From Trueperaceae bacterium (GTDB lineage: Bacteria; Deinococcota; Deinococci; Deinococcales; Trueperaceae), in assembly GCA_034521815.1 (NCBI GenBank), contig JAXHLW010000001.1, positions 96,001 to 160,000 on the forward strand: a stretch of DNA of 64,000 nucleotides, read 5' to 3'. Each line of letters opens with the position of its first letter. The first letter of the stretch is position 1. The position numbers and the translations under genes were made by a program. Positions 1-64,000 of this stretch are shown piece after piece. The notes under the pieces are model-generated. The model saw nothing but the letters and a program-made list of their open reading frames with translations, was not told where the DNA came from and did not search any database.

Positions 1-713
1 GAGAGGTGGATCGCGGCCTCGTCCGGGCCGACCTTTGCAAACGCCGTGCCTGCCGAGGCCGTTGCGTCGTCGGGCAGGTCGGCCATCAGGTAGACGTCGC
101 CGTAGGCGCGTCCGTCCACGGCGGCGCCCATCAGCTGCGCGACGTCGGCGCGCGCCCCGACGCAGGCGACCAGCAGGCCGACCCGCAGACGGCTCGGACA
201 CCCGCGCGCCCCGGTGGCGCGCGTCTCGGCCACCTCGACCGTGACGGCGGGTCCGTCGTCGCGCCACGACACGACGCGGCTGCCGCGCCTGAGCGCGTTC
301 GGCGCCAGCTGGGCCAGGCGAGCCTCGAGCACCGCTTCGGTCACGTGTTGCGGCACCGTCAGCACGAACGGCCACGGACCGAGGAGCGTGCGCGCGAAGT
401 CCAGCGTTCCCAGGTGCCGTACGCCGCGAATCGCGTCGCCGGCGAACGCATGGCCGCGGCGCACGTGGACGCCGCGCTTCAGCAGCGCTTCTGCCACCCC
501 GATCTCGTCGAGGGCGGCCAGGCCGGGAGGGTGAATGCCGATCGCCCGCGAGTGACGGGTCGGCGTCTCGCGAGCCTCGAGCACCACCACGCGAAGACCG
601 TCCTGGGCCAGGCGTGCAGCCAGGTAGAGGCCCGCGGCGCCCGCTCCGACGACGGCGACGTCCGCATCGAGCGCCGCGTCCGTCGACACGTCGTTCGAGG
701 CCGTGCGTGTCAC
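1..713 (-). CDS. FAD-dependent monooxygenase/oxidoreductase (runs off the left edge of the window)
   Basis: Not in the ORF track. Manual minus-strand translation from GTG 713 gives ...DADVAVVGAGAAGLYLAARLAQDGLRVVVLEARETPTRHSRAIGIHPPG..., with the GxGxxG FAD motif and RAxGI motif. GTGA overlap with the methyltransferase stop. Confidence 0.85.
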   Translation of the reverse strand, partial: MTRTASNDVSTDAALDADVAVVGAGAAGLYLAARLAQDGLRVVVLEARETPTRHSRAIGIHPPGLAALDEIGVAEALLKRGVHVRRGHAFAGDAIRGVRHLGTLDFARTLLGPWPFVLTVPQHVTEAVLEARLAQLAPNALRRGSRVVSWRDDGPAVTVEVAETRATGARGCPSRLRVGLLVACVGARADVAQLMGAAVDGRAYGDVYLMADLPDDATASAGTAFAKVGPDEAAIHL

Positions 714-1423
714 CGCCGTGCCCCGCGCACGACCCACTGCCGGAACCACCCCACCGGCTTCGCCTCGAAGCCGGGAGGCAGCTGGGGCCGAAGCTCGGAC
801 GGCAGGTACGCCCGCCGGATCGAGCGGAACCCGTCCTCGCGGATGTAGGAGCCGCGGAACGGGAGCGAGAACAGCGCGAAGGCGGGAATCGCCAGAGGGT
901 TTCGCCGTAGGTCGTTGTGCAGCACCGTGTTGCGGGCCAAGAGGTCGCTGGCCCGCAAGAACGTGGCGACCTCGTCTTCGGTCAAGTGGTGGAGCACGTG
1001 ATTCGAGACGACGAGGTCGAAACGCGCACCGTCCGCCGCGAGGTCCAGAGCGTCGTCGTCCCTGAACGTCACGCTGGGCGGTACGGCCCGTCGCCGCGCG
1101 AACGCCAGCGCCCGGCGGTCCGGATCGATCGCGACGATTCGCAGCGGAACGCCGTCGCGTGCTGCCCAGGCGGCCAGCCGCCGCGCCAGGTCGCCGCCGC
1201 CGCAGCCCACGTCGAGCAGCTCGGCCACGCCGCGGTCGGCGGCCGCGGCACGCGCGGCGGGCCTGAGCGTTCGGGTCCAGGCTGCGTGCCAGCCCGAGAG
1301 CAGCTGGTTCAGCACGGCGAACTGACCGTAGGTCCGGTCCAGCATGGTCGGGTCGCAGTCCGGCTCGTCCATGCGCTCGCGCAGCGCCTCGGCGCGGTGC
1401 CTGAGGAGCGGGCCGCCGTTCAC
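710..1423 (-). CDS. Class I SAM-dependent methyltransferase (type III PKS-associated)
   Basis: LLDVGCGGGD SAM motif, FDLVVSNHVLHHL, N-terminal ERMDEPDCD. Start trimmed to GTG 1423, which overlaps the PKS stop (GTGA). Confidence 0.85.
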   Translation of the reverse strand: MNGGPLLRHRAEALRERMDEPDCDPTMLDRTYGQFAVLNQLLSGWHAAWTRTLRPAARAAAADRGVAELLDVGCGGGDLARRLAAWAARDGVPLRIVAIDPDRRALAFARRRAVPPSVTFRDDDALDLAADGARFDLVVSNHVLHHLTEDEVATFLRASDLLARNTVLHNDLRRNPLAIPAFALFSLPFRGSYIREDGFRSIRRAYLPSELRPQLPPGFEAKPVGWFRQWVVRGARR

Positions 1424-2580
1424 GTGGTCCGGAACAGGCCCGTCGCGACGGTGAGGCCGGGTCCGAACGCCATGGCGACGATCGGCTCGTCGGCAGGAGC
1501 GGGCTCTCGCAGCAGGTCGGCCAGGACGAACAGGACCGTGGCGCTGGACATGTTGCCGTTCTGGGCCAGGACGCGGCGCGAGGAGGCCAGCGCCTCGGGC
1601 CCCAGCTCCAAACCCGCCGCCAGCTTGTCCAGGATGGCGCGACCGCCGGGGTGCACGGCCCAGCGACGCACCTCGGCGAGCTCGGTTCCGCTTCGCTCCA
1701 GAAGCGGACGCAGGGCGCCGGACGCCTTCTCGCCCACGATGGAGGGCACGTAGGAGCTGAGCACCATCTCGAAGCCGTGATCGCCGATCGTCCACGCCAT
1801 GTCCGACGCGCCTTCGGGCGCCACGTCGTCCACGAACGCGTCCATCCGCAAGGCGGGGCCGTGCGGCGTCCGTGCCGAGACGACCGCGCCGGCCGCGCCG
1901 TCCGCGAACACGCTAGCGGCCACGACCGCGTCGACGTCCCGGGACGGCTGCAGGTGCAGCGTGCACAGCTCGACCGACACGACGAGCACCACGGCGTCCG
2001 GATCGGCGAGGCAGAACGCGCGCGCCATGCGCAGTGCCGGAAAGGCGGCGTAGCAGCCCATGAACCCGAGGTGGTAACGCTCGGTGCCCGGGCTCAGGCC
2101 CAGCGCCTGAACGACGTCCAGGTCGGGCCCGGGCGCGTAGAAGCCGGTGCACGACACGGTCACGAGGTGGGTGACGTCCTGCGGGCCGAACCCGTCCGCG
2201 CCGTCCAGCGCGCGCCGGGCCGCGGAGGCGAACAGCGCGCCCGCCTCCTGGCGATAGCGCTCGTTGCGCTCGGCGGTACCGGGGTTGCGGAACCCACCCG
2301 CGTCGTCGACGTAGAACCCGCCGCCGCGCTGGACAGGGGCGAGCGTCCAGGCTCCATCCGCGTCCAGGCTCCCGCCTGCCGGCTCCGCGTCGGCGGAGGC
2401 CAGGAAATCCTCGAGCACGCTGTGTCGCCGGTCGATGCCCGAATGCCCGTAGATGCGGTGCAGAAGCCGGTCCGTGCGGCGATCGCCGCCGATCCACGCC
2501 TGCATGACCTGCCGCGCCTCGGTCTGCGAGTACGACCTGGCGGGAACGACGGTCGCGACGTTGTGGAGATGGACGGCCAT
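1420..2580 (-). CDS. Type III polyketide synthase (chalcone/stilbene synthase-like)
   Basis: Catalytic triad motifs GFMGCYAA (Cys), HPGG (His), GNMSS (Asn); AFGPGLT near the C-terminus. TATCCT -10 box 5 nt before ATG 2580. Confidence 0.93.
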   Translation of the reverse strand: MAVHLHNVATVVPARSYSQTEARQVMQAWIGGDRRTDRLLHRIYGHSGIDRRHSVLEDFLASADAEPAGGSLDADGAWTLAPVQRGGGFYVDDAGGFRNPGTAERNERYRQEAGALFASAARRALDGADGFGPQDVTHLVTVSCTGFYAPGPDLDVVQALGLSPGTERYHLGFMGCYAAFPALRMARAFCLADPDAVVLVVSVELCTLHLQPSRDVDAVVAASVFADGAAGAVVSARTPHGPALRMDAFVDDVAPEGASDMAWTIGDHGFEMVLSSYVPSIVGEKASGALRPLLERSGTELAEVRRWAVHPGGRAILDKLAAGLELGPEALASSRRVLAQNGNMSSATVLFVLADLLREPAPADEPIVAMAFGPGLTVATGLFRTT

Positions 2581-2662
2581 GATCGAGGATAGACCGTCGC
2601 GCAAGGTGGCTCGGTACGAAGGAGCGCAGTCGACGCTTCATCCGGGCGCGGTAACCTGAAGC

Positions 2663-3727
2663 ATGGCCGACGTCCAGGTGCAGGCGAGTCCGTTCGGAAC
2701 GACCGCGACCGGCGTGGCGGTGACGCGCTTCGATCTGAGCGCGCCGGACGGGTCGGGCGTCTCGGTGCTCGATTTCGGCGCGGTGGTGCTCGAGGTGCGC
2801 GTGCCCGACCGCGACGGTCGCCTCGCGAACGTGGTGCTGGGGCACGCCGAGCTGGGGGGCTACGAACGGAACGCGCCGTACTTCGGCGCCGTGGTGGGAC
2901 GCTGCGCGAACCGGATCGCGGGGGCGCGCTTCACGCTGGACGGCGAGGAGCATCGGCTTGCCGCCAACGAGGGCCGCCACCAGCTTCACGGCGGTCCGGG
3001 CGGCTTCCACCTGCGCGCTTGGCACGGCCAGGCCGCGTCCAGCGGCGACGGCCGCGCCGAGGTGATTCTTCGTCGCGTCAGTCCGGACGGCGAGGAGGCG
3101 TACCCCGGAACCGCCGAGGTCGAGGCGCGCATCGGCTGGTCGGTACGGCACGAGCTGAGCATCGAGCTGCACGCCCGCGCCGATGCTCCGACGCTCATGA
3201 ACCTCGCCCATCACGGCTACTGGAACCTGGCGGGAGAGGGGTCGGGCAGCGTCGACGACCATCTCCTGGCCGTGGCCGCCGACGCGTACCTGCCGGTGGG
3301 CACGACGCTGATTCCGACCGGCGAGCTGGCGGCGGTCGCCGGCACCCCGTTCGATCTCCGCTCCGGACGCCGGATCGGGGACGTCGTCCGGGCCGGGCAC
3401 CGCCAGGTCCGCATCGCGAACGGGATCGACCACAACCTGGTGCTTTCGCGAGAGGTGGGCGAGGCCGCCCGGCTCACGGACCCGCGCAGCGGCCGCCGAC
3501 TGCGACTCCTGACCGACCAGCCCGGCCTGCAGGTGTACACCGGCAACGCGCTCGACGGCCGGATCGTGGGGCGGTCCGGCCGCGCCTACCGTCAGGGCGA
3601 CGGCGTGGCGCTCGAGGCACAGGGCTTTCCCGACGCGCCGCACCATCCCCACTTCCCGTCCGTGGTGCTGCGGCCGGGAGACGCGTACCGGTCGAGCACC
3701 GTGTTCGCCTTCGACGCGGACGGCTAA
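2663..3727 (+). CDS. galM: Aldose 1-epimerase (galactose mutarotase)
   Basis: YFGAVVGRCANRI, LHGG, NLAHHGYWNL, QVYTGN, ALEAQGFPDAPHHP motifs. Confidence 0.92.
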   Translation: MADVQVQASPFGTTATGVAVTRFDLSAPDGSGVSVLDFGAVVLEVRVPDRDGRLANVVLGHAELGGYERNAPYFGAVVGRCANRIAGARFTLDGEEHRLAANEGRHQLHGGPGGFHLRAWHGQAASSGDGRAEVILRRVSPDGEEAYPGTAEVEARIGWSVRHELSIELHARADAPTLMNLAHHGYWNLAGEGSGSVDDHLLAVAADAYLPVGTTLIPTGELAAVAGTPFDLRSGRRIGDVVRAGHRQVRIANGIDHNLVLSREVGEAARLTDPRSGRRLRLLTDQPGLQVYTGNALDGRIVGRSGRAYRQGDGVALEAQGFPDAPHHPHFPSVVLRPGDAYRSSTVFAFDADG

Positions 3728-4302
3728 GTCGCGCCGAACGGCAGGCGGGCGATCAGGTCGTGGCGCGCGCCGTCAGCGCCCAGCACACTGCGAATCAGCC
3801 GGATGTGGCCGGCGGTCGCCAGCGGCGCACGCGCCTCGACCTGGGGCAGCGCGACGGTGCGGCCGCGACGTGTCCGAGCGACGGTGAGATGAGGCGTGAA
3901 CGCTCGCGGGTCCGCGGGCGCCACGCCTTGGGCCGACAGCGCCGCGACGAGCGCTTCTTCCAGCGCGACGAGCGCGTCTCGCCCTTCGGCGATATCCAGC
4001 CAAGCGACGCGCGCCCTCTGCGCCGACGGGAACCCGTCCAGGCGGCTCGGTCGCCAGGTGAACGGGGACGTCCGCCTCGCGGCGAGGGCGGCGGCCCGAA
4101 CCACCGCGCCACGGCGATCGATCGCGACGTCACCCAGGAACGACAAGGTGAGATGAACCTGCTCTGGCGGCGACCATCGCAACGCTCGCGCCAGGCGGGC
4201 ATCGTCCTGAAGCGTCGCCTGGAGGTCCGTTACGGCTCGTCGCTGCGAGGGGGAGGGGTCGACGGCGAGGAACAGGCGCTCGGTCGGGAGGTCGTTGGCC
4301 AT
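3724..4302 (-). CDS. thpR: RNA 2',3'-cyclic phosphodiesterase (2H phosphoesterase, LigT family)
   Basis: RLFLAVD N-terminus and two HxT motifs (VHLTLSFLG, PHLTVAR). Real start taken as ATG 4302 inside the long ORF 3724..5976. Confidence 0.88.
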   Translation of the reverse strand: MANDLPTERLFLAVDPSPSQRRAVTDLQATLQDDARLARALRWSPPEQVHLTLSFLGDVAIDRRGAVVRAAALAARRTSPFTWRPSRLDGFPSAQRARVAWLDIAEGRDALVALEEALVAALSAQGVAPADPRAFTPHLTVARTRRGRTVALPQVEARAPLATAGHIRLIRSVLGADGARHDLIARLPFGAT

Positions 4303-4370
4303 GGAGCTCCTGGCGGCTCGGGCCGCCGTGTGCGGACCGAGGCGCGTACGTCTACTGTACGGGGCGGCGC

Positions 4371-4409
4371 CACGCCGCTCGGCAAGCCGCTCGGCACGCC
4401 GCTCGCCAC
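4371..4409. repeat. Short tandem repeat, ~3 x 12 bp (CACGCCGCTCGG), intergenic
   Basis: cacgccgctcgg caagccgctcgg cacgccgctcgc cac, read directly. Confidence 0.7.
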
Positions 4410-4490
4410 GGCGGTCGGGGCCGGGCTGGGTATCATGACCCGTCGCCCGGATCCGCATGGCTTTCAGGGTCCATCCCCATTCGGAGGAAC

Positions 4491-4874
4491 GTGCCTGTCC
4501 TACCTCGCATCCGTCGCTCGCTGTCGTGCCTCGTCGTCGCGGTCGCGCTGGGCGCGGCCTGGGCCGCGGCTCCGTGCGACGCGTTGCTCTCCGACTACCT
4601 CGACACCGCTGGCGGATCCACGCTGCCGTGCCTGGTCGATCTTCAGGAGAGCGGCATGTGCTTCCGCTTGCCCGGCATGACGCTGGACGCCGCCACCCGA
4701 ACGCTGGACGCGCACCTGCAGGCGCAGGGCGTGCCCAGGCCCGAGTGGCGCACGACGGTCGCGGCGAACGGGACCGTCGTGCCGGCCGCGAGCGGCGATA
4801 CGCTCGAGATCGTGATCGCTGCGGACGGACCGTTCGCGACGATGGGAACGTGCCGGATCTTTCCAGAGCGCTGA
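4491..4874 (+). CDS. Hypothetical secreted protein with 4 Cys in the mature part
   Basis: Signal-peptide-like N-terminus (RIRRSLSCLVVAVALGAAWAAA), preceded by GGAGGA RBS. Confidence 0.6.
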   Translation: MPVLPRIRRSLSCLVVAVALGAAWAAAPCDALLSDYLDTAGGSTLPCLVDLQESGMCFRLPGMTLDAATRTLDAHLQAQGVPRPEWRTTVAANGTVVPAASGDTLEIVIAADGPFATMGTCRIFPER

Positions 4875-4889
4875 GAGACGCGGGCCGAC

Positions 4890-5831
4890 TCAGCCTCGCG
4901 CCGAGTCCTGGTCGTCGACGTCGTCCGCGCTTGGTTCGCTCGGCGCGTCGTCGGGGTTCGTCGCGTCCGGCGCGCCTTGCGACGGCGGCTCGGCGGCGGA
5001 CGGGACCGGCCCCTGCGCATGGAGCGTCACCTGCGGGAACGGAATCTCGATCCCGGCCCGGTCGAACGCCGACTTGACCTGTCGCTGAACGTCGTTGCGG
5101 ACCTCCAGGTACGCCTCTTTCCGTGCCCAGACGCTGAACTGGAGGTCGATCGACGAGGCGCCGTAGCCCTGCGCGATGATCAGCGGCGCCGGCTCCTCGA
5201 GCACCAGGGGATTGGCGTCCGCCACCTCCATCAGCACCGCGTGGACCTTTCCCAGATCGGAGCCGTACGCCACGCCGATTTGAAGGTCGTAGCGGCGGAT
5301 CGGGAACCGGTTGAGGTTCGTGATGTCGGCCTTCATCATCGTCTCGTTCGGGATTCGGACCATCAGGTTGTCGAACGTCCGAAGCCGCGTCGACAGCATG
5401 TCGATCGCCAGCACCTCGCCCGTGACGCCGTTGACCCTGATGATGTCGCCGATCGACACCGTTCCCTCGATGCCGAGGAACAGGCCGCTGATCACGTTCG
5501 AGGCGCTGGTCTGGGACGCGAACGCCGCGGCCGCGGTCAGGATCCCGACCGCGCCCAGGACGACCGCGAAGTCGAACCCCAGCTCCCGCAGGGCGGACAC
5601 CACGAACACGCCCAGCACCGCCCACGATGCGACGCGCTGGACCAGCACCCGCGTCTGAGCGTGCGACGCGTACATGACGCGACTCAGGACCCTCCGGACC
5701 ACCCGCGCCAGCACCACGCCGACGACGAGAAGAAGGCTCGCTCGGAGCAGGGGCGCCCAGAGCGACACGTCGCCCAGCGCTCGCAAGCCCTCGATCGAGG
5801 CTCGCCAGAGGCGCACGGCCCACTCGGTCAC
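4890..5831 (-). CDS. Small-conductance mechanosensitive channel (MscS family)
   Basis: AFASQTSASNVISG, IGDIIRV, STRLRTFDNLMVRIPNE, GIEIPFPQ motifs. Start GTG 5831 overlaps the upstream stop. Confidence 0.92.
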   Translation of the reverse strand: MTEWAVRLWRASIEGLRALGDVSLWAPLLRASLLLVVGVVLARVVRRVLSRVMYASHAQTRVLVQRVASWAVLGVFVVSALRELGFDFAVVLGAVGILTAAAAFASQTSASNVISGLFLGIEGTVSIGDIIRVNGVTGEVLAIDMLSTRLRTFDNLMVRIPNETMMKADITNLNRFPIRRYDLQIGVAYGSDLGKVHAVLMEVADANPLVLEEPAPLIIAQGYGASSIDLQFSVWARKEAYLEVRNDVQRQVKSAFDRAGIEIPFPQVTLHAQGPVPSAAEPPSQGAPDATNPDDAPSEPSADDVDDQDSARG

Positions 5832-6646
5832 GACGCCGCTCCCTGTCGAAGCCAGCGTCCGAACGTCCTGAGCGACAGCGCGGTGTCGGGCCGCCCGCGC
5901 GGCTGGGCGATCGCGACGACCGATCCGGCTTCCGAGGGCGCGCCGGGCTGCACCACGATGTCCGCACGGTCCGCACCCTCGCTGTTGGTGAGCACGATCT
6001 GCGGCGTCCACAGCCCGCGCGGGCCGGCCAGCAGCGGCAGGATGCCGACGGGAAGCTTCAGGCGCTCCAGGGGGAGGGGCTCCTTGGCGCGGTTGCGGAT
6101 GCGGACGGGCGTGATGGCGCGATGCGGGCGTACGGGGAGCTCGGAGAGATCCAGGCGCCCGGTCGTGCGCGACGCGTAGCACAGCTCGCCCTCCACGGTG
6201 GAGGGGCCGAACCAGGTGTCGGACGGCCGGAAGAACGGCGCCTCGAACAGGGTGTGACGCGGATCGACGGTCGCGGCCGAGAACCAGAGCGGCGTGCTCA
6301 CGTACAGCAGGGTCGTCTGTCCGGCGGGGATCGTGAGCGGATCCGCCGGCCTCACGACGACGTCGCGATCGGCGAGACGGGGCTCCAGCGCCAGAGACGC
6401 TGGCGACGCGTCGAACGCGAATCGTCGCGTGCTGGTCGTGGCGCCGGCCGTCGCCGGCTGTGCCGGGTCGACGACCTCGGCGACCTCCAAGTCGGCCTCG
6501 AGGGGGTCGTCGCCGGTCGCCACCGTCACGCGCCATTCGTGCGCCCGACGCTCGGCGGTCAGGGACGCCGGTCCGATCGTCCAGCGACGGGCCTCGCCGA
6601 CGGCGATGCGACAGGGGCTCCACCACGACGGTGGCGAGGTGCTCAT
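5828..6646 (-). CDS. Hypothetical protein (DUF432-like), coupled to the MscS gene
   Basis: PRLADRDVVVRP, PSDTWFGPST.EGELCYA motifs resemble proteins often encoded next to MscS. TACACT -10 box 6 nt before ATG 6646. Confidence 0.65.
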   Translation of the reverse strand: MSTSPPSWWSPCRIAVGEARRWTIGPASLTAERRAHEWRVTVATGDDPLEADLEVAEVVDPAQPATAGATTSTRRFAFDASPASLALEPRLADRDVVVRPADPLTIPAGQTTLLYVSTPLWFSAATVDPRHTLFEAPFFRPSDTWFGPSTVEGELCYASRTTGRLDLSELPVRPHRAITPVRIRNRAKEPLPLERLKLPVGILPLLAGPRGLWTPQIVLTNSEGADRADIVVQPGAPSEAGSVVAIAQPRGRPDTALSLRTFGRWLRQGAAS

Positions 6647-6739
6647 GCGGTCAGTGTACGTGGGTCGCCGGCCAGCGTCGCCGCCCGCGACTCGGATGCG
6701 CGTCAATGATCACGACGTGCGGTGCCGGCGCGAGGGCGC

Positions 6740-9700
6740 CTAGCCGCCGTAGTGGTAACCGCGGACCTCGACCGGCCCGCCCAGCCCGACCACGGCGCGG
6801 GCGCGCACCGTCCAGGCCCGGCCGACGCGCTGCAGCACCCCGTCCACGATCAGCACCCGCGCGTCGCGGAGCATCTTCCAGTGCGCGTCCCACAGGTCGG
6901 GCGAGACGACGACCTGCGCCCGGTCGGGGCCGTCCTCGATCACGAAGAACGAGAAGCCCTGCGCGGTGCCCGGCTTCTGTCGTGCCACGATCAGCCCGCC
7001 GGTGCGGACCTCGCCGTCGCGGGCGCGCGCCAGCGGCACCGCGCCGAGGTCCAGCAGCTCGCGCCGCATCAGGTCGACGGGGTGCACGCCGGACTCGGCC
7101 AGGCCTTTCGTGCGGTAGTCCCAGACGGTGCGCTCGGCGAAGCCCAGCGCCTCCAGCGGCGGGACCGGCGGCGTGGTCCGGAAGAGCGGCGTCTGGCCGG
7201 GCGGGGTGGTGTGGTGCAGGGCGCGCGCCTCGAACAGCGCGTCGCGGCGGGACTGCAGCGTGTCGAACGCCCCACCGCGAGCGAGGGCCTCGAGCGCCTC
7301 GCCCGGCACCGCCAGGCGGCCGTACAGGTCGCGCAGGCCGCGGTACGGGCCGGCGCGGGCCCGCTCGAGCACGATCTCGCGCGCCACCTCGTCGGCCACG
7401 CCCTTCACGATCTGGAACGGAGGCCTGAGCCGCCGACGCGTGCGGGGTCCGCCTCCCGACCACGAGCCGGAGGCGCCCGGCCCGTCGTCGCTCTCGACGC
7501 GCCAGCCGACGTTCGAGGCGTTCACGTCCAGCGGCGCCATGCCGACGCTCCAGCGCTTGGCCTCCTGACGGAGGGTCGAGAGCGGCCACATGCCGGGGTG
7601 CTCGTTCATCACCGCGGCCAGGTAGGCGGCCGGGTGGTGGTGCCGGAGCCAGGCGCTGAGGTAGGCGTGCAGCCCGAACGCCCAGGCGTGCGACTCGGCG
7701 AAGCCGTAGCCGCGGAAGGCGGCCATGGCGTCGAAGATCGCCTGCGCCTCCTGGGCGGTGCAGCCGCGGGTCCGCATGGCGCCGTCCACGAAGGCGCGAT
7801 GCCAGTCGCGGATCTCGGCCTCGTCCTCGAAGGTGGTGACCTTCTTGCGGAACCGCTCGGCGTCGCTCCAGCTCATGCCCGCGACGTGCACGGCGATGCG
7901 CATCAGGTCCTCCTGGAACAGGATCACGCCGTAGCTCTTGGCCAGCACCGCCTCCAGCGACGGGTGGAGGTAGGTCACCGGCTCGCGGCCGTTGCGGCGG
8001 GCGACGTAGGGATGCACGGTGTTCGACTGGATCGGGCCGGGCCGGAACAGCGCCACCTGGTGCGCCAGGTCGGTCAGGGTGCGAGGCTGCAGCTGCACGC
8101 TCATCCGCACCTGGCCGGGCGACTCGATCTGGAACAGGCCCATCGTGTCGCCCTGCTGGATCGCGTCCCAGACGGTGTCGTCGTGCGGCGGGTCGCGCAG
8201 CTCCAGCCACGTTCCGTCCAGGCGATGGACCTCCTCCCGGGTCCGCTCGAACACGCTCAGCATCCGCAGGCCCAGCAGGTCCAGCTTGATCAGCCCCAGC
8301 GCCTCGACGTCGTCCTTGTCGAACTGCAGCAGCTTGATCCCGCCGCTGGAGCGCTGGATGGGGCTGTAGTGCATCAGCGGCTCGCGCCCCAGCACCACCC
8401 CGCCCGAGTGGGGCGCGACGTGCCGCACGAAGCGGGGCTCCATCCGCCGCATCAGCCCAAGCAGCTGATCGGTGACGGGGGCGTCGCCGAGCACCTCGCG
8501 GAAGATCTCCTCGGCCTCCAGCGCGTGGTGGGGACGGTGGTGGCGGTGCTGCCGCCCCAGCGCCTTGCTCAGCCGGTCGCGCGTCTCCGGCGGGATGCCC
8601 AGCGCGCGGCCCAGATCCTGCACCGCGCTGGGCAGGTAGTAGGTGATGCGGTTGCACACCATCGCCTCGGTCCGCGCGCCGAAGCGCCGCTCGACCCAGG
8701 CGAGCACCTCGTCGCGGCGGGCGGAGGCGATGTCGATGTCGATGTCGGGCGGGCTGGCCTTGCCGCCGTGCAGGAAACGCTCGAACAGCAGCTGGTGCTC
8801 GATCGGGTCCGCCTGGGTGATCGCCAGCAGGTAGCAGAGGATGCTGGCGGCGGCCGAGCCGCGGCCGCTGGCGACGATGCCGCGGTCGTGACAGAAGTCG
8901 GTGATCTCGGCGGCGGCCAGGAAGAACTCGGCGAAGCCCAGCGCGCGGACGGTGGCGAGCTCCTCCTCGAGCCGGGCGCGGGCGGTCAGCAGCGTCTCGC
9001 CCCGGTAGCGCGTCAGCAGCGCTTCGTACGCCCGGCGCTCCAGCTGCTCCTCGGCCGAGACGCCCTCGGGCAGGCGCGCCTTGGGAGGAACCAGCCGGTC
9101 GGGCAGCAGCGGCCAGCGGCACGCCTCGGCCAGGGCGTCGGTGTTCGCCAGCACGTCGGGCAGCAGCAGCGCCGGATCGGGCAGCGGCGTCAGGTCGCTC
9201 AGGTCGGGGCGCGGAATCGCCAGCGCGTCGTTCCGCGGCCGCTCGGGATGCGGCTCGTCGACGGTGACGCCCAGCCGGGCGCAGCTCAGCGCGTCGTGCA
9301 GGGACCACAGGTCGGCGGTGGCGTAGCGCACCTCGGGCGCGGCGACGGCCGGCAGGCGCCGCTGCCGGGCCAGGGTGCGCAGGTAGCGGGCGCGGCGCAG
9401 GTCGTCCGGGTGCGCGCCGAAGTACAGCTGGATCCAGAAGCGGTCCGGGTAGATCGCGGCGAGCCGGTCCAGGATCCGGTCGAGATCCCGGAAGCGACGT
9501 TGCGCCAACAGGCGGCTGGGGGCGCCGGCCCGCGCGCCGGAGAGGGCGTGCAGGTCGGTGGCGTGGGTCTCGAGCATCGGCAGGGTGACCTCGCCGCCCT
9601 GCTCGTGAGCGATGGTGAGCAGCTCGTTCAGGGTGGCGTAGCCGCGTCGCGAGGCGGCCAGCAGCGGTAGCGGCCAGACGTCGGCGTCGTCGCGCAGCGC

Positions 9701-9916
9701 CACGGTCGCGCCGACCAGCGCGTGGAGCCCGTGACGGCGTGCGGCCTGGTGCAGCTCGACCGCGCCGTACACGCCGTTCCGGTCGGTCAGCGCGACGCTT
9801 TCGTAGCCCAGCTCGGCGGCACGCTCGACCAGGCGGGTGGGGCTGCTGACGCCGCGCCCGAAGTCGAAGTAGCTGTGGGCGTTCAGCAGGTGACGAAGGC
9901 GGCGCGGGCGCGGCAT
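6740..9916 (-). CDS. dnaE2: Error-prone DNA polymerase III alpha subunit (DnaE2/ImuC)
   Basis: PHP domain (HSYFDF, ALTDRNGVYG), GRGSAAAS, PPDIDIDI, KLDLLGL, YGFAESHA, C-terminal OB fold (RQKPGTAQG). Start ATG 9916 overlaps the upstream stop. Confidence 0.93.
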   Translation of the reverse strand: MPRPRRLRHLLNAHSYFDFGRGVSSPTRLVERAAELGYESVALTDRNGVYGAVELHQAARRHGLHALVGATVALRDDADVWPLPLLAASRRGYATLNELLTIAHEQGGEVTLPMLETHATDLHALSGARAGAPSRLLAQRRFRDLDRILDRLAAIYPDRFWIQLYFGAHPDDLRRARYLRTLARQRRLPAVAAPEVRYATADLWSLHDALSCARLGVTVDEPHPERPRNDALAIPRPDLSDLTPLPDPALLLPDVLANTDALAEACRWPLLPDRLVPPKARLPEGVSAEEQLERRAYEALLTRYRGETLLTARARLEEELATVRALGFAEFFLAAAEITDFCHDRGIVASGRGSAAASILCYLLAITQADPIEHQLLFERFLHGGKASPPDIDIDIASARRDEVLAWVERRFGARTEAMVCNRITYYLPSAVQDLGRALGIPPETRDRLSKALGRQHRHHRPHHALEAEEIFREVLGDAPVTDQLLGLMRRMEPRFVRHVAPHSGGVVLGREPLMHYSPIQRSSGGIKLLQFDKDDVEALGLIKLDLLGLRMLSVFERTREEVHRLDGTWLELRDPPHDDTVWDAIQQGDTMGLFQIESPGQVRMSVQLQPRTLTDLAHQVALFRPGPIQSNTVHPYVARRNGREPVTYLHPSLEAVLAKSYGVILFQEDLMRIAVHVAGMSWSDAERFRKKVTTFEDEAEIRDWHRAFVDGAMRTRGCTAQEAQAIFDAMAAFRGYGFAESHAWAFGLHAYLSAWLRHHHPAAYLAAVMNEHPGMWPLSTLRQEAKRWSVGMAPLDVNASNVGWRVESDDGPGASGSWSGGGPRTRRRLRPPFQIVKGVADEVAREIVLERARAGPYRGLRDLYGRLAVPGEALEALARGGAFDTLQSRRDALFEARALHHTTPPGQTPLFRTTPPVPPLEALGFAERTVWDYRTKGLAESGVHPVDLMRRELLDLGAVPLARARDGEVRTGGLIVARQKPGTAQGFSFFVIEDGPDRAQVVVSPDLWDAHWKMLRDARVLIVDGVLQRVGRAWTVRARAVVGLGGPVEVRGYHYGG

Positions 9917-10167
9917 CAGTCCAGCATCCGTTCCAGGTGCCAGGCGCCGGCCTGCTCGTAGACCTCGAGGGTGAGGCCGTCGTCGAGCTCCAGCAGGTAG
10001 TGCCGGCTGGGCGTCTCGCCCCGCCACCAGCGGTTGCCCACCCGCCAGGCGTCGTGAACGCGGACGACGTCGCGGACGCGACCGTCGCCCAGCTGGAGTC
10101 GGGCGGGCAGGCCGTCACGAAGCGCGGCGCGCGCGACCCGACCAGCGGCGGGCGGGCGTGGCATCAT
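9916..10167 (-). CDS. Small DUF6504-like protein (mutasome accessory, resembles the ImuB C-terminal part)
   Basis: WRVGNRWWRGE...YLLEL...WHLERMLD pattern; overlaps both neighbours. Confidence 0.75.
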   Translation of the reverse strand: MMPRPPAAGRVARAALRDGLPARLQLGDGRVRDVVRVHDAWRVGNRWWRGETPSRHYLLELDDGLTLEVYEQAGAWHLERMLD

Positions 10168-11660
10168 CCACGCCCCTTCTCGATGCCATACGGCACCAGC
10201 ACCGCCTCCGTACCTTCGTCATTCGAACCGATGCGTCCAGGACGACGTTCGTGGCCTCCGATCCGGTCGATATGGGTACGCATCGCACGCTGATGCCGTA
10301 TGGGATCGGGAGGCGTCGACGAGACCACCTCTCCCTCGCCGCTGCGCGCGAGGTCGTGGCGCGCGAGGTCGTGGCGCGCGAGGTCGCGGGGCGCAGGGCC
10401 GTCCCACGGCAGCGGATCGCCCGAGGCGAGGTCCAGCAGCCGCCAGCGCAGCCGCGGCCGTAGCGCGCCCGGGTCGTGCAGCGCGAAGCGGCGGGCCTGG
10501 CTGGGGAAGCGGGCGTGGACGGCGCGGGCGGCTTCGGCGCGGCGCCTGCGTTGCGCCCACAGCTCGCCCGCCTCCGCGCGGCGGGCCAGGCCGGAGAGCT
10601 CGATCCGCAGCTCGTCGATGCCCAGCGGCACCAGCCCGGTGTCGCTCAGCGCCAGCCGCGCCAGCCGCAGGAGCCTGATGGGATCGCGCAACGGCGCCTT
10701 CGCGCGCCGCGTCGCGTCGCTGCGCAGGCCGGCGGTCGAGACGAGCACGCGGACCCGCTCGGCGCTGCGCTCGCCCAGCGCCTCGGCGGCCTGTTCGACG
10801 AGCCGCTCCAGGATCGGGTCGATCTCGGCCGGCTCGCAGGCGGCGTCGTCGAACGCGTGGCCGGCGGCGACGACGACGGGGGGCGGGCGCACGGGGACGT
10901 GGTCGATGCGGGGGCCGTGCAGGACGGGCGTCAGCGCGCGTCCCTCGTCGCCGAGGAAGGCGAGGAGCTGAGCCGGCGTCCAGCGCCGCAGCGCTCCGAC
11001 GGTGTCGACGCCCAGCCAGGCCAGCCGCTCGCGCTGGGCGGAGGAGAGGCCCGCGCCGCCCAGCAGGTAGACCGGCGCCGGATCGAGGCGGGTCCACGGA
11101 TCCTCGCCGGCGGCCGCGACCACGGCCCGGCCGGGCTCGGCCAGGTAGGCGAGCAGGTGGGCCTCCTCGACCGTGCCGGCCCCGCCGACCCGGGCGCCGG
11201 CCCGCTCGGCGAGGGACGCGGCGTCGTGCGCGTCGCCTGCGAAGGCGACCACGCCGACCCGGACCGCGGCGACGCGGGGCGAGACGTCGTGCATGCCGTC
11301 CAAGAACGCCTCCCAGGCGGCGTCGACCTCCGGCCCGGCGCTGGGCAGGATCGTGAGGGAGGGTGCCCGCTGCCAGGCTCCGGCCACGGTCATGCCGGCC
11401 TGGACGCCTGCGGCCCGGGCGGAGGCGTCGGCGTAGGCGACGGTGCGGCCGTCCTCGCTGCAGGCGAGGGGCGCGCCGGGCGGGCCCGCCTTCGCGGCGT
11501 CGAGTCGGCCCCAGCGGTGGGCCCACAGCGCGAACGGCTCGACGCTGGCGACCAAGATCCTGGACGCCGGCTGCCCGGGGGGCGGGAAGAGCCTGCTCTG
11601 GGCCGTCTCGGCTCCGTCCTGGACGCCGTTCTGAGAGTTCGTCGTGGTACGATGCGACAT
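10164..11660 (-). CDS. Catalytically degenerate Y-family polymerase-like protein (ImuB/ImuY type)
   Basis: Y-family layout (AARAAGVQAGMTVAGA, SPRVAA, LAWLGVDTVGAL) without the catalytic acidic motif at the N-terminus; directly upstream of DUF6504-dnaE2. Confidence 0.8.
   Translation of the reverse strand: MSHRTTTNSQNGVQDGAETAQSRLFPPPGQPASRILVASVEPFALWAHRWGRLDAAKAGPPGAPLACSEDGRTVAYADASARAAGVQAGMTVAGAWQRAPSLTILPSAGPEVDAAWEAFLDGMHDVSPRVAAVRVGVVAFAGDAHDAASLAERAGARVGGAGTVEEAHLLAYLAEPGRAVVAAAGEDPWTRLDPAPVYLLGGAGLSSAQRERLAWLGVDTVGALRRWTPAQLLAFLGDEGRALTPVLHGPRIDHVPVRPPPVVVAAGHAFDDAACEPAEIDPILERLVEQAAEALGERSAERVRVLVSTAGLRSDATRRAKAPLRDPIRLLRLARLALSDTGLVPLGIDELRIELSGLARRAEAGELWAQRRRRAEAARAVHARFPSQARRFALHDPGALRPRLRWRLLDLASGDPLPWDGPAPRDLARHDLARHDLARSGEGEVVSSTPPDPIRHQRAMRTHIDRIGGHERRPGRIGSNDEGTEAVLVPYGIEKGRG
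10178..10311. repeat. Long imperfect palindromic (fold-back) element with 23-bp terminal inverted repeats inside the imuB 3' end
   Basis: 10178-10200 tctcgatgccatacggcaccagc vs reverse complement of 10289-10311 tcccgatcccatacggcatcagc (20/23); further nested inverted repeats inside. Confidence 0.7.
10345..10390. repeat. Tandem 15-bp repeat x3 (encodes RHDLA repeats in ImuB)
   Basis: gcgcgaggtcgtggc repeated. Confidence 0.75.
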
Positions 11661-11835
11661 CGCCGGGCACGACCTTTCGTGTCGGGACGATTCGTTCGGA
11701 CGTACCGGGGGGCCGCCACAGCCATCGGTGCGTCCGAATCCGTTCGGGGTGGGTCGGCCGCGCGCTCTCGAGACGATCTCTCGGGACGACCGTGTCGGAC
11801 CGCGCGCGCAGCGAAGCTCATGAAGTCATGCCTCG

Positions 11836-11864
11836 AGCATACCTCAAAAACTAAGGTATCGGAA
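11836..11864 (-). promoter_or_regulatory. Putative sigma70 promoter (TTCCGA-17-TATGCT) of the imuB-dnaE2 operon with an overlapping palindromic operator ATACCTCA-N5-TAAGGTAT
   Basis: AT-rich island in high-GC DNA; palindrome 11839-11859 (7/8 arm match) fills the -35/-10 spacer. Confidence 0.6.
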
Positions 11865-11942
11865 GATGGGCTGCGCTACCCGGCGGCACTCGCGATTCGC
11901 GTGGCGCAGCAGGGCGTCAGAGACCCTTTTGGCGGGTCCGCC

Positions 11943-12428
11943 CTACTCGACCGTCACCGACGCCGCGACCAGCACGGCTTTCGACGGGCTCATGGTGCCG
12001 TTGGTGAACGAGTACGGGCGGAAGGCCAGCCCGGTCTCGCCGGGAGGAAGGCCGGACAGGTCGACGGTCAGGTCGTACGCGAACAGCGCGCCCGCCGGGA
12101 AGGTCCCCGAAGGCACGACCTGGAACGTCACCGGCGGGTCGACCACGCTGGGCGTCGTCCAGATCTGCGGTTCCTCGTCGCCTACGAACGTGGTGTCCGC
12201 ACCGGTGCCGTTCTCCAGCACGACCACGATCCGAAGGGCGTCGAAAGCTGTCAGGTCGGCGTCGGGGCTGGTCACGTACCACTGCCCAGACCCGTTGGCG
12301 ACCAGCTCCAGCTCCGGTCCGGAGTCCTGCACGGGCGTGCTGGCGCCGCAACCGGCGAGGAGGAGCACGGCAGCCGCGACGGCGAGCAGCAAGTCGGTCG
12401 CAACGAAAGGAAGAGGACGTCGACGCAT
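11943..12428 (-). CDS. Hypothetical lipoprotein
   Basis: MRRRP... hydrophobic stretch ending in lipobox LAGC; GGAGAG RBS. Confidence 0.65.
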   Translation of the reverse strand: MRRRPLPFVATDLLLAVAAAVLLLAGCGASTPVQDSGPELELVANGSGQWYVTSPDADLTAFDALRIVVVLENGTGADTTFVGDEEPQIWTTPSVVDPPVTFQVVPSGTFPAGALFAYDLTVDLSGLPPGETGLAFRPYSFTNGTMSPSKAVLVAASVTVE

Positions 12429-12538
12429 GAGGACTCTCCAATCCGAATCGCACGAGACGGGGCGGTACACGTCACTCTAGTACGGCCGTAGGACGTTCGC
12501 CACTGGCGACCCACCCCGCATCGGAACAGCGTAGGCGC

Positions 12539-13966
12539 ATGCACGCACGCGCCTCCTTCCCCCGCGCTTCCGTCGCCGCGTGGTCGGCGATCCCGCTCGC
12601 CCTCCTCGCCATCGCTCTCGGCGCGCTCGCCCCGTTCGCCGGAGCGCAGGCGCCGACCCCCCTACCCGTCGACGTGTATCTGTTCCACGGCGACGGCTGT
12701 CCCCACTGCGCGAACGCGATCGAGTTCCTGCGCGAGATGCGGACCGAGCACCCCACCCTGCACGTTCGCGACTACGAGGTCTGGTACGACGAGCCCAACC
12801 GGGACATCCTCGAGGCGTTCGCCTCCGCGTACGGGAGGCCCGTCCAGGGCGTGCCGATGATCTTCCTGGGCGACGAGGTCTGGATCGGCTTCGGGTCCAG
12901 CACCGAACGCGACCTGCGCCAGCGCATCGCGCAGTACGAGGCCGTCGCCGCGCCCGATCCGCTGGACCGCCTCTCACCCGAGATGCGCGAGCGGGCGCTC
13001 GACGCCGCCGGCGACATCGTGCCCCCGCCGACCGTCGTGAGCCCGACCGAGGCCCCCGCCGACGGCCAGGGCGTCACGCCCCTTCCGCGCCAGGAACGGA
13101 CGCTGGACCTTCCGCTGGTCGGAACCGTCGATCTCGAGCGGACCTCGCTCGTGATGACCACGGCGCTGATCGCGCTGGTCGACGGGGTGAACCCCTGTTC
13201 GCTGTGGGTGCTGGCGCTGCTGCTGGGCGTGGTGCTGGGCACCGGGACGACGTCACGTCGCCGCGTGCTGATCATCGGCGGAACGTTCCTCACGATCACC
13301 GCGATCGTCTACGCCGCGTTCGTCGCCGGCGTGTTCGAGATCCTCGCCTACCTGTCGCTGCTCGGCTGGATCCGGGTCGCCGTCGCGATCCTGGCCCTGG
13401 CGATCGCGGCGATCAACCTCAAGGACTACGTCGCGTTCGGGCGCGGCTTCAGCCTCACGATCGACGACTCGGCCAAGCCCGGCATCTACAAGGGCATCCG
13501 CAGAATCATGCAGGCCGAAGGCTCGTGGACGCTGACGCTGGGCGCCACCGCCGCGCTGGCGCTGGGCGTCACGCTGGTCGAGCTTCCCTGCACGATCGGC
13601 CTGCCGGTGGTGTGGGGAACGCTGCTCGCCGATGCGGGCGTGAGCCGCGGCACCTTCGGCGGCCTGCTGGGGCTGTACATGGTGATCTACCTGCTGGACG
13701 AGCTCGTGATCTTCGGGGCCGCCGTGATCACGCTCAAGGCCACCAAGCTCGACGAGAGCGGCGGCAGGATCCTCAAGCTCCTCGGCGGCGCCGTGATGCT
13801 GGCGTTGGCCGTCGCGATGCTCGCCTGGCCCGAGGCGCTCTCGTCGCTGAGCGGAACGGCGCTGGTGTTCGGCGCGGCGCTCGGAGGCACGGCGCTGGTC
13901 CTCGTCGTCCACCAGATCGTTCATCCCGCGTCCAGCCCCTTGCCGACCGCGGCCAAGCGCGGCTGA
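12539..13966 (+). CDS. Thioredoxin/glutaredoxin domain fused to a CcdA/DsbD-like transmembrane domain
   Basis: Signal peptide, CPHC motif, VPMIF cis-Pro region, then TM helices with NPC and LPC cysteines. Confidence 0.8.
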   Translation: MHARASFPRASVAAWSAIPLALLAIALGALAPFAGAQAPTPLPVDVYLFHGDGCPHCANAIEFLREMRTEHPTLHVRDYEVWYDEPNRDILEAFASAYGRPVQGVPMIFLGDEVWIGFGSSTERDLRQRIAQYEAVAAPDPLDRLSPEMRERALDAAGDIVPPPTVVSPTEAPADGQGVTPLPRQERTLDLPLVGTVDLERTSLVMTTALIALVDGVNPCSLWVLALLLGVVLGTGTTSRRRVLIIGGTFLTITAIVYAAFVAGVFEILAYLSLLGWIRVAVAILALAIAAINLKDYVAFGRGFSLTIDDSAKPGIYKGIRRIMQAEGSWTLTLGATAALALGVTLVELPCTIGLPVVWGTLLADAGVSRGTFGGLLGLYMVIYLLDELVIFGAAVITLKATKLDESGGRILKLLGGAVMLALAVAMLAWPEALSSLSGTALVFGAALGGTALVLVVHQIVHPASSPLPTAAKRG

Positions 13967-13989
13967 GCAGCCGCCTCGCTGCCGACAGC

Positions 13990-14631
13990 TCACGGTGAGC
14001 GCCGCGCCGCACGCACGGCGCTCCACCCCAGGTAGGCGGCGACGAGCCACGACCCGCCCAGATCGATCCAGCGCGTCGCCGGCCAGGCCGGCGCCAGCGC
14101 CACGGTCGCCAGCGCCGCCAGCACGCTGGCGTCCACGACCGTCTTGGCGCGGTACAGCGCACGCTGTCCGCCGATCACCGTGCTGGGAAGGTCGTCTTCG
14201 AAGCGTGCGTAGCGACGCCAGAACCAGCCGTTCGTGAGCAGGCCCGCCGCCGCCACGGCGACGCCGACCGTGACGTTACCCCCGGGCCGGAACGCGCCGC
14301 CGCGGCTGGCCGCGAGCGCCGCCACCAGCGCCCCCGACGTCGCGAGCGTCGCCACCACCGTCCGGTGCGCCCAGCGCTCCCAGCGGACGCGGCGACCCGC
14401 CGCCTGGTCGGGCCCGCCCCGCGCGAACGCCGCGTACGACGTGCCGATCGCCAGCAGCTCGACGGTCCGGCGCACGAAGTCGGCGAGCTGCGTCGTGGAC
14501 TGGCTCATCGCCACCGCGACGCCGGTCGCGAGCGGCGCCCAGGCGCTCAGGAACAGCGCCAGTCGCAACGTCCGCTGACGGCGTCCGCGCTGGTCCGCGG
14601 ACAGGCCGGTCGCCGCGTCGGGACGGTCCAC
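13990..14631 (-). CDS. Membrane protein resembling the TM domain of cation diffusion facilitators
   Basis: About 6 TM helices, STTQLADFVRRTVEL and RWIDLGGS motifs. Start GTG 14631 is inferred. Confidence 0.55.
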   Translation of the reverse strand: MDRPDAATGLSADQRGRRQRTLRLALFLSAWAPLATGVAVAMSQSTTQLADFVRRTVELLAIGTSYAAFARGGPDQAAGRRVRWERWAHRTVVATLATSGALVAALAASRGGAFRPGGNVTVGVAVAAAGLLTNGWFWRRYARFEDDLPSTVIGGQRALYRAKTVVDASVLAALATVALAPAWPATRWIDLGGSWLVAAYLGWSAVRAARRSP

Positions 14632-14642
14632 CTCAGCCCACC

Positions 14643-15374
14643 TCAGCCCACACCGGTCCAGGCCAGGAGCCCCACGACGGCGGCCACCGAGGCGGACGCG
14701 GCGAGCGGGACGGTGAGCGTGTCCGTCCCGCCTCGCGAGACCAGCTCGACGAGCGTCGCCGAGGCGGCGGCGACGCTCGCCGCGAGCGTCACGACCGCCC
14801 ACGGCACGCCGCCGTACAGCCGCAGCGTGAGTGCGATGGCCACCGCCGCGGCCGTCGCCATCGCCAGCGAGCCCTCCACCGTCTTGCCTGCGTCCACGAA
14901 ACGCGAGACGACGAAGCGGCGACCGAACCGCTTTCCGACCAGGGCCGCCGCCGCGTCGCCGAACGTCCAGCCCATCACCCCCGCCGCGACGACGGCCTTT
15001 CCCGGCGACCCGGCCGCGCCCCAGAACAGCGCCATGTTCGCCGCGAACGACGCCTGGACCCACATCATCGAGCGGCGCAGCTCGCCACCGCCCACCAGCC
15101 GATCGGGCAAGAAGCGCCGGTAGCCGGACCACCGCTCCAGCGCCAGGAGCGCGGGGTAGGCGACGAGCACCAGCACGAACGCCGCGGCCACCGCCTCGTA
15201 CCAGGCGCCGAACAGCGTGAGCATGAGCCAGATCGACAGGCCGTAGCCCAGATGGTGGGTCTTGCGGATCACCTCGCCCGGAGCGCGGGTCCACGTCCGC
15301 AACGCCACCGGAACGACCAGACACGCGACCAGGTAGTACGCGAACAGCCAGACGGTGGCGAGGAGGAACCCCAT
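14643..15374 (-). CDS. CTP-dependent polyprenol/phytol kinase (cytidylyltransferase-like) family membrane protein
   Basis: EVIRKTHH, FGDAAAALVGKRFG, KTVEGS, DTLTVPL motifs; alternative start GTG 15464. Confidence 0.8.
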   Translation of the reverse strand: MGFLLATVWLFAYYLVACLVVPVALRTWTRAPGEVIRKTHHLGYGLSIWLMLTLFGAWYEAVAAAFVLVLVAYPALLALERWSGYRRFLPDRLVGGGELRRSMMWVQASFAANMALFWGAAGSPGKAVVAAGVMGWTFGDAAAALVGKRFGRRFVVSRFVDAGKTVEGSLAMATAAAVAIALTLRLYGGVPWAVVTLAASVAAASATLVELVSRGGTDTLTVPLAASASVAAVVGLLAWTGVG

Positions 15375-15489
15375 GACGGCGATCTCCGTGTCCGCGCTCC
15401 GGGTGGCGGAGCGCTCCTGTCCCTGATCAGCGTCCCCTGTCTTCACGATAGACGACGGCGCCACGCTGGAGGCACGCCGCCGTGACCGG

Positions 15490-18297
15490 TCAGCCGGGGC
15501 GTGCGCCGTGGGCCTGCAGCCACGGCTCGATCGCCTCGCCCGGCAGCGGCTTCGCGAGCAGGTAGCCCTGCTCGGCTGTGCAGCCGGTCTCGGTCAGGAA
15601 CGCACGCTGGGCCTCGGTTTCGACCCCTTCCGCGATCGTTTCGAGATCGAACGCCCTTGCGAGCTGGACCATGGCGTGGATCAGCGCGCGGTCGCCGTGC
15701 GAGACCTCGGCGTCCACCCGCTCCACGAACGTCTTGTCGATCTTGAGCACGTCGGCATCGAGGTGCTGCAGCTGGCTGAGCGACGCGTAGCCGGTCCCGA
15801 AGTCGTCGATCGCGACGCGGGCGCCCAACCCGCGAAGCGTCCGCAGCGCCTCGCGGACGCTCGCGGTCACCGTCATCGCGGTCGTCTCGGTGATCTCGAT
15901 CTCGAGGTCGCTGGGGGCCAGGTGCGCCTCTGACAGGTCGGCCAGGACGTTCGCGAGCCAATCGTCCTCGTCGAGCTCGCGCGCCGAGACGTTCACCGCG
16001 ATCCGAGCGCAGGAGATCCCGGACCGGCGCCAGCGGCGCAGGCGATCGAACGCCTTTCGCCTCACGGCCGCGCCCAGCGCGACGATCAGACCCGATCGTT
16101 CCGCTTCGCGTACGAAGCGATCGGGAGCGACCGGGCCCCAGACCGGATGGGTCCACCGTGCCAGCGCCTCGACCCCGACCAGGCTGCCGTCGCGCAGGCT
16201 CGCCTGAGGCTGGAAGTGGAGGTCGATCTCGTCGCGCGCCAGGGCGCCGGACAGCTCGGAGCGCAGCGTGAGGCGCTCGGCGGCGAGCTGATCGAGCTGG
16301 CTCGAGTAGTAGCGCACCGTGCCCGGTCCCGCCTCCTTGGCCGCGTGCAGAGCCGTCTCGGCATGGGCCAGAAGGTCCGCGGCAGCGCGCCCGTCGTCGG
16401 GCGCGATGGCCACGCCGACGCTGCACCCGAGGTGCACGGCCTGACCGCGAACGTCGAACGGCTCGCTCAGCGCTCGTTGCGCCGTCCGGACCGCGTCGTC
16501 CAGCGCCGTGAGGTCGTCGTCGCGTCGGAACGCCATCACGAAGCGGTCCTCGGCATAGCGCCCCAGGACGTCGTTCCCGCGGTGGAGCGAGCCCAGGCGC
16601 GACGCGACGCCTTGCAGGACCTCGTCGCCCGCAGCGTGGCCCAGCGAGTCGTTCACCGACCGGAACCCGTCCAGGCCCAGCACCAGCACCCCGGTCCGGC
16701 CGCCACGGCTCGGCGCGCTGGCGAGGTGTCGCCTCAGCGCGCGTCCTGCGCCGTTCCGGTTCGGTAGGCCGGTCAAGGGGTCGAAGAACGTCAACGCGTC
16801 GACGCGTTCGGACAGGCTGCGCAGCTCCGTGACGTCCACGTCGATGCCGTGGATGACGGCGGGACGGTCGTTCGCGTCTCGCTCGACGGTCGCTTGCGAT
16901 AGGACGCGATGGACACGTCCGTGGGCGCCCAGCAGCCGGTACTCGTTTCGGTAGCCGGACGTCGGATCGGCCTCGAACGCGCGCAGCAGGTCCAGCACCG
17001 TGGCGGCGTCGTCCGGGTGCAGCAGCCGAGCGAAGCCGTCGAGGTCGCCTGGGACCTCGCCGGGGCGGTAGCCGAGGTGCCGCCTCCAGGCGTCGGAGAT
17101 CTCGAACGCGTCGCTGCGCAGGTCGTGGATCCAGAAGCCCAGGTTCGCCGTCTGCGACGCCAGGGCGTTCCGCATCCGCTCGCCCTCCAGCCGCGACTCC
17201 GTCTCACGGACGCGCGTCATGTCCTGCACGGTGGCGATGAAGCGCGCATCGAGCGTCGAGTCGGCGTCGACACGGCTCACCGTCGTCATCGTCGGGGTCG
17301 TGCTGCCGTCGGGCCGGATCCGCTCGGCCTCGTACGTCGCCGTGCCGGTCCGCTCGGCTTCGGCCAGGTGGCCCACGATCCGCTCGCGGTCGCCCTCCAC
17401 GAACAGGTCGAGGATCGGCTTGCCGATCAGGTCGGCCGCGTCGACGCCCTGGATCGTGGCGTAGGCGTCGTTCATCATCGTCAGGTGGGTGCCGGACGCG
17501 TCGGACAGCGCGACGCCCACCTTCAGCGAGCGAAACACCGTCTCCCACAGCTTCGACGCCCGTTCGTGCCGGACCTGGTCGGTCACGTCCTGCTTCGCGG
17601 CGATGAAGTGGGTGACGGCGCCCGCGTCGTCGTGAATCGGGCTGATCACCATCTCCTCGTCGTACGTCGTGCCGTCCTTGCGGCGGTTCACGAGACGACC
17701 GCGCCAAGGGACGCCCGCCAGGATCGTGCGCCACATCTCGTCGTAGAAGGCGTCGTCCTGGTGGCCCGAGCGCACCAGGTCGCCGGGGCGCGCTCCGATC
17801 GCCTCGTCGAGACCGTAGCCGGTGAGCTGGCTGAACGCCGGGTTGCACCACAGCACGCGTCCGCCCCGGTCGGTGAGCACCAGCGCGTGCGCGACGACGT
17901 CCAGGGCGTGGTCGCGCAGGCGCCTCAGCGCGGGCGAGCGGGCCAGCTGCGTGGCGTCGCGAACGAGGGCGTAGCGAAGCTCCTGGTCGCCCAGGCGGAC
18001 GCGACCGACCGCGACCCGAACGTCGCGCTCCGACCCGTCGGCCCGCCGGTGCACGGCGTCGAACTCGGCGCCGTCGCGAGGCTCCTCGCGCGTGATCGGC
18101 GTGGGAGCAGCGGAGCCGCTGGCCACGGTGAGGTCGAGCCAGGACCGGGTCTGGAGATCGTGGCGCGACCAGCCGTAGAATCGCGCCGCGGCCGGGTTCG
18201 CGTCGACGATCCGGCCGAAGGCCGGATCGATCAGCAGCATCGCGGTGCGATCGTCGTCGAACAGCGATCGGAAGGCGCTATCGCGGGGCAGCGTCAC
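15490..18297 (-). CDS. Multi-PAS / degenerate GGDEF / EAL protein (probable c-di-GMP phosphodiesterase)
   Basis: Four PAS-like repeats, DPLTGLPNR, GGDEF replaced by AEDRF, intact EAL, EITE and DDFGTGY. Confidence 0.9.
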   Translation of the reverse strand: MTLPRDSAFRSLFDDDRTAMLLIDPAFGRIVDANPAAARFYGWSRHDLQTRSWLDLTVASGSAAPTPITREEPRDGAEFDAVHRRADGSERDVRVAVGRVRLGDQELRYALVRDATQLARSPALRRLRDHALDVVAHALVLTDRGGRVLWCNPAFSQLTGYGLDEAIGARPGDLVRSGHQDDAFYDEMWRTILAGVPWRGRLVNRRKDGTTYDEEMVISPIHDDAGAVTHFIAAKQDVTDQVRHERASKLWETVFRSLKVGVALSDASGTHLTMMNDAYATIQGVDAADLIGKPILDLFVEGDRERIVGHLAEAERTGTATYEAERIRPDGSTTPTMTTVSRVDADSTLDARFIATVQDMTRVRETESRLEGERMRNALASQTANLGFWIHDLRSDAFEISDAWRRHLGYRPGEVPGDLDGFARLLHPDDAATVLDLLRAFEADPTSGYRNEYRLLGAHGRVHRVLSQATVERDANDRPAVIHGIDVDVTELRSLSERVDALTFFDPLTGLPNRNGAGRALRRHLASAPSRGGRTGVLVLGLDGFRSVNDSLGHAAGDEVLQGVASRLGSLHRGNDVLGRYAEDRFVMAFRRDDDLTALDDAVRTAQRALSEPFDVRGQAVHLGCSVGVAIAPDDGRAAADLLAHAETALHAAKEAGPGTVRYYSSQLDQLAAERLTLRSELSGALARDEIDLHFQPQASLRDGSLVGVEALARWTHPVWGPVAPDRFVREAERSGLIVALGAAVRRKAFDRLRRWRRSGISCARIAVNVSARELDEDDWLANVLADLSEAHLAPSDLEIEITETTAMTVTASVREALRTLRGLGARVAIDDFGTGYASLSQLQHLDADVLKIDKTFVERVDAEVSHGDRALIHAMVQLARAFDLETIAEGVETEAQRAFLTETGCTAEQGYLLAKPLPGEAIEPWLQAHGARPG

Positions 18298-18324
18298 ATT
18301 GCGCAGAATGTAGCACCGCGCTCG

Positions 18325-19419
18325 TCAGAACAGGCCCGGCTGCACGCTGTGGCCGGGAACGCGGAACGCGGCGGCGGACAGCGTGGGCCTGCCTTCGAGC
18401 CCGTGCTGGCGGCAGGAAAGCCGGAACAGCGCCCGCACCTGCTCGGCGTACGTCCCTTCGCCCTTCATGCGGCTGCCGAAGGTGCCGTCGTTCATCCGGC
18501 CCCCGCGCACCTCCCGGATGCGCGCCAGGATGCGGCGGGCCCGGGCGGGGTCGCGGGTCTCGAGCCAGGACGTGAACACCTCTTCGACCGCGTGCGGAAG
18601 CCGCATCATGACCGTGCCCGCGAAGCTCGCGCCCGCCTCGGCCGCCGCCGCGAGAATCGCGGGGATCTCCGGGTCGGTCAGCCCCGGAATCACCGGAGCG
18701 ACGTTCACCCCGACGGGTACGCCCGCCTCCGCCAGCGCGCGGATGGCCGCCAGGCGTCTCGCGGGGCTCGAGGTCCGCGGCTCCATCGACGCCCGCAGCT
18801 CGTCGTCCAGCGTGGTGATGCTGATCGTCACCGCGACCGCGTCGTGCCGAGCGAGCTCCTCGAGCAGGTCCAGATCGCGCGTGACCAGGTGGTTCTTGGT
18901 GATCAGCGACACCGGCTGACGGAACTCGGCCAGCACCTCGAGGCAGCCCCGGGTGACACGCTCGCGACGCTCCAGCGGCTGGTACGGGTCGGTGACGCCC
19001 GACATCGCGATCGGCCTGGGCGTCCAGGACGGTTTGGACAGCGCGTCCCGGAGCAGCGCCGGCGCGTCGCGCTTCACGAAGATCTGGCGCTCGAAGTCCA
19101 GGCCGGCCGAGAGCCCCAGGTACTCGTGGGTCGGCCGCGCGTAGCAGTACACGCAGCCGTGCTCGCAGCCTCGGTACGGGTTGACGCTGACGTCGAACCC
19201 CACGTCGGGGCTCTGGTTGCGGGCCAGGACGGTCTTCGAGGCGTCGACGTGGACGCGGGTCTCGGGGCGAGCGTCCTCGGGCTCGAACGCGTCCGGGTCG
19301 CGCTCGACCTCGCGCGCGGTGAAGCGGTTGCGAGGGTCCGCCTTCGCGCCGCGTCCCGCGAAGCGAGGGCCCGCGCCGCGTTCCGGCGTGTCGTCGCCGC
19401 GGTGGGGGTCGTGACTCAC
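18325..19419 (-). CDS. Radical SAM protein, PA0069/Rv2578c (spore photoproduct lyase-like) family
   Basis: NPYRGCEHGCVYCYARPTHEYL and SGVTDPYQPLE motifs. Start GTG 19419 is inferred. Confidence 0.9.
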   Translation of the reverse strand: MSHDPHRGDDTPERGAGPRFAGRGAKADPRNRFTAREVERDPDAFEPEDARPETRVHVDASKTVLARNQSPDVGFDVSVNPYRGCEHGCVYCYARPTHEYLGLSAGLDFERQIFVKRDAPALLRDALSKPSWTPRPIAMSGVTDPYQPLERRERVTRGCLEVLAEFRQPVSLITKNHLVTRDLDLLEELARHDAVAVTISITTLDDELRASMEPRTSSPARRLAAIRALAEAGVPVGVNVAPVIPGLTDPEIPAILAAAAEAGASFAGTVMMRLPHAVEEVFTSWLETRDPARARRILARIREVRGGRMNDGTFGSRMKGEGTYAEQVRALFRLSCRQHGLEGRPTLSAAAFRVPGHSVQPGLF

Positions 19420-19430
19420 GTCGACTCCGT

Positions 19431-20090
19431 TCAGCTCAGGTGCTTGCGGGCCCAGGAGACCAGCGGCTCGGCGTCGCCGAAGGTCCGGGCCACGCGCGAG
19501 ACGACCTCGCCGGGGTCGAAGAGCCAGTCGCCCGCAGGATGCGCGCGGTGGATCGTCACGCCGGTGTGCTTGAGCAGCTCGAGACGCGGATGGTCCGGAT
19601 CCACGTCGCGTGGCCCGCGCTTCAGCGTCGCGCCGGCCAGCTCGTAGCCCTTCGCCGCGAGCTCCCGCTGGATCCGGACCAGCTCGGCGCCGCTCGCCTC
19701 GGCGTCGACGGCGCGGCGGAAGCTGCGGAGCGCGTCGCCGGACAGCCGATGGGCACCCGCGGCGACGTACAGCTTCGCGGCGTCGAGGTGAACGTAGCGC
19801 GCCGCTACGGCGTCGCGTCCGCCGATGGTCGCGGCGACCCATTCCTTGTACGGGCGCTTGTCGTTGCTGAAGCGGACGTCGCGGTTGGGACGGAACAGCC
19901 GGCCGGGACCGAACAGGCCCTCGAGCTCGGCGATCAGCGCCTGCATCGGCCCTCGGACCCAGCGCTCGTAGCGGTCGCGGTGGGCGTCGAACCAGGCCTT
20001 GTCGTTGTGTTGGGCCAACTCGCGCAGGAAGGCGAGCGATTCAGGACCGAACCCTTCGAACCTCCCCGGCGTGGCGTCGCGTCGGGCCAC
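19431..20090 (-). CDS. DUF2461 family protein
   Basis: FLRELAQHNDKAWFDAHR, FRPNRDVRFSNDKRPYK; GGAGGAG RBS before GTG 20090. Confidence 0.85.
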   Translation of the reverse strand: MARRDATPGRFEGFGPESLAFLRELAQHNDKAWFDAHRDRYERWVRGPMQALIAELEGLFGPGRLFRPNRDVRFSNDKRPYKEWVAATIGGRDAVAARYVHLDAAKLYVAAGAHRLSGDALRSFRRAVDAEASGAELVRIQRELAAKGYELAGATLKRGPRDVDPDHPRLELLKHTGVTIHRAHPAGDWLFDPGEVVSRVARTFGDAEPLVSWARKHLS

Positions 20091-20282
20091 GGATCTCCTC
20101 CTCCCCAACGGCAGCCGCCAACGTAGCAGCCAGGGCCACCGCGGCGTGTCGCGCGTCCGTGTGGAGTCCGACCGGCTCGCTGCGACCAGGGGGCATAGAC
20201 TGACTCGAGCACCTCGCATTCGAGCACCTTCCGCGCGCGGGGCGCTCGGATCCAGGCGCTCGGGTCCAGGGAGGGGGCGACC

Positions 20283-20786
20283 TTGTCCGATCCCGCAGTG
20301 GCGAAACGAGACGTGGACGACGAAGGCCGCGAAGACGACCGCGAGGCGTCGACCGACCGCGGGCGCCGCTCGCCTGCGCGAGGTCCGATGCTCGTCGTCG
20401 GGGGGCTCGTCGTCGCGGTCGTTGCCGTCGCGTCGTGGACGTGGTTCCTTCCGGTGGAGAGGCCCAGCGCGCTCACCGCCGAGGCCCGACGGCAGGTCGG
20501 GCAGGCCGTGTCGAGCGCGGAGGCTGCGGCCGCCGAGATCGTGCTCGCCGACGTTCGCGCCGAGATCACGGGGTCGCTCCGGTCCGACGAGGTGCGAGCC
20601 CGAGCGACGGAGACGATCGACCGGGTGCGCACGGCGGTCGCTCCCCTGGAGCGCTCGGAGCGCGTGCCCGCCGACGAGCTCGACGCTCGCCTCGACGAGT
20701 TGGCGCGGCTGCTCCGAGCGGGTGACCCCGCGGTCGGCGAGGCGCTCGAAGCGCTCGAGCGTCTCGCGAAGGAGGCCGGGCGGTGA
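20283..20786 (+). CDS. Hypothetical single-TM membrane protein
   Basis: One hydrophobic helix followed by a helical domain; GGAGG RBS; overlaps the next gene. Confidence 0.55.
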   Translation: MSDPAVAKRDVDDEGREDDREASTDRGRRSPARGPMLVVGGLVVAVVAVASWTWFLPVERPSALTAEARRQVGQAVSSAEAAAAEIVLADVRAEITGSLRSDEVRARATETIDRVRTAVAPLERSERVPADELDARLDELARLLRAGDPAVGEALEALERLAKEAGR

Positions 20787-22723
20787 GCGCAGCGATCCGA
20801 AGAGCCGTCCCCGCCCTCGCGATCGTCGCCGCATGGATCCTGGCCACATGGTGCGTCGTGGCCCTGGCCCAGCCCGCCCCGGGCAGCGAGGACGCAGACC
20901 TCGCCGCCGTGCGGGTCCTCCGGATCGGCGAGGAGGCGGAGACGCTCGACGTCTGGCTGGGCGAGCGCCGGATCGTGTCTGGGCTCGGTCTCGGGGGACC
21001 CTCCGACTACGTCGTCGTGCCCGCGGGGCGGCACGAGCTGGCCGTCGCTTCTCCCGCAGGCGACACGCCGGGACCGGTTCCCTCCTCGGCGCTCGGTAGC
21101 GTCGATCTCGCAGCAGGCGGCTACGCCACCGTCGTCGTGCCCGCCTCCGCCTCGGCGGCGACCCCGCCGTTCGTCGTCGACGATCCGCTGCGCGAGCTCC
21201 CGCCAGCCGGCAGCGCGGGCCTCCGGCTGGTGCATGCCGCCGCCGGACGCCCCGCGCTCGCGTTGGCGGTCCGCGATGCGGACGCCCAGGCGGGGGGACG
21301 TGCCCCGCCTGGCCTGGTGGATCCTCCCGACGTCACCCTGTACGCCGGGAGAGCGGCGCCGATGCGCGGTTCCGGCTACACCATGATCGACGCCGGAAGC
21401 TATCGCCTCTGGTTCGTCGGGGAGGACGCCGGCCTGGTGCTTGCAGGGCCGGTCGAGCTTCAGATGCGACCTGGCGTCCTGTACACGATGTTCCTGGCCG
21501 GTAGCCGATCGGGAGAGGCGCGGGTGGTCGTGTCGGTCGACGCCACCACGGTCGCGTCGACCCAGAGCGACGGGTCCGGCGCCGCATCGCTCAGGCTGCT
21601 GCACGCCTCGCCCGATGCGCCGCTCGTCGACCTCCTCGTCGACGGCAGGTTGACGCTCCGAAACGTGAAGGCGCGAATCCCTACGGCGTACGAAAGCGTG
21701 TCGCCAGGCTGGCACCGCCTCGAGGTGTACCCTCACCGATTGCCTGGACCCTTGCGGCTGCCGGGGGACGGTGGTGGGACCGAGGACGCCGTGAGCGACG
21801 ACTCGTCCTCGGCGACCTCGGGGTCCGACGGGGCGGCCGAGACCGACGTCCGTTTCGAGCCTCCACGACTCGAGCCGGTAACGGTCTATGTGGACGTTCG
21901 CCCTCTGGAGTACACGATGCTCGTGCTCACAGGGCGATTCGATCCACCACCAGAAGGCTCGACGCCCGGCGCGCTCAGCGTGGCGGTGGAGCCTACCGAT
22001 GCCGTCGTCGTCGTGCAGGGTCCGGGCGGCGGCGTGGCATCGTCGCCTGGACCCAAGCTGCTCGACGAGCTCGCGCCCGGGACCTACCGGATCGAGGTGC
22101 GAAAGGAGGGCTATCGGACCGCTCGTTACGAGGTCGACGTGCGGTCGGAGGGCACGGTCGTCGTGAACGTCACGCTGCAAAGCGCGCCGGCGGGTGGAGA
22201 GGCCGTGAGCGACGATGCGGCCGGAGACGGGGAAGCGACGGAGGACGGGGAAGCGACGGAGGACGGGGCTCCCACGTTCATGCAGGACAGCTCCGTGCAG
22301 GCGGGACGCCGGCGGCTCGAGCTGCAAATCTTCGCGAGCGCCATTCCGACGGCCGGACCCGGGAGGGCGCGGGTGCGCTTCGCGCACGTCGCCCCGTCGG
22401 TCCCGCCCCTCGAGATCGTCGCCACGCGAGGGGACGGGGGCGACGAGGAGGGCGACTCGACGGACGAGACGCTCCGTATCGAACGTTTGGCGTATCCGAA
22501 CGCCAGCCCCTACCTGTCGGTTCCCGCCGAGTCCCAGACGCTCACGTTCAGCGTGGCCGGAAGCCAGAATCGGATTCGACGCGTCGACGGTTTGGGCTTC
22601 CGCCCCGGCGTGAGCTACACCCTCTACCTCGTCGAGCGCGAGAGCAGGCTCGAGTTCGCGATCGTACCGGTCGTGGACGCGATCACGCCGCAGCGCGGGC
22701 CGGAGCAAGGGAGTTCACGATGA
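20783..22723 (+). CDS. Secreted DUF4397-repeat protein with a PEGA-like domain
   Basis: Signal peptide; repeated RLxHAxPDAPxVD units; LAPGTYRIEVRKEGY PEGA-like segment. Confidence 0.75.
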   Translation: MSAAIRRAVPALAIVAAWILATWCVVALAQPAPGSEDADLAAVRVLRIGEEAETLDVWLGERRIVSGLGLGGPSDYVVVPAGRHELAVASPAGDTPGPVPSSALGSVDLAAGGYATVVVPASASAATPPFVVDDPLRELPPAGSAGLRLVHAAAGRPALALAVRDADAQAGGRAPPGLVDPPDVTLYAGRAAPMRGSGYTMIDAGSYRLWFVGEDAGLVLAGPVELQMRPGVLYTMFLAGSRSGEARVVVSVDATTVASTQSDGSGAASLRLLHASPDAPLVDLLVDGRLTLRNVKARIPTAYESVSPGWHRLEVYPHRLPGPLRLPGDGGGTEDAVSDDSSSATSGSDGAAETDVRFEPPRLEPVTVYVDVRPLEYTMLVLTGRFDPPPEGSTPGALSVAVEPTDAVVVVQGPGGGVASSPGPKLLDELAPGTYRIEVRKEGYRTARYEVDVRSEGTVVVNVTLQSAPAGGEAVSDDAAGDGEATEDGEATEDGAPTFMQDSSVQAGRRRLELQIFASAIPTAGPGRARVRFAHVAPSVPPLEIVATRGDGGDEEGDSTDETLRIERLAYPNASPYLSVPAESQTLTFSVAGSQNRIRRVDGLGFRPGVSYTLYLVERESRLEFAIVPVVDAITPQRGPEQGSSR

Positions 22724-23847
22724 TCGCTGCGCTTCGGGCGGTGTGGGCGAATCCGTACGTGAGAGTTCTGGTGCTCGTCGCGCTGGTGGTGGTCACGTTC
22801 CTGGTGGTCCGTCAGACGCGACTGGTGTGGGGCAGTCTTCTGGTCGCGATCGTCGTCGCGTACCTGGTCTCGCCCGTCGTCGACGTCGCGGCGCGGCTGG
22901 GCTATCCCAGGTGGGTCGGCGTGCTGACCGTCGCCGGGATGCTGCTCGTCGCGACGGCAGGCGTGGGCGCTCTGGCCATCCTCGTCTCGGTGCAGCTGGC
23001 GGATCTGAGCACGGAAGTGCCCGGCCTGCTGGAGGCGGTGCGCGAGGGGCCGTTTCGGTTGGCCCGCCTGGTCGACCCGTCGTTCGGACCGGTCTTCGAG
23101 CAGGTCTTCTCCACCACCTACGTTCTGTCGGGGCGTCTGGCCGACGACGTGATTCCGTCGGTCCAGGGCGTCGGTGCCGTCGGCGTGCGCCGCACGCTCG
23201 GAGCGTTGAGCGACGCGGGCACCAGCGTGGCACTCGTCCTGGTCGTATCGCTCTACCTGATGCACCGGTTCCCGGACTACCTGGCCTCGACGCTCGAGGC
23301 CGTTGCGCCCCGCCACCGCCCGTTCGTCCGCAACATGGCGGACAAGGCGGATCGCTCGATCGGCGGGTTCGTTCGCGGTCAGCTCGCGCTCGCGCTCGTG
23401 GTCGGCGTGCTGAGCGCCGTCGGCCTGTCGCTCCTCGGCATCCCCCTCGCTCTCGTGCTGGGCGTGCTCGCGGGCATCTTCAACCTGATCCCGTTCTTCG
23501 GGCCGATCATCGTCATGGTTCCCACGGTGATCATCGCAGCGACCGTGAGCTGGGTCCACGTGGTCGGGGCGGTCGCCATTCTGCTGGTCGTCAACTTCGT
23601 CGACGGGAACGTGCTCATGCCGCTGGTGTACTCGCGGACGGTCGCGCTCGATCCGATCACGATCATCGTCGCGATCCTGTTCGGCCTCTCGCTCTTCGGC
23701 CTGCTCGGCGCTCTGGTCGCCGTACCGTTGGCGGCATTCATGAAGGTCGTCTACGTGGAGGAGATCCAGGGTCGGTCACGTCGCCCTCGCGACGACCGCC
23801 CGCGCGACGACCGCCCGCGCGACGAGTCGGAGGAGTCGACCGCCTGA
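22720..23847 (+). CDS. AI-2E family transporter
   Basis: AYLVSPVV, FVRGQL, NLIPFFGP, LLGALVAVPLAA motifs. Confidence 0.88.
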   Translation: MIAALRAVWANPYVRVLVLVALVVVTFLVVRQTRLVWGSLLVAIVVAYLVSPVVDVAARLGYPRWVGVLTVAGMLLVATAGVGALAILVSVQLADLSTEVPGLLEAVREGPFRLARLVDPSFGPVFEQVFSTTYVLSGRLADDVIPSVQGVGAVGVRRTLGALSDAGTSVALVLVVSLYLMHRFPDYLASTLEAVAPRHRPFVRNMADKADRSIGGFVRGQLALALVVGVLSAVGLSLLGIPLALVLGVLAGIFNLIPFFGPIIVMVPTVIIAATVSWVHVVGAVAILLVVNFVDGNVLMPLVYSRTVALDPITIIVAILFGLSLFGLLGALVAVPLAAFMKVVYVEEIQGRSRRPRDDRPRDDRPRDESEESTA

Positions 23848-23923
23848 CGCCGGTCCCCGGGCCGGCCCGTACCGGCCCGTACCGGTCGTCAGCGTCGGCG
23901 CCGCGACGACGGCGGCCTCCGTC

Positions 23924-25966
<2,043 letters not shown>

Positions 25967-26023
25967 GACCCTCAGGCTACGCCCGAGGGTCGGCTCGGAC
26001 CGTCAGGTGCCGTGCGAATCCCG

Positions 26024-28492
26024 TCAGTACGCCGGTCGCCAGGCGCCTCCCTGTTCGCGCACGAACGGCAGCCAGGCGATCGCGACGAGGTGCGGCGCCA
26101 CCCCGCTCGCCGGCAGGCGGATCTCGACGGTGCCGATCTCCAGCTCGGAGCCCAGCGGAGCGCGCAGCGCGTCCATCTCGTTCTCGAGCTCGGTGCTCAG
26201 CTCCTGAAGCTCCGTCTCCGCCCGCGCCAGCGCCTTGCGGGCCTCGGCGACGTCGGACGCCTCCTTCTGGACCCGTCCCGCCGAGCGCAGCGTGGTGCCG
26301 ATCTTGCTGGAGCTCGGTGCCTTGCCGCCCAGGAACCCGCTCAGCAGCGCCGAGCCGACCCGCACGACGGTATCGAGCTGGCGTTGACGCGACTGGGCCT
26401 GCTGCTGCGAGACGGCGGCCTCGGCGCGTGCCACGCGGTTCTCGACGGTGCGGACCTTGGAGGCGTAGCGCTCGCGCAGGCGCGCTTTCTCCTCGTCGCG
26501 CCGCTCGCGCTCGCGCAGCGCGGCACGCTCGCGGAACGCGGCCTCGCTCTCGCCGGGTCGCCCGACCAGGTCGGTCGCTTCGTGCGTGAACAGCCGCAGC
26601 GGCCGCTCGGCGCGCAGCCAGCGCACGAACCCCTTCTGCGCGTCCTTCAGGGCGCTGGCGCTCAGGTCGCCCGGCAGGTCGCCACCGAACGCGCCGTCTG
26701 CCGGCGCGACGTCCATCAGGTCGTCCAGCGACAGCGGCACGTCGCGACCCGCCGCCCAGTCCACCGGTGCCGCGCCCATCGGCACGTCGGCGATCCGGAC
26801 CACGGTCTCGTGATGCTCGACCGGGGGCCGCTTGCGACTCCACGACAGGCCCGCCGCGGCCAGCAGGTGCGGCAGCCAGGTGGTGCTGGCGCCCTCCGGC
26901 GCGCGCGACGGCGCGAAGAACTCGGGCACGTCGTGCGGGAGCATCGGCCTGCGCGACGACGCTGGAGCCCCGCTCGCGGAGGTCGCCACCGCCGCCGCGC
27001 CGGCCCCGTGGGGAGCCGTGGCGCCGGCAGCGGGCGCCCCGCCCGCCGTGGCGCGGGCGTCGGCGAGCTCGTTCCGGATCGGATGGTCGGCCATCAGCCG
27101 CTCGATCTGCGGCCGCGCCAGCGGCCCGGCCAGGTAGCTCATCACCCAGCGCGTCCGCATCAGCCGGGGCGCACGCTCGTGCACGCTGTGGAGCAGGAAG
27201 GTGCGCTTGTCGAGCCCGGCCAGCCGCTGCCCCAGCTCGCGGGTGTCGACGCCCGCCGAGGAGTCCGCCCGGCTGAGCCCCGACAGCACGCGGTCCCGGT
27301 CCTGCTCGGTCTGCAGCCGCCCCAGGAACCAGGTGCCGGCGTTCGACAGCGCCTTGTAGTCCAGGTCGACCGGGTTCTGCGTCGACAGCACCACGCCGAT
27401 CCCGAACGCCCGCGCCTGCTTCAGCAGCGTCAGGAGCGGCGTCTTGCTGGGCGGATTCGCGGTCGGCGGCAGGTAGCCGAACACCTCGTCGAGGTAGATC
27501 AGGGCGCGCAAGGTCCCGGTGCCGCTCTGCCCCCGCATCCAGGCGATCATCTCGTTCAGGACCAGCGTCGTCGCGAACATCCGCTCGGCATCGGACAGAT
27601 GCGCCGTCGTGATCACGCTGGTGCGCGGGCGACCGTCGGGCGCGGTCAACAGCGCCTCGGCCGCCAGCGGCGTGCCCTGCAGCCAGGGCGCGAACGACGG
27701 CGCGGCGACCAGCGCGTTCAGCTTGCGGGCGAAGGCGGCCCGGTCGCGGACGGGAAGCACGGCGTCGACGCCGAGAACCCCGATCCGATCGAACGGCGGC
27801 GACTGCACCAGCGGGATCAGCTCCTCGAGCGACAGGTCCCGCCCGGCCCGCCACTGGTGGGCCAGCAGCGTGCTGAGCAGCAGGTGCTCGGGACTGGTCA
27901 GCGGATCCGCCGCTTCGCCGGTCAGGCCCAACAGGCCGTCGACCGTGCCTTGCACCCGCTCGGCCAGCGCCTCGGGGTCGTTCCGGACGGCAGCGCCGGG
28001 CGCGGCCAGCGACCTGAGCACGTTCAGCGGCTGGCCGGCGGTCGAGCCGGGGGTGAACACCACCACCTCCCGCGCGGCGTTCAGCCGCCGCACCCGCTCC
28101 GGGGTCTGGCCCCACGACGCCATCCCCTCCCGCCAGGTAGCCGCCGTGGCCTGGGCCGTCTCCGCCGCCGTCGCGCCGCTCCGCCTGGCCTCGACCGGAT
28201 CGACCCACGGCTCCAGGTCGTCACCGCTGGGCTCGGGGAACGCCAGCGCCAGGTTCGTGAGGTCGCCCTTCGGATCGATCGCGACGACCGGAATCCCGTC
28301 CAGTGCGGCCTCTTCGAGCAGGCCGACGCCAAGCCCCGTCTTGCCGCTACCGGTCATGCCGATGATCACCGCGTGCGTGGTCAGGTCGGCGGCGTCCAGC
28401 AGGACCGGTCGTGCGGCGTCGTCGCCGTCCGGCCCCGCCTCGCGACCGAGGAAGAACTCGCCGACGCGCTCTGGAAGGATGGAGTCGCTCAT
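26024..28492 (-). CDS. HerA/FtsK-superfamily ATPase (DUF87/DUF853-like) with coiled-coil C-terminus
   Basis: THAVIIGMTGSGKT Walker A, IYLDEVFG Walker B, KQARAFG, STQNPVDLDYK. TACGAT -10 box 7 nt before ATG 28492. Confidence 0.82.
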   Translation of the reverse strand: MSDSILPERVGEFFLGREAGPDGDDAARPVLLDAADLTTHAVIIGMTGSGKTGLGVGLLEEAALDGIPVVAIDPKGDLTNLALAFPEPSGDDLEPWVDPVEARRSGATAAETAQATAATWREGMASWGQTPERVRRLNAAREVVVFTPGSTAGQPLNVLRSLAAPGAAVRNDPEALAERVQGTVDGLLGLTGEAADPLTSPEHLLLSTLLAHQWRAGRDLSLEELIPLVQSPPFDRIGVLGVDAVLPVRDRAAFARKLNALVAAPSFAPWLQGTPLAAEALLTAPDGRPRTSVITTAHLSDAERMFATTLVLNEMIAWMRGQSGTGTLRALIYLDEVFGYLPPTANPPSKTPLLTLLKQARAFGIGVVLSTQNPVDLDYKALSNAGTWFLGRLQTEQDRDRVLSGLSRADSSAGVDTRELGQRLAGLDKRTFLLHSVHERAPRLMRTRWVMSYLAGPLARPQIERLMADHPIRNELADARATAGGAPAAGATAPHGAGAAAVATSASGAPASSRRPMLPHDVPEFFAPSRAPEGASTTWLPHLLAAAGLSWSRKRPPVEHHETVVRIADVPMGAAPVDWAAGRDVPLSLDDLMDVAPADGAFGGDLPGDLSASALKDAQKGFVRWLRAERPLRLFTHEATDLVGRPGESEAAFRERAALRERERRDEEKARLRERYASKVRTVENRVARAEAAVSQQQAQSRQRQLDTVVRVGSALLSGFLGGKAPSSSKIGTTLRSAGRVQKEASDVAEARKALARAETELQELSTELENEMDALRAPLGSELEIGTVEIRLPASGVAPHLVAIAWLPFVREQGGAWRPAY

Positions 28493-28583
28493 GGGCGCCA
28501 TCGTACTCGGCGGTGCTACCGTGCAGCACGATGATGAACGCCTGCGAACGCCGCCCTCGCACGACCGTCTCGCGAGGCTCGCG

Positions 28584-31427
28584 GTGAAGACCTTCTACCT
28601 TCTCGACGGCCACGCTCAGATCTTCCGTGCCTACTACGCGCCGTTCCGGGAGCTCACCACGCCCGACGGGCGCAACGTCAAGGCCGCCTACGTGTTCACC
28701 CAGCTCGTCGTCAGCCTGCTGAACAAGGATCCCGACTTCTTCGCCGTCGCGTTCGACGTCAGCGACGAGACGACGTTCCGCAAGGACGAGTTCGACGCGT
28801 ACAAGGAGCATCGCGACAAGGCGCCCGAGGATCTCGGCACCCAGATGGTCATGGTGCGCGAGATCCTGGACCGGATGGGCGTCGTCACGCTGGAGCGCGA
28901 GGGGTTCGAGGCGGACGACCTGATCGCCACCATCGCCGCGGGGCTGCCGGACGACGTCGAGATGCGCATCGTCAGCAAGGACAAGGACCTGCACCAGATC
29001 TTGAACGACCGCGTCGCTCTGTACGACCCGAAGGACGGCTCGCTGCTTCGCGGCCCCGACCTGCTCGAGGCCAAGGGCTACACGCCCGAGCAGGCGGTCG
29101 AGGTCCAGACGCTGGTCGGCGACCCGACCGACAACATCCCCGGCGTCCCCGGCATCGGCGTCAAGACCGCCGCCAAGCTGATCCACCAGTACGGCACCGC
29201 CGACGCGGTGCTGGAGCACGCCGACGAGCAGACGCCCAAGCGCCGCGAGAACCTGCTGGCCTCGGCGCAGCTGCTGCCGGTGACGCGTCGGCTGGTGACG
29301 CTCCGCGACGACGTGCCGCTGAGTTTCGAGCTCGAGGCGTGCCGCACGCCGCGGCCGCGGCGCGACGACGTCCAGGACGTGTTCGAGGCGTTGGGCTTCC
29401 GGACGCTCCTGGAGCAGCTGGCCGGATCGGACGCGACCCGCCGGTCGTCCGGCAGCGCGTCCGGCAGCGCGTCCGGCAGCGCGTCCGGTAGCGCGTCCGG
29501 TAGCGCCTCGAGCAGCGCGTCCGGGTCTGCGGACGGTGGGCTGTTCCCCTCAGAGGGCGGTGCAGAGGGCGGTGACGAGCCCCACGACGCTCCGCAGGCG
29601 GAGCACCTGCGCGACGCCGACTACCGCGTGGTCACCGAGCTGGCCGAGCTCGAGGCGCTGGTCCAGAGCGTCGACGGGGCGCCCGCGGTCGCGATCGACA
29701 CCGAGACCACCAGCCTGCGCGCGCACGACGCGGAGATGATCGGGATCTCGCTGGCGATCCGACCGGGCGCAGCCTGGTACGTCCCGGTGCGCTGCCACGA
29801 GCGTGAGGTGCTCGCCACCGACACGGTCCTGAAGGCGCTCGCGCCGCTGCTCGAGAGCGAGCGGGTCGTCAAGGTCGGCCAGAACCTGAAGTACGACCTG
29901 CAGGTGCTCTGGAACGCGGGGGCCCGGGTCGAGGGTCCGATCTTCGACACCATGATCGTTGCCGCCCTGCTCCGGCCCGAGCGGCGCGGGAACGGCCTGG
30001 ACGCCCTCGCCAAGGACCTGCTGGGGATCGACCTGATCCCGACGTCGGAGCTGATCGGCAAGGGCAAGAACCAGAAGACGATGCTGGACGTGCCGTTGGA
30101 CCGTCTCGCCGAGTACGCCGCCGAGGACGCCGACGCCACCTGGCGTCTCTACCAGCTGCTTCGCGGCGAGCTGGACCAGGCGCCGGCCGATCTGCGGCGA
30201 CTGGCCGAAGAGGTCGAGCTCCCGCTGGTCCGCGTGCTGGCCCGGATGGAGGGACGCGGCGTCAAGCTGGATCTGGACCTGCTGGCCGAGACGGCGGAGC
30301 GCCTCGAGGCCCGCATCGCGCAGCTCCGCACCGAGATCCAGGTCGCGGCCGGTCGGGAGTTCAACCCCGACAGCCCGGCGCAGCTGGGCGAGGTGCTGTT
30401 CGACCACCTGGGCATGCGCGTCGTCAAGCGCACGAAGACCAGCCGCAGCACCGACGCCAGCGTGCTCGAGACGCTGGCCGCCGAGACCGAGCACCCGCTG
30501 CCGGCCCTGGTGCTCGAGTACCGCGAGCTGACCAAGCTGCTGGGCACGTACGTCGCGCCGCTGCCCGGCTACGTGAGCCCTCGCGACGGACGACTGCACG
30601 CCAGCTTCCACCAGGTCGGGGCCGCCACCGGCCGGCTATCGAGCTCGGATCCCAACATCCAGAACATCCCGGTCCGGACCGAGACCGGCCGCCTGATCCG
30701 GCGCGCGTTCACCGCCAGCGCGCCCGATAGGCGCCTGCTGACGGCCGACTACAGCCAGGTCGAGCTGCGGATGCTGGCCCACCTCTCGGGCGACGCCGAG
30801 ATGACGCGGGCGTTCGAGGCGGGGCTGGACATTCACGCCTTCGTGGCCAGTCAGGTGTACTCGATCGAGCTGGCCGAGGTCACGCCCGAGCAGCGCCGGG
30901 TCGCCAAGACCGTGAACTTCGGCATCGTGTACGGCCAGACCGCGTTCGGCCTGGCCCGCACGCTGCGCATCCCGCAGGGGGACGCCGCCGCGTTCATCGA
31001 GGCGTACAAGGAGCGGTACCGCGGGATCGACCGCTTCCTGGCCCAGTGCATCGCGTTCGCCGAGGAGCACGGCTACGTCGCCACGATCCTCGGGCGTCGC
31101 AGGCCGGTGTCCGAGATCCGGAGCCGCAACCGCAACATGCGCTCGCTGGGCGAGCGGCTCGCGATCAACACCGTCGTGCAGGGCAGCGCCGCCGACCTGA
31201 TCAAGCTCGCGATGCGCAACCTGGACGCGAGGCTGCGCGCTCCGGGCGCCCCCGACGCGCACATGATCATCCAGGTGCACGACGAGCTGGTGTTCGACGT
31301 CGCCGAGAAGGACGGCGAGGTCGCGAAGGAGGTCGTGCGCGACGAGATGATCGGCGCCATGAAGCTCGACGTGCCGCTGGCGGTCGACGCGGCGCTGGGT
31401 CGCGACTGGGCGTCGACCAAGGGCTGA
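28584..31427 (+). CDS. polA: DNA polymerase I (5' nuclease, 3'-5' exonuclease and polymerase domains)
   Basis: LLDGH, EADDLIAT, GDPTDNIPGVPGIG, Exo motifs DTETT/NLKYD/YAAED, DYSQVELR, KTVNFGIVYG, QVHDEL. Alternative start GTG 28521. Confidence 0.96.
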   Translation: MKTFYLLDGHAQIFRAYYAPFRELTTPDGRNVKAAYVFTQLVVSLLNKDPDFFAVAFDVSDETTFRKDEFDAYKEHRDKAPEDLGTQMVMVREILDRMGVVTLEREGFEADDLIATIAAGLPDDVEMRIVSKDKDLHQILNDRVALYDPKDGSLLRGPDLLEAKGYTPEQAVEVQTLVGDPTDNIPGVPGIGVKTAAKLIHQYGTADAVLEHADEQTPKRRENLLASAQLLPVTRRLVTLRDDVPLSFELEACRTPRPRRDDVQDVFEALGFRTLLEQLAGSDATRRSSGSASGSASGSASGSASGSASSSASGSADGGLFPSEGGAEGGDEPHDAPQAEHLRDADYRVVTELAELEALVQSVDGAPAVAIDTETTSLRAHDAEMIGISLAIRPGAAWYVPVRCHEREVLATDTVLKALAPLLESERVVKVGQNLKYDLQVLWNAGARVEGPIFDTMIVAALLRPERRGNGLDALAKDLLGIDLIPTSELIGKGKNQKTMLDVPLDRLAEYAAEDADATWRLYQLLRGELDQAPADLRRLAEEVELPLVRVLARMEGRGVKLDLDLLAETAERLEARIAQLRTEIQVAAGREFNPDSPAQLGEVLFDHLGMRVVKRTKTSRSTDASVLETLAAETEHPLPALVLEYRELTKLLGTYVAPLPGYVSPRDGRLHASFHQVGAATGRLSSSDPNIQNIPVRTETGRLIRRAFTASAPDRRLLTADYSQVELRMLAHLSGDAEMTRAFEAGLDIHAFVASQVYSIELAEVTPEQRRVAKTVNFGIVYGQTAFGLARTLRIPQGDAAAFIEAYKERYRGIDRFLAQCIAFAEEHGYVATILGRRRPVSEIRSRNRNMRSLGERLAINTVVQGSAADLIKLAMRNLDARLRAPGAPDAHMIIQVHDELVFDVAEKDGEVAKEVVRDEMIGAMKLDVPLAVDAALGRDWASTKG
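29448..29531 (+). repeat. In-frame 12-bp tandem repeat x7 (SGSA linker) in polA
   Basis: tccggcagcgcg units between the 5' nuclease and exonuclease domains. Confidence 0.85.
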
Positions 31428-31488
31428 GGAGAGTAAAGCCCAGCGCGACCGGCTGCGCGAGACGATTCGAGCGAAAGGAGTCGCGAGC

Positions 31489-32184
31489 ATGTGCGGACGA
31501 TACGGACTGTTCCACGAGGCCGGCGAGATCGCCGAGGCGTTCGGCGCGGACATCGCGCGCCTCGATCCGCCCCTCTCGCCGCGCTACAACGTCGCGCCGA
31601 CGCAGCAGGCGGTCGTCATCGTGCCGTCCGGCGACGCAGGTCCGGTCGCGATCACCGCCCGCTGGGGCCTGATCCCGCACTGGGCCAAGGATCCGTCCTC
31701 GTTCAAGGCGACGCTCGTGAACGCTCGCTCCGAGACGGCGCACGAGAAGCCGTCGTTTCGCGACGCGATGAAGCGGGACCGCTGTCTGGTTCCCGCCAGC
31801 GGCTTCTACGAGTGGCACGCCGAGGAGCCGGGCGCCGCCAAGCAGCCGTACTGGATCCGCCGCCGGGACGGCCGGCCGATGGCGCTGGCCGGCCTGCACG
31901 CGCGCAACGAGCGAGCCGATCCCGCCGACAGCTTCACCATCCTGACGACCCGTCCCAACGCGCTGATGGAGCGTCTCCACGACCGGCAGCCGGTGATCGT
32001 GCCCGTCGGCGCGATCCGGCTCTGGTTCGATCCGGAGCGTGGCGACGCCGCCTCGCTGTCCGACCTGATGGAGCCCAACGACCCGGCCGAGCTCGAGGCG
32101 ATCCCGATCGGGACGGCCGTGAACCGTCCCGGCAACGAGGGGCCCGAGCTGCTGGAGCCGCACGGGGAGGCGCTGCGGGTCTAG
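31489..32184 (+). CDS. SOS response-associated peptidase (SRAP; YedK/HMCES family, abasic-site shielding)
   Basis: N-terminal MCGRY, YNVAPTQ, WGLIPHW, NARSET, FYEW, HDRQPVI. Confidence 0.94.
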   Translation: MCGRYGLFHEAGEIAEAFGADIARLDPPLSPRYNVAPTQQAVVIVPSGDAGPVAITARWGLIPHWAKDPSSFKATLVNARSETAHEKPSFRDAMKRDRCLVPASGFYEWHAEEPGAAKQPYWIRRRDGRPMALAGLHARNERADPADSFTILTTRPNALMERLHDRQPVIVPVGAIRLWFDPERGDAASLSDLMEPNDPAELEAIPIGTAVNRPGNEGPELLEPHGEALRV

Positions 32185-32195
32185 CGCCCGGCTCT

Positions 32196-32251
32196 CGTCG
32201 CGAAACCCGCGTCGCGACACCCGCGTCGCTACACCCGCGTCGCTACACACC
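32196..32251. repeat. Intergenic tandem repeat 4 x 14 bp (CGTCGCKACACCCG) directly upstream of uvrC
   Basis: cgtcgcgaaacccg cgtcgcgacacccg cgtcgctacacccg cgtcgctacacacc. Confidence 0.85.
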
Positions 32252-32280
32252 TCGGCTTCGGCCGCGGCGACAATGACGCC

Positions 32281-34089
<1,809 letters not shown>

Positions 34090-34094
34090 GCGGC

Positions 34095-36635
34095 GTGGAC
34101 GCAGGCGTGGACGCAGCCGTTCCGTTCGGCCGAGGCGCGCACGATCCCGACCGAGCGGTCGACGCAGCTCGCAGGCGGCTGTCGGAGCTGGGCAGCGAGA
34201 CGGTGGCGGCACGCTCGCTGCCGCCGCGCGAGGGAAGCTTCGCGCCGCTTCCCAGCGACCTCCCGCGTCCGCTGGCGTCGGCGCTGGCGGAGGCGGGGAT
34301 CGAGAGGCTGTACCTGCACCAGCGGGCGGCCATCGACGCCGTTCGGGCGGGCGACGACGTGCTCCTCACGACCGGCACCGCCAGCGGCAAGAGCCTCGCC
34401 TATCAGCTTCCGATCGTGGCCGGCCAGCTGGCCGATCCGGCCGCGACCGCGTTGGCGTTGTTCCCCACCAAGGCGCTGGCGCACGACCAGGCGGACGGCT
34501 TCGCGCGGCTGGCGTCGGACGCCGGGCTGCCCGCCGGCACGGTCGCCGACTACGACGGCGACACCCAGACCCACCGCCGGCCCGGGATCCGGGCCGAGGC
34601 GCGGACGCTGCTCACGAATCCCGACATGCTGCACGCCGCGATCCTGCCGCACCACACCCTTTGGCGACGGTTCCTGACCGGGCTTCGCTGGATCGTGGTG
34701 GACGAGGTGCACGTCTACCGCGGCGTGTTCGGCGGGCACCTCGCCGGGGTGCTGCGGCGCCTGGTCCGGGTCGCGCGCCACTACGGCGCCGACCCGCGCG
34801 TGATCGCCACCAGCGCCACGCTGGGCAACCCGGTCGAGCACGCACGGCGGGTGCTGGGCCGCGACGTCGTCCATATCGACCGGGACGCCGCGCCCCGCGG
34901 GCCGCGCGAGGTGCTGCTGGTGCGCCCGCCGCTGGTCGACGAGGCGCTGGGGCTTCGCCGTCCGGCGTTGGCCGAGGCCGCCTCGTTGGCCGGACGGCTG
35001 GCGGAGGACGGCCTGCAGGTCCTGGTGTTCGCCGGCTCGCGTCAGGGGGCCGAGGAGGCGGTGGTGCAGCTGCGGGGCCGGACGAGCGGCGTCCGGACCT
35101 ACCGAAGCGGCCTGCTGGCCGGCGAGCGGCGCCTCATCGAGCGGGAGCTGCGCGACGGCGTGGCGCGCGTGGTCGTGGCGACCAGCGCGCTGGAGCTGGG
35201 CATCGACGTGGGCGGCGTGGACGCCGTCGTGATCGCGGGCTACCCGGGGTCGGCGGCGGCGTTCTGGCAGCAGATCGGCCGGGCGGGCCGGCGCGGCAGG
35301 CCCGGCCTGGGCGTGCTGGTGCTGGCGGGCGGGCCGTTGGATCAGTACCTCGCTCGGCACCCTGAGCACCTGTTCGGCGCCGCGCCCGAGCGTGCGCTGA
35401 GCGATCCCGACCACCTCCTGCTGGCGCTCGATCATCTGCGCTGCGCGGCGTTCGAGCTGCCGATCGAGCCGGACGAGCGCTTCGGCGGCTACGGACCGGA
35501 GGAGATCGCGGCGCTGGGCCAGCAGATGCGGGCCGACGGCGAGGCGCACGTCGCGGGCGGGCGGATCTACTGGCTGGGGGATCGCTACCCGGCGGAGGGC
35601 GTGTCGCTCCGCTCGGCCGGGCGCGACGAGGTCGCGTTGCTGGCGGACGGGGTCGCGATCGGCACGATCGATGCGCCCAGCGCCCGCTGGATGGTGCACC
35701 CGGGGGCGGTGTACCTGCACGACGGTCGCCCTCACCTGGTCGAGGAGCTGGACCTGGCCGAGCGGGTCGCCCGGCTGCGTCCGACCGACGATGCCGTGCT
35801 GACGCGCGCCAACCGGGAGACGCGGATCGATCCGGTCGGTCGGCCCGACGCCCGGGCCGTGCGCGGCGCGACGGTGCTGACGGGCGAGGTGACCGTCACC
35901 GAGCGCGTGACCGGCTACCGCAGGATGCGGCGCGTGACGCGCGAGACGCTGGGCCGGTTTCCGTTGGTGCTGGAGCCGTCGCGTCTGCGGACGCGGGCGT
36001 ACGCGTTCGCCCCGGACGAGGCCACGGTCGGGCGTCTGCGCGCCGCGGGCGCGTGGAGCAACGACGCCAACGACTACGGTCCCGACTGGCCCAGGCGGCG
36101 CGCGGCCGCGCTGGCGCGCGACGGCCACGCCTGCCGGGTGTGCGGCACCAAGGCGACGTCGGGGACGCGGCTGCACGTTCACCACGTCGTGCCGTTCCGA
36201 GCGTTCGCGAGCGCGCGCGAGGCCAACCGGGCGGACAACCTCGCCACGCTCTGCCCGTCGTGCCACCGCCGTGCCGAGCAGGGCGTCAGGGTGCGGAGCG
36301 GCCTCGCAGCGGTGGCGTACGCGATGCGGTCGCTGGCGCCGTTGCGGGTGCTGTGCGACGCCCGCGATCTGGGCGTGCACGCCGATCCGAGCAGCGCCGT
36401 GGCGGACGGCGGACCGGCGCTGCTGATCTACGAGACGGTGCCGGGGGGCGTGGGGCTGACCGACGAGCTGGCGCGGCGCCATGACGAGCTGGTGGCGGCC
36501 GCGTTGGAGCTGGTCGCCGGCTGCGGCTGCGAGGACGGCTGCCCCGCCTGCGTGGGGCCGGCCGGCGAGCCGGGGCACGCGGGCAAGCCCGAGGCGATCG
36601 CGGTCCTGACGGCGCTGACGGGGAACGACGCGTGA
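34095..36635 (+). CDS. DEAD/DEAH-box helicase with DUF1998 (MrfA/YprA/Hrq1 family) and an inserted HNH nuclease domain
   Basis: LYLHQ, TGTASGKSL, TNPDMLH, DEVH, SAT, TSALELGIDVG, QIGRAGRR; C-terminal LCD...CGCEDGCPAC. Start GTG 34095 or 34107, 5 nt after the uvrC stop. Confidence 0.9.
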   Translation: MDAGVDAAVPFGRGAHDPDRAVDAARRRLSELGSETVAARSLPPREGSFAPLPSDLPRPLASALAEAGIERLYLHQRAAIDAVRAGDDVLLTTGTASGKSLAYQLPIVAGQLADPAATALALFPTKALAHDQADGFARLASDAGLPAGTVADYDGDTQTHRRPGIRAEARTLLTNPDMLHAAILPHHTLWRRFLTGLRWIVVDEVHVYRGVFGGHLAGVLRRLVRVARHYGADPRVIATSATLGNPVEHARRVLGRDVVHIDRDAAPRGPREVLLVRPPLVDEALGLRRPALAEAASLAGRLAEDGLQVLVFAGSRQGAEEAVVQLRGRTSGVRTYRSGLLAGERRLIERELRDGVARVVVATSALELGIDVGGVDAVVIAGYPGSAAAFWQQIGRAGRRGRPGLGVLVLAGGPLDQYLARHPEHLFGAAPERALSDPDHLLLALDHLRCAAFELPIEPDERFGGYGPEEIAALGQQMRADGEAHVAGGRIYWLGDRYPAEGVSLRSAGRDEVALLADGVAIGTIDAPSARWMVHPGAVYLHDGRPHLVEELDLAERVARLRPTDDAVLTRANRETRIDPVGRPDARAVRGATVLTGEVTVTERVTGYRRMRRVTRETLGRFPLVLEPSRLRTRAYAFAPDEATVGRLRAAGAWSNDANDYGPDWPRRRAAALARDGHACRVCGTKATSGTRLHVHHVVPFRAFASAREANRADNLATLCPSCHRRAEQGVRVRSGLAAVAYAMRSLAPLRVLCDARDLGVHADPSSAVADGGPALLIYETVPGGVGLTDELARRHDELVAAALELVAGCGCEDGCPACVGPAGEPGHAGKPEAIAVLTALTGNDA

Positions 36636-37879
36636 GCGATCTGCTGGATCGTCTGCGGGCGCTTCGCGGCGACGCGCCGGCAGACGACGCCGCTCCGGAG
36701 CTCCCTGCGGCCGATCCGGGCTGGGAGGGCGTCGCCGCGCAGCTGGACGCCGCGTCGGTGGTGGTCGAGAACGGGGTGCACCTGGTGCGACGGGCCCGGC
36801 TGGAGCGGGGATCCGTCCACGGTCGGTCGCCGATCGGTGGGGACGGTCTCCACCCCTGGCTCGGCCGCTGGGCGTCCAAAGGCGCCGGTGCGCCAAGGAC
36901 CGTACGCGCGCCCTCGCCGACGGCTCGGACCGCTCCCGCCAAGGTCGTCTACCTGGATACCGAGACGACCGGCCTGGCGGGGGGAACGGGGACGTACGCG
37001 TTCCTGGTGGGCGTCGGGACGCACGACGCGGACGGGTTCCTGGTCGAGCAGCTGTTCCTGCCCGGTCCGGAGCACGAGCGCGCCTACCTGACCGCGCTGT
37101 CGGAACGACTCGCGGGCGCGTCGGCGGTGGTGAGCTACAACGGCGCGAGCTTCGACCTGCCGCTGGTGCGCACGCGCTTCGCGATGCACGGGCTCGCCGA
37201 TCCTCTGGAGGGCGTGCCGCACCTGGACCTGCTTCCCCTGGCCCGGAGGCTGTGGCGCCGAAGCCTGCCGGACTGCACCCTTGGAACGGTGGAGCGCGAG
37301 GTGCTCGGGGTGCGACGGAGCATCCGGGACGTCCCCGGCGCCGAGGTGCCGGCGCGCTACCTGGCGTTCCTGAGGTCTCGCGACGCGCGCCCGCTACGCG
37401 GCGTGCTGGAGCACAACCTGGACGACATCGTCGCGCTGACTGCGATGCGGTCGCGGATCGAGGCGATGCTCACCGTCCGGCTCGCACCGTCGGCGCCGTC
37501 GCGACCCGGGCCGGCTGCCGACCCGTTGGAGCTCCACGGGCTGGGCCGCTGGCTGGAGGCGATCGGCGAGCTGGACGCCGCGCTGGCGCACTACCACGCG
37601 GCCGAGACGCAGCTTGCGGACGCCGCCTGGGACGTGGCGCGATTGCTGCGGCGGGCCGGCCGGCATGGCGAGGCGGCCGCCCGCTGGAGCCGCCTGGCGG
37701 CCGGCGGCGACGCCCGGGCGTGGATCGAGCTGGCCAAGTACCGCGAGCACCGCCTGGGCGACGTCGACGGAGCTCTCGACGCGCTCGAGGCCGGGCGGCG
37801 TTGCGGCGGAGCGCGACACGACGACCTCGAGCGACGCCGGGCACGGCTGCTGTCGCGGAGGGCGCGAGAGCGCGGCTGA
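36632..37879 (+). CDS. RNase H-like DEDDh exonuclease with TPR-like C-terminus (MrfB/YprB family)
   Basis: YLDTETTGL, SYNGASFDLP, HLDLL, HNLDDI; GTGA overlap with the helicase stop. Confidence 0.88.
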   Translation: MSDLLDRLRALRGDAPADDAAPELPAADPGWEGVAAQLDAASVVVENGVHLVRRARLERGSVHGRSPIGGDGLHPWLGRWASKGAGAPRTVRAPSPTARTAPAKVVYLDTETTGLAGGTGTYAFLVGVGTHDADGFLVEQLFLPGPEHERAYLTALSERLAGASAVVSYNGASFDLPLVRTRFAMHGLADPLEGVPHLDLLPLARRLWRRSLPDCTLGTVEREVLGVRRSIRDVPGAEVPARYLAFLRSRDARPLRGVLEHNLDDIVALTAMRSRIEAMLTVRLAPSAPSRPGPAADPLELHGLGRWLEAIGELDAALAHYHAAETQLADAAWDVARLLRRAGRHGEAAARWSRLAAGGDARAWIELAKYREHRLGDVDGALDALEAGRRCGGARHDDLERRRARLLSRRARERG

Positions 37880-37897
37880 TCGGCGGGTGTCCGAGGT

Positions 37898-38545
37898 TCA
37901 GTCGTCGCCCGACGCTGCGCCGCGCGCCCCGTCCGTTCCGGCCCCCGACCTGAAGCGACCGCCGCAGCCCTTGTGCCGATAGGCGGCCGGGGGATGCTTG
38001 GGTCTGCGGTAAAGGCCGACCTCGGCGCCACAGCGTGCGCACACGAGCACGTGGGGCGCCGGCACCAGCGGCCCGGCCCGACAGGTCGCCTCCGGCCGAG
38101 CCCCGATCTCGCGCGCCACCGCCCGCCACAACGGACCGTGGTTCATCGCCGCGCGCCCGTGGCGGACGTAGGCGACCGCGTGGGCGATCTCGTGAAGCAG
38201 GGTGTCGCGGACCATCTCGGGCGTGCCGTCCGTCACCAGGTGCCGACTGATGCGGATCGTCCCCGTGGCCGCGCCCGCCCGGACGCGGGTCGTTCCCAGC
38301 GTCCGTTTCCCCCGTCCGAAGCCGAAGGCCCAGTCGTCGAGCCCGTGGCGGAGCATGCGCTCCGCCGCGTCCGCCTCGACGGTGGCGAACGCGGACGGCG
38401 TGGGGCGCGGGCGCAGCAGCCAGACCTTTCCGCGTTCGTCCTCGACGAGGTGGGACGCCGTTCGGCCGCGCGTGGCGTCGTCGGGGGGACGAACGGCGCC
38501 GAGGAGGCGCTGCGCGTGAGCGTGTCGGGACCGGGCGTGGCTCAT
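37898..38545 (-). CDS. SprT-like zinc metalloprotease
   Basis: TLLHEIAHA, HGPLW, C-terminal CxxC...HxxC zinc ribbon. TAGCCT -10 box 7 nt before ATG 38545. Confidence 0.85.
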   Translation of the reverse strand: MSHARSRHAHAQRLLGAVRPPDDATRGRTASHLVEDERGKVWLLRPRPTPSAFATVEADAAERMLRHGLDDWAFGFGRGKRTLGTTRVRAGAATGTIRISRHLVTDGTPEMVRDTLLHEIAHAVAYVRHGRAAMNHGPLWRAVAREIGARPEATCRAGPLVPAPHVLVCARCGAEVGLYRRPKHPPAAYRHKGCGGRFRSGAGTDGARGAASGDD

Positions 38546-38725
38546 GGCTCGAAGGCTACCGCGCGTCGTCGTACGGGCGCGCGGCCATGGGGTGGTCGTG
38601 CCGAGCGTCAGCACGGCTCGGGCCCGGCGCTCGTGAACGCGTGCCGCGACGAGACTGGCTCACGACCCGGAACGGAAACCCGGCCGCCGCACGCGTCTAT
38701 ACTCGGCCCACACGGAGGAGGACCG

Positions 38726-39613
38726 ATGGATCACGACCGAGACGAGCTCGAGGCCGCCGCGAGGCGGCTCGAGGCGCATCCCGACTACCGCGTCCAACGC
38801 AGGCTGCCCGACGATCCGTGCAGCGAGGAGGCCGGACCGGTGTTCCGGCGCGGCCTGTACGTCGACGTGGAGACGACCGGCATCGACGCGGGCAGGGAGA
38901 AGATCATCGAGCTGGCCATGGTCCTGTTCGGCTACGACGCCGAGGGTCGCATCACCGGCGTCGAGGCTCGGTTCGACCAGCTCGAGGACCCCGGTCGGCC
39001 GATTCCGCCCGAGATCGTCGAGCTCACCGGCATTTCGGACGAGGACGTCCGTGGACGCCGCATCGACGAGGGCGAGGTCGCCGAGCTGGTCCGCCGGGCC
39101 GACCTGATCGTCGCGCACAACGCCGGGTTCGACCGAGCGTTCCTCGAGAAGAGGATCGGCGTCTTCGCCGAGCAGCCGTGGGCGTGCAGCGCGCAGGACG
39201 TTCCTTGGCGCTACGAGGGGATGGAGAGCCGCAAGCTCGAGTTCCTCGCCTATCGGTCGGGCGTCTTCTACGACGGCCACAGAGCGATCGCGGACTGCCT
39301 GGCGGGCGTGTACGTGCTGGCGCGCCCCTTGCCGCGAAGCGGCGTGACCGGCATGGCGAAGCTGCTCGAGTCCGCGCGCCGTAGCGACGTGCTGTTCAGG
39401 GCCGTGGGCGCTCCGTTCTCGACCAAGGACGTGCTCAAGGCGCGTGGCTATCGTTGGCGGCCCGACGCCAAGGTGTGGTGGAAGCAGGTTCCCGAGGCGG
39501 ACGCCGATGCCGAGCGCGCCTGGCTGGCGAGCGACGTGTACGGCGGGAACGTCAGTCGCGCCACCGAAGCGGTCGTGACGGCGTACGAGCGCTACTCGTC
39601 CCGAGGGTCGTAA
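38726..39613 (+). CDS. DnaQ-like 3'-5' exonuclease (DEDDh)
   Basis: VDVETTG, AHNAGFDR, HRAIADC; GGAGGAGG RBS. Confidence 0.9.
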   Translation: MDHDRDELEAAARRLEAHPDYRVQRRLPDDPCSEEAGPVFRRGLYVDVETTGIDAGREKIIELAMVLFGYDAEGRITGVEARFDQLEDPGRPIPPEIVELTGISDEDVRGRRIDEGEVAELVRRADLIVAHNAGFDRAFLEKRIGVFAEQPWACSAQDVPWRYEGMESRKLEFLAYRSGVFYDGHRAIADCLAGVYVLARPLPRSGVTGMAKLLESARRSDVLFRAVGAPFSTKDVLKARGYRWRPDAKVWWKQVPEADADAERAWLASDVYGGNVSRATEAVVTAYERYSSRGS

Positions 39614-39750
39614 GGCTCCAGCCCGGCCCTCGCACGCCGAAGCACGCGCGCGTCCGAAGACCGTGCGCGCGTCTGCCACGCGGTCCCGGCGTGCGCAGCG
39701 TCCCCAGTGTGATACTCTTCTCAAAACCCCGCGCTAGCTGGGAGGTCGTC

Positions 39751-41166
39751 ATGGACGAAGGCAACGTCCGGCCGCATGCCGGACAGCAGGGAGACGGAAC
39801 CGTACACCGTGTCGGCCTGACGCGGCACTGCATCGCCTCCGGCGTCGTCCAGCTACCCTTCGCCCTCAGGGACACTCTTCCTGAGGGCGAGCTCTTGGCG
39901 CTGGACGTCGAGCGGGACGAAGCCGTCGTGCTCGAGGTCGTACCGCCTCGTGCGCTGTCCGGTCTCGCCGACTTCTTCGAGGCCCACGATCTGCAGGTGA
40001 ACGATCGGCTCGAGATCCGCATCCGTGGCCGCGACCTGGGCGAGGTGCGGCTCGTCGCGGTTCGCAGCGCTCGCCGCCCGACCAGGAGCGAGGACCGTCG
40101 GCTCGGAGCCGACGATCGTGCGGCGGAGCCCAGCAGCGAGCCATCATCCCCGTCCGCCGACTCCCCGAGCGGCTCGGCTGTCCGTGACGACGTGCCCTCG
40201 TCGGTGTCGCGGCCGGGACCGTCGCCGCTGCCCGACACATCGGTCCAGGACGCCCTGGATCACGGCGACTGGTCCTCTGCGCGTGCGTCCTCGGATGGAC
40301 CGGACGTCGTCGAGACGATCGGCAGCGTGACGGTCCGGCGCCTCGGCGCGGGCCGGTTCGCCGCTCCGGCCCCCACCACCCTCGCGCGACGGGCCGAGGA
40401 TCTGGAGGCCGAAGCACCGTCCACGCGCGATGCCCGGCTGGGCGTCAGCGGCCGGACCGACGCCGTGGCCGACACGAGCGCCGACGCGGCCGCCGAAGAG
40501 TCCCCCGGCGAGCCGCTGGACGCGCCTGTCGAGACGCGAACCGAGCCGACCGAGCCGGCCGAGCCGACCGAGCCGACCGACCGACCGACCGGCCGAGCCG
40601 GCCGAGCCGGCCGACGCGGAGCTCGATGACCTGCTGGTCGTGGACGACGCCCAGACGCCGACGCTCGACGGCGCCGTACGACAGCCCAGCCTGTTCGCTC
40701 CGCGAGACGGTGTGCGCCCACCGTTCCGCCCGCCGGCACGACCTCGACCCGCTCCCGATCCTGCGGCGAGCTCTCCTGCGGCGAGTCCACCTGCGGCGAG
40801 TCCTCCGACGACGAGTACTCCGCGGCGAGTACTCCCGCGGCCCGCCCGCGGCCGGAGGCCGTTCAGCTGAGCGAGAGCGACCTCGCCGATCCCGATGTCG
40901 TCGCGACCGTCCGGCAGCGCGCGCGCGAAGAGGAGCTCAGCCGCGCCGGCGACCTGCGCAGCCGGGTCGTGCGCTGGCTGTTGGCACCCACCACGCCCGT
41001 GATCGTGCCGATCGAGCGTGTGCAGCACGCGTTCGATCTTCCGGTCGACGTCGCGCGCGACGTGGTCGACGGCGTTCTCGAGGAGCCGCCTCCCAGCCTG
41101 CGCCTGACGCGCCTGCGCGAAGACCTGCTTCGGGTCTCGCGCGTCACCGTCGAGCACGACGCCTGA
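39751..41166 (+). CDS. Hypothetical protein with a long low-complexity linker, interrupted by two compensating frameshifts
   Basis: Globular N-terminus (MDEGNV...) and C-terminus (...DLRSRVVRWLLAPTTP...) share one frame; segment ~40580-40825 reads sensibly only in another frame; the shifts fall in 9-bp and 15-bp tandem repeats. Confidence 0.55.
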
Positions 41167-41185
41167 GCCGAGACGCTGGGCCGCC

Positions 41186-44100
41186 CTACGCCAGCCAGTC
41201 CGACGCCAGCCAGCCCGACTCCAGCCAGGCCGCGAGCGTCGTGGCGGAGGCTCCCGAATGAGCAGCACGGTCGTCGCGCCGGCCTTCGCGCGACGCTTCG
41301 TGCAGGGCGTGCTCGACGGCCAGCACCCGCTCGGCGGGCGTGGACGCCGGTCGCGGATCCAGGTAGCCGTGCTCGCGTAGCCAGGCCGCCAGCGCTTCGC
41401 GGGCGTCGTCCCGGAACCGCTTGACCTCGCCTCGCGCCAGGGCGGCCAGCAGTGCCTCCGCATCCCCGGACGACGCGTCCGCGATCTCGGCGACGCGGTC
41501 CAGGAACGCCGCGCTCACGGCGTCGCTGGCGGCCAGTGCGGCGCGGTCCACGGCACGTCCGCGACCGATGCGCCAGCGGCGCGACCAGGCGCGCGTCGCC
41601 GTCACCCGCGCGCCGAGGAGCTCGAGGTCGGCGGTGCCGAGGAGGCGTTCCGCCTGAGGGCCGTCCGCCAGGAGCGACGACAGCGCACCGATCGTCACGA
41701 TCCTGAGTCGCACCAGGGCGTGCACCAGGTCCAGCCGGTCGTGCAGCAGGTGAAGCGGATGGATCCGCTCCGGTCGCCACGGATCCACGGGCGGTACGCC
41801 CAGCACCGACGCGTAGCCCACGGCGTCCAATCCGTTCGGAGCCGGCGGCTCGCGCCACGCCGGGGGGCGCGCCCCGAGCGTCGGCGTCGTTTCCTGGCGG
41901 CCCCGAATCTCGGCCAGGTCCAGGACGGTGGGCGCCTCGATCCGGCCTTCCGACCGATCGGCCAGCTCGCGCCACAGCACCGCATCGTCCCGGCGAGCGC
42001 TGAGGTAGAGGACCTGCCGGCCCTCGTCGCGCGTCAGCGTGGTGAGCGCCTCTGCCACGGCAGCGAACCGTCCGACGTCGCTGGTCGTCAGCGCCTCGTC
42101 CAGCACCAGCGGCAGCGACGGACCGCCCTGCTCCGCCTCGAGCGCATGGGCCAGCCGGAGAGCCAGCAGGAGCTGTGCCTTCGTTCCGCTGGATAGCTCG
42201 TCCAGGGCGCGCTTGCGACCGTCCGTGCGACCGTCCGTGCGATCCACGGCGTGCACGCGCTCGGCGCCGTCTGCCGTGGTATCGAACGCCAGGGCGAAGG
42301 CGTGATGCGTGAACCGAGCGAACCAGGTCTCGGCCCGCTGGAGCGCGGCGGGCCTGCGCTCGCTGCGAAACGCGTGCTCGAGATGATCGAGCACGGCTGC
42401 GGCCGCTTCGCCGTCCAGCACCTGCTCGTACGCGTGCTCGAGCGCGTCGTGAGCTTGGCGCTCGACCTGACGCGCTGCGGTCAGGTCCCGCTCGCGGCGG
42501 GCGCGCGCCAGCCGCTCGTCGATGGCGGCGATCGCCCCGGTGGCCTCGTCGGCACGGTCGGCGGCCGCTAGCGCCTCGTCCAAGGCGTGACGAAGAGCGG
42601 TCTCGTCGCCTGCCTCGACCTGGGCACGAACGCCCGCGTCCGCGTCGACGATGGCCAGGTGGTGATCGAGAACGCCCTCCAGCCGGATGCGCTCGTCGCG
42701 CAGGCGTCGCCAGTCGGGCAGGCGGTCGGCGCGACGCCGGAGCTCGCGCATGGCGTCCGCGGGGTCGTGCTGGACCTGGTCCAGCGGTCGGTCCGACATG
42801 GCGGCCAGCAGCTCGTCGCGGCGGGCCCGTACCCGATCGAGCTCTTCATGGGCCCGGGCACGGGCGCGATCGGCCGCCTCGCGCCGGGCGGCGGCCTGGT
42901 CGCGCCGACGGACGCGCTCCGCCAGCTGGGCCAGGCGTGCCCGTACCGTCGCCGAGGCCGGCACGGTCGCCGGCGTCGGCTCGTCACCGTGCGCACGCAG
43001 GATCTCCGCCAGGCCGGCCGCACGCAGCTCGGTGTCGAGCCTCGAGCGGGCCTGCTGCAGGTGAGCGATCGCTGCGGCCTCGGCCTGGCGTGCGCCGCGC
43101 AGCGACTGGCCCGCCTCGCGCAGCTCGGCGGCGCGGCGCGCTCGCTCCAGCGCGGATCGCCCCGCCTCGCCTGCGTGCAGGCCGGCGCGTGCGGCACGAT
43201 CCGCGAGCTGACGCTCCAGACGATCCGAGCGGATCTCGGCTTCCTCGAGCTCGGCGTGAAGCTGGACGCGTCGGGCCGAGCGGATGGCCTCGGCCTCCCG
43301 CGCGTGCCGGGCCTCGGCCGCGTCGCTCGCGGCCTGGGCCAGACGGGCGCGAACCGCGGCGCGGGTCCAGACCGTGGGCGGCTCGGCGACCGCGTCCGCG
43401 AACGAGGTCCGCGCCTCCCGCCTCGCTCGCCGGGCACGGTGCCTCTCCGCAGCCGCTCCGGCGTCCAGCACGACACCCACCGCAGCCGACGCGCCCGCCA
43501 GGATCAGCAGTCGTGCGGCGCGGCTGGACAGGTCCAGCGCATCGAGCGAGAGCCAGGCCGCGCCCGCAGCGCCGACGACGGCGGCGAGGTAGGCGACGGA
43601 GCGCGCGCGGCGCCGCCACCGTCCACGGGCGTCGGGCGTCGCCAGCCAGTCGCTGAGCAGGTCCACGGCCCGGTGGGCGCGGTCCGGGTCGACCGACGGC
43701 TCGGGCGAAGGCGGTATCTCCCGCAGCGCGAGCCGCGCCACACGAGCCTCGCTTCGCGCCCTCTGGGCCTCGTCCGCGATCGCATCGAGCTCGTCCAGCT
43801 CCAGCGGCGTCGGTCCCACGACCGCGCCCAAGGGGTCGGGTCCCGACGCTTCCTGCAACGCGGCCACCCGGCCGGCCCGCTCGGCGGCGTGCCGCTCTGC
43901 GTCGCGGACCGTTCGTTCCGCGTCGGCCAGCGCCTCGGCGGCGGCCTGCCACGACGCGACCTGCGCGGCGTCGGGCCGACCGTCCTCGAGACCGGTCGCG
44001 GCCTTCTGGGCGTCGGCCGCGTCGAGCTCGGCCTCCTGCCGGCCCACCTCGCTCACCGCCCGGTCGACGGCGTCTGCGAGAGCGTCGGCGTCCTGAACGA

Positions 44101-44806
44101 CGCCTTCGTGCAGCCCGTCCAGCCCGGCGGGGTACGTCCTGGCGCGCGCCTCGACGGACGCGAGCGCCCGCCGGGTCGCGAGCACGTCCAGCGCGGAGCG
44201 CAGCAGGGGAGCCGAGGCCGCCTGCGCTTGCGCACGCCCACGGCGCTCCTCCCAGTGAACGAGCTCCTGCTCGTCGGCCGCGAGAGCGTCCCGCTGCCTG
44301 CGCACCTTGCCCAGCGCTTCGCGGGCGCGCTCCAGCTCGCTTCGCAGCGGGGAGCCGTAGCGCGGACCCAGGCCGGCCAGCTCGCTCCGGGCGCGAGGAA
44401 GATCGACGCCGCCGGCCAGCTCGCTGGCCAGCCGGTCGGCGATCCTCAGGTCGGCACGTCCGAACCGGTGCAGGTCCTCGAGGTTCAAGAACAGCCCGTC
44501 CAGCAGGTGGCCGGCAGGCAGGGGCGGGGGATCTGCCGGCTCGCCGTCCCGCTCCCAGCGCACGGCGTCCCCGACCCGGGTCGCTCGCCATACCTGGCCG
44601 TCCCGGTCGTCGAAACGAGCCTCGACGTGCGCCCCTGCGCCACGCGAGGCCTCCGGGTCGACCAGGGTGCGGACGGCGTGGACCAGACGGCTCTTGCCCG
44701 ACGCGTTCGGTCCGACCACGAGGTTCGTCCCTGGCGCGAATCCACGCACCACGAACGGCTCGTCGACGCCCGGAAGCGCGTGGACGCGCAGCTCGACCAG
44801 CCTCAT
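41186..44806 (-). CDS. SMC/Rad50-like AAA ATPase (YhaN/SbcC-like) with long coiled coil
   Basis: GPNASGKS Walker A, LSSGTKAQL signature, LVLDEAL Walker B; central hydrophobic segment typical of YhaN. Confidence 0.85.
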   Translation of the reverse strand: MRLVELRVHALPGVDEPFVVRGFAPGTNLVVGPNASGKSRLVHAVRTLVDPEASRGAGAHVEARFDDRDGQVWRATRVGDAVRWERDGEPADPPPLPAGHLLDGLFLNLEDLHRFGRADLRIADRLASELAGGVDLPRARSELAGLGPRYGSPLRSELERAREALGKVRRQRDALAADEQELVHWEERRGRAQAQAASAPLLRSALDVLATRRALASVEARARTYPAGLDGLHEGVVQDADALADAVDRAVSEVGRQEAELDAADAQKAATGLEDGRPDAAQVASWQAAAEALADAERTVRDAERHAAERAGRVAALQEASGPDPLGAVVGPTPLELDELDAIADEAQRARSEARVARLALREIPPSPEPSVDPDRAHRAVDLLSDWLATPDARGRWRRRARSVAYLAAVVGAAGAAWLSLDALDLSSRAARLLILAGASAAVGVVLDAGAAAERHRARRARREARTSFADAVAEPPTVWTRAAVRARLAQAASDAAEARHAREAEAIRSARRVQLHAELEEAEIRSDRLERQLADRAARAGLHAGEAGRSALERARRAAELREAGQSLRGARQAEAAAIAHLQQARSRLDTELRAAGLAEILRAHGDEPTPATVPASATVRARLAQLAERVRRRDQAAARREAADRARARAHEELDRVRARRDELLAAMSDRPLDQVQHDPADAMRELRRRADRLPDWRRLRDERIRLEGVLDHHLAIVDADAGVRAQVEAGDETALRHALDEALAAADRADEATGAIAAIDERLARARRERDLTAARQVERQAHDALEHAYEQVLDGEAAAAVLDHLEHAFRSERRPAALQRAETWFARFTHHAFALAFDTTADGAERVHAVDRTDGRTDGRKRALDELSSGTKAQLLLALRLAHALEAEQGGPSLPLVLDEALTTSDVGRFAAVAEALTTLTRDEGRQVLYLSARRDDAVLWRELADRSEGRIEAPTVLDLAEIRGRQETTPTLGARPPAWREPPAPNGLDAVGYASVLGVPPVDPWRPERIHPLHLLHDRLDLVHALVRLRIVTIGALSSLLADGPQAERLLGTADLELLGARVTATRAWSRRWRIGRGRAVDRAALAASDAVSAAFLDRVAEIADASSGDAEALLAALARGEVKRFRDDAREALAAWLREHGYLDPRPASTPAERVLAVEHALHEASREGRRDDRAAHSGASATTLAAWLESGWLASDWLA

Positions 44807-46139
44807 GAGGTCTCCGACGATCGCTGAGCCAGCAGGTGGTCCAGCACCCGTGCCGCGGCCGCCTCGAGCCGCCCCACGATCTCGTCGTCGCTGGGCGCGG
44901 ACGCGTCGAGCGGGGCGAACGCGGCACGGTCGCGCACCTGGGTCAGGCGCGGCCGTGCGTCGTTCACGAGCGCCGACATCGCTGGCGAGGGTCCTCCCCG
45001 GAGGATCTGGAGCGTCCTGGCGGCGATCCCGATCGGGTCGCTCCCTTGGGCCAGACGGGCCAGGTCGACCGCCGGTCGAAGGCGGACGTCGACGTCGTGA
45101 ACGATGGCGTGCACGCCGCGGTGTTCGACGCGCAGCTCACGGGGATCCTGGCGCGCGAGATGCGAGCGCAACGCGTCCGGGTGCTCGACGCGGCCCGTGA
45201 GACGCAGCCGGACGGCGACCAGGCGCAGGACGGACGCCCTCCTCTGCGCGCTCCCGCCCGCATCCCCGCCCGCGCCCCGGGCGCGTCGCCTGGCGCATCG
45301 ACGAGGTCGGCCAGCCGGTCGCGCACCGCCCGGATCAGCCGGGGCGCGACCGTTTCGGGCGTCGCTCCAGCGAGGTCCACCTCCACCGTCTCGTACCGCA
45401 ACGGCGAGAGCGCACGGTGCTCGAAACGCAGCTCGCCGGCGTCCGTCGTCACGACCCAGGCGCCCCGGCGTCCCGCCTCGCCCGGATCGCAGGCCGAGAG
45501 CGAGCCCAGGTACCCCATGCGCGCTCCCTCGTCGAACCGTCCGGGCACGTGGACGTGGCCCAGCAGCCAGGCCGAGACGGGGATCGCCGACAGCTCGGAG
45601 CCGCGGACCGGCGCGTAGGGGCTGGCCGTCTGACCTACATCGGCGTGCAGCAGACCCAGGGTGGTGCTGGGCCCCGGCGCTCGCACGATCGCCGCGAGGC
45701 GGTCGTCCAGCGGCGACGCGTCGACCTGCTCGCTGGGAAACGACCAGCCCACGACGCGGACCGCGTTCGGGCCGCCTCCCACCGTCGTGGCCTCCCAGCG
45801 GCCGCCGTCGCCCAGGAGCCGCACGCCGGGGATCGTCTCGGCCAGCCGCGGCAGGACGCGCACGTCGTGGTTCCCGGCGACGGCGAGGACCGGGATTCCC
45901 GCTCCGACGAGCCGCCGGACGCCCTCCTCCAGGTCGGCGTACGCCTCGTACAGGTCGCGCGGATCGTCGACGACGTCGCCCGCGAGCAGCAACGCGTCGG
46001 CACCCTCGTGCACGCAAGCGTCCACGAGGGTGCGCCACGCCGCGGCGGGACCGAGCTCCGTGGGGTCGACGGCGAGGTCGGACGGGAGCCGGGAGGGAAC
46101 GCGTCCCAGGTGCAGGTCGGCGGCGCAGAACAGCTTCAT
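44803..46139 (-). CDS. Mre11/SbcD-like DNA repair metallophosphoesterase (YhaO-like); 1-bp frameshift at ~45250-45280
   Basis: ADLHLG, AGDVVD, GNHD, LGHVH motifs in ORF 44964..46196; C-terminus continues in frame 44803..46038 (VLRLVAVRLRLTGR...) and ends in an ATGA overlap with the ATPase. Confidence 0.82.
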
Positions 46140-46189
46140 CGACGCCCCGAGGCTACCGCGTGCGCGACGCGTCGGAAGCAGCGCCCCTC

Positions 46190-46224
46190 GCGCCACCGGG
46201 ATCCTGGCGCCACCGGGATCCTGG
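46190..46224. repeat. Perfect 17-bp direct repeat x2 (GCGCCACCGGGATCCTG), intergenic
   Basis: Read directly; lies upstream of the yhaO-like gene. Confidence 0.8.
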
Positions 46225-47349
46225 TCAGTCGACGCGGCCCCGGGTCGCGACCGGCAGGACCCGGGTCACCTCTCCGTCGCGGACCACGATCAGCCGATCG
46301 AAGAGGTTCACGACCGGGCAGACGTGGTTCGGAACGATGCGAACGCGCTGGCCCACGACCAGGTCCTCGGCATCGTCGCCCACGACGACGCCGTGCTCCT
46401 CCGACAGCCGCGCTATGACGCCGCCGGTCTCGAGCAGGACGCCGTGGCCGCGGGTGGCGCACACCCCCTCGGCCCGCGTGTCGGTGGTGAGGCTCTTGCT
46501 ACCGGCGTCCAGGATCGCGCGGGATCCGATGCGGGAGACCACGGTGGCCAGCACCTGGGCGGCGCAGTGGTGGAGTCCGCCCGCCAGGGCGGCCTGCGCG
46601 GCGTCGAAGAAGATCGAGGTGCCGGGCCGGATCTCGGTGATTCCGGGCGCCAGCGGGACGTCGGCCGCGAGGCTGGGCGTGGATCCCATCGACACGACCG
46701 GAGGCGCGTCGATGTCGGCGGCGAGCTTCTCGGCGAGGGCCGTCATCGTCGCCTGCGCCTCCCGGTGCCGTTCGGTCAGGGCGGTCACGTCGGCCGCGTC
46801 GTAGGTGTAGCCCTCGTAGGTGTAGAGACCCTCGAGGCGAAGCCCGGGAAGCTCTCGCCCCAAGGCCACGAGGGCGGGCACCGCTTCGGGCGGCTGACCG
46901 CCACGTCCGGCGCCGGTGTCGACCTCGACGCGGACGCGAAGCTCGACCCCTTCGTCGGTGGCGGCGGCGGACAGGGCGCGAAGCTGGTCGGGATGATCGG
47001 CGCCGATCGCGAACCGGACGCGGGCCGCGAGCCTCGCCGCGCGGCGAGCGTTCTCGGCTCCGAACGTCGTGTTCGCCATGACCAGGTCGTCGATGCCGGC
47101 GGCGGCGAACGTCTCGGCCTCGCCCAGCTTGGCGACGCAGATGCCGACCGCGCCCCGGGCGATCTGCTCGCGGGCCAGCGCGGGGCTCTTGTGGGTCTTC
47201 GCGTGGGGCCGGAGGGCGACGTCGTTGGCGTCGGCGTACGCCTGAGCGCGATCCAGGTTGGCGTCGAGCCGGCCCTCGTCGACGATCGCCGCGGGGGTCG
47301 GGATCGCGCTCAGAGGCGTGCCGGCGGCGATTCGAGACGGGGTGGACAT
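46225..47349 (-). CDS. PLP-dependent fold III enzyme (D-threonine aldolase / D-serine dehydratase family)
   Basis: LRPHAKTHK, SMGSTP, TEIRPG, DAGSKSL, LSEEHG, PNHVCPVVN. Confidence 0.9.
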   Translation of the reverse strand: MSTPSRIAAGTPLSAIPTPAAIVDEGRLDANLDRAQAYADANDVALRPHAKTHKSPALAREQIARGAVGICVAKLGEAETFAAAGIDDLVMANTTFGAENARRAARLAARVRFAIGADHPDQLRALSAAATDEGVELRVRVEVDTGAGRGGQPPEAVPALVALGRELPGLRLEGLYTYEGYTYDAADVTALTERHREAQATMTALAEKLAADIDAPPVVSMGSTPSLAADVPLAPGITEIRPGTSIFFDAAQAALAGGLHHCAAQVLATVVSRIGSRAILDAGSKSLTTDTRAEGVCATRGHGVLLETGGVIARLSEEHGVVVGDDAEDLVVGQRVRIVPNHVCPVVNLFDRLIVVRDGEVTRVLPVATRGRVD

Positions 47350-47464
47350 GAAGCGAATCTACCAGCGCTCCTGCCGGTCCGGCGAGACCCTCGGCGGACG
47401 GACGCAATCGGTAGGCTGGTGCCGTGTCTTGCCGCGATCGGTCGCGACCCTTTGGAGGATCCAC

Positions 47465-50199
47465 GTGAGCTCGCCCCGCATCGTGCGGGTCGGTCCGCGC
47501 GTTCCTCGCCGCGACGACGTGCCGGGCGGCGCCGTCGTCCTGACCCCGTCGCGGCGAGCCGCGGCCGCCCTGGGGACGCCGTACGCCTCGCTGCACGGAG
47601 CGGCGACCGAGGACCTGAACCGGGCAGGCTGGAGCGTGGCCGCGCCGCTGCGCTGCTGGCGGGCGCTGGGCACAGCGGTGCGCGAGGTGGTCGGCGACGA
47701 CGACGCGGTCGCTTGGCGGCGGGCCCTGGCCGCTCCGGTGCGCGAGCTGCTCCGTCTGGGGGCCGTCCACGACGACCCGGACGGAACTGCGCCGCCCGGC
47801 CTGTCGCTGGCGTCGCGTCGGGCGTGGCGGGTCGCCGCCGGCTATCACGCGCTGCTGGCGAGCGAGGCGCAGGTGGACCCTGTCGCCGTGCTGGACTGGG
47901 CGTCACGGACGGCGCGCGCTCCACGCCGGACGCCCTGGGCGGTGATGGGCTTCGCCGACCTGGAGCCGGCGGCGTGCCGCTACCTGGACGCGGTGGCGGC
48001 GCCGGGCACGCTGGTGACGCTTCCGCCCGACGCGACCTTCGCCGCGAGCCGGCTCACGGCGCTGGGCTGGACGGCACGCAGGGACGAGCGGCCCCCGGAG
48101 AGCAGCGGCGAGCGTTGGGCGGCGCGCTTTCTGGGCACCCTGGCGCCGGAAGCGACGGGTGGCGCGGAGGGGGAGGCGAGCTCGCCCCGTGACGAGGAAG
48201 GGGAGGACGCCCCGGCCGCGTTCGCCTTCGCGTCGGCCGACGACGAGGCCCGCTGGGTGCTGGCCCGCGTGCAGCGTCTGCTGGCGCAGGGAACGCCGCC
48301 GGCCGAGCTGCTGATCGTGGTGGCCGATCCCCCCGGCGCGGCCGCGCGCCTGGACGCCGTCGCCTGGGAGCTGGGCGTCCCGCTGCGCATCGACCGGCCC
48401 GTCCCGCTCTCGGCGACGGCGGTCGGCGGCGTGGTGGCCCTGATGGGCGAGGTCGTCGCGCGCAGCGCACCGTACGAGGCGACGGCGCGGCTGCTGCGCC
48501 ACCGCCTGGTCGGCGGCCTGGACGACGAGGCGTGGACGCGGGCGCGAGCGGTCCGGCCCGCCGGAACGGCCGCCTGGTCGAGAATCGATCCCCGAACCGC
48601 CGAGCTGGCCTGGCCCGAGCGCGCTACGCGCGCCGAGCTGGGCGAGCGCTTCCAGCGGACGCTGAGCGTCCTGGGCCTGCCGCGTGAAGGTCTGGCGCCG
48701 CCCGCCGCGGCGACCGTCGGTCTGGTGCTGCGAGGCGTCCAGGAGGCGTGCAGCCCGGCCGCCGAGGTCGTGACCCGGCGGGCGTTCCTGGATGACGTGA
48801 ACGATCTGCTGACGCTGCTGACCGTGCGTCCTCCACCGGCCGTGCCCGCGCCGCGCGGGCGCGCCGTCGAGGTGGTGGCCCCGCGAGCGGCGGCCGGCGC
48901 CCGCGTCCGTCACCTCTTCGTGCTGGGCCTGAACGAGGGGGCTCTTCCTGCCGACCTGCGCGACGACGCGGTGCTGGACTTCGTGGACCGGGGTCGGGCG
49001 CGCCAGGCGGGGCTCGACCTCCCGGACGCGGCGCAGCGGGCGCAGGCCGAGGTGGGCGCGTTCGCGGCGACGCTGCGGACGGCGGAGGGCGAGGCGGTTC
49101 TCGGCGTTCCGGGCCGTGGCGGGGGAGCGACGCTGCTGCCCAGCCCGTTCCTGGCTCGCCTCGGCGTTCGTCCGTCGCGTCCACCGGATCGCGCGCCCGC
49201 CAGTCTGGAGGAGGCTCGCCGCAGCTGGCTGCAGAGCGCCGAACCGCCGGCCGGAGACGAGGAGGTGTGGGCCCACGCCCGGCGATCGTGGTCGGTCGAG
49301 CTGACGCGCGAAGGCGCCGGCGCTCCGGGTGTGCACGACGGGGTGACGGGGCGACCTTCGGACGCTTCCGAGCACACCTTCAGCGCCACCAGTCTGGTGG
49401 ACCTGGGGCAGTGCCCGTTCCGTTGGTTCGGCCGCTACCGCCTCCATCTTCGCGACGTCGAGGAGGCGGACGAGCTGGTGACCCCGATGCTTCGTGGGCG
49501 GCTTTGGCACGCCGCGCTGGAGCGGGCGGTCGCGCGTGCCGGCGCCGGGGAGGGCAGGGCGTCACGCGACGCCGTGCTGGCCGTTCTGGACGACGCGTTC
49601 GCCGAGGCCGAGAGGCTGGTGGGGGTGCCGGACCCGGACGGTCCGGCCTGGGGTCGCGTCCGCGGCGGCGAGCTGCGGGCGCTGCAGCGACTGGTGAGAT
49701 CCGACGCGTTCGTGACGGCGGGGCTGGTGCCGGTCGAGGTCGAGCGGCCGTTCACCGCGACGTGGCGCGGCCTGCCCGTCCGCGGCGTCGTCGACCGCGT
49801 CGACGAAGGACCCGGCGGCGTCGAGCTGATCGACTACAAGTCCGGCACCAGCGCGCCGAAGGGCGCGCAACGCGCCTCCGGGCGGGGCTGGATCGACGTT
49901 CAGCTGCCGCTGTACCTCGAGGCCGCCGCTCCCCAGCTCGGACGGGAGGGGGCGCCCGCGACCGCCCGCTACCTGTCGGTCCGGGCCGCTGCCACGCTCA
50001 AGTCGGTGACGCCGGGGAGAACGACGCCGACCTGGACGAGCTGGCCTCGCGGGTGCGCCACCACCTGGCGGAGGGCGACTACCGCCTGGCGCCGGATGCG
50101 CGCCGCGAGGTGTGCAGGACGTGCGAGCTGGGGCTCGTCTGCCGCGTGGGGCCGCGTATCGAGCGCAAGCGGGACGCCGCCGCCGCGGAGGCGCCGTGA
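47465..50199 (+). CDS. AddB-like inactive helicase / PD-(D/E)XK nuclease with Fe-S cysteines; 1-bp frameshift at GGGG 50014-50017
   Basis: FSATSL..QCPFRWF, RGVVDRVD, LIDYKSG, QLPLY; remaining three Cys (CRTC...C) lie in the shifted frame ending at 50199, overlapping the next start. Confidence 0.82.
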
Positions 50200-53141
50200 G
50201 CCTCACCGACCGTCAGCGACGCGCGGTCGATGCGCTCTCGGGGGTCGCGATCGTGGCCGGTGCGGGGACGGGCAAGACGCACACCGTGGGCCACCGCTAC
50301 CTGGCGCATCTCGAGGCGGGCCTCTCGCCGCTGTCCATCGTGGCGGTCACCTTCACCGAGCGCGCCGCGCACGAGCTCCGCGCCCGGGTCCGCGCCTACG
50401 CCGGGGAGCGGCTGGACCGCCACGATCCGAGGCTGGCCGAGCTCGAGGCGGCCACGATCGGCACCGTCCACGCGCTCTGCCTGCGCATCTGCCGCGATCA
50501 CCCCGAGGCGGCCGGCGTGCCGCCCGACGTCCGCATCCTGGACCCGCTCGAGGGGACCGTGTGGACGGCGGAGCGGCTCGAGAGCGCCCTCCAGCGGCTG
50601 CCTCCGGAGCTGTTCGACGCTTTGCCGTACGAGCGGGTCCGGGAGCTGCTCGCGGCGTTGCTGGACGACCCCTGGCAGGCCGAGCGCGCGCTGGGGCACG
50701 GTCCCGAGAGCTGGCCGGCCCGGGTCGAGGAGGCCCGCCGCGAGGCGTTCGCGGCGTGGCTGGCGTCGCCGGCCGCCGTCGCGGCCCGGACCACGTTGGC
50801 CGGGCTGTCCGGTCCGCCCGCCGACGCAGGCGACGCTGGCGAGGCGGCGCGAGCGGCGGTGCTCGCGGCGTTCGACGCGGCCGAGGCGGGGGACGAGGAC
50901 CGCGTCAGCGAGCTGCTGCACGGCCGGCGGCCCAACGTCGGTGCGCGCAAGGCGTGGGGCGGCGATCAGGACACGCTCAGGGGGGCGCTCGGCGTCGCGC
51001 TCGGCGCGCTGCGCGGCTGGCGCCACGATCCGCTGGCCACCCTGCGGCTGGGCCCCGCCGACGAGACGCTCGCGGCCTTGCTGCCGGAGATCCGCGCAGG
51101 CTTCGCGGCGGCCCGCGCCGAGCTGGACGCCGCCAAGCGGCGCCAGGCGGTTCTCGATTTCGCGGACGTCGAGGTGGGCGCGCTCCGTGCCCTGCAGCGG
51201 CCCGAGGTGGTGTCGCACTATCGCGAGCGCTGGTCGGTGCTGCTGGTGGACGAGGTGCAGGACACGAGCCCCGTCCAAGAAGCGATTCTCTCGGTATTGT
51301 CCGGCTTCTGTACGACGACGCTGGTCGGCGACGCCAAGCAGGCGATCTACGGCTTCCGGGGCGCCGACGCCGCCGTGTTCCGTCGCATGACCGACCGGGT
51401 GGTCGCCGGAGGCGGAGAAGCCGTGGTACTGGACCGCAGCTTCCGGACGCATCAGCCGCTGGTCGACGCCGGGAACCGGACGTTCGAGGTGATGTTGGGC
51501 CCCGATCACGAGCCGCTCGGGTCCGCCATCGCCCAGGCGCCGCAGGCGGAGCCGTCGCTGCGCCGCTGGACGCTGGAGGCGCCGAAGGGGACGCCGACCG
51601 GCGTCCTCCGCCTGGCCGAGGCGCACCGCATCGCCGACGAGATCCTGGACCGGCTCGCGGCCGCCACGCCGGTCCGCGACGACGGCGCCGAGGGCGGAAC
51701 GCGCCCGCTCAGGCCGGGAGACGTCGCGGTTCTGGCGCGTACCTGGGCGCCACTGGACCTGCTGGCCGAGATCCTTCCTGCCCGGGGCGTGCCGGCCGTC
51801 CACACGGGGGGCGGCGATCTTCTGGCCACCCGCGAAGCCCAGGACGGCATGGCCGCGCTCAGGTTCTTGGCCGATCCGAACGACGACGTGGCGTTGGTGG
51901 CGCTGCTTCGGGGTCCGTGCTTCTCGGCGTCGGACGCCGATCTGGAGGCGTTCGCGCAGTCGTCGCTGGTCGTCCCGGACGGGGGCGACCGCCGGCCGCC
52001 GTGGTGGTCCGCTCTGTCGGAGCTCCGGCCGCGCTGGGCGGTGCCGGCGGTCGACGTGCTGGACGAGCTGCGTCGTGCGGCAGCGTACGAGCCGCCGGGC
52101 CGTCTGCTGCAGCTTCTCGACCGCGCGACCGGCTGGAGCGCCGTGGTCGCGAACCTGCCCGGCGGTCCGCGCAGGCTCGCCGATCTGGACGGCTTCGCGG
52201 ACCGGGTGCGTGAGCTCGAGCGTGCGGGCCGCGACGTGTTCGGCGTCGTCCGCCGGCTTCGGCGCCTGCTTCGCGCCGGCGTGGAGGTCGAGCGACCGGC
52301 GCTGGAGGCCGAGGACGCCGTGACCCTGACGACGATCCACCGAAGCAAGGGGCTCGAGTGGCCGTTCGTGATCGTTGCGGCGCTGGACGCGCGCGGGCGG
52401 CCCGGCGGAGAGCGGGTCCGCATCGATCCGGAGGTGGGCGTCGGCGTGCGCGTCGAGGGCGAGGACGACCGGAACGCCCGGCCGGCGATCTGGACGCTTC
52501 TGGACGCGCGCGCCCAGGCGGCTGCCGCTGCGGAGGATCGACGCCTTCTCTACGTGGCCCTGACGCGGGCCGCGGATCAGGTCGCCGTCTCGGACGCCGG
52601 GGGCGGAGGGCCGTTCGTTCAGATCGTCGCGCCGGCGCTCGAGGCGGCCGGCGTGGCGACGGAGCTCGTCGAGGTCGATCCGGCCGAGGTCGGCTGGCCA
52701 AGCCCGCCGCTTCCGCGTCCGGGCGGGCTCGCGTCGTCCGCGGCGGATGGCCCGGGCCCCGCTTCGGTGGCCACGCCTGGCGAGGTCGCGTCCGTCGACG
52801 TCGCGTCCGTCGACGTCGCCGAGGAGCTCGCCTGGGAGGCGGCGCTATGGCGGGTCGAGGCGATCGCGCCCGAAGCCGCAGACCTGCTGCGCCGTGTGCG
52901 TGACGCCGGGGTCCGTGCTCCGGCTCCCGTCGCGACGGTCGACGATGCGACGTGGCTGGCGCGCTGGGTGCACGGCCCGACCGAGATCCGGCTGCTGGAG
53001 CCGGGGGTGCGGGACGGTCCGGGCGGGGACGGTCCTAGCGGCGGTTCGGACGGCGCCAGGTCGACCGTCGACGTCTCGCCGTCCGATCCCGAGGCGGCCT
53101 ACCGGCGACTGCTCGGGCTGCTTCGGGCCCCCGCGGGCTAG
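50196..53141 (+). CDS. UvrD/AddA-like ATP-dependent helicase
   Basis: AGAGTGKT, TFTERAA, VDEVQDT, GDAKQAIYGFRGA, TIHRSKGLEW, LYVALTRA; GTG 50196 overlaps the addB-like stop. Confidence 0.9.
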   Translation: MSLTDRQRRAVDALSGVAIVAGAGTGKTHTVGHRYLAHLEAGLSPLSIVAVTFTERAAHELRARVRAYAGERLDRHDPRLAELEAATIGTVHALCLRICRDHPEAAGVPPDVRILDPLEGTVWTAERLESALQRLPPELFDALPYERVRELLAALLDDPWQAERALGHGPESWPARVEEARREAFAAWLASPAAVAARTTLAGLSGPPADAGDAGEAARAAVLAAFDAAEAGDEDRVSELLHGRRPNVGARKAWGGDQDTLRGALGVALGALRGWRHDPLATLRLGPADETLAALLPEIRAGFAAARAELDAAKRRQAVLDFADVEVGALRALQRPEVVSHYRERWSVLLVDEVQDTSPVQEAILSVLSGFCTTTLVGDAKQAIYGFRGADAAVFRRMTDRVVAGGGEAVVLDRSFRTHQPLVDAGNRTFEVMLGPDHEPLGSAIAQAPQAEPSLRRWTLEAPKGTPTGVLRLAEAHRIADEILDRLAAATPVRDDGAEGGTRPLRPGDVAVLARTWAPLDLLAEILPARGVPAVHTGGGDLLATREAQDGMAALRFLADPNDDVALVALLRGPCFSASDADLEAFAQSSLVVPDGGDRRPPWWSALSELRPRWAVPAVDVLDELRRAAAYEPPGRLLQLLDRATGWSAVVANLPGGPRRLADLDGFADRVRELERAGRDVFGVVRRLRRLLRAGVEVERPALEAEDAVTLTTIHRSKGLEWPFVIVAALDARGRPGGERVRIDPEVGVGVRVEGEDDRNARPAIWTLLDARAQAAAAAEDRRLLYVALTRAADQVAVSDAGGGGPFVQIVAPALEAAGVATELVEVDPAEVGWPSPPLPRPGGLASSAADGPGPASVATPGEVASVDVASVDVAEELAWEAALWRVEAIAPEAADLLRRVRDAGVRAPAPVATVDDATWLARWVHGPTEIRLLEPGVRDGPGGDGPSGGSDGARSTVDVSPSDPEAAYRRLLGLLRAPAG

Positions 53142-53173
53142 GCTGGCGCCATGAGACACGTGGGCGGCGGGCG

Positions 53174-53935
53174 ATGAGCGCGACGGGCGACGAGTCGGAG
53201 CCGGACGTGCGTCAGCGACGGTCGTGGGAGGTCAACGCGGACGCCTGGACCGAGGCGATTCGTGGCGGCGCCGTGGCCAGCCGTGAGGCCGGCACGAACG
53301 CCGCGGTGCTGAACGCGGTCCGAGCCTGTGGGCCGGCGAGCGTCCTGGACGTCGGATGCGGCGAGGGCTGGCTGGCTCACGCCCTCGCCCGCAGGGGCGC
53401 CAGCGTGGTCGGCATCGACGGGTCCGAGGGATTGATCCGGGCCGCGTCCGACGGACCGGGCCGCTTCCTGGTCGCGGACTACCGGTCGCTGGCCGACGAC
53501 CCGACGATCGTGCCCGGACCGTTCGACGTGGTGGTCTGCAACTTTTCGCTGCTGGACGAGGACGTGGTGCCGCTGTTGCGGGCGTTGCGTCGCCGTCTCG
53601 CACCGACGCGTGGGCGGCTGGTCGTCCAGACGCTCCATCCGTGGGCCGCGAACGGCGACGCTCCCTACCTCGACGGTTGGCGTGTCGAGCGGTTCGACGC
53701 CTTCGGGAGCGCGTTCCCCGCCGCCATGCCGTGGTACTTCCGCACCTTGGGCTCGTGGTGGCGCACGCTCGGGGAGGCGGACCTCGAGGTGGTCCGGATC
53801 GAGGAGCCCGGCGTGCCTGGAGGCGACCCGTCCGGCCCAGGTGCGCCTCTGTCGCTTCTTATCGTTGCTCGGGGTCACCTAGGGGGTCGCCGTCCCAGAG
53901 GACGTGCAGCTAGCTTCAGCCAGCCTCTGGCGTGA
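53174..53935 (+). CDS. Class I SAM-dependent methyltransferase
   Basis: VLDVGCGEGW, VGIDGS, FDVVVCNFSL, MPWYFRT. Confidence 0.85.
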   Translation: MSATGDESEPDVRQRRSWEVNADAWTEAIRGGAVASREAGTNAAVLNAVRACGPASVLDVGCGEGWLAHALARRGASVVGIDGSEGLIRAASDGPGRFLVADYRSLADDPTIVPGPFDVVVCNFSLLDEDVVPLLRALRRRLAPTRGRLVVQTLHPWAANGDAPYLDGWRVERFDAFGSAFPAAMPWYFRTLGSWWRTLGEADLEVVRIEEPGVPGGDPSGPGAPLSLLIVARGHLGGRRPRGRAASFSQPLA

Positions 53936-54542
53936 CTTCGCTTCCCCAGAGCGCCTCGGGCGGAAGGTCCGCCTTGGAGGTCCGCCAGTACGCGCCTCCG
54001 CCACCTTCGCGCGCCATGAGCCCCTCGTCGACCAAGCCTCGCCGCAGACGTGCGGTGTCCTCGTGGAGCGCCGCGAGCGTCTCGTTCACCGCCTGCTCCG
54101 AGTAGCGCCGGTCGGGCTCGAAGCGCTCGACCGCCCAGCGGAGAAGCACGAGCTGCTTCTTGCGCTGCGACGGAAACGCTTCGATCCGACCGTCGGTCAC
54201 GAAGGTCGCGAGGACCTTGCGCTCGTACGCGTCGGCGCCGGTTCCGGCGCTGAGGCGTGGAAGGGTCTCGTGGGTCAGCAGCTCACGAGCCGTGGCCTGA
54301 AGGTGGTCGAGGTTGAGCTCGTAGATACGCTGATGCGAGCGGCCGTGGGAGCGTACCAGCCCGGCACCCGACAGGACTCTCAGGTGATGGCTGACGGTGG
54401 GGCTCTCGAGCCCGAGGTGCGCAGCGAGGTCCTCGACCGCCCGTCCCCCGTCGGCGAGCAGCCCGACGATCTTCAGGCGGCTCTCGTCGGCCAGAGCCTT
54501 GAAGAAACGGACGAGGATGGCCCGCTCATCGGGCTCGGTCAT
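53916..54542 (-). CDS. ArsR/SmtB-family regulator with C-terminal DUF2087
   Basis: FKALADESRLKI, TVSHHL..L..AGLV HTH; FPSQRKK, YSEQAVN, DTARLRRGLVD. Confidence 0.88.
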   Translation of the reverse strand: MTEPDERAILVRFFKALADESRLKIVGLLADGGRAVEDLAAHLGLESPTVSHHLRVLSGAGLVRSHGRSHQRIYELNLDHLQATARELLTHETLPRLSAGTGADAYERKVLATFVTDGRIEAFPSQRKKQLVLLRWAVERFEPDRRYSEQAVNETLAALHEDTARLRRGLVDEGLMAREGGGGAYWRTSKADLPPEALWGSEVTPEAG

Positions 54543-54563
54543 GGCCCTCTCCGAGACGAGTGC

Positions 54564-54599
54564 ATAGATGATGGTCGAAACAAGTAGATCATCATCTAT
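54564..54599. promoter_or_regulatory. Putative ArsR operator: perfect inverted repeat ATAGATGATG-N16-CATCATCTAT
   Basis: AT-rich island 21 bp upstream of the ArsR start codon. Confidence 0.7.
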
Positions 54600-54663
54600 T
54601 CATCATCGGGGGTGCGAGCGCCGACGTCAAGGGGGCGAGGGCTCCGCCGGACCCTGGTCGCGC

Positions 54664-55986
54664 TCAGGTGGTCGCGGCGGCCGCGAGCGAGCGTCGCGCG
54701 CCGCGGAGCCGCCACAGCAGCCAGGCGATCTGAGCGATCGTTCCCGCCACGAACGACACCATCGCCAAGACCAGGCCCTCGCCACGCTGCAGCGCCACGC
54801 CCAGCGTCAGCAGGGCGGTGGCGACGACCAGGAACACGGCCACCGACTCGCTGATTCCCCGCGTGCGCCGGGCGTGCACCAAGCGTCCCTGGAGGTAGTT
54901 GCGCACCACGTCCAGCGGCGCCCAAGCGAGCCCGAACCAGAACGCGTGACGAGCCAGCTCCACCAGCGCTGGCGGCAGTCCGGACACCACCCCGAACCAG
55001 AGCGTCGCCAGCGGCGTCGTGGCGATCGTCACGGTCGCCACGAGCGAGCCCACGGCCAGCAAAACGGTGAACCGTTGCAGCGCCGACTCCGCACCCGGCT
55101 CGTCCATCAGCGCCACGACCACCTCGTTGTAGGCGTAGCCCATGCTCCTGAACAGGAACACCAGTCCGTTCACGACCGGCCACGCCGCCAACGACGCCAG
55201 AGCGGCCGGCATGCGGCCGATCGCGGCGGCACCGATCGGCTGCACCAACAGCAGCAGCAAGCTGGTGAGCGCCAACGGTACGTAGAAGTCGACGAAGCCG
55301 CGCCAAGAAAGACCCGAGCCGGGATCGGCCGCATTCGCCAGCGGTCCGCGCACCACCGGCCGGGTCCGCAAGCCGGTGTAGAGCGCTTCGGCGCTGACGC
55401 CGGCGGCGATCGCGAGGGTGGCCACCACCACGCCAGGCACGGAGCCGATCGCGAGGCCCGAGAGAGCCACGGTGGTGACCGTGGCCAGCCGGACGCCGGT
55501 CCCCACGCCGACGGCCCCCGGGTGGCCGAAGCGGATCAGCAAGCCCTGATGGAAACGCCGATACGCGATCGTCCACGTCCACGGCAGCATGATCATCAGC
55601 CCGATCCGAGCCGGCTCGATCACCGCCTCGGGCGGATTGAGGAGCGGCACCAGGACGGAATCGAACGCTGGCGTGAACGCGAAGATCGCGTGCACGGCGG
55701 TCAGCAGTCCGCCCGCCACCATCATGAATCGGTGCATCAGTCGGTACGACTGAGGATCGCGCCCCAGAGCGGTCGTGGCGGCCAGCAGCATGATGATCGG
55801 CGCTTCGATGATCAGCGCCACCGGGAACACGACGCCGCCGTACGCGGCCAGGTGGATCTCCGGATCGGCCAAGCGCGCCATCACGGCACTCACCAACGGC
55901 ATTTCCACGCCCATGAACGCCCAGCTGGCGGCCAACGGCCACCAGCTGGCGAACACGCGTGCGAGCGAGAGGGGCTGCTTGGTCAC
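54664..55986 (-). CDS. MOP-superfamily (MATE/ANKH-like) 12-TM transporter
   Basis: Two repeated halves (WWPLAASW.../FYVPLALTS...), LAAYG/LAAW motifs. Confidence 0.65.
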   Translation of the reverse strand: MTKQPLSLARVFASWWPLAASWAFMGVEMPLVSAVMARLADPEIHLAAYGGVVFPVALIIEAPIIMLLAATTALGRDPQSYRLMHRFMMVAGGLLTAVHAIFAFTPAFDSVLVPLLNPPEAVIEPARIGLMIMLPWTWTIAYRRFHQGLLIRFGHPGAVGVGTGVRLATVTTVALSGLAIGSVPGVVVATLAIAAGVSAEALYTGLRTRPVVRGPLANAADPGSGLSWRGFVDFYVPLALTSLLLLLVQPIGAAAIGRMPAALASLAAWPVVNGLVFLFRSMGYAYNEVVVALMDEPGAESALQRFTVLLAVGSLVATVTIATTPLATLWFGVVSGLPPALVELARHAFWFGLAWAPLDVVRNYLQGRLVHARRTRGISESVAVFLVVATALLTLGVALQRGEGLVLAMVSFVAGTIAQIAWLLWRLRGARRSLAAAATT

Positions 55987-56166
55987 GACGGAGAGCGTAC
56001 GCCCCTCTTCCCGTGACCGACGAGCAACGCGCTACATCGCCGCGGTGCCGCAGCTGGACCTTGCCGAACGGACCGTCCGAACGCACCGTTCCACAGCGAT
56101 TCGAGCCGGTTCGGTGCTGCACGAAGGGCGTAGGAGCCTGCTCGCGACGAGGTCGCACGCAAGCCC

Positions 56167-56195
56167 TTGACGAATGCCGCATACCGGGGTATCTT
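56167..56195 (+). promoter_or_regulatory. Near-consensus sigma70 promoter TTGACG-17-TATCTT
   Basis: -35 at 56167-56172, -10 at 56190-56195, exact 17-bp spacer, AT-rich island. Confidence 0.75.
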
Positions 56196-56201
56196 TTCCT
56201 C

Positions 56202-56262
56202 ATAAGCAGTTGAACGAAATCAGCAGTTGAACGAACCGCCGCGCGGAGAGCGCGGCTTTCTT
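56202..56262 (+). ncRNA. Candidate ~60-nt small RNA with two identical 14-nt repeats (AGCAGUUGAACGAA)
   Basis: Lies between a consensus promoter and an intrinsic terminator; no credible + strand CDS follows. Confidence 0.55.
56238..56262 (+). terminator. Intrinsic terminator GCCGCGC-GGAGA-GCGCGGC-TTTCTT
   Basis: Perfect 7-bp GC stem followed by a U-rich tract. Confidence 0.7.
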
Positions 56263-56374
56263 CATGCTTCATGGCGTGACGCATCGTGGCGCGGGACGCC
56301 GCTCGGCGTCACTCGCTCGGCGTCCACGCTTCGACGCCGAGCTTCCGGCGTCGTTGCGAGGCTGCCTCGGAGGT

Positions 56375-56869
56375 CTACAGGCGGGCTTCGTCGACGACAC
56401 GTCCGTCGACCCAGTGCTCGCCGGTCTCGTCCGACTCGTGCTTCCAGATCGGGAGTCTCGCCTTGCACCGCTCCAGCGCTTCGCGGCAGGCGTCGAACGC
56501 CGCGTCGCGATGGGGGCTGCAGGCGATGATGGCGATCGACGCCTCGCCGGGAAGGCATCGTCCGAGCCGGTGCGCCAGCGCGAGGCCCAGAAGAGGGAAC
56601 GCCTCGCGGAGCTCCGTCGCGATGCGACCCAGCTCGGCTTCGATCATCGCGTCGTACCCTTCGTAGTCGATCCAGAACACGTCGCGGCCGTGGTTCGGAC
56701 TGCGGACCGTGCCGACGAAGCTCGCGATCGCTCCGGAACGAGCGTCGGCCACCTCCGACGCCAACGCATCCGCGCTCAGCGCATCGCGGGTCAGCAGCAG
56801 CCGCTGACGGTACGTCCCATCCTTCTGCCCCTCGAGGGGCGTGGCGTGTCCCTCGGGTCCGGGCGGCAC
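56375..56869 (-). CDS. moaE: Molybdopterin synthase catalytic subunit
   Basis: GAIASFVGTVR, YEGY, HRLG, SPHRDAAF, KARLPIWKHE. Confidence 0.92.
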   Translation of the reverse strand: MPPGPEGHATPLEGQKDGTYRQRLLLTRDALSADALASEVADARSGAIASFVGTVRSPNHGRDVFWIDYEGYDAMIEAELGRIATELREAFPLLGLALAHRLGRCLPGEASIAIIACSPHRDAAFDACREALERCKARLPIWKHESDETGEHWVDGRVVDEARL

Positions 56870-56870
56870 C

Positions 56871-57851
56871 TCAGCCGCCGATCGCGACCATCGTCCGGTC
56901 GCGCACGACAGGCGCGGTGACGCCGCTCGCCACCTTCCGGTGGGCAGCGACGAGGAACGCGTCGATCACGGCGGAGACCGGATCGCTCGCTTCGAGCGCC
57001 TCGCGCATCGGGTACTCGCGATCGGTCAGCAGGCACGGTCGCAAGCGCGCGTCGCTGGTGACGCGCATGCGGCTGCACGCCCCGCAGAACGGGTTCGAGA
57101 CCGGGTCGATGAAGCCGAGCGCGCCGGCGAAGCCGTCCGCGCGGTACAGGCGTGCGGGCGCGGACGGGTCGGTCGGCACCGCGGTCAGCTGGCCGAACGC
57201 GGTCTCGATCCGCTCCCGGCTCTCGGCGCCCGAGACGAAGCGAGCCCGGTACGCGTCCGGATCGGCGTTGTTCAGGTGCATGTACTCGATGAAGCGCACG
57301 TGCCAGGGACGGTCTCGGGTGAGCTCCGCCAGCGGCACCAGCTGATCGTCGTTGATGCCACGAACGACCACGGCGTTGAGCTTGATCGGGGTCATGCCGG
57401 CCTGCTCCGCGGCCCGGATGCCGTCCCAGACCTGCGCGATCGTCCCGCCGCCGGTGGCTTCGCGGAACGCGTCCGCGTCGGCAGCGTCCAGGCTGACGTT
57501 GATCCGGTCCAGGCCGGCGTCGAGCAGATCGGGAAGGCGTCGCGCCAAGAGGCTGGCGTTCGTGGTCATGGCGATGTCGGGAATGCCGTGCTTCTTCGCG
57601 AGGGCGATCATCTCGGGCAGCTCGCGGCGGAGAAGCGGCTCGCCACCGGTGAACCTGACCGATTCGATGCCCAGCGCGACGGCGGCCTCGAGGATCACGT
57701 CGACGTCGGCCACGCTGACGGTCCCGACGGGGTCCTTCGCGCCCTCGCGCAGAGGGTCGCAGTAGAAGCAGGCGTAGTTGCAGCGTGGCGTGACGGATAA
57801 GCGCAGGTCACGCACCACGCGTCCGTGTTGATCGATCAGGGAACGGCTCAC
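56871..57851 (-). CDS. moaA: GTP 3',8-cyclase
   Basis: LRLSVTPRCNYACFYC, TGGEPLLR, FCGACSRMR..PCL, C-terminal IGG. Confidence 0.96.
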   Translation of the reverse strand: MSRSLIDQHGRVVRDLRLSVTPRCNYACFYCDPLREGAKDPVGTVSVADVDVILEAAVALGIESVRFTGGEPLLRRELPEMIALAKKHGIPDIAMTTNASLLARRLPDLLDAGLDRINVSLDAADADAFREATGGGTIAQVWDGIRAAEQAGMTPIKLNAVVVRGINDDQLVPLAELTRDRPWHVRFIEYMHLNNADPDAYRARFVSGAESRERIETAFGQLTAVPTDPSAPARLYRADGFAGALGFIDPVSNPFCGACSRMRVTSDARLRPCLLTDREYPMREALEASDPVSAVIDAFLVAAHRKVASGVTAPVVRDRTMVAIGG

Positions 57852-58393
57852 CGCGTCGTCTCCTCGGGTCGCGTCGCGTATCGGCCCGCGTCAGGGCCGT
57901 CGTGCACGTGAGGCGACGTCGCGCCGCCCCGGAACGGCGCCGGGTCGTCCGGACCCGGTCCGCCTACGATACGGACCGGGTCGCCCCGCTGCAAGCGACC
58001 AACGTCCCGAACGCGCAGGTACACCCCGCGTCGCCCGTACGCCGCCTTGGGCAGGCGCGGATGCACGGCCGCGAGCGAGCGACAGACCGGGCACGGCCCG
58101 ACGACCTCGCAGGCCACACCTCCCATATCGATACGCGTGCCCGGGGCCAGGCCATCCGCCGGTAGCTCGGTGACGACGAGGTTCTCGCCGAGGCTCCCGT
58201 AGGGCAGATCCAGTCCCCGAGTCCGAAGATCGTCGTAGCTGGCGTCCGGCACGAGCAGCAGGGCGCGGTCGGGGGACCGCCCGTAGTGCCGGTCCCCGTG
58301 CACGCCGAGGCCGTCCACCCGTACCGACGCCCGGGCCTCTTTCACGAACGCAGGCCCGCCGGCGAAGAGCCCGACGATACGCGGACGGCCCAT
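57848..58393 (-). CDS. MOSC domain protein
   Basis: GDRH, RALLL, GSLGENL, PCPVC, RRGVY. Confidence 0.85.
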   Translation of the reverse strand: MGRPRIVGLFAGGPAFVKEARASVRVDGLGVHGDRHYGRSPDRALLLVPDASYDDLRTRGLDLPYGSLGENLVVTELPADGLAPGTRIDMGGVACEVVGPCPVCRSLAAVHPRLPKAAYGRRGVYLRVRDVGRLQRGDPVRIVGGPGPDDPAPFRGGATSPHVHDGPDAGRYATRPEETTR

Positions 58394-58394
58394 C

Positions 58395-59114
58395 TCAGGG
58401 AACGCTCGGGCGTCGCTCGAGCACGTCCCGTGGGCCCAGATCCCGACCTCGGGCTTCGGCGACGTCCTCGGGCGCGTAGCGGTCGAAGTCCGGCGGCAAG
58501 GCGCCGTCCTCGTCCCACGCGATCACGACGTGATTCAGCACGGCTGCGAGGCTGGCATCGGAAAGCTGTTGCCAGCCCGGCATGACGCCGTTGTACGACG
58601 TGCCGTCCACCGTGATCTGTCCGTTCAGGCCGTAGAGCAGGACATCGACCAGATAGCTTCGGTCGGCGGCGGCCAGATCGGCGGCGTGGCCGGCCAGCGG
58701 GGGAAAGCCGCCGGGAACGCCCGCGCCCTCGGCGCCGTGGCACGACGCGCAGCTCGTCGCGTACACCTGAGCGCCGTCCACGTCGGCCATGGTCTCTGGC
58801 GCGTCGTCGGCGGACGCTTCCGGCGGCTCCGGCGGCGGCTCGGTCCCCAGGTAGGTGGTGAGGTACTCGAACAGGATCTCTTCCTCCTCCTCGGTGACCT
58901 GCATCCCGAGCTGCTTCATCAGCTGAATCGTGTCGGCCCAGAGGAAGTCGGGAAGGCCGGCGTTGCTCACCGTGTAGTTGATGGGGTGGCACTGCTGACA
59001 CTTGCCGTAGACCAGGTCCACGCCCGGTCCTTGGGGAAGGGGACCGTCTTCCTGGGCCCAGGCGAAAGCGAGGACGAGCGCTGCGAAAAGCGCGATGACG
59101 GTGCGATGGGTCAC
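58395..59114 (-). CDS. Diheme c-type cytochrome (SorB-like domain plus c552-like domain)
   Basis: Signal peptide; CQQCH and CASCH heme motifs; FPPLAGH and YNGVMP. Confidence 0.88.
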   Translation of the reverse strand: MTHRTVIALFAALVLAFAWAQEDGPLPQGPGVDLVYGKCQQCHPINYTVSNAGLPDFLWADTIQLMKQLGMQVTEEEEEILFEYLTTYLGTEPPPEPPEASADDAPETMADVDGAQVYATSCASCHGAEGAGVPGGFPPLAGHAADLAAADRSYLVDVLLYGLNGQITVDGTSYNGVMPGWQQLSDASLAAVLNHVVIAWDEDGALPPDFDRYAPEDVAEARGRDLGPRDVLERRPSVP

Positions 59115-59187
59115 GTTGTGGACTCCGATACGGCACCGTCGGACCGGGTGCGCCGGTCCGACGGGTGCGAGGCTGAAAATGCTGGGG

Positions 59188-60465
59188 TCAGGACGCGGCG
59201 ACGTCGACGTAGTCGGCGCCGTGCCATTCGTACCCCGACGGGTTCCAGAGGATGCTGCCGTTGAGAGGCTGCGCGCGGCCCCGCTCGTCGATGGCGCGCG
59301 ACCAGATGCGGTTCTGGCCGGAGCCGAGGTTCACGACCGTGCTGAACTCGTACCATCCGTAGCCGCCGTGGGGAGCGCTCAGATCGGCGCGACGCCAGGT
59401 CTGGCCGTCGTCGATCGAGATCTCCACCGCGGTGACCGGCACGGTTCCGTCGTTCCAAGCGACGCCGCTCACCTCGACCTCGCCCGCCGCCACGTCGCTC
59501 TCGTTGCTCGGAGAGAAGATCACGCTCTTGACGAGCTGACGCCAGTCGGGCGTGCTGTTGTCGAAGGTGTAGGTGATCGGCGTCCCCGGCTCGATCGGAT
59601 CGTTCGGGATGCGGTAGCGCGGGATCTGGTTGACGTTGTTGGTCTGAAGCCCCTCGAAGCGAAGGCGGGAGAGCCACTTCACGTTCATCGTCCCGTAGTA
59701 CCCCGGCACGACCAGGCGGACGGGGCCGCCGTGCGCTCCGGGAAGCGGCTCGCCGTTCATGTGCGTGGCCAGGATCGCGCGCTCCATGACGTCGTCCAGG
59801 GGAAGCGAGTGCTCGAAGTCCGGGCGCGCGCTGCCTTCGGGCGGCGCGTCTCTGCCCTCTGCGGTGACGAAGTTCACCTCGTCACGGGGCGCGAGGGCCG
59901 GCTCGAACGTGTCCAGCAGGCTCGTCAGCTTCGGTCCACGGAAGGTGACCTGACCCATGCCGCCGTGCGCCCACTGCGTGCCGCGCGTCTGCACCGAGCG
60001 AGCGTAGAAGCTCCGCCCGTTTCCGCTGCACTGCAGCACCATCGTGACCTCCTCCTGCGGGAGGTCGGCCAGGGTCGCGGCGTCCACGACGCGCGGGAAG
60101 GCCACGCTGCCCATCAGCTCGATCGTCCAGCCCTCGAGCGGCACGCCTTCCAGGCTGCGCCCCTCGGGCTCCTGAATCTGGTTGTTGCGGACGTAGAGGA
60201 TCTCCTTGGGGGTGATGGCGTGCTCGCTCAACAGGTCCAGCGGCGTCTCCAGCACGCCGGTCCGGTCGTTGTGCACGATCATCGCGTCGCTCTTGCCGGC
60301 GATCACCTGCGAGGCCGGCTGCAGATCCTGGGCACGCGCGAACTGCGTGATGGTGGGCAGTCCGGCGCTAGCGGCGGCGGTGAGCCCCATCATCCGCAAC
60401 AGCTCGCGACGTTCGAGCTTCGCTTGCTGGACACGGTGAAGAGCGCGAGAAAGATGCTCCGACAT
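59188..60465 (-). CDS. Tat-exported sulfite oxidase-family molybdoenzyme (SorA/SorT-like)
   Basis: ERRELL Tat motif, YVRNN, LQCSGNGR Moco Cys, HGGPVRLVVPG, VKW, WNPSGY. Confidence 0.92.
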   Translation of the reverse strand: MSEHLSRALHRVQQAKLERRELLRMMGLTAAASAGLPTITQFARAQDLQPASQVIAGKSDAMIVHNDRTGVLETPLDLLSEHAITPKEILYVRNNQIQEPEGRSLEGVPLEGWTIELMGSVAFPRVVDAATLADLPQEEVTMVLQCSGNGRSFYARSVQTRGTQWAHGGMGQVTFRGPKLTSLLDTFEPALAPRDEVNFVTAEGRDAPPEGSARPDFEHSLPLDDVMERAILATHMNGEPLPGAHGGPVRLVVPGYYGTMNVKWLSRLRFEGLQTNNVNQIPRYRIPNDPIEPGTPITYTFDNSTPDWRQLVKSVIFSPSNESDVAAGEVEVSGVAWNDGTVPVTAVEISIDDGQTWRRADLSAPHGGYGWYEFSTVVNLGSGQNRIWSRAIDERGRAQPLNGSILWNPSGYEWHGADYVDVAAS

Positions 60466-60553
60466 CGAGGACCTCCTTGGGACAGGGGCGAAGACGGACG
60501 GGCTACGCGAGACGCGGGACCACGGTCGACGGCGAACGGGACATTCGTCCCGC

Positions 60554-60604
60554 AGTATGCGACGGGCGACGCTCTCCGCGCAACTACCTGACAGAGATGG
60601 TCAG
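60554..60604 (-). promoter_or_regulatory. Possible promoter (TTGCGC-18-CATACT) and upstream palindrome CTGAC-N7-GTCAG for the sulfite oxidase operon
   Basis: Palindrome 60588-60604 just upstream of the -35 candidate; short, so it could be chance. Confidence 0.35.
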
Positions 60605-60678
60605 AAAAGCGTCCAACCGATCGATCCTCGAGCGTCCACGGCTGAACCATGGCGTCGGTGTCGCGTCGGCGCGCGGCG

Positions 60679-61971
60679 TCAGGCGGCGGGCCCCGCGTCG
60701 TCGCGGTCCGGCGTCGACGCTTCGCGTGCCGGCGGCTTCAGGCCCAGGGACGCCAGCGCCAAGGCGGCGGGGATCGTGGCTGAGACCAGCAGCACCGGCA
60801 GGTAGCTGCCGGCCAGGTCGTAGCCGACCGCGAACAGCAGCGGACCCACCGCCGTGCCGGCCACGCCCAGCGTGGTCGCGAAGCCCTTGATCGAGCCGAT
60901 GTGGGCGCGGCCGAAGTACGCGGCGTACGCCGAGCCGCCCAACGCGCCCTTCATCCCTTGCGCCAAGCCGATGAACGCTCCGTAGACCAGCAGCAACGGC
61001 GCGGGAATCCAGCCGGCCATCACCAGGGCCGCCGCCTGGAACACCAGCATCGTGGCCAGCACGAAGCGCGGCGCGACACGGTCCAGGAGCGCGCCCGTCG
61101 CCACGTTCGCCCCGGCGGTGATCAGGCCGAGGGGCACGAACACGGCTGCGGCGGCCGCCCGGTCGAACCCGCTCTGCGTGACGATGTCGAAGTGGTGGAA
61201 CACCAGCCCGGTCGATAGCGCAGCGACCGCCACGTCTCCCGCCGTGACCAGCCAGAACGCTCCGGTGCGGCGCGCCTGGGCCAGCGTCAGGTTCGATTCG
61301 ACGACCGGCGCGGGCGGGGTTCGCCCCGCGCGATGGCCGTCGGGCGCGGTGCCGTACCGCTCCGGAGCGCCGCGGAAGAAGGCGACGCCCAGCGGGAGCG
61401 CCACCACCGCGACCATCACGGCCATCCATGCGTAGCCCCCGCGCCACCCCACGCGTCCGATGAGCGCCTCGAGCAAGCCCGGGAAGACCGCGGTCGCGAC
61501 GGCCATCCCGAGCCCGGTCAGGCCGACCGCCAAGCCGCGCCGCCGCACGAACCAGAGGTTCACCGTGTGCAGGCTCACCAGGCTCAGCGCGCCCTGACCC
61601 AAGCCCCGGATCAGCACGAAGCCGATCGCCAGCATCGCCAACGTCGTCACGCCGCTCATGAACAGGCACGCCAGGGCGAAGCCGCCCGCGATCAGCCCGA
61701 CGGAAAGCCGCGGACCGCGAGCGTCGATGAAACGGCCGACGAACGGCAGCGCGAGCGAGCCGAGCAAGGTGCCGACGGTGTAGAGCAGCGACACCGTGCT
61801 CCGCGACACCTCGAGATCCGTCAGGATCGGATCGAGGAACACCGACACCCCCACCGTCTGGCCGGGCACCGTCATCATCGTCGTGACGACGGCGGTCGCC
61901 AGGACGACCCAGGCGTACGGCAAGGGCGATCGGTCGACGAACTTGCTGTGGCGAACCGGTGGAGCCGGCAT
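60679..61971 (-). CDS. MFS transporter
   Basis: 12 TM; GRFIDARGPR and GALLDRVAPR motif A; WFVRRRGLAVG. Confidence 0.9.
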   Translation of the reverse strand: MPAPPVRHSKFVDRSPLPYAWVVLATAVVTTMMTVPGQTVGVSVFLDPILTDLEVSRSTVSLLYTVGTLLGSLALPFVGRFIDARGPRLSVGLIAGGFALACLFMSGVTTLAMLAIGFVLIRGLGQGALSLVSLHTVNLWFVRRRGLAVGLTGLGMAVATAVFPGLLEALIGRVGWRGGYAWMAVMVAVVALPLGVAFFRGAPERYGTAPDGHRAGRTPPAPVVESNLTLAQARRTGAFWLVTAGDVAVAALSTGLVFHHFDIVTQSGFDRAAAAAVFVPLGLITAGANVATGALLDRVAPRFVLATMLVFQAAALVMAGWIPAPLLLVYGAFIGLAQGMKGALGGSAYAAYFGRAHIGSIKGFATTLGVAGTAVGPLLFAVGYDLAGSYLPVLLVSATIPAALALASLGLKPPAREASTPDRDDAGPAA

Positions 61972-62064
61972 GGGCGACCTCGAAGCGGGGCGGAGGGTGG
62001 TGAACCGCGAAAGCGCCCCCGAGCCTACACCTGCGTCAGGGGCGCCGAGCGTCGCGAGCCGGGC

Positions 62065-62853
62065 TCAGTCGACGCGCACGTACCGTTCGGCGCTGAGCGT
62101 GAACGGGCCGTTCCCCTCGCTCCAGGCAGCGACCGCCACGCGGTAGCTTCCCGGCTGCAGCTCGAGGAACAGCTCCGAGTCGGTCGTGCCGCCCGCATCG
62201 TCGTTCTGATCCAGCCAGCCCTCGTCGTCGAACAGCGCCAAGACCGTGTCGAACGCGTTCGACGACGCCCGCAGCCGAACCAGCGAACGCTCCTCGACCT
62301 CGAGCGTGAACGAGCGGGTGGGACCGTAGCCCACCTCCGGGTCGGCGGGCTCCGTCCCCTGCAGCGACGCCTCGACGCTTCCGGAAAGCGGGAGCGCCTG
62401 GGTCTCGACCGGTTCAGGGGCGCGGGCCCTGACCTCGAACGCGCCGAGGTCCCACGGTCCGAAGCCACTCACGGCGAGCAGGTGAGCGCCCGGCTGCCGA
62501 GGCGTGAACACGATCTGCGGATCGACCCCGCTGGGCCCGTCGTCGATCGCGTCGAGGACCGAGCCGTCGGGCGCGTAGACGGTGAGGTAGGCGTCGAACG
62601 CATCGCTGACGACGTCCACCACGACGGGCGTGCCTGGCTCGGAACGCAGCACGACGACCTCGACGCGGCTTCCGTCCTTGAAGTTCTGGCCGGACTGGAG
62701 GGTCAGCTCGCTGGTCACCGACCCGCCCACGGAAAGCTCCGGCGCGGACGCGTAGTAGAAGATGGCGGGCGACAGCGTCTGCGTCACGCCGACGGAGCCG
62801 ACCGAGAGGGCGAGAACGAAGAGCGGAACGAGGACGTGGATCGGCTGACGCAT
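62065..62853 (-). CDS. Secreted protein with two pre-peptidase C-terminal (PPC)-like domains
   Basis: Signal peptide; two FDxxLxxxxxxG...DD repeats. Confidence 0.7.
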   Translation of the reverse strand: MRQPIHVLVPLFVLALSVGSVGVTQTLSPAIFYYASAPELSVGGSVTSELTLQSGQNFKDGSRVEVVVLRSEPGTPVVVDVVSDAFDAYLTVYAPDGSVLDAIDDGPSGVDPQIVFTPRQPGAHLLAVSGFGPWDLGAFEVRARAPEPVETQALPLSGSVEASLQGTEPADPEVGYGPTRSFTLEVEERSLVRLRASSNAFDTVLALFDDEGWLDQNDDAGGTTDSELFLELQPGSYRVAVAAWSEGNGPFTLSAERYVRVD

Positions 62854-63072
62854 GGGTGAGGCCCCTTCCTGGACGGTCGCCGTGCACGGCGGGCGCATGG
62901 CCGAGCGCGGCGCCGAGCGCGAGGTCGAGCGCGAGGCCGCCCTGCGCGGTGGTGCCCGGCGCGCATCCGTCCGCCCGAGCGTCGCTGCGCCCGGGAGCAG
63001 ACCCATCGTACGCCGGGCCGCCGACCCGGCGGCCGTCGGACGCCCGTCCCCCGAAGCGACTACACTTCAGCG

Positions 63073-63717
63073 ATGACCTTCGCACCGAACGACACCCTCC
63101 CGGCTCGTCGGCTGTCGCTGCTTCGGCTGTCGCCCCGTCGGCTGCTGTCCCTCGTGGTGGCGACGATCGCGATGGCGATCCTCGCCCTCTCGACGTCCGT
63201 CGCCGTCGCTCAGGGGGTCGACCGCCCGCCGTTCGGCGTCGTCGAGGGGATGACCGGACCGGACTTCACGATGATGAGCCTCGAGGGGGAGCCGGTCACG
63301 CTCAGCGACCTGCGCGGCCGCCCGGTGCTGGTGAACTTCTGGGCGTCCTGGTGCCCGCCTTGCGTGGCCGAGCTGCCGTTGCTGGACCGGACGGCCGCCG
63401 AGGCGAGCGACCAGGTCCGCGTCGTGCTCCTCAACGTCGGCGAGCCTCACGACGTCGTGGCGCCGTTCCTGGCCCGCCTCGAGGTGGGGTCCGCGATCGT
63501 GCTTCGGGACGCTCGCGACGAGGAGCGGCCGCTGCCGGACGGGGTCGTGCCCAGCCGGGCGGTGGCGCAGGTGTACGAGACGTTCGGACTCCCGACCTCG
63601 CTGTTGCTGGACGAGGAGGGCGTGATCCGCGCCCGCATCTCGGGACCGATCGACGAGCCGATGCTGACCGCGCTGCTGCGCCGGGTCGGCGTCCAGCTGG
63701 GCGATCGTGCGCCGTAG
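63073..63717 (+). CDS. TlpA/ResA-family thiol-disulfide oxidoreductase
   Basis: NFWASWCPPCVAELP, GLPTS; N-terminal TM. Confidence 0.9.
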   Translation: MTFAPNDTLPARRLSLLRLSPRRLLSLVVATIAMAILALSTSVAVAQGVDRPPFGVVEGMTGPDFTMMSLEGEPVTLSDLRGRPVLVNFWASWCPPCVAELPLLDRTAAEASDQVRVVLLNVGEPHDVVAPFLARLEVGSAIVLRDARDEERPLPDGVVPSRAVAQVYETFGLPTSLLLDEEGVIRARISGPIDEPMLTALLRRVGVQLGDRAP

Positions 63718-64000
63718 CGTCGTCCTTCCCGACATCCTGGCCATGGATCCTGTTCGGGACCACCAGCGCATCGGCCGACTGTCGGCCTCGGTGGACTTCC
63801 CCTGGGACACCCGGCGCGCGTACGAGCTGGCGCTTCTCAAGACCTTCGCCGTTCCGTCGTCGTCGCACCTGCTGGCCGGGACGGGCGAGTTCCTCGAGCG
63901 CACGGCGAAGAGGCACGACGACACCGTCGCCGTCATCGCGACGCTGGGGCTCGAAGGCTACGACAGTCCGCAAGGTCGCGAGGCGCTGCGCGCCATGAAC
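63707..64000 (+). CDS. Oxygenase MpaB/DUF2236-like family protein (partial, runs off the right edge)
   Basis: Not in the ORF track. Manual translation from GTG 63707: ...DFPWDTRRAYELALLKTFAVPSSSHLLAGTGEFLERTAKRHDDT... Confidence 0.75.
   Translation, partial: MRRSVVLPDILAMDPVRDHQRIGRLSASVDFPWDTRRAYELALLKTFAVPSSSHLLAGTGEFLERTAKRHDDTVAVIATLGLEGYDSPQGREALRAMN

Follow-up and report, generated by a model that had tools for sequence, protein, structure and literature searches.

A 64,000-nucleotide stretch of a Trueperaceae genome (the window) encodes an SF2 helicase of the MrfA/YprA family that carries an inserted HNH domain, a predicted nuclease. With moderate confidence, we read this protein as a bifunctional repair enzyme in which an MrfA-type 3'-to-5' helicase and its built-in HNH domain would act in excision repair as a helicase-coupled nicking nuclease. 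To our knowledge, no bacterial pathway other than MrfAB has been described that excises mitomycin C adducts independently of UvrABC, and no description of an HNH-bearing MrfA variant was found in the literature searched. Neither an incision nor a lesion-recognition step is part of the published MrfAB model, which mentions unknown partners; according to a review from 2026, 'at least one other factor ... is still unknown' in the pathway (PMC13705206). The idea that the HNH domain provides the incision thus fits a real gap. An MrfA variant that occurs naturally, is widespread and strongly conserved, and has a predicted nuclease at its entry funnel provides a concrete candidate for this missing step. 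If true, motor-plus-HNH repair enzymes, which we so far know from ZRANB3, would be extended to bacteria; should the HNH domain instead be inert or defence-related, the view of repair-branch YprA helicases as lacking an inserted nuclease would still be corrected.

Architecture of the helicase

Judged by its core motifs, zinc site, canopy and predicted 6ZNP-like fold, the protein is a member of the MrfA/YprA (DUF1998) family, as proposed in the first-pass annotation of the window. In a comparison with PDB sequences it matched Bacillus subtilis MrfA (6ZNP) with E 5e-154, residues 33-635 aligning with 17-627 of the 6ZNP chain and residues 737-825 with 648-735, and an AF2 model of the whole helicase (pLDDT 85.9) retrieved 6znp_A in Foldseek with E 1.4e-63 and TM 0.69/0.77. 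The DExH-type dual RecA core is intact, with motif I (GTASGKS, from residue 94), motif II (DEVH, 203), SAT (240) and motif VI (QQIGRAGRR, 392), and K99, D203-E204-H206, S240-A241-T242 and Q392..R399 are invariant in an alignment of 20 full-length relatives. The following region aligned to the WH, OB and CON domains of MrfA, the OB/CON part forming strands at residues 512-640 of the predicted model, and the four cysteines of the MZB zinc site (C810, C812, C816, and C819) are likewise invariant among relatives. The reading frame is open upstream to 32421, so the exact start was deduced from homologues, the GTG at 34095 being chosen by where these begin.

Table 1. Positions of the features discussed, numbered from the first nucleotide of the window.
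Feature	Positions	Strand	Details
polA	27519..31427	+	domains for DNA_pol_A, 5'-3' exonuclease and 3'-5' exonuclease; listed ORF too long, with Pfam matches from residue 359 on
SRAP/YedK-type peptidase	31489..32184	+	PF02586 E 1.6e-66; starts MCGRY; upstream of the helicase, same strand
uvrC	32281..34089	+	602 aa; GIY-YIG, UVR, two RNase H-like domains, HhH (Pfam)
HNH-bearing MrfA/YprA-family SF2 helicase	34095..36635	+	846 aa; GTG start inferred
RecA1 + RecA2 helicase core	34317..35297	+	Pfam DEAD 75-247, Helicase_C 303-401
Winged helix, then OB + CON (beta-rich canopy)	35403..36014	+	WHD_HRQ1 PF22982 437-508
Whole insert	36015..36302	+	residues ~641-736, between CON and MZB; without counterpart in B. 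subtilis MrfA
HNH catalytic core	36132..36275	+	PF01844 680-727
MZB/DUF1998 zinc domain	36315..36554	+	PF09369 741-820, E 2.3e-19
mrfB-like DEDDh 3'-5' exonuclease	36632..37879	+	415 aa, helical C-terminal part; 8UN9 E 5.6e-30; PF13482 E 1.2e-34
SprT-like metalloprotease	37898..38614	-	PF10263 E 1.3e-12; convergent with mrfB

With B. subtilis MrfA (YprA), the window helicase shares the domain order (NTR, RecA1, RecA2, WH, OB, CON, MZB), the Cys4 zinc site, the 6ZNP-like predicted structure and an overlapping downstream gene for a DEDDh-type MrfB (YprB), but it differs by the HNH domain at the CON/MZB junction. For the window protein, 3'-to-5' DNA helicase activity and a role in mitomycin C repair are putative.

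The inserted HNH domain

Where B. subtilis MrfA has ~20 residues, the window helicase has ~100, and the 6ZNP alignment bears out the earlier remark that the Bacillus enzyme has no endonuclease domain. The insert (~80-95 aa) is a bare HNH domain, composed of a lead helix, a conserved W654-x10-W665 motif, a helix at residues 665-675 and the HNH core with CxxC (C680/C683), H696-H697, N711, N715 and CxxCH (C720/C723/H724), E728 lying just past it. A complete HNH module had been noted in front of the DUF1998 zinc domain at 36070-36285 (residues ~659-731), which corresponds to the HNH core of the larger insert; translation of 34095-36635 reproduces the string quoted at that time, W..RRRAAALARDGHACRVCG...LHVHHVVPFRAF...NRADNLATLCPSCH, exactly at residues 665-724.

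The match to Pfam HNH (PF01844) has an E of 3.2e-9 and 37.2 bits against the Pfam cut-off of 21.4, and a profile of the insert compared with PDB sequences gave the GVE2 HNH protein 5H0M as the best hit (E 9.6e-10), followed by IscB, a group II intron maturase and McrA. In an AF2 model of the insert alone (pLDDT 89.4), strands (694-697, 716-719) followed by a helix that begins at residue 721 point to a beta-beta-alpha-metal (His-Me finger) fold, and a fold search with this predicted structure against the PDB returned 5h0m (E 3.7e-4), McrA, Cap5, Cas5-HNH, Cas9 HNH, the Gme nicking HNH and ZRANB3 HNH, the best matches being active HNH nucleases. Since Pfam, PDB sequence profile and fold search are three independent tests that all return HNH, the match goes beyond chance. 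HNH catalytic sites consist of a His as general base, an Asn and a metal-ligand His, and H696-H697, N715 (plus N711) and H724 of the insert are in register with the motif of 5H0M, IscB and the maturase in the profile alignment. GVE2 HNH and free-standing HNHs of the homing type, which give the best insert matches and share the W..R..RD..CxxC / HH / N / CxxCH layout, differ in being small stand-alone proteins of mobile elements; the phage GVE2 enzyme nicks DNA.

C680, C683, H696, H697, N715, C720, C723, H724, and E728 are invariant in all 20 full-length relatives compared (45-77 % identity). Of 65 representative clusters with a full insert, all retain the Cys4 set, N715 and H724, and 63 retain the HH pair; the mean pairwise identity of the HNH core (0.59) is the highest of any region, compared to 0.54-0.55 for the RecA domains. 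By sequence and model, the HNH domain is thus complete and strongly conserved, and a nuclease function is predicted.

A profile search with the HNH core reached free-standing relatives that are homing-endonuclease-like, an observation that speaks against the preferred reading. Homing-endonuclease repeats, NUMOD3 motifs and zinc fingers occur in these closest relatives, and a family study describes Cys4 zinc modules as common structural insertions in YprA helicases (PMC12458937), so that the insert might also be conceived as a domesticated homing-endonuclease remnant, i. e., a zinc-stabilised structural or DNA-binding module devoid of catalysis. We regard this as decidedly improbable, as H697, N715 and H724, residues needed for catalysis only, vary no more than the zinc cysteines (63-65 of the 65 clusters), no other region of the protein is conserved as well as the HNH core, and no degenerate HNH copies were seen among the sequences compared. 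An intein or selfish in-frame element was rejected in view of the missing splicing blocks, one origin and conservation at the level of the host gene; no Hint/intein family was among the Pfam matches of the helicase at E <= 0.01. A short-protein search with the insert yielded 13 matches, all of them pieces of the same helicase type, and hence no close stand-alone donor.

Distribution and origin of the insert

The architecture is not unique to the window. All 120 best database relatives of the helicase (94-46 % identity, with Trueperaceae and Chloroflexota names) carry the insert, as do 20 of 80 genome loci, the latter being those kept out of at least 601 matches, with no Trueperaceae among them. 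In an alignment of 77 helicases the length of the segment is bimodal, with 94-111 residues in the HNH-bearing rows and 15-28 in the others, and in a tree of the 77 helicases, calculated after removal of the insert columns, the insert corresponds to a single change. The insert accordingly appears, on the basis of this tree, to have arisen once.

Genomic neighbourhood and linkage to uvrC and mrfB

uvrC, the helicase and mrfB sit in a dense DNA-repair island, and the context in the window is uniformly one of DNA repair: uvrB, polA, SRAP, uvrC, mrfB and genes for a SprT-like protein, a 3'-5' exonuclease, SbcCD-like proteins and an AddA/UvrD-like helicase as well as imuB + dnaE2 surround the helicase gene. 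Both junctions described in the first-pass annotation were confirmed. The uvrC stop codon (TGA, 34087-34089) is followed by the helicase GTG after a gap of 5 nt, and the helicase stop overlaps the mrfB start by 4 nt (GTGA, 36632-36635). The identity of UvrC is clear (TIGR00194, E 1.2e-159, 532.6 bits, cut-off 285), and the DEDDh set of MrfB is complete, D109, E111, D175, H261, and D265 aligning with D107, E109, D172, H258, and D262 of the B. subtilis protein and being invariant in 23 of 23 aligned MrfB sequences. Its C-terminal part scores 20.1 bits with TPR_14 (cut-off 23.5) and aligns with the same region of other MrfBs. The helicase is probably co-transcribed with uvrC. Scans of 26000-39500 for promoter-like sites (none found) and for terminator-like sites (three compared to 2.0 expected, none on the + strand from polA to mrfB) are uninformative, the organism being of a non-sigma-70 type.

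The position of the pair directly after uvrC in a repair island sets the window apart from B. subtilis. The tight junction is real, yet the proposed coupling to uvrC is local to the window because UvrC was found within +-7 kb of the helicase in none of the 80 other loci (kept from at least 601 matches, with no Trueperaceae among them), an observation that counts against our preferred reading. The linkage to mrfB is similarly limited: the gene is coupled in the window, but of the 17 HNH-bearing loci that could be evaluated only 4 have it next to the helicase, compared to 34 of 50 HNH-less ones, a contrast to be read as a single evolutionary event rather than a statistical association since the insert arose once. 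Most HNH-bearing helicases do not lie beside mrfB, and the self-contained unwind-nick-resect unit suggested earlier is therefore not the general form; the low adjacency is at odds with a fixed nick-then-MrfB-resect arrangement. In the MrfB tree, the Chloroflexota MrfBs beside HNH helicases (L001, L006, L025, and L038) form a clade with a support of 95. The window MrfB falls outside of this clade (its placement is weak, and its highest identity, 42 %, is with L001), and co-transfer of the helicase-exonuclease pair, which had been considered, is thus unsupported.

With mrfB and uvrC absent near most HNH-bearing loci, a function akin to human ZRANB3 (AH2) has to be weighed, that is, structure-specific and ATP-dependent cutting of stalled forks, D-loops or flaps for restart in place of adduct excision, in which case the link to MrfB and UvrC would merely reflect co-regulation in a damage regulon. 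ZRANB3 likewise unites a DNA motor and an HNH domain in one polypeptide and acts in genome maintenance; its HNH cut is ATP-dependent and structure-specific, cleaves D-loop-like structures and exposes a 3'-OH, as reported (PMC5714182; PMC5481773). The SbcCD-like, AddA/UvrD-like and imuB/dnaE2 genes in the window would also suit such a processor. However, the ZRANB3 HNH (5mkw), although among the fold matches, is a weak one (E 0.22), and the nearest characterised relative of the window protein is MrfA, with adduct repair as known phenotype. The two fusions are not homologous: ZRANB3 is an SNF2 annealing translocase with PCNA- and ubiquitin-binding modules and an HNH domain appended at the C-terminus, whereas the window protein is a DExH 3'-5' helicase with an inserted one. 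A ZRANB3-like processor appears unlikely.

A defensive role, in which the protein would be an anti-phage or anti-plasmid nuclease-helicase as in Druantia (DruE) or ARMADA and the HNH domain the effector degrading invading DNA, seems less probable still. DruE and ARMADA proteins belong to the same helicase superfamily and combine an OB-CON-DUF1998 canopy with a nuclease on the same polypeptide. PADLOC models (BrxHI 5.4e-46, SngC, DpdF, and DruE) match the helicase, but only at residues ~70-410, the generic core, and mobile-element-type proteins are the closest free-standing relatives of the HNH domain. Nuclease-fused YprA-family helicases are typical of defence systems, with the nuclease fusions elsewhere in the family being defence effectors, which does not favour a repair enzyme; the same source places Druantia and ARMADA on another branch of the YprA family tree, with PLD or Vsr/PD-(D/E)xK nucleases at the C-terminus and conserved defence partners (PMC12458937). 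The window protein, in contrast, falls in the MrfA repair branch, by its 6ZNP match and the 77-helicase tree. Neither the window nor 19 annotated HNH-bearing loci contained partner genes of DISARM, Druantia, ARMADA or Dpd, and the neighbours in these 19 Chloroflexota loci are housekeeping genes rather than defence islands. A few defence-like neighbours do occur there, namely, a SEFIR/TIR protein (L014), PIN-MazE (L011), and DUF2779 + ResIII (L012).

A possible mechanism

In B. subtilis MrfA, RecA2, OB, CON, and MZB form a funnel at least 24 A wide in which the 5' side of the loading strand lies, and the displaced strand is proposed to leave through a channel between MZB and RecA2 (Roske 2021). 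The CON/MZB elements make up the wide funnel through which DNA enters ahead of the translocating motor, and they shift substantially on DNA binding (Roske 2021). By its position on this architecture, the insertion site borders the entry funnel.

For the preferred reading, a helicase-coupled nicking nuclease, the motor would load onto damaged DNA and the HNH domain would nick one strand near the junction or stall site, creating a 3'-OH entry point or freeing the segment that carries the damage. The DEDDh exonuclease MrfB, translationally coupled in this organism, might then degrade the unwound strand 3'-to-5', and PolA could fill the resulting gap. The HNH domain would thereby contribute the incision step that the published MrfAB model lacks. 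We infer the coupling of the cut to ATP or translocation, the strand and site cut, and the class of lesion. The MrfAB pathway works without an HNH domain in B. subtilis, so the insert is dispensable for the basic function of the family, a point against this reading.

A further-reaching proposal, which we advance as a speculative and rather doubtful one, is that HNH-bearing MrfA is a self-sufficient, single-polypeptide excision enzyme. When the motor stalls at a bulky adduct or crosslink, the MZB 'drum' movement that closes the canopy on DNA would swing the HNH domain towards the strand in front of the motor, and the stall itself would thereby license the cut. Many Chloroflexota might thus remove lesions without an adjacent MrfB and independently of UvrABC, while in this Trueperaceae-like genome the enzyme would be wired into a polA-SRAP-uvrC-mrfA-mrfB crosslink-repair operon. 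By analogy with Cas9 and IscB, where an HNH domain of the same sequence group likewise resides at a mobile junction inside a larger enzyme, the HNH domain of the helicase may be conformationally gated; these enzymes differ in being RNA-guided and in having RuvC, not a helicase canopy, as the host domain. The helicase insert matches the IscB HNH at 2e-8 (NF040563) and 4.4e-7 (9k2z).

Helicase and HNH insert

The helicase is an MrfA. Its Pfam domains comprise DEAD, Helicase_C, a Hrq1-type winged helix and the zinc-binding domain of MrfA (MZB/DUF1998), and among solved structures it matches B. subtilis MrfA/YprA best (6ZNP, E 5e-154). Chain 6znp_A is also the top PDB match (E 1.4e-63, TM 0.69/0.77) of an AlphaFold2 model built with 20 relatives (mean pLDDT 85.9, pTM 0.84). 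The relatives do not vary at Walker A (K99), DEVH, SAT or motif VI, nor at the four cysteines of MZB. The alignment with MrfA is interrupted at query residues 635-737, equivalent to chain residues 627-648 of 6ZNP; the CON and MZB domains of MrfA span 557-630 and 631-749 according to Roske et al., and the break falls at their junction.

For this site the first-pass annotation had claimed a complete HNH module just before DUF1998/MZB, and the domain search and structure prediction bear it out, recovering both the MrfA architecture and an HNH fold. Pfam HNH (PF01844) covers residues 680-727 (E 3.2e-9, above cut-off), and a profile of 20 inserts matches the phage GVE2 HNH endonuclease 5H0M (E 9.6e-10). 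Further matches are to an IscB HNH, to McrA and to a group II intron maturase, and CxxC, HH, N and CxxCH line up in register. A fold search of the PDB with the insert modelled alone (pLDDT 89.4) retrieved HNH nucleases almost exclusively (5h0m, McrA, Cap5, Cas5-HNH, the HNH domains of Cas9 and ZRANB3, and the Gme nicking HNH), with moderate TM-scores of 0.4-0.6; of the 319 matches with E ≤10, 5h0m (E 3.7e-4) alone reaches E ≤0.001. On sequence and predicted fold, the insert is a complete HNH domain. One less favoured, rival reading of its role is that the helicase-HNH processes forks or D-loops in the manner of ZRANB3.

Conservation, distribution and origin of the insert

C680, C683, H696, H697, N715, C720, C723, H724 and E728 are invariant in 20/20 full-length relatives, and so are their equivalents in 20/20 inserts from the window and the surveyed loci. 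A profile search covered 1.84 billion cluster representatives, the best 150 of which were analysed: 65 match the whole insert (25 of them at least 780 aa long), and all 65 retain the four cysteines, N715 and H724, with HH present in 63; the other two may be alignment offsets. Mean pairwise identity is highest in the HNH core (0.59), followed by the RecA domains (0.54-0.55) and OB+CON (0.46). The nuclease residues are under strong constraint, which speaks against the rival reading of the HNH as a non-catalytic relic.

PF01844 and PF09369 occur together in all of the best 120 relatives from a set of 5.8 billion proteins (identity 94% to 46%); the few named members belong to Trueperaceae (Deinococcota) or Anaerolineae/Anaerolineales and are annotated only as 'DEAD/DEAH box helicase'. 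A survey of DUF1998 helicases, as proposed earlier, found the insert in 20 of 80 loci among the matches listed from species-representative genomes, with 54 lacking it and 6 ending before the site, a fraction that is not a prevalence since the sample was ranked by similarity to the query. All 20 insert-bearing loci have Chloroflexota-type names. An alignment of 77 sequences separates one group with 94-111 residues in this segment from the rest with 15-28. A tree of the 77 helicases, computed after removal of the insert columns, explains the insert by a single change (branch SH-aLRT 89), and in it the window helicase clusters with five Trueperaceae-like proteins (support 100), a group that nests within Chloroflexota sequences beside loci L038 and L025 (supports 92-94); this tree came from a quick search (LG+G4, no outgroup) with composition warnings, including one for the window. 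The HNH-bearing helicases form a clade rather than a one-off. Elsewhere in the helicase and MrfB trees, both proteins of L049, on a contig labelled Bathyarchaeia archaeon, are near-identical in position to those of L026 from Limnocylindria (Chloroflexota; branches 0.09-0.16), which suggests mis-binning or very recent transfer.

A search for short proteins with the insert returned fragments of the same helicase type only (13/13). The remaining 85 of the best 150 profile matches are 107-449 aa long and align to the HNH core alone; PF01844 was found in 17/17 that were scanned, in some of them together with homing-endonuclease repeats (2), NUMOD3 (2), zinc fingers of the zf-FCS or TRASH type (4) or HTH arrays (1). 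Because short relatives carry homing-endonuclease repeats and NUMOD3, the insert resembles HNH domains of mobile elements, but it has become an integral part of the helicase. The helicase's Pfam matches include no intein family. One cluster representative, P0150 (775 aa), combines HNH (204-249), MZB (264-343) and an MrfB-type RNase_H_2 exonuclease (465-632) in a single chain and resembles an HNH-MrfA::MrfB fusion that has been truncated at its N-terminus.

Possible role in the MrfAB pathway

As described by Roske et al., the loading strand enters a funnel at least 24 Å wide, built by RecA2, OB, CON and MZB, which contains its 5' part and hence the side toward which the 3'-to-5' motor travels; MZB and RecA2 flank a positive channel through which the displaced strand is proposed to exit, and the canopy shifts substantially upon DNA binding. 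Since the HNH lies at the CON/MZB junction bordering this funnel, it would be located on the leading side of the motor, close both to the displaced strand and to the duplex junction. The MrfAB model, as given in the Burby and Simmons preprint and by Manthei et al. 2024, combines helicase unwinding with 3'-5' degradation, has no incision step and mentions unknown partners, and a 2026 review (PMC13705206) likewise counts at least one pathway factor as unknown. The simplest reading, to which we lean slightly, is that the putative HNH would supply a nick coupled to the helicase. The HNH-bearing helicase reported at first pass is confirmed, and the interpretation given there is supported in part.

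Full-text searches of the openly accessible literature yielded no account of MrfA-branch helicases with an internal HNH; HNH has no occurrence in Roske et al., and DUF1998 is never mentioned in a classification of His-Me fingers (PMC5714182). The HNH-bearing variant of MrfA is widespread and strongly conserved, and offers a testable role in a pathway with an acknowledged gap.

Genomic neighbourhood

The first-pass annotation had coupled the helicase to both uvrC and mrfB. In the window uvrC indeed adjoins the helicase, but UvrC (phmmer E ≤1e-5) was found within ±7 kb of it in 0/80 loci among the matches listed. Adjacency of mrfB was counted where the helicase was complete and followed by at least 1300 nt of sequence, leaving out six C-terminally cut loci, the split genes L027 and L036, and L015, L023, L064, L034 and L043 with too little downstream sequence. 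Among the matches listed, it amounts to 3/15 HNH-bearing versus 34/50 HNH-less loci (39/50 of the latter anywhere in the locus), and to 4/5 evaluable HNH-less loci of Chloroflexota. With two further HNH-bearing loci added, it comes to 4/17, so that the coupling, evident from overlapping genes in the window, is infrequent at other HNH-bearing loci: L006 has mrfB and a helicase interrupted by a 91-nt masked run of N (1671-1761), and L042 has none and a helicase (6863-9525) split into two overlapping ORFs by a frameshift or assembly error. A third rival reading has the helicase-HNH serve anti-phage defence; at 19 HNH-bearing loci, a variety of housekeeping genes surrounds the helicase. In an Anaerolineales subclade, synteny recurs on the upstream side of the HNH helicase, where the adjoining co-oriented genes encode a Zn_peptidase_2 protein (L005, L017, L032, L042) and/or an LPG_synthase_TM membrane protein (L007, L014, L017, L032, L042).

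The window itself (G+C ~73%) harbours an unusually dense DNA-repair island at 6740-53141.

Repair genes and unmatched ORFs in the window
Feature	Coordinates	Strand	Remarks
dnaE2	6740-10027	-	
imuB-like Y-family gene	10164-11660	-	
uvrB	23924-25966	-	
polA	27519-31427		listed ORF 1302 aa; Pfam domains start at residue 359
SRAP/YedK peptidase gene			between polA and uvrC
uvrC	32281-34089	+	all UvrC domains; TIGR00194 532.6 bits vs cut-off 285
helicase	34095-36635	+	846 codons; GTG start
mrfB-like gene	36632-37879		415 codons; start overlaps helicase stop as GTGA
SprT-like protease	37898-38614	-	convergent with mrfB
unmatched long ORF	38660-39724	-	
PRK09182-type 3'-5' exonuclease	~38660-39613	+	
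unmatched long ORF	39454-40629	+	
unmatched long ORF	40144-41463	-	
SbcC-like	41186-44806	-	
SbcD/Mre11-like	44964-46196	-	
AddA/RecB/UvrD-like helicase	50112-53141	+	

The described gene junctions were recovered as such: five bases separate the uvrC stop (TGA, 34087-34089) from the helicase GTG, and the helicase gene overlaps that of the MrfB-like exonuclease, which retains all five DEDDh residues (D109, E111, D175, H261, D265). The helicase start was set at about 34095 because homologues begin there, the frame being open further upstream. For polA, either the true start lies ~1 kb downstream or the product has an unexplained N-terminal extension. Several long overlapping ORFs without a Pfam or NCBIfam family lie at 38660-41463, on the stretch from the PRK09182 exonuclease to the SbcC-like gene. 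A short direct repeat, acccgcgtcgc[g/t]aca, is present in three tandem copies (32205-32250) within the 96 nt that separate uvrC from the SRAP gene and could represent a regulatory site.
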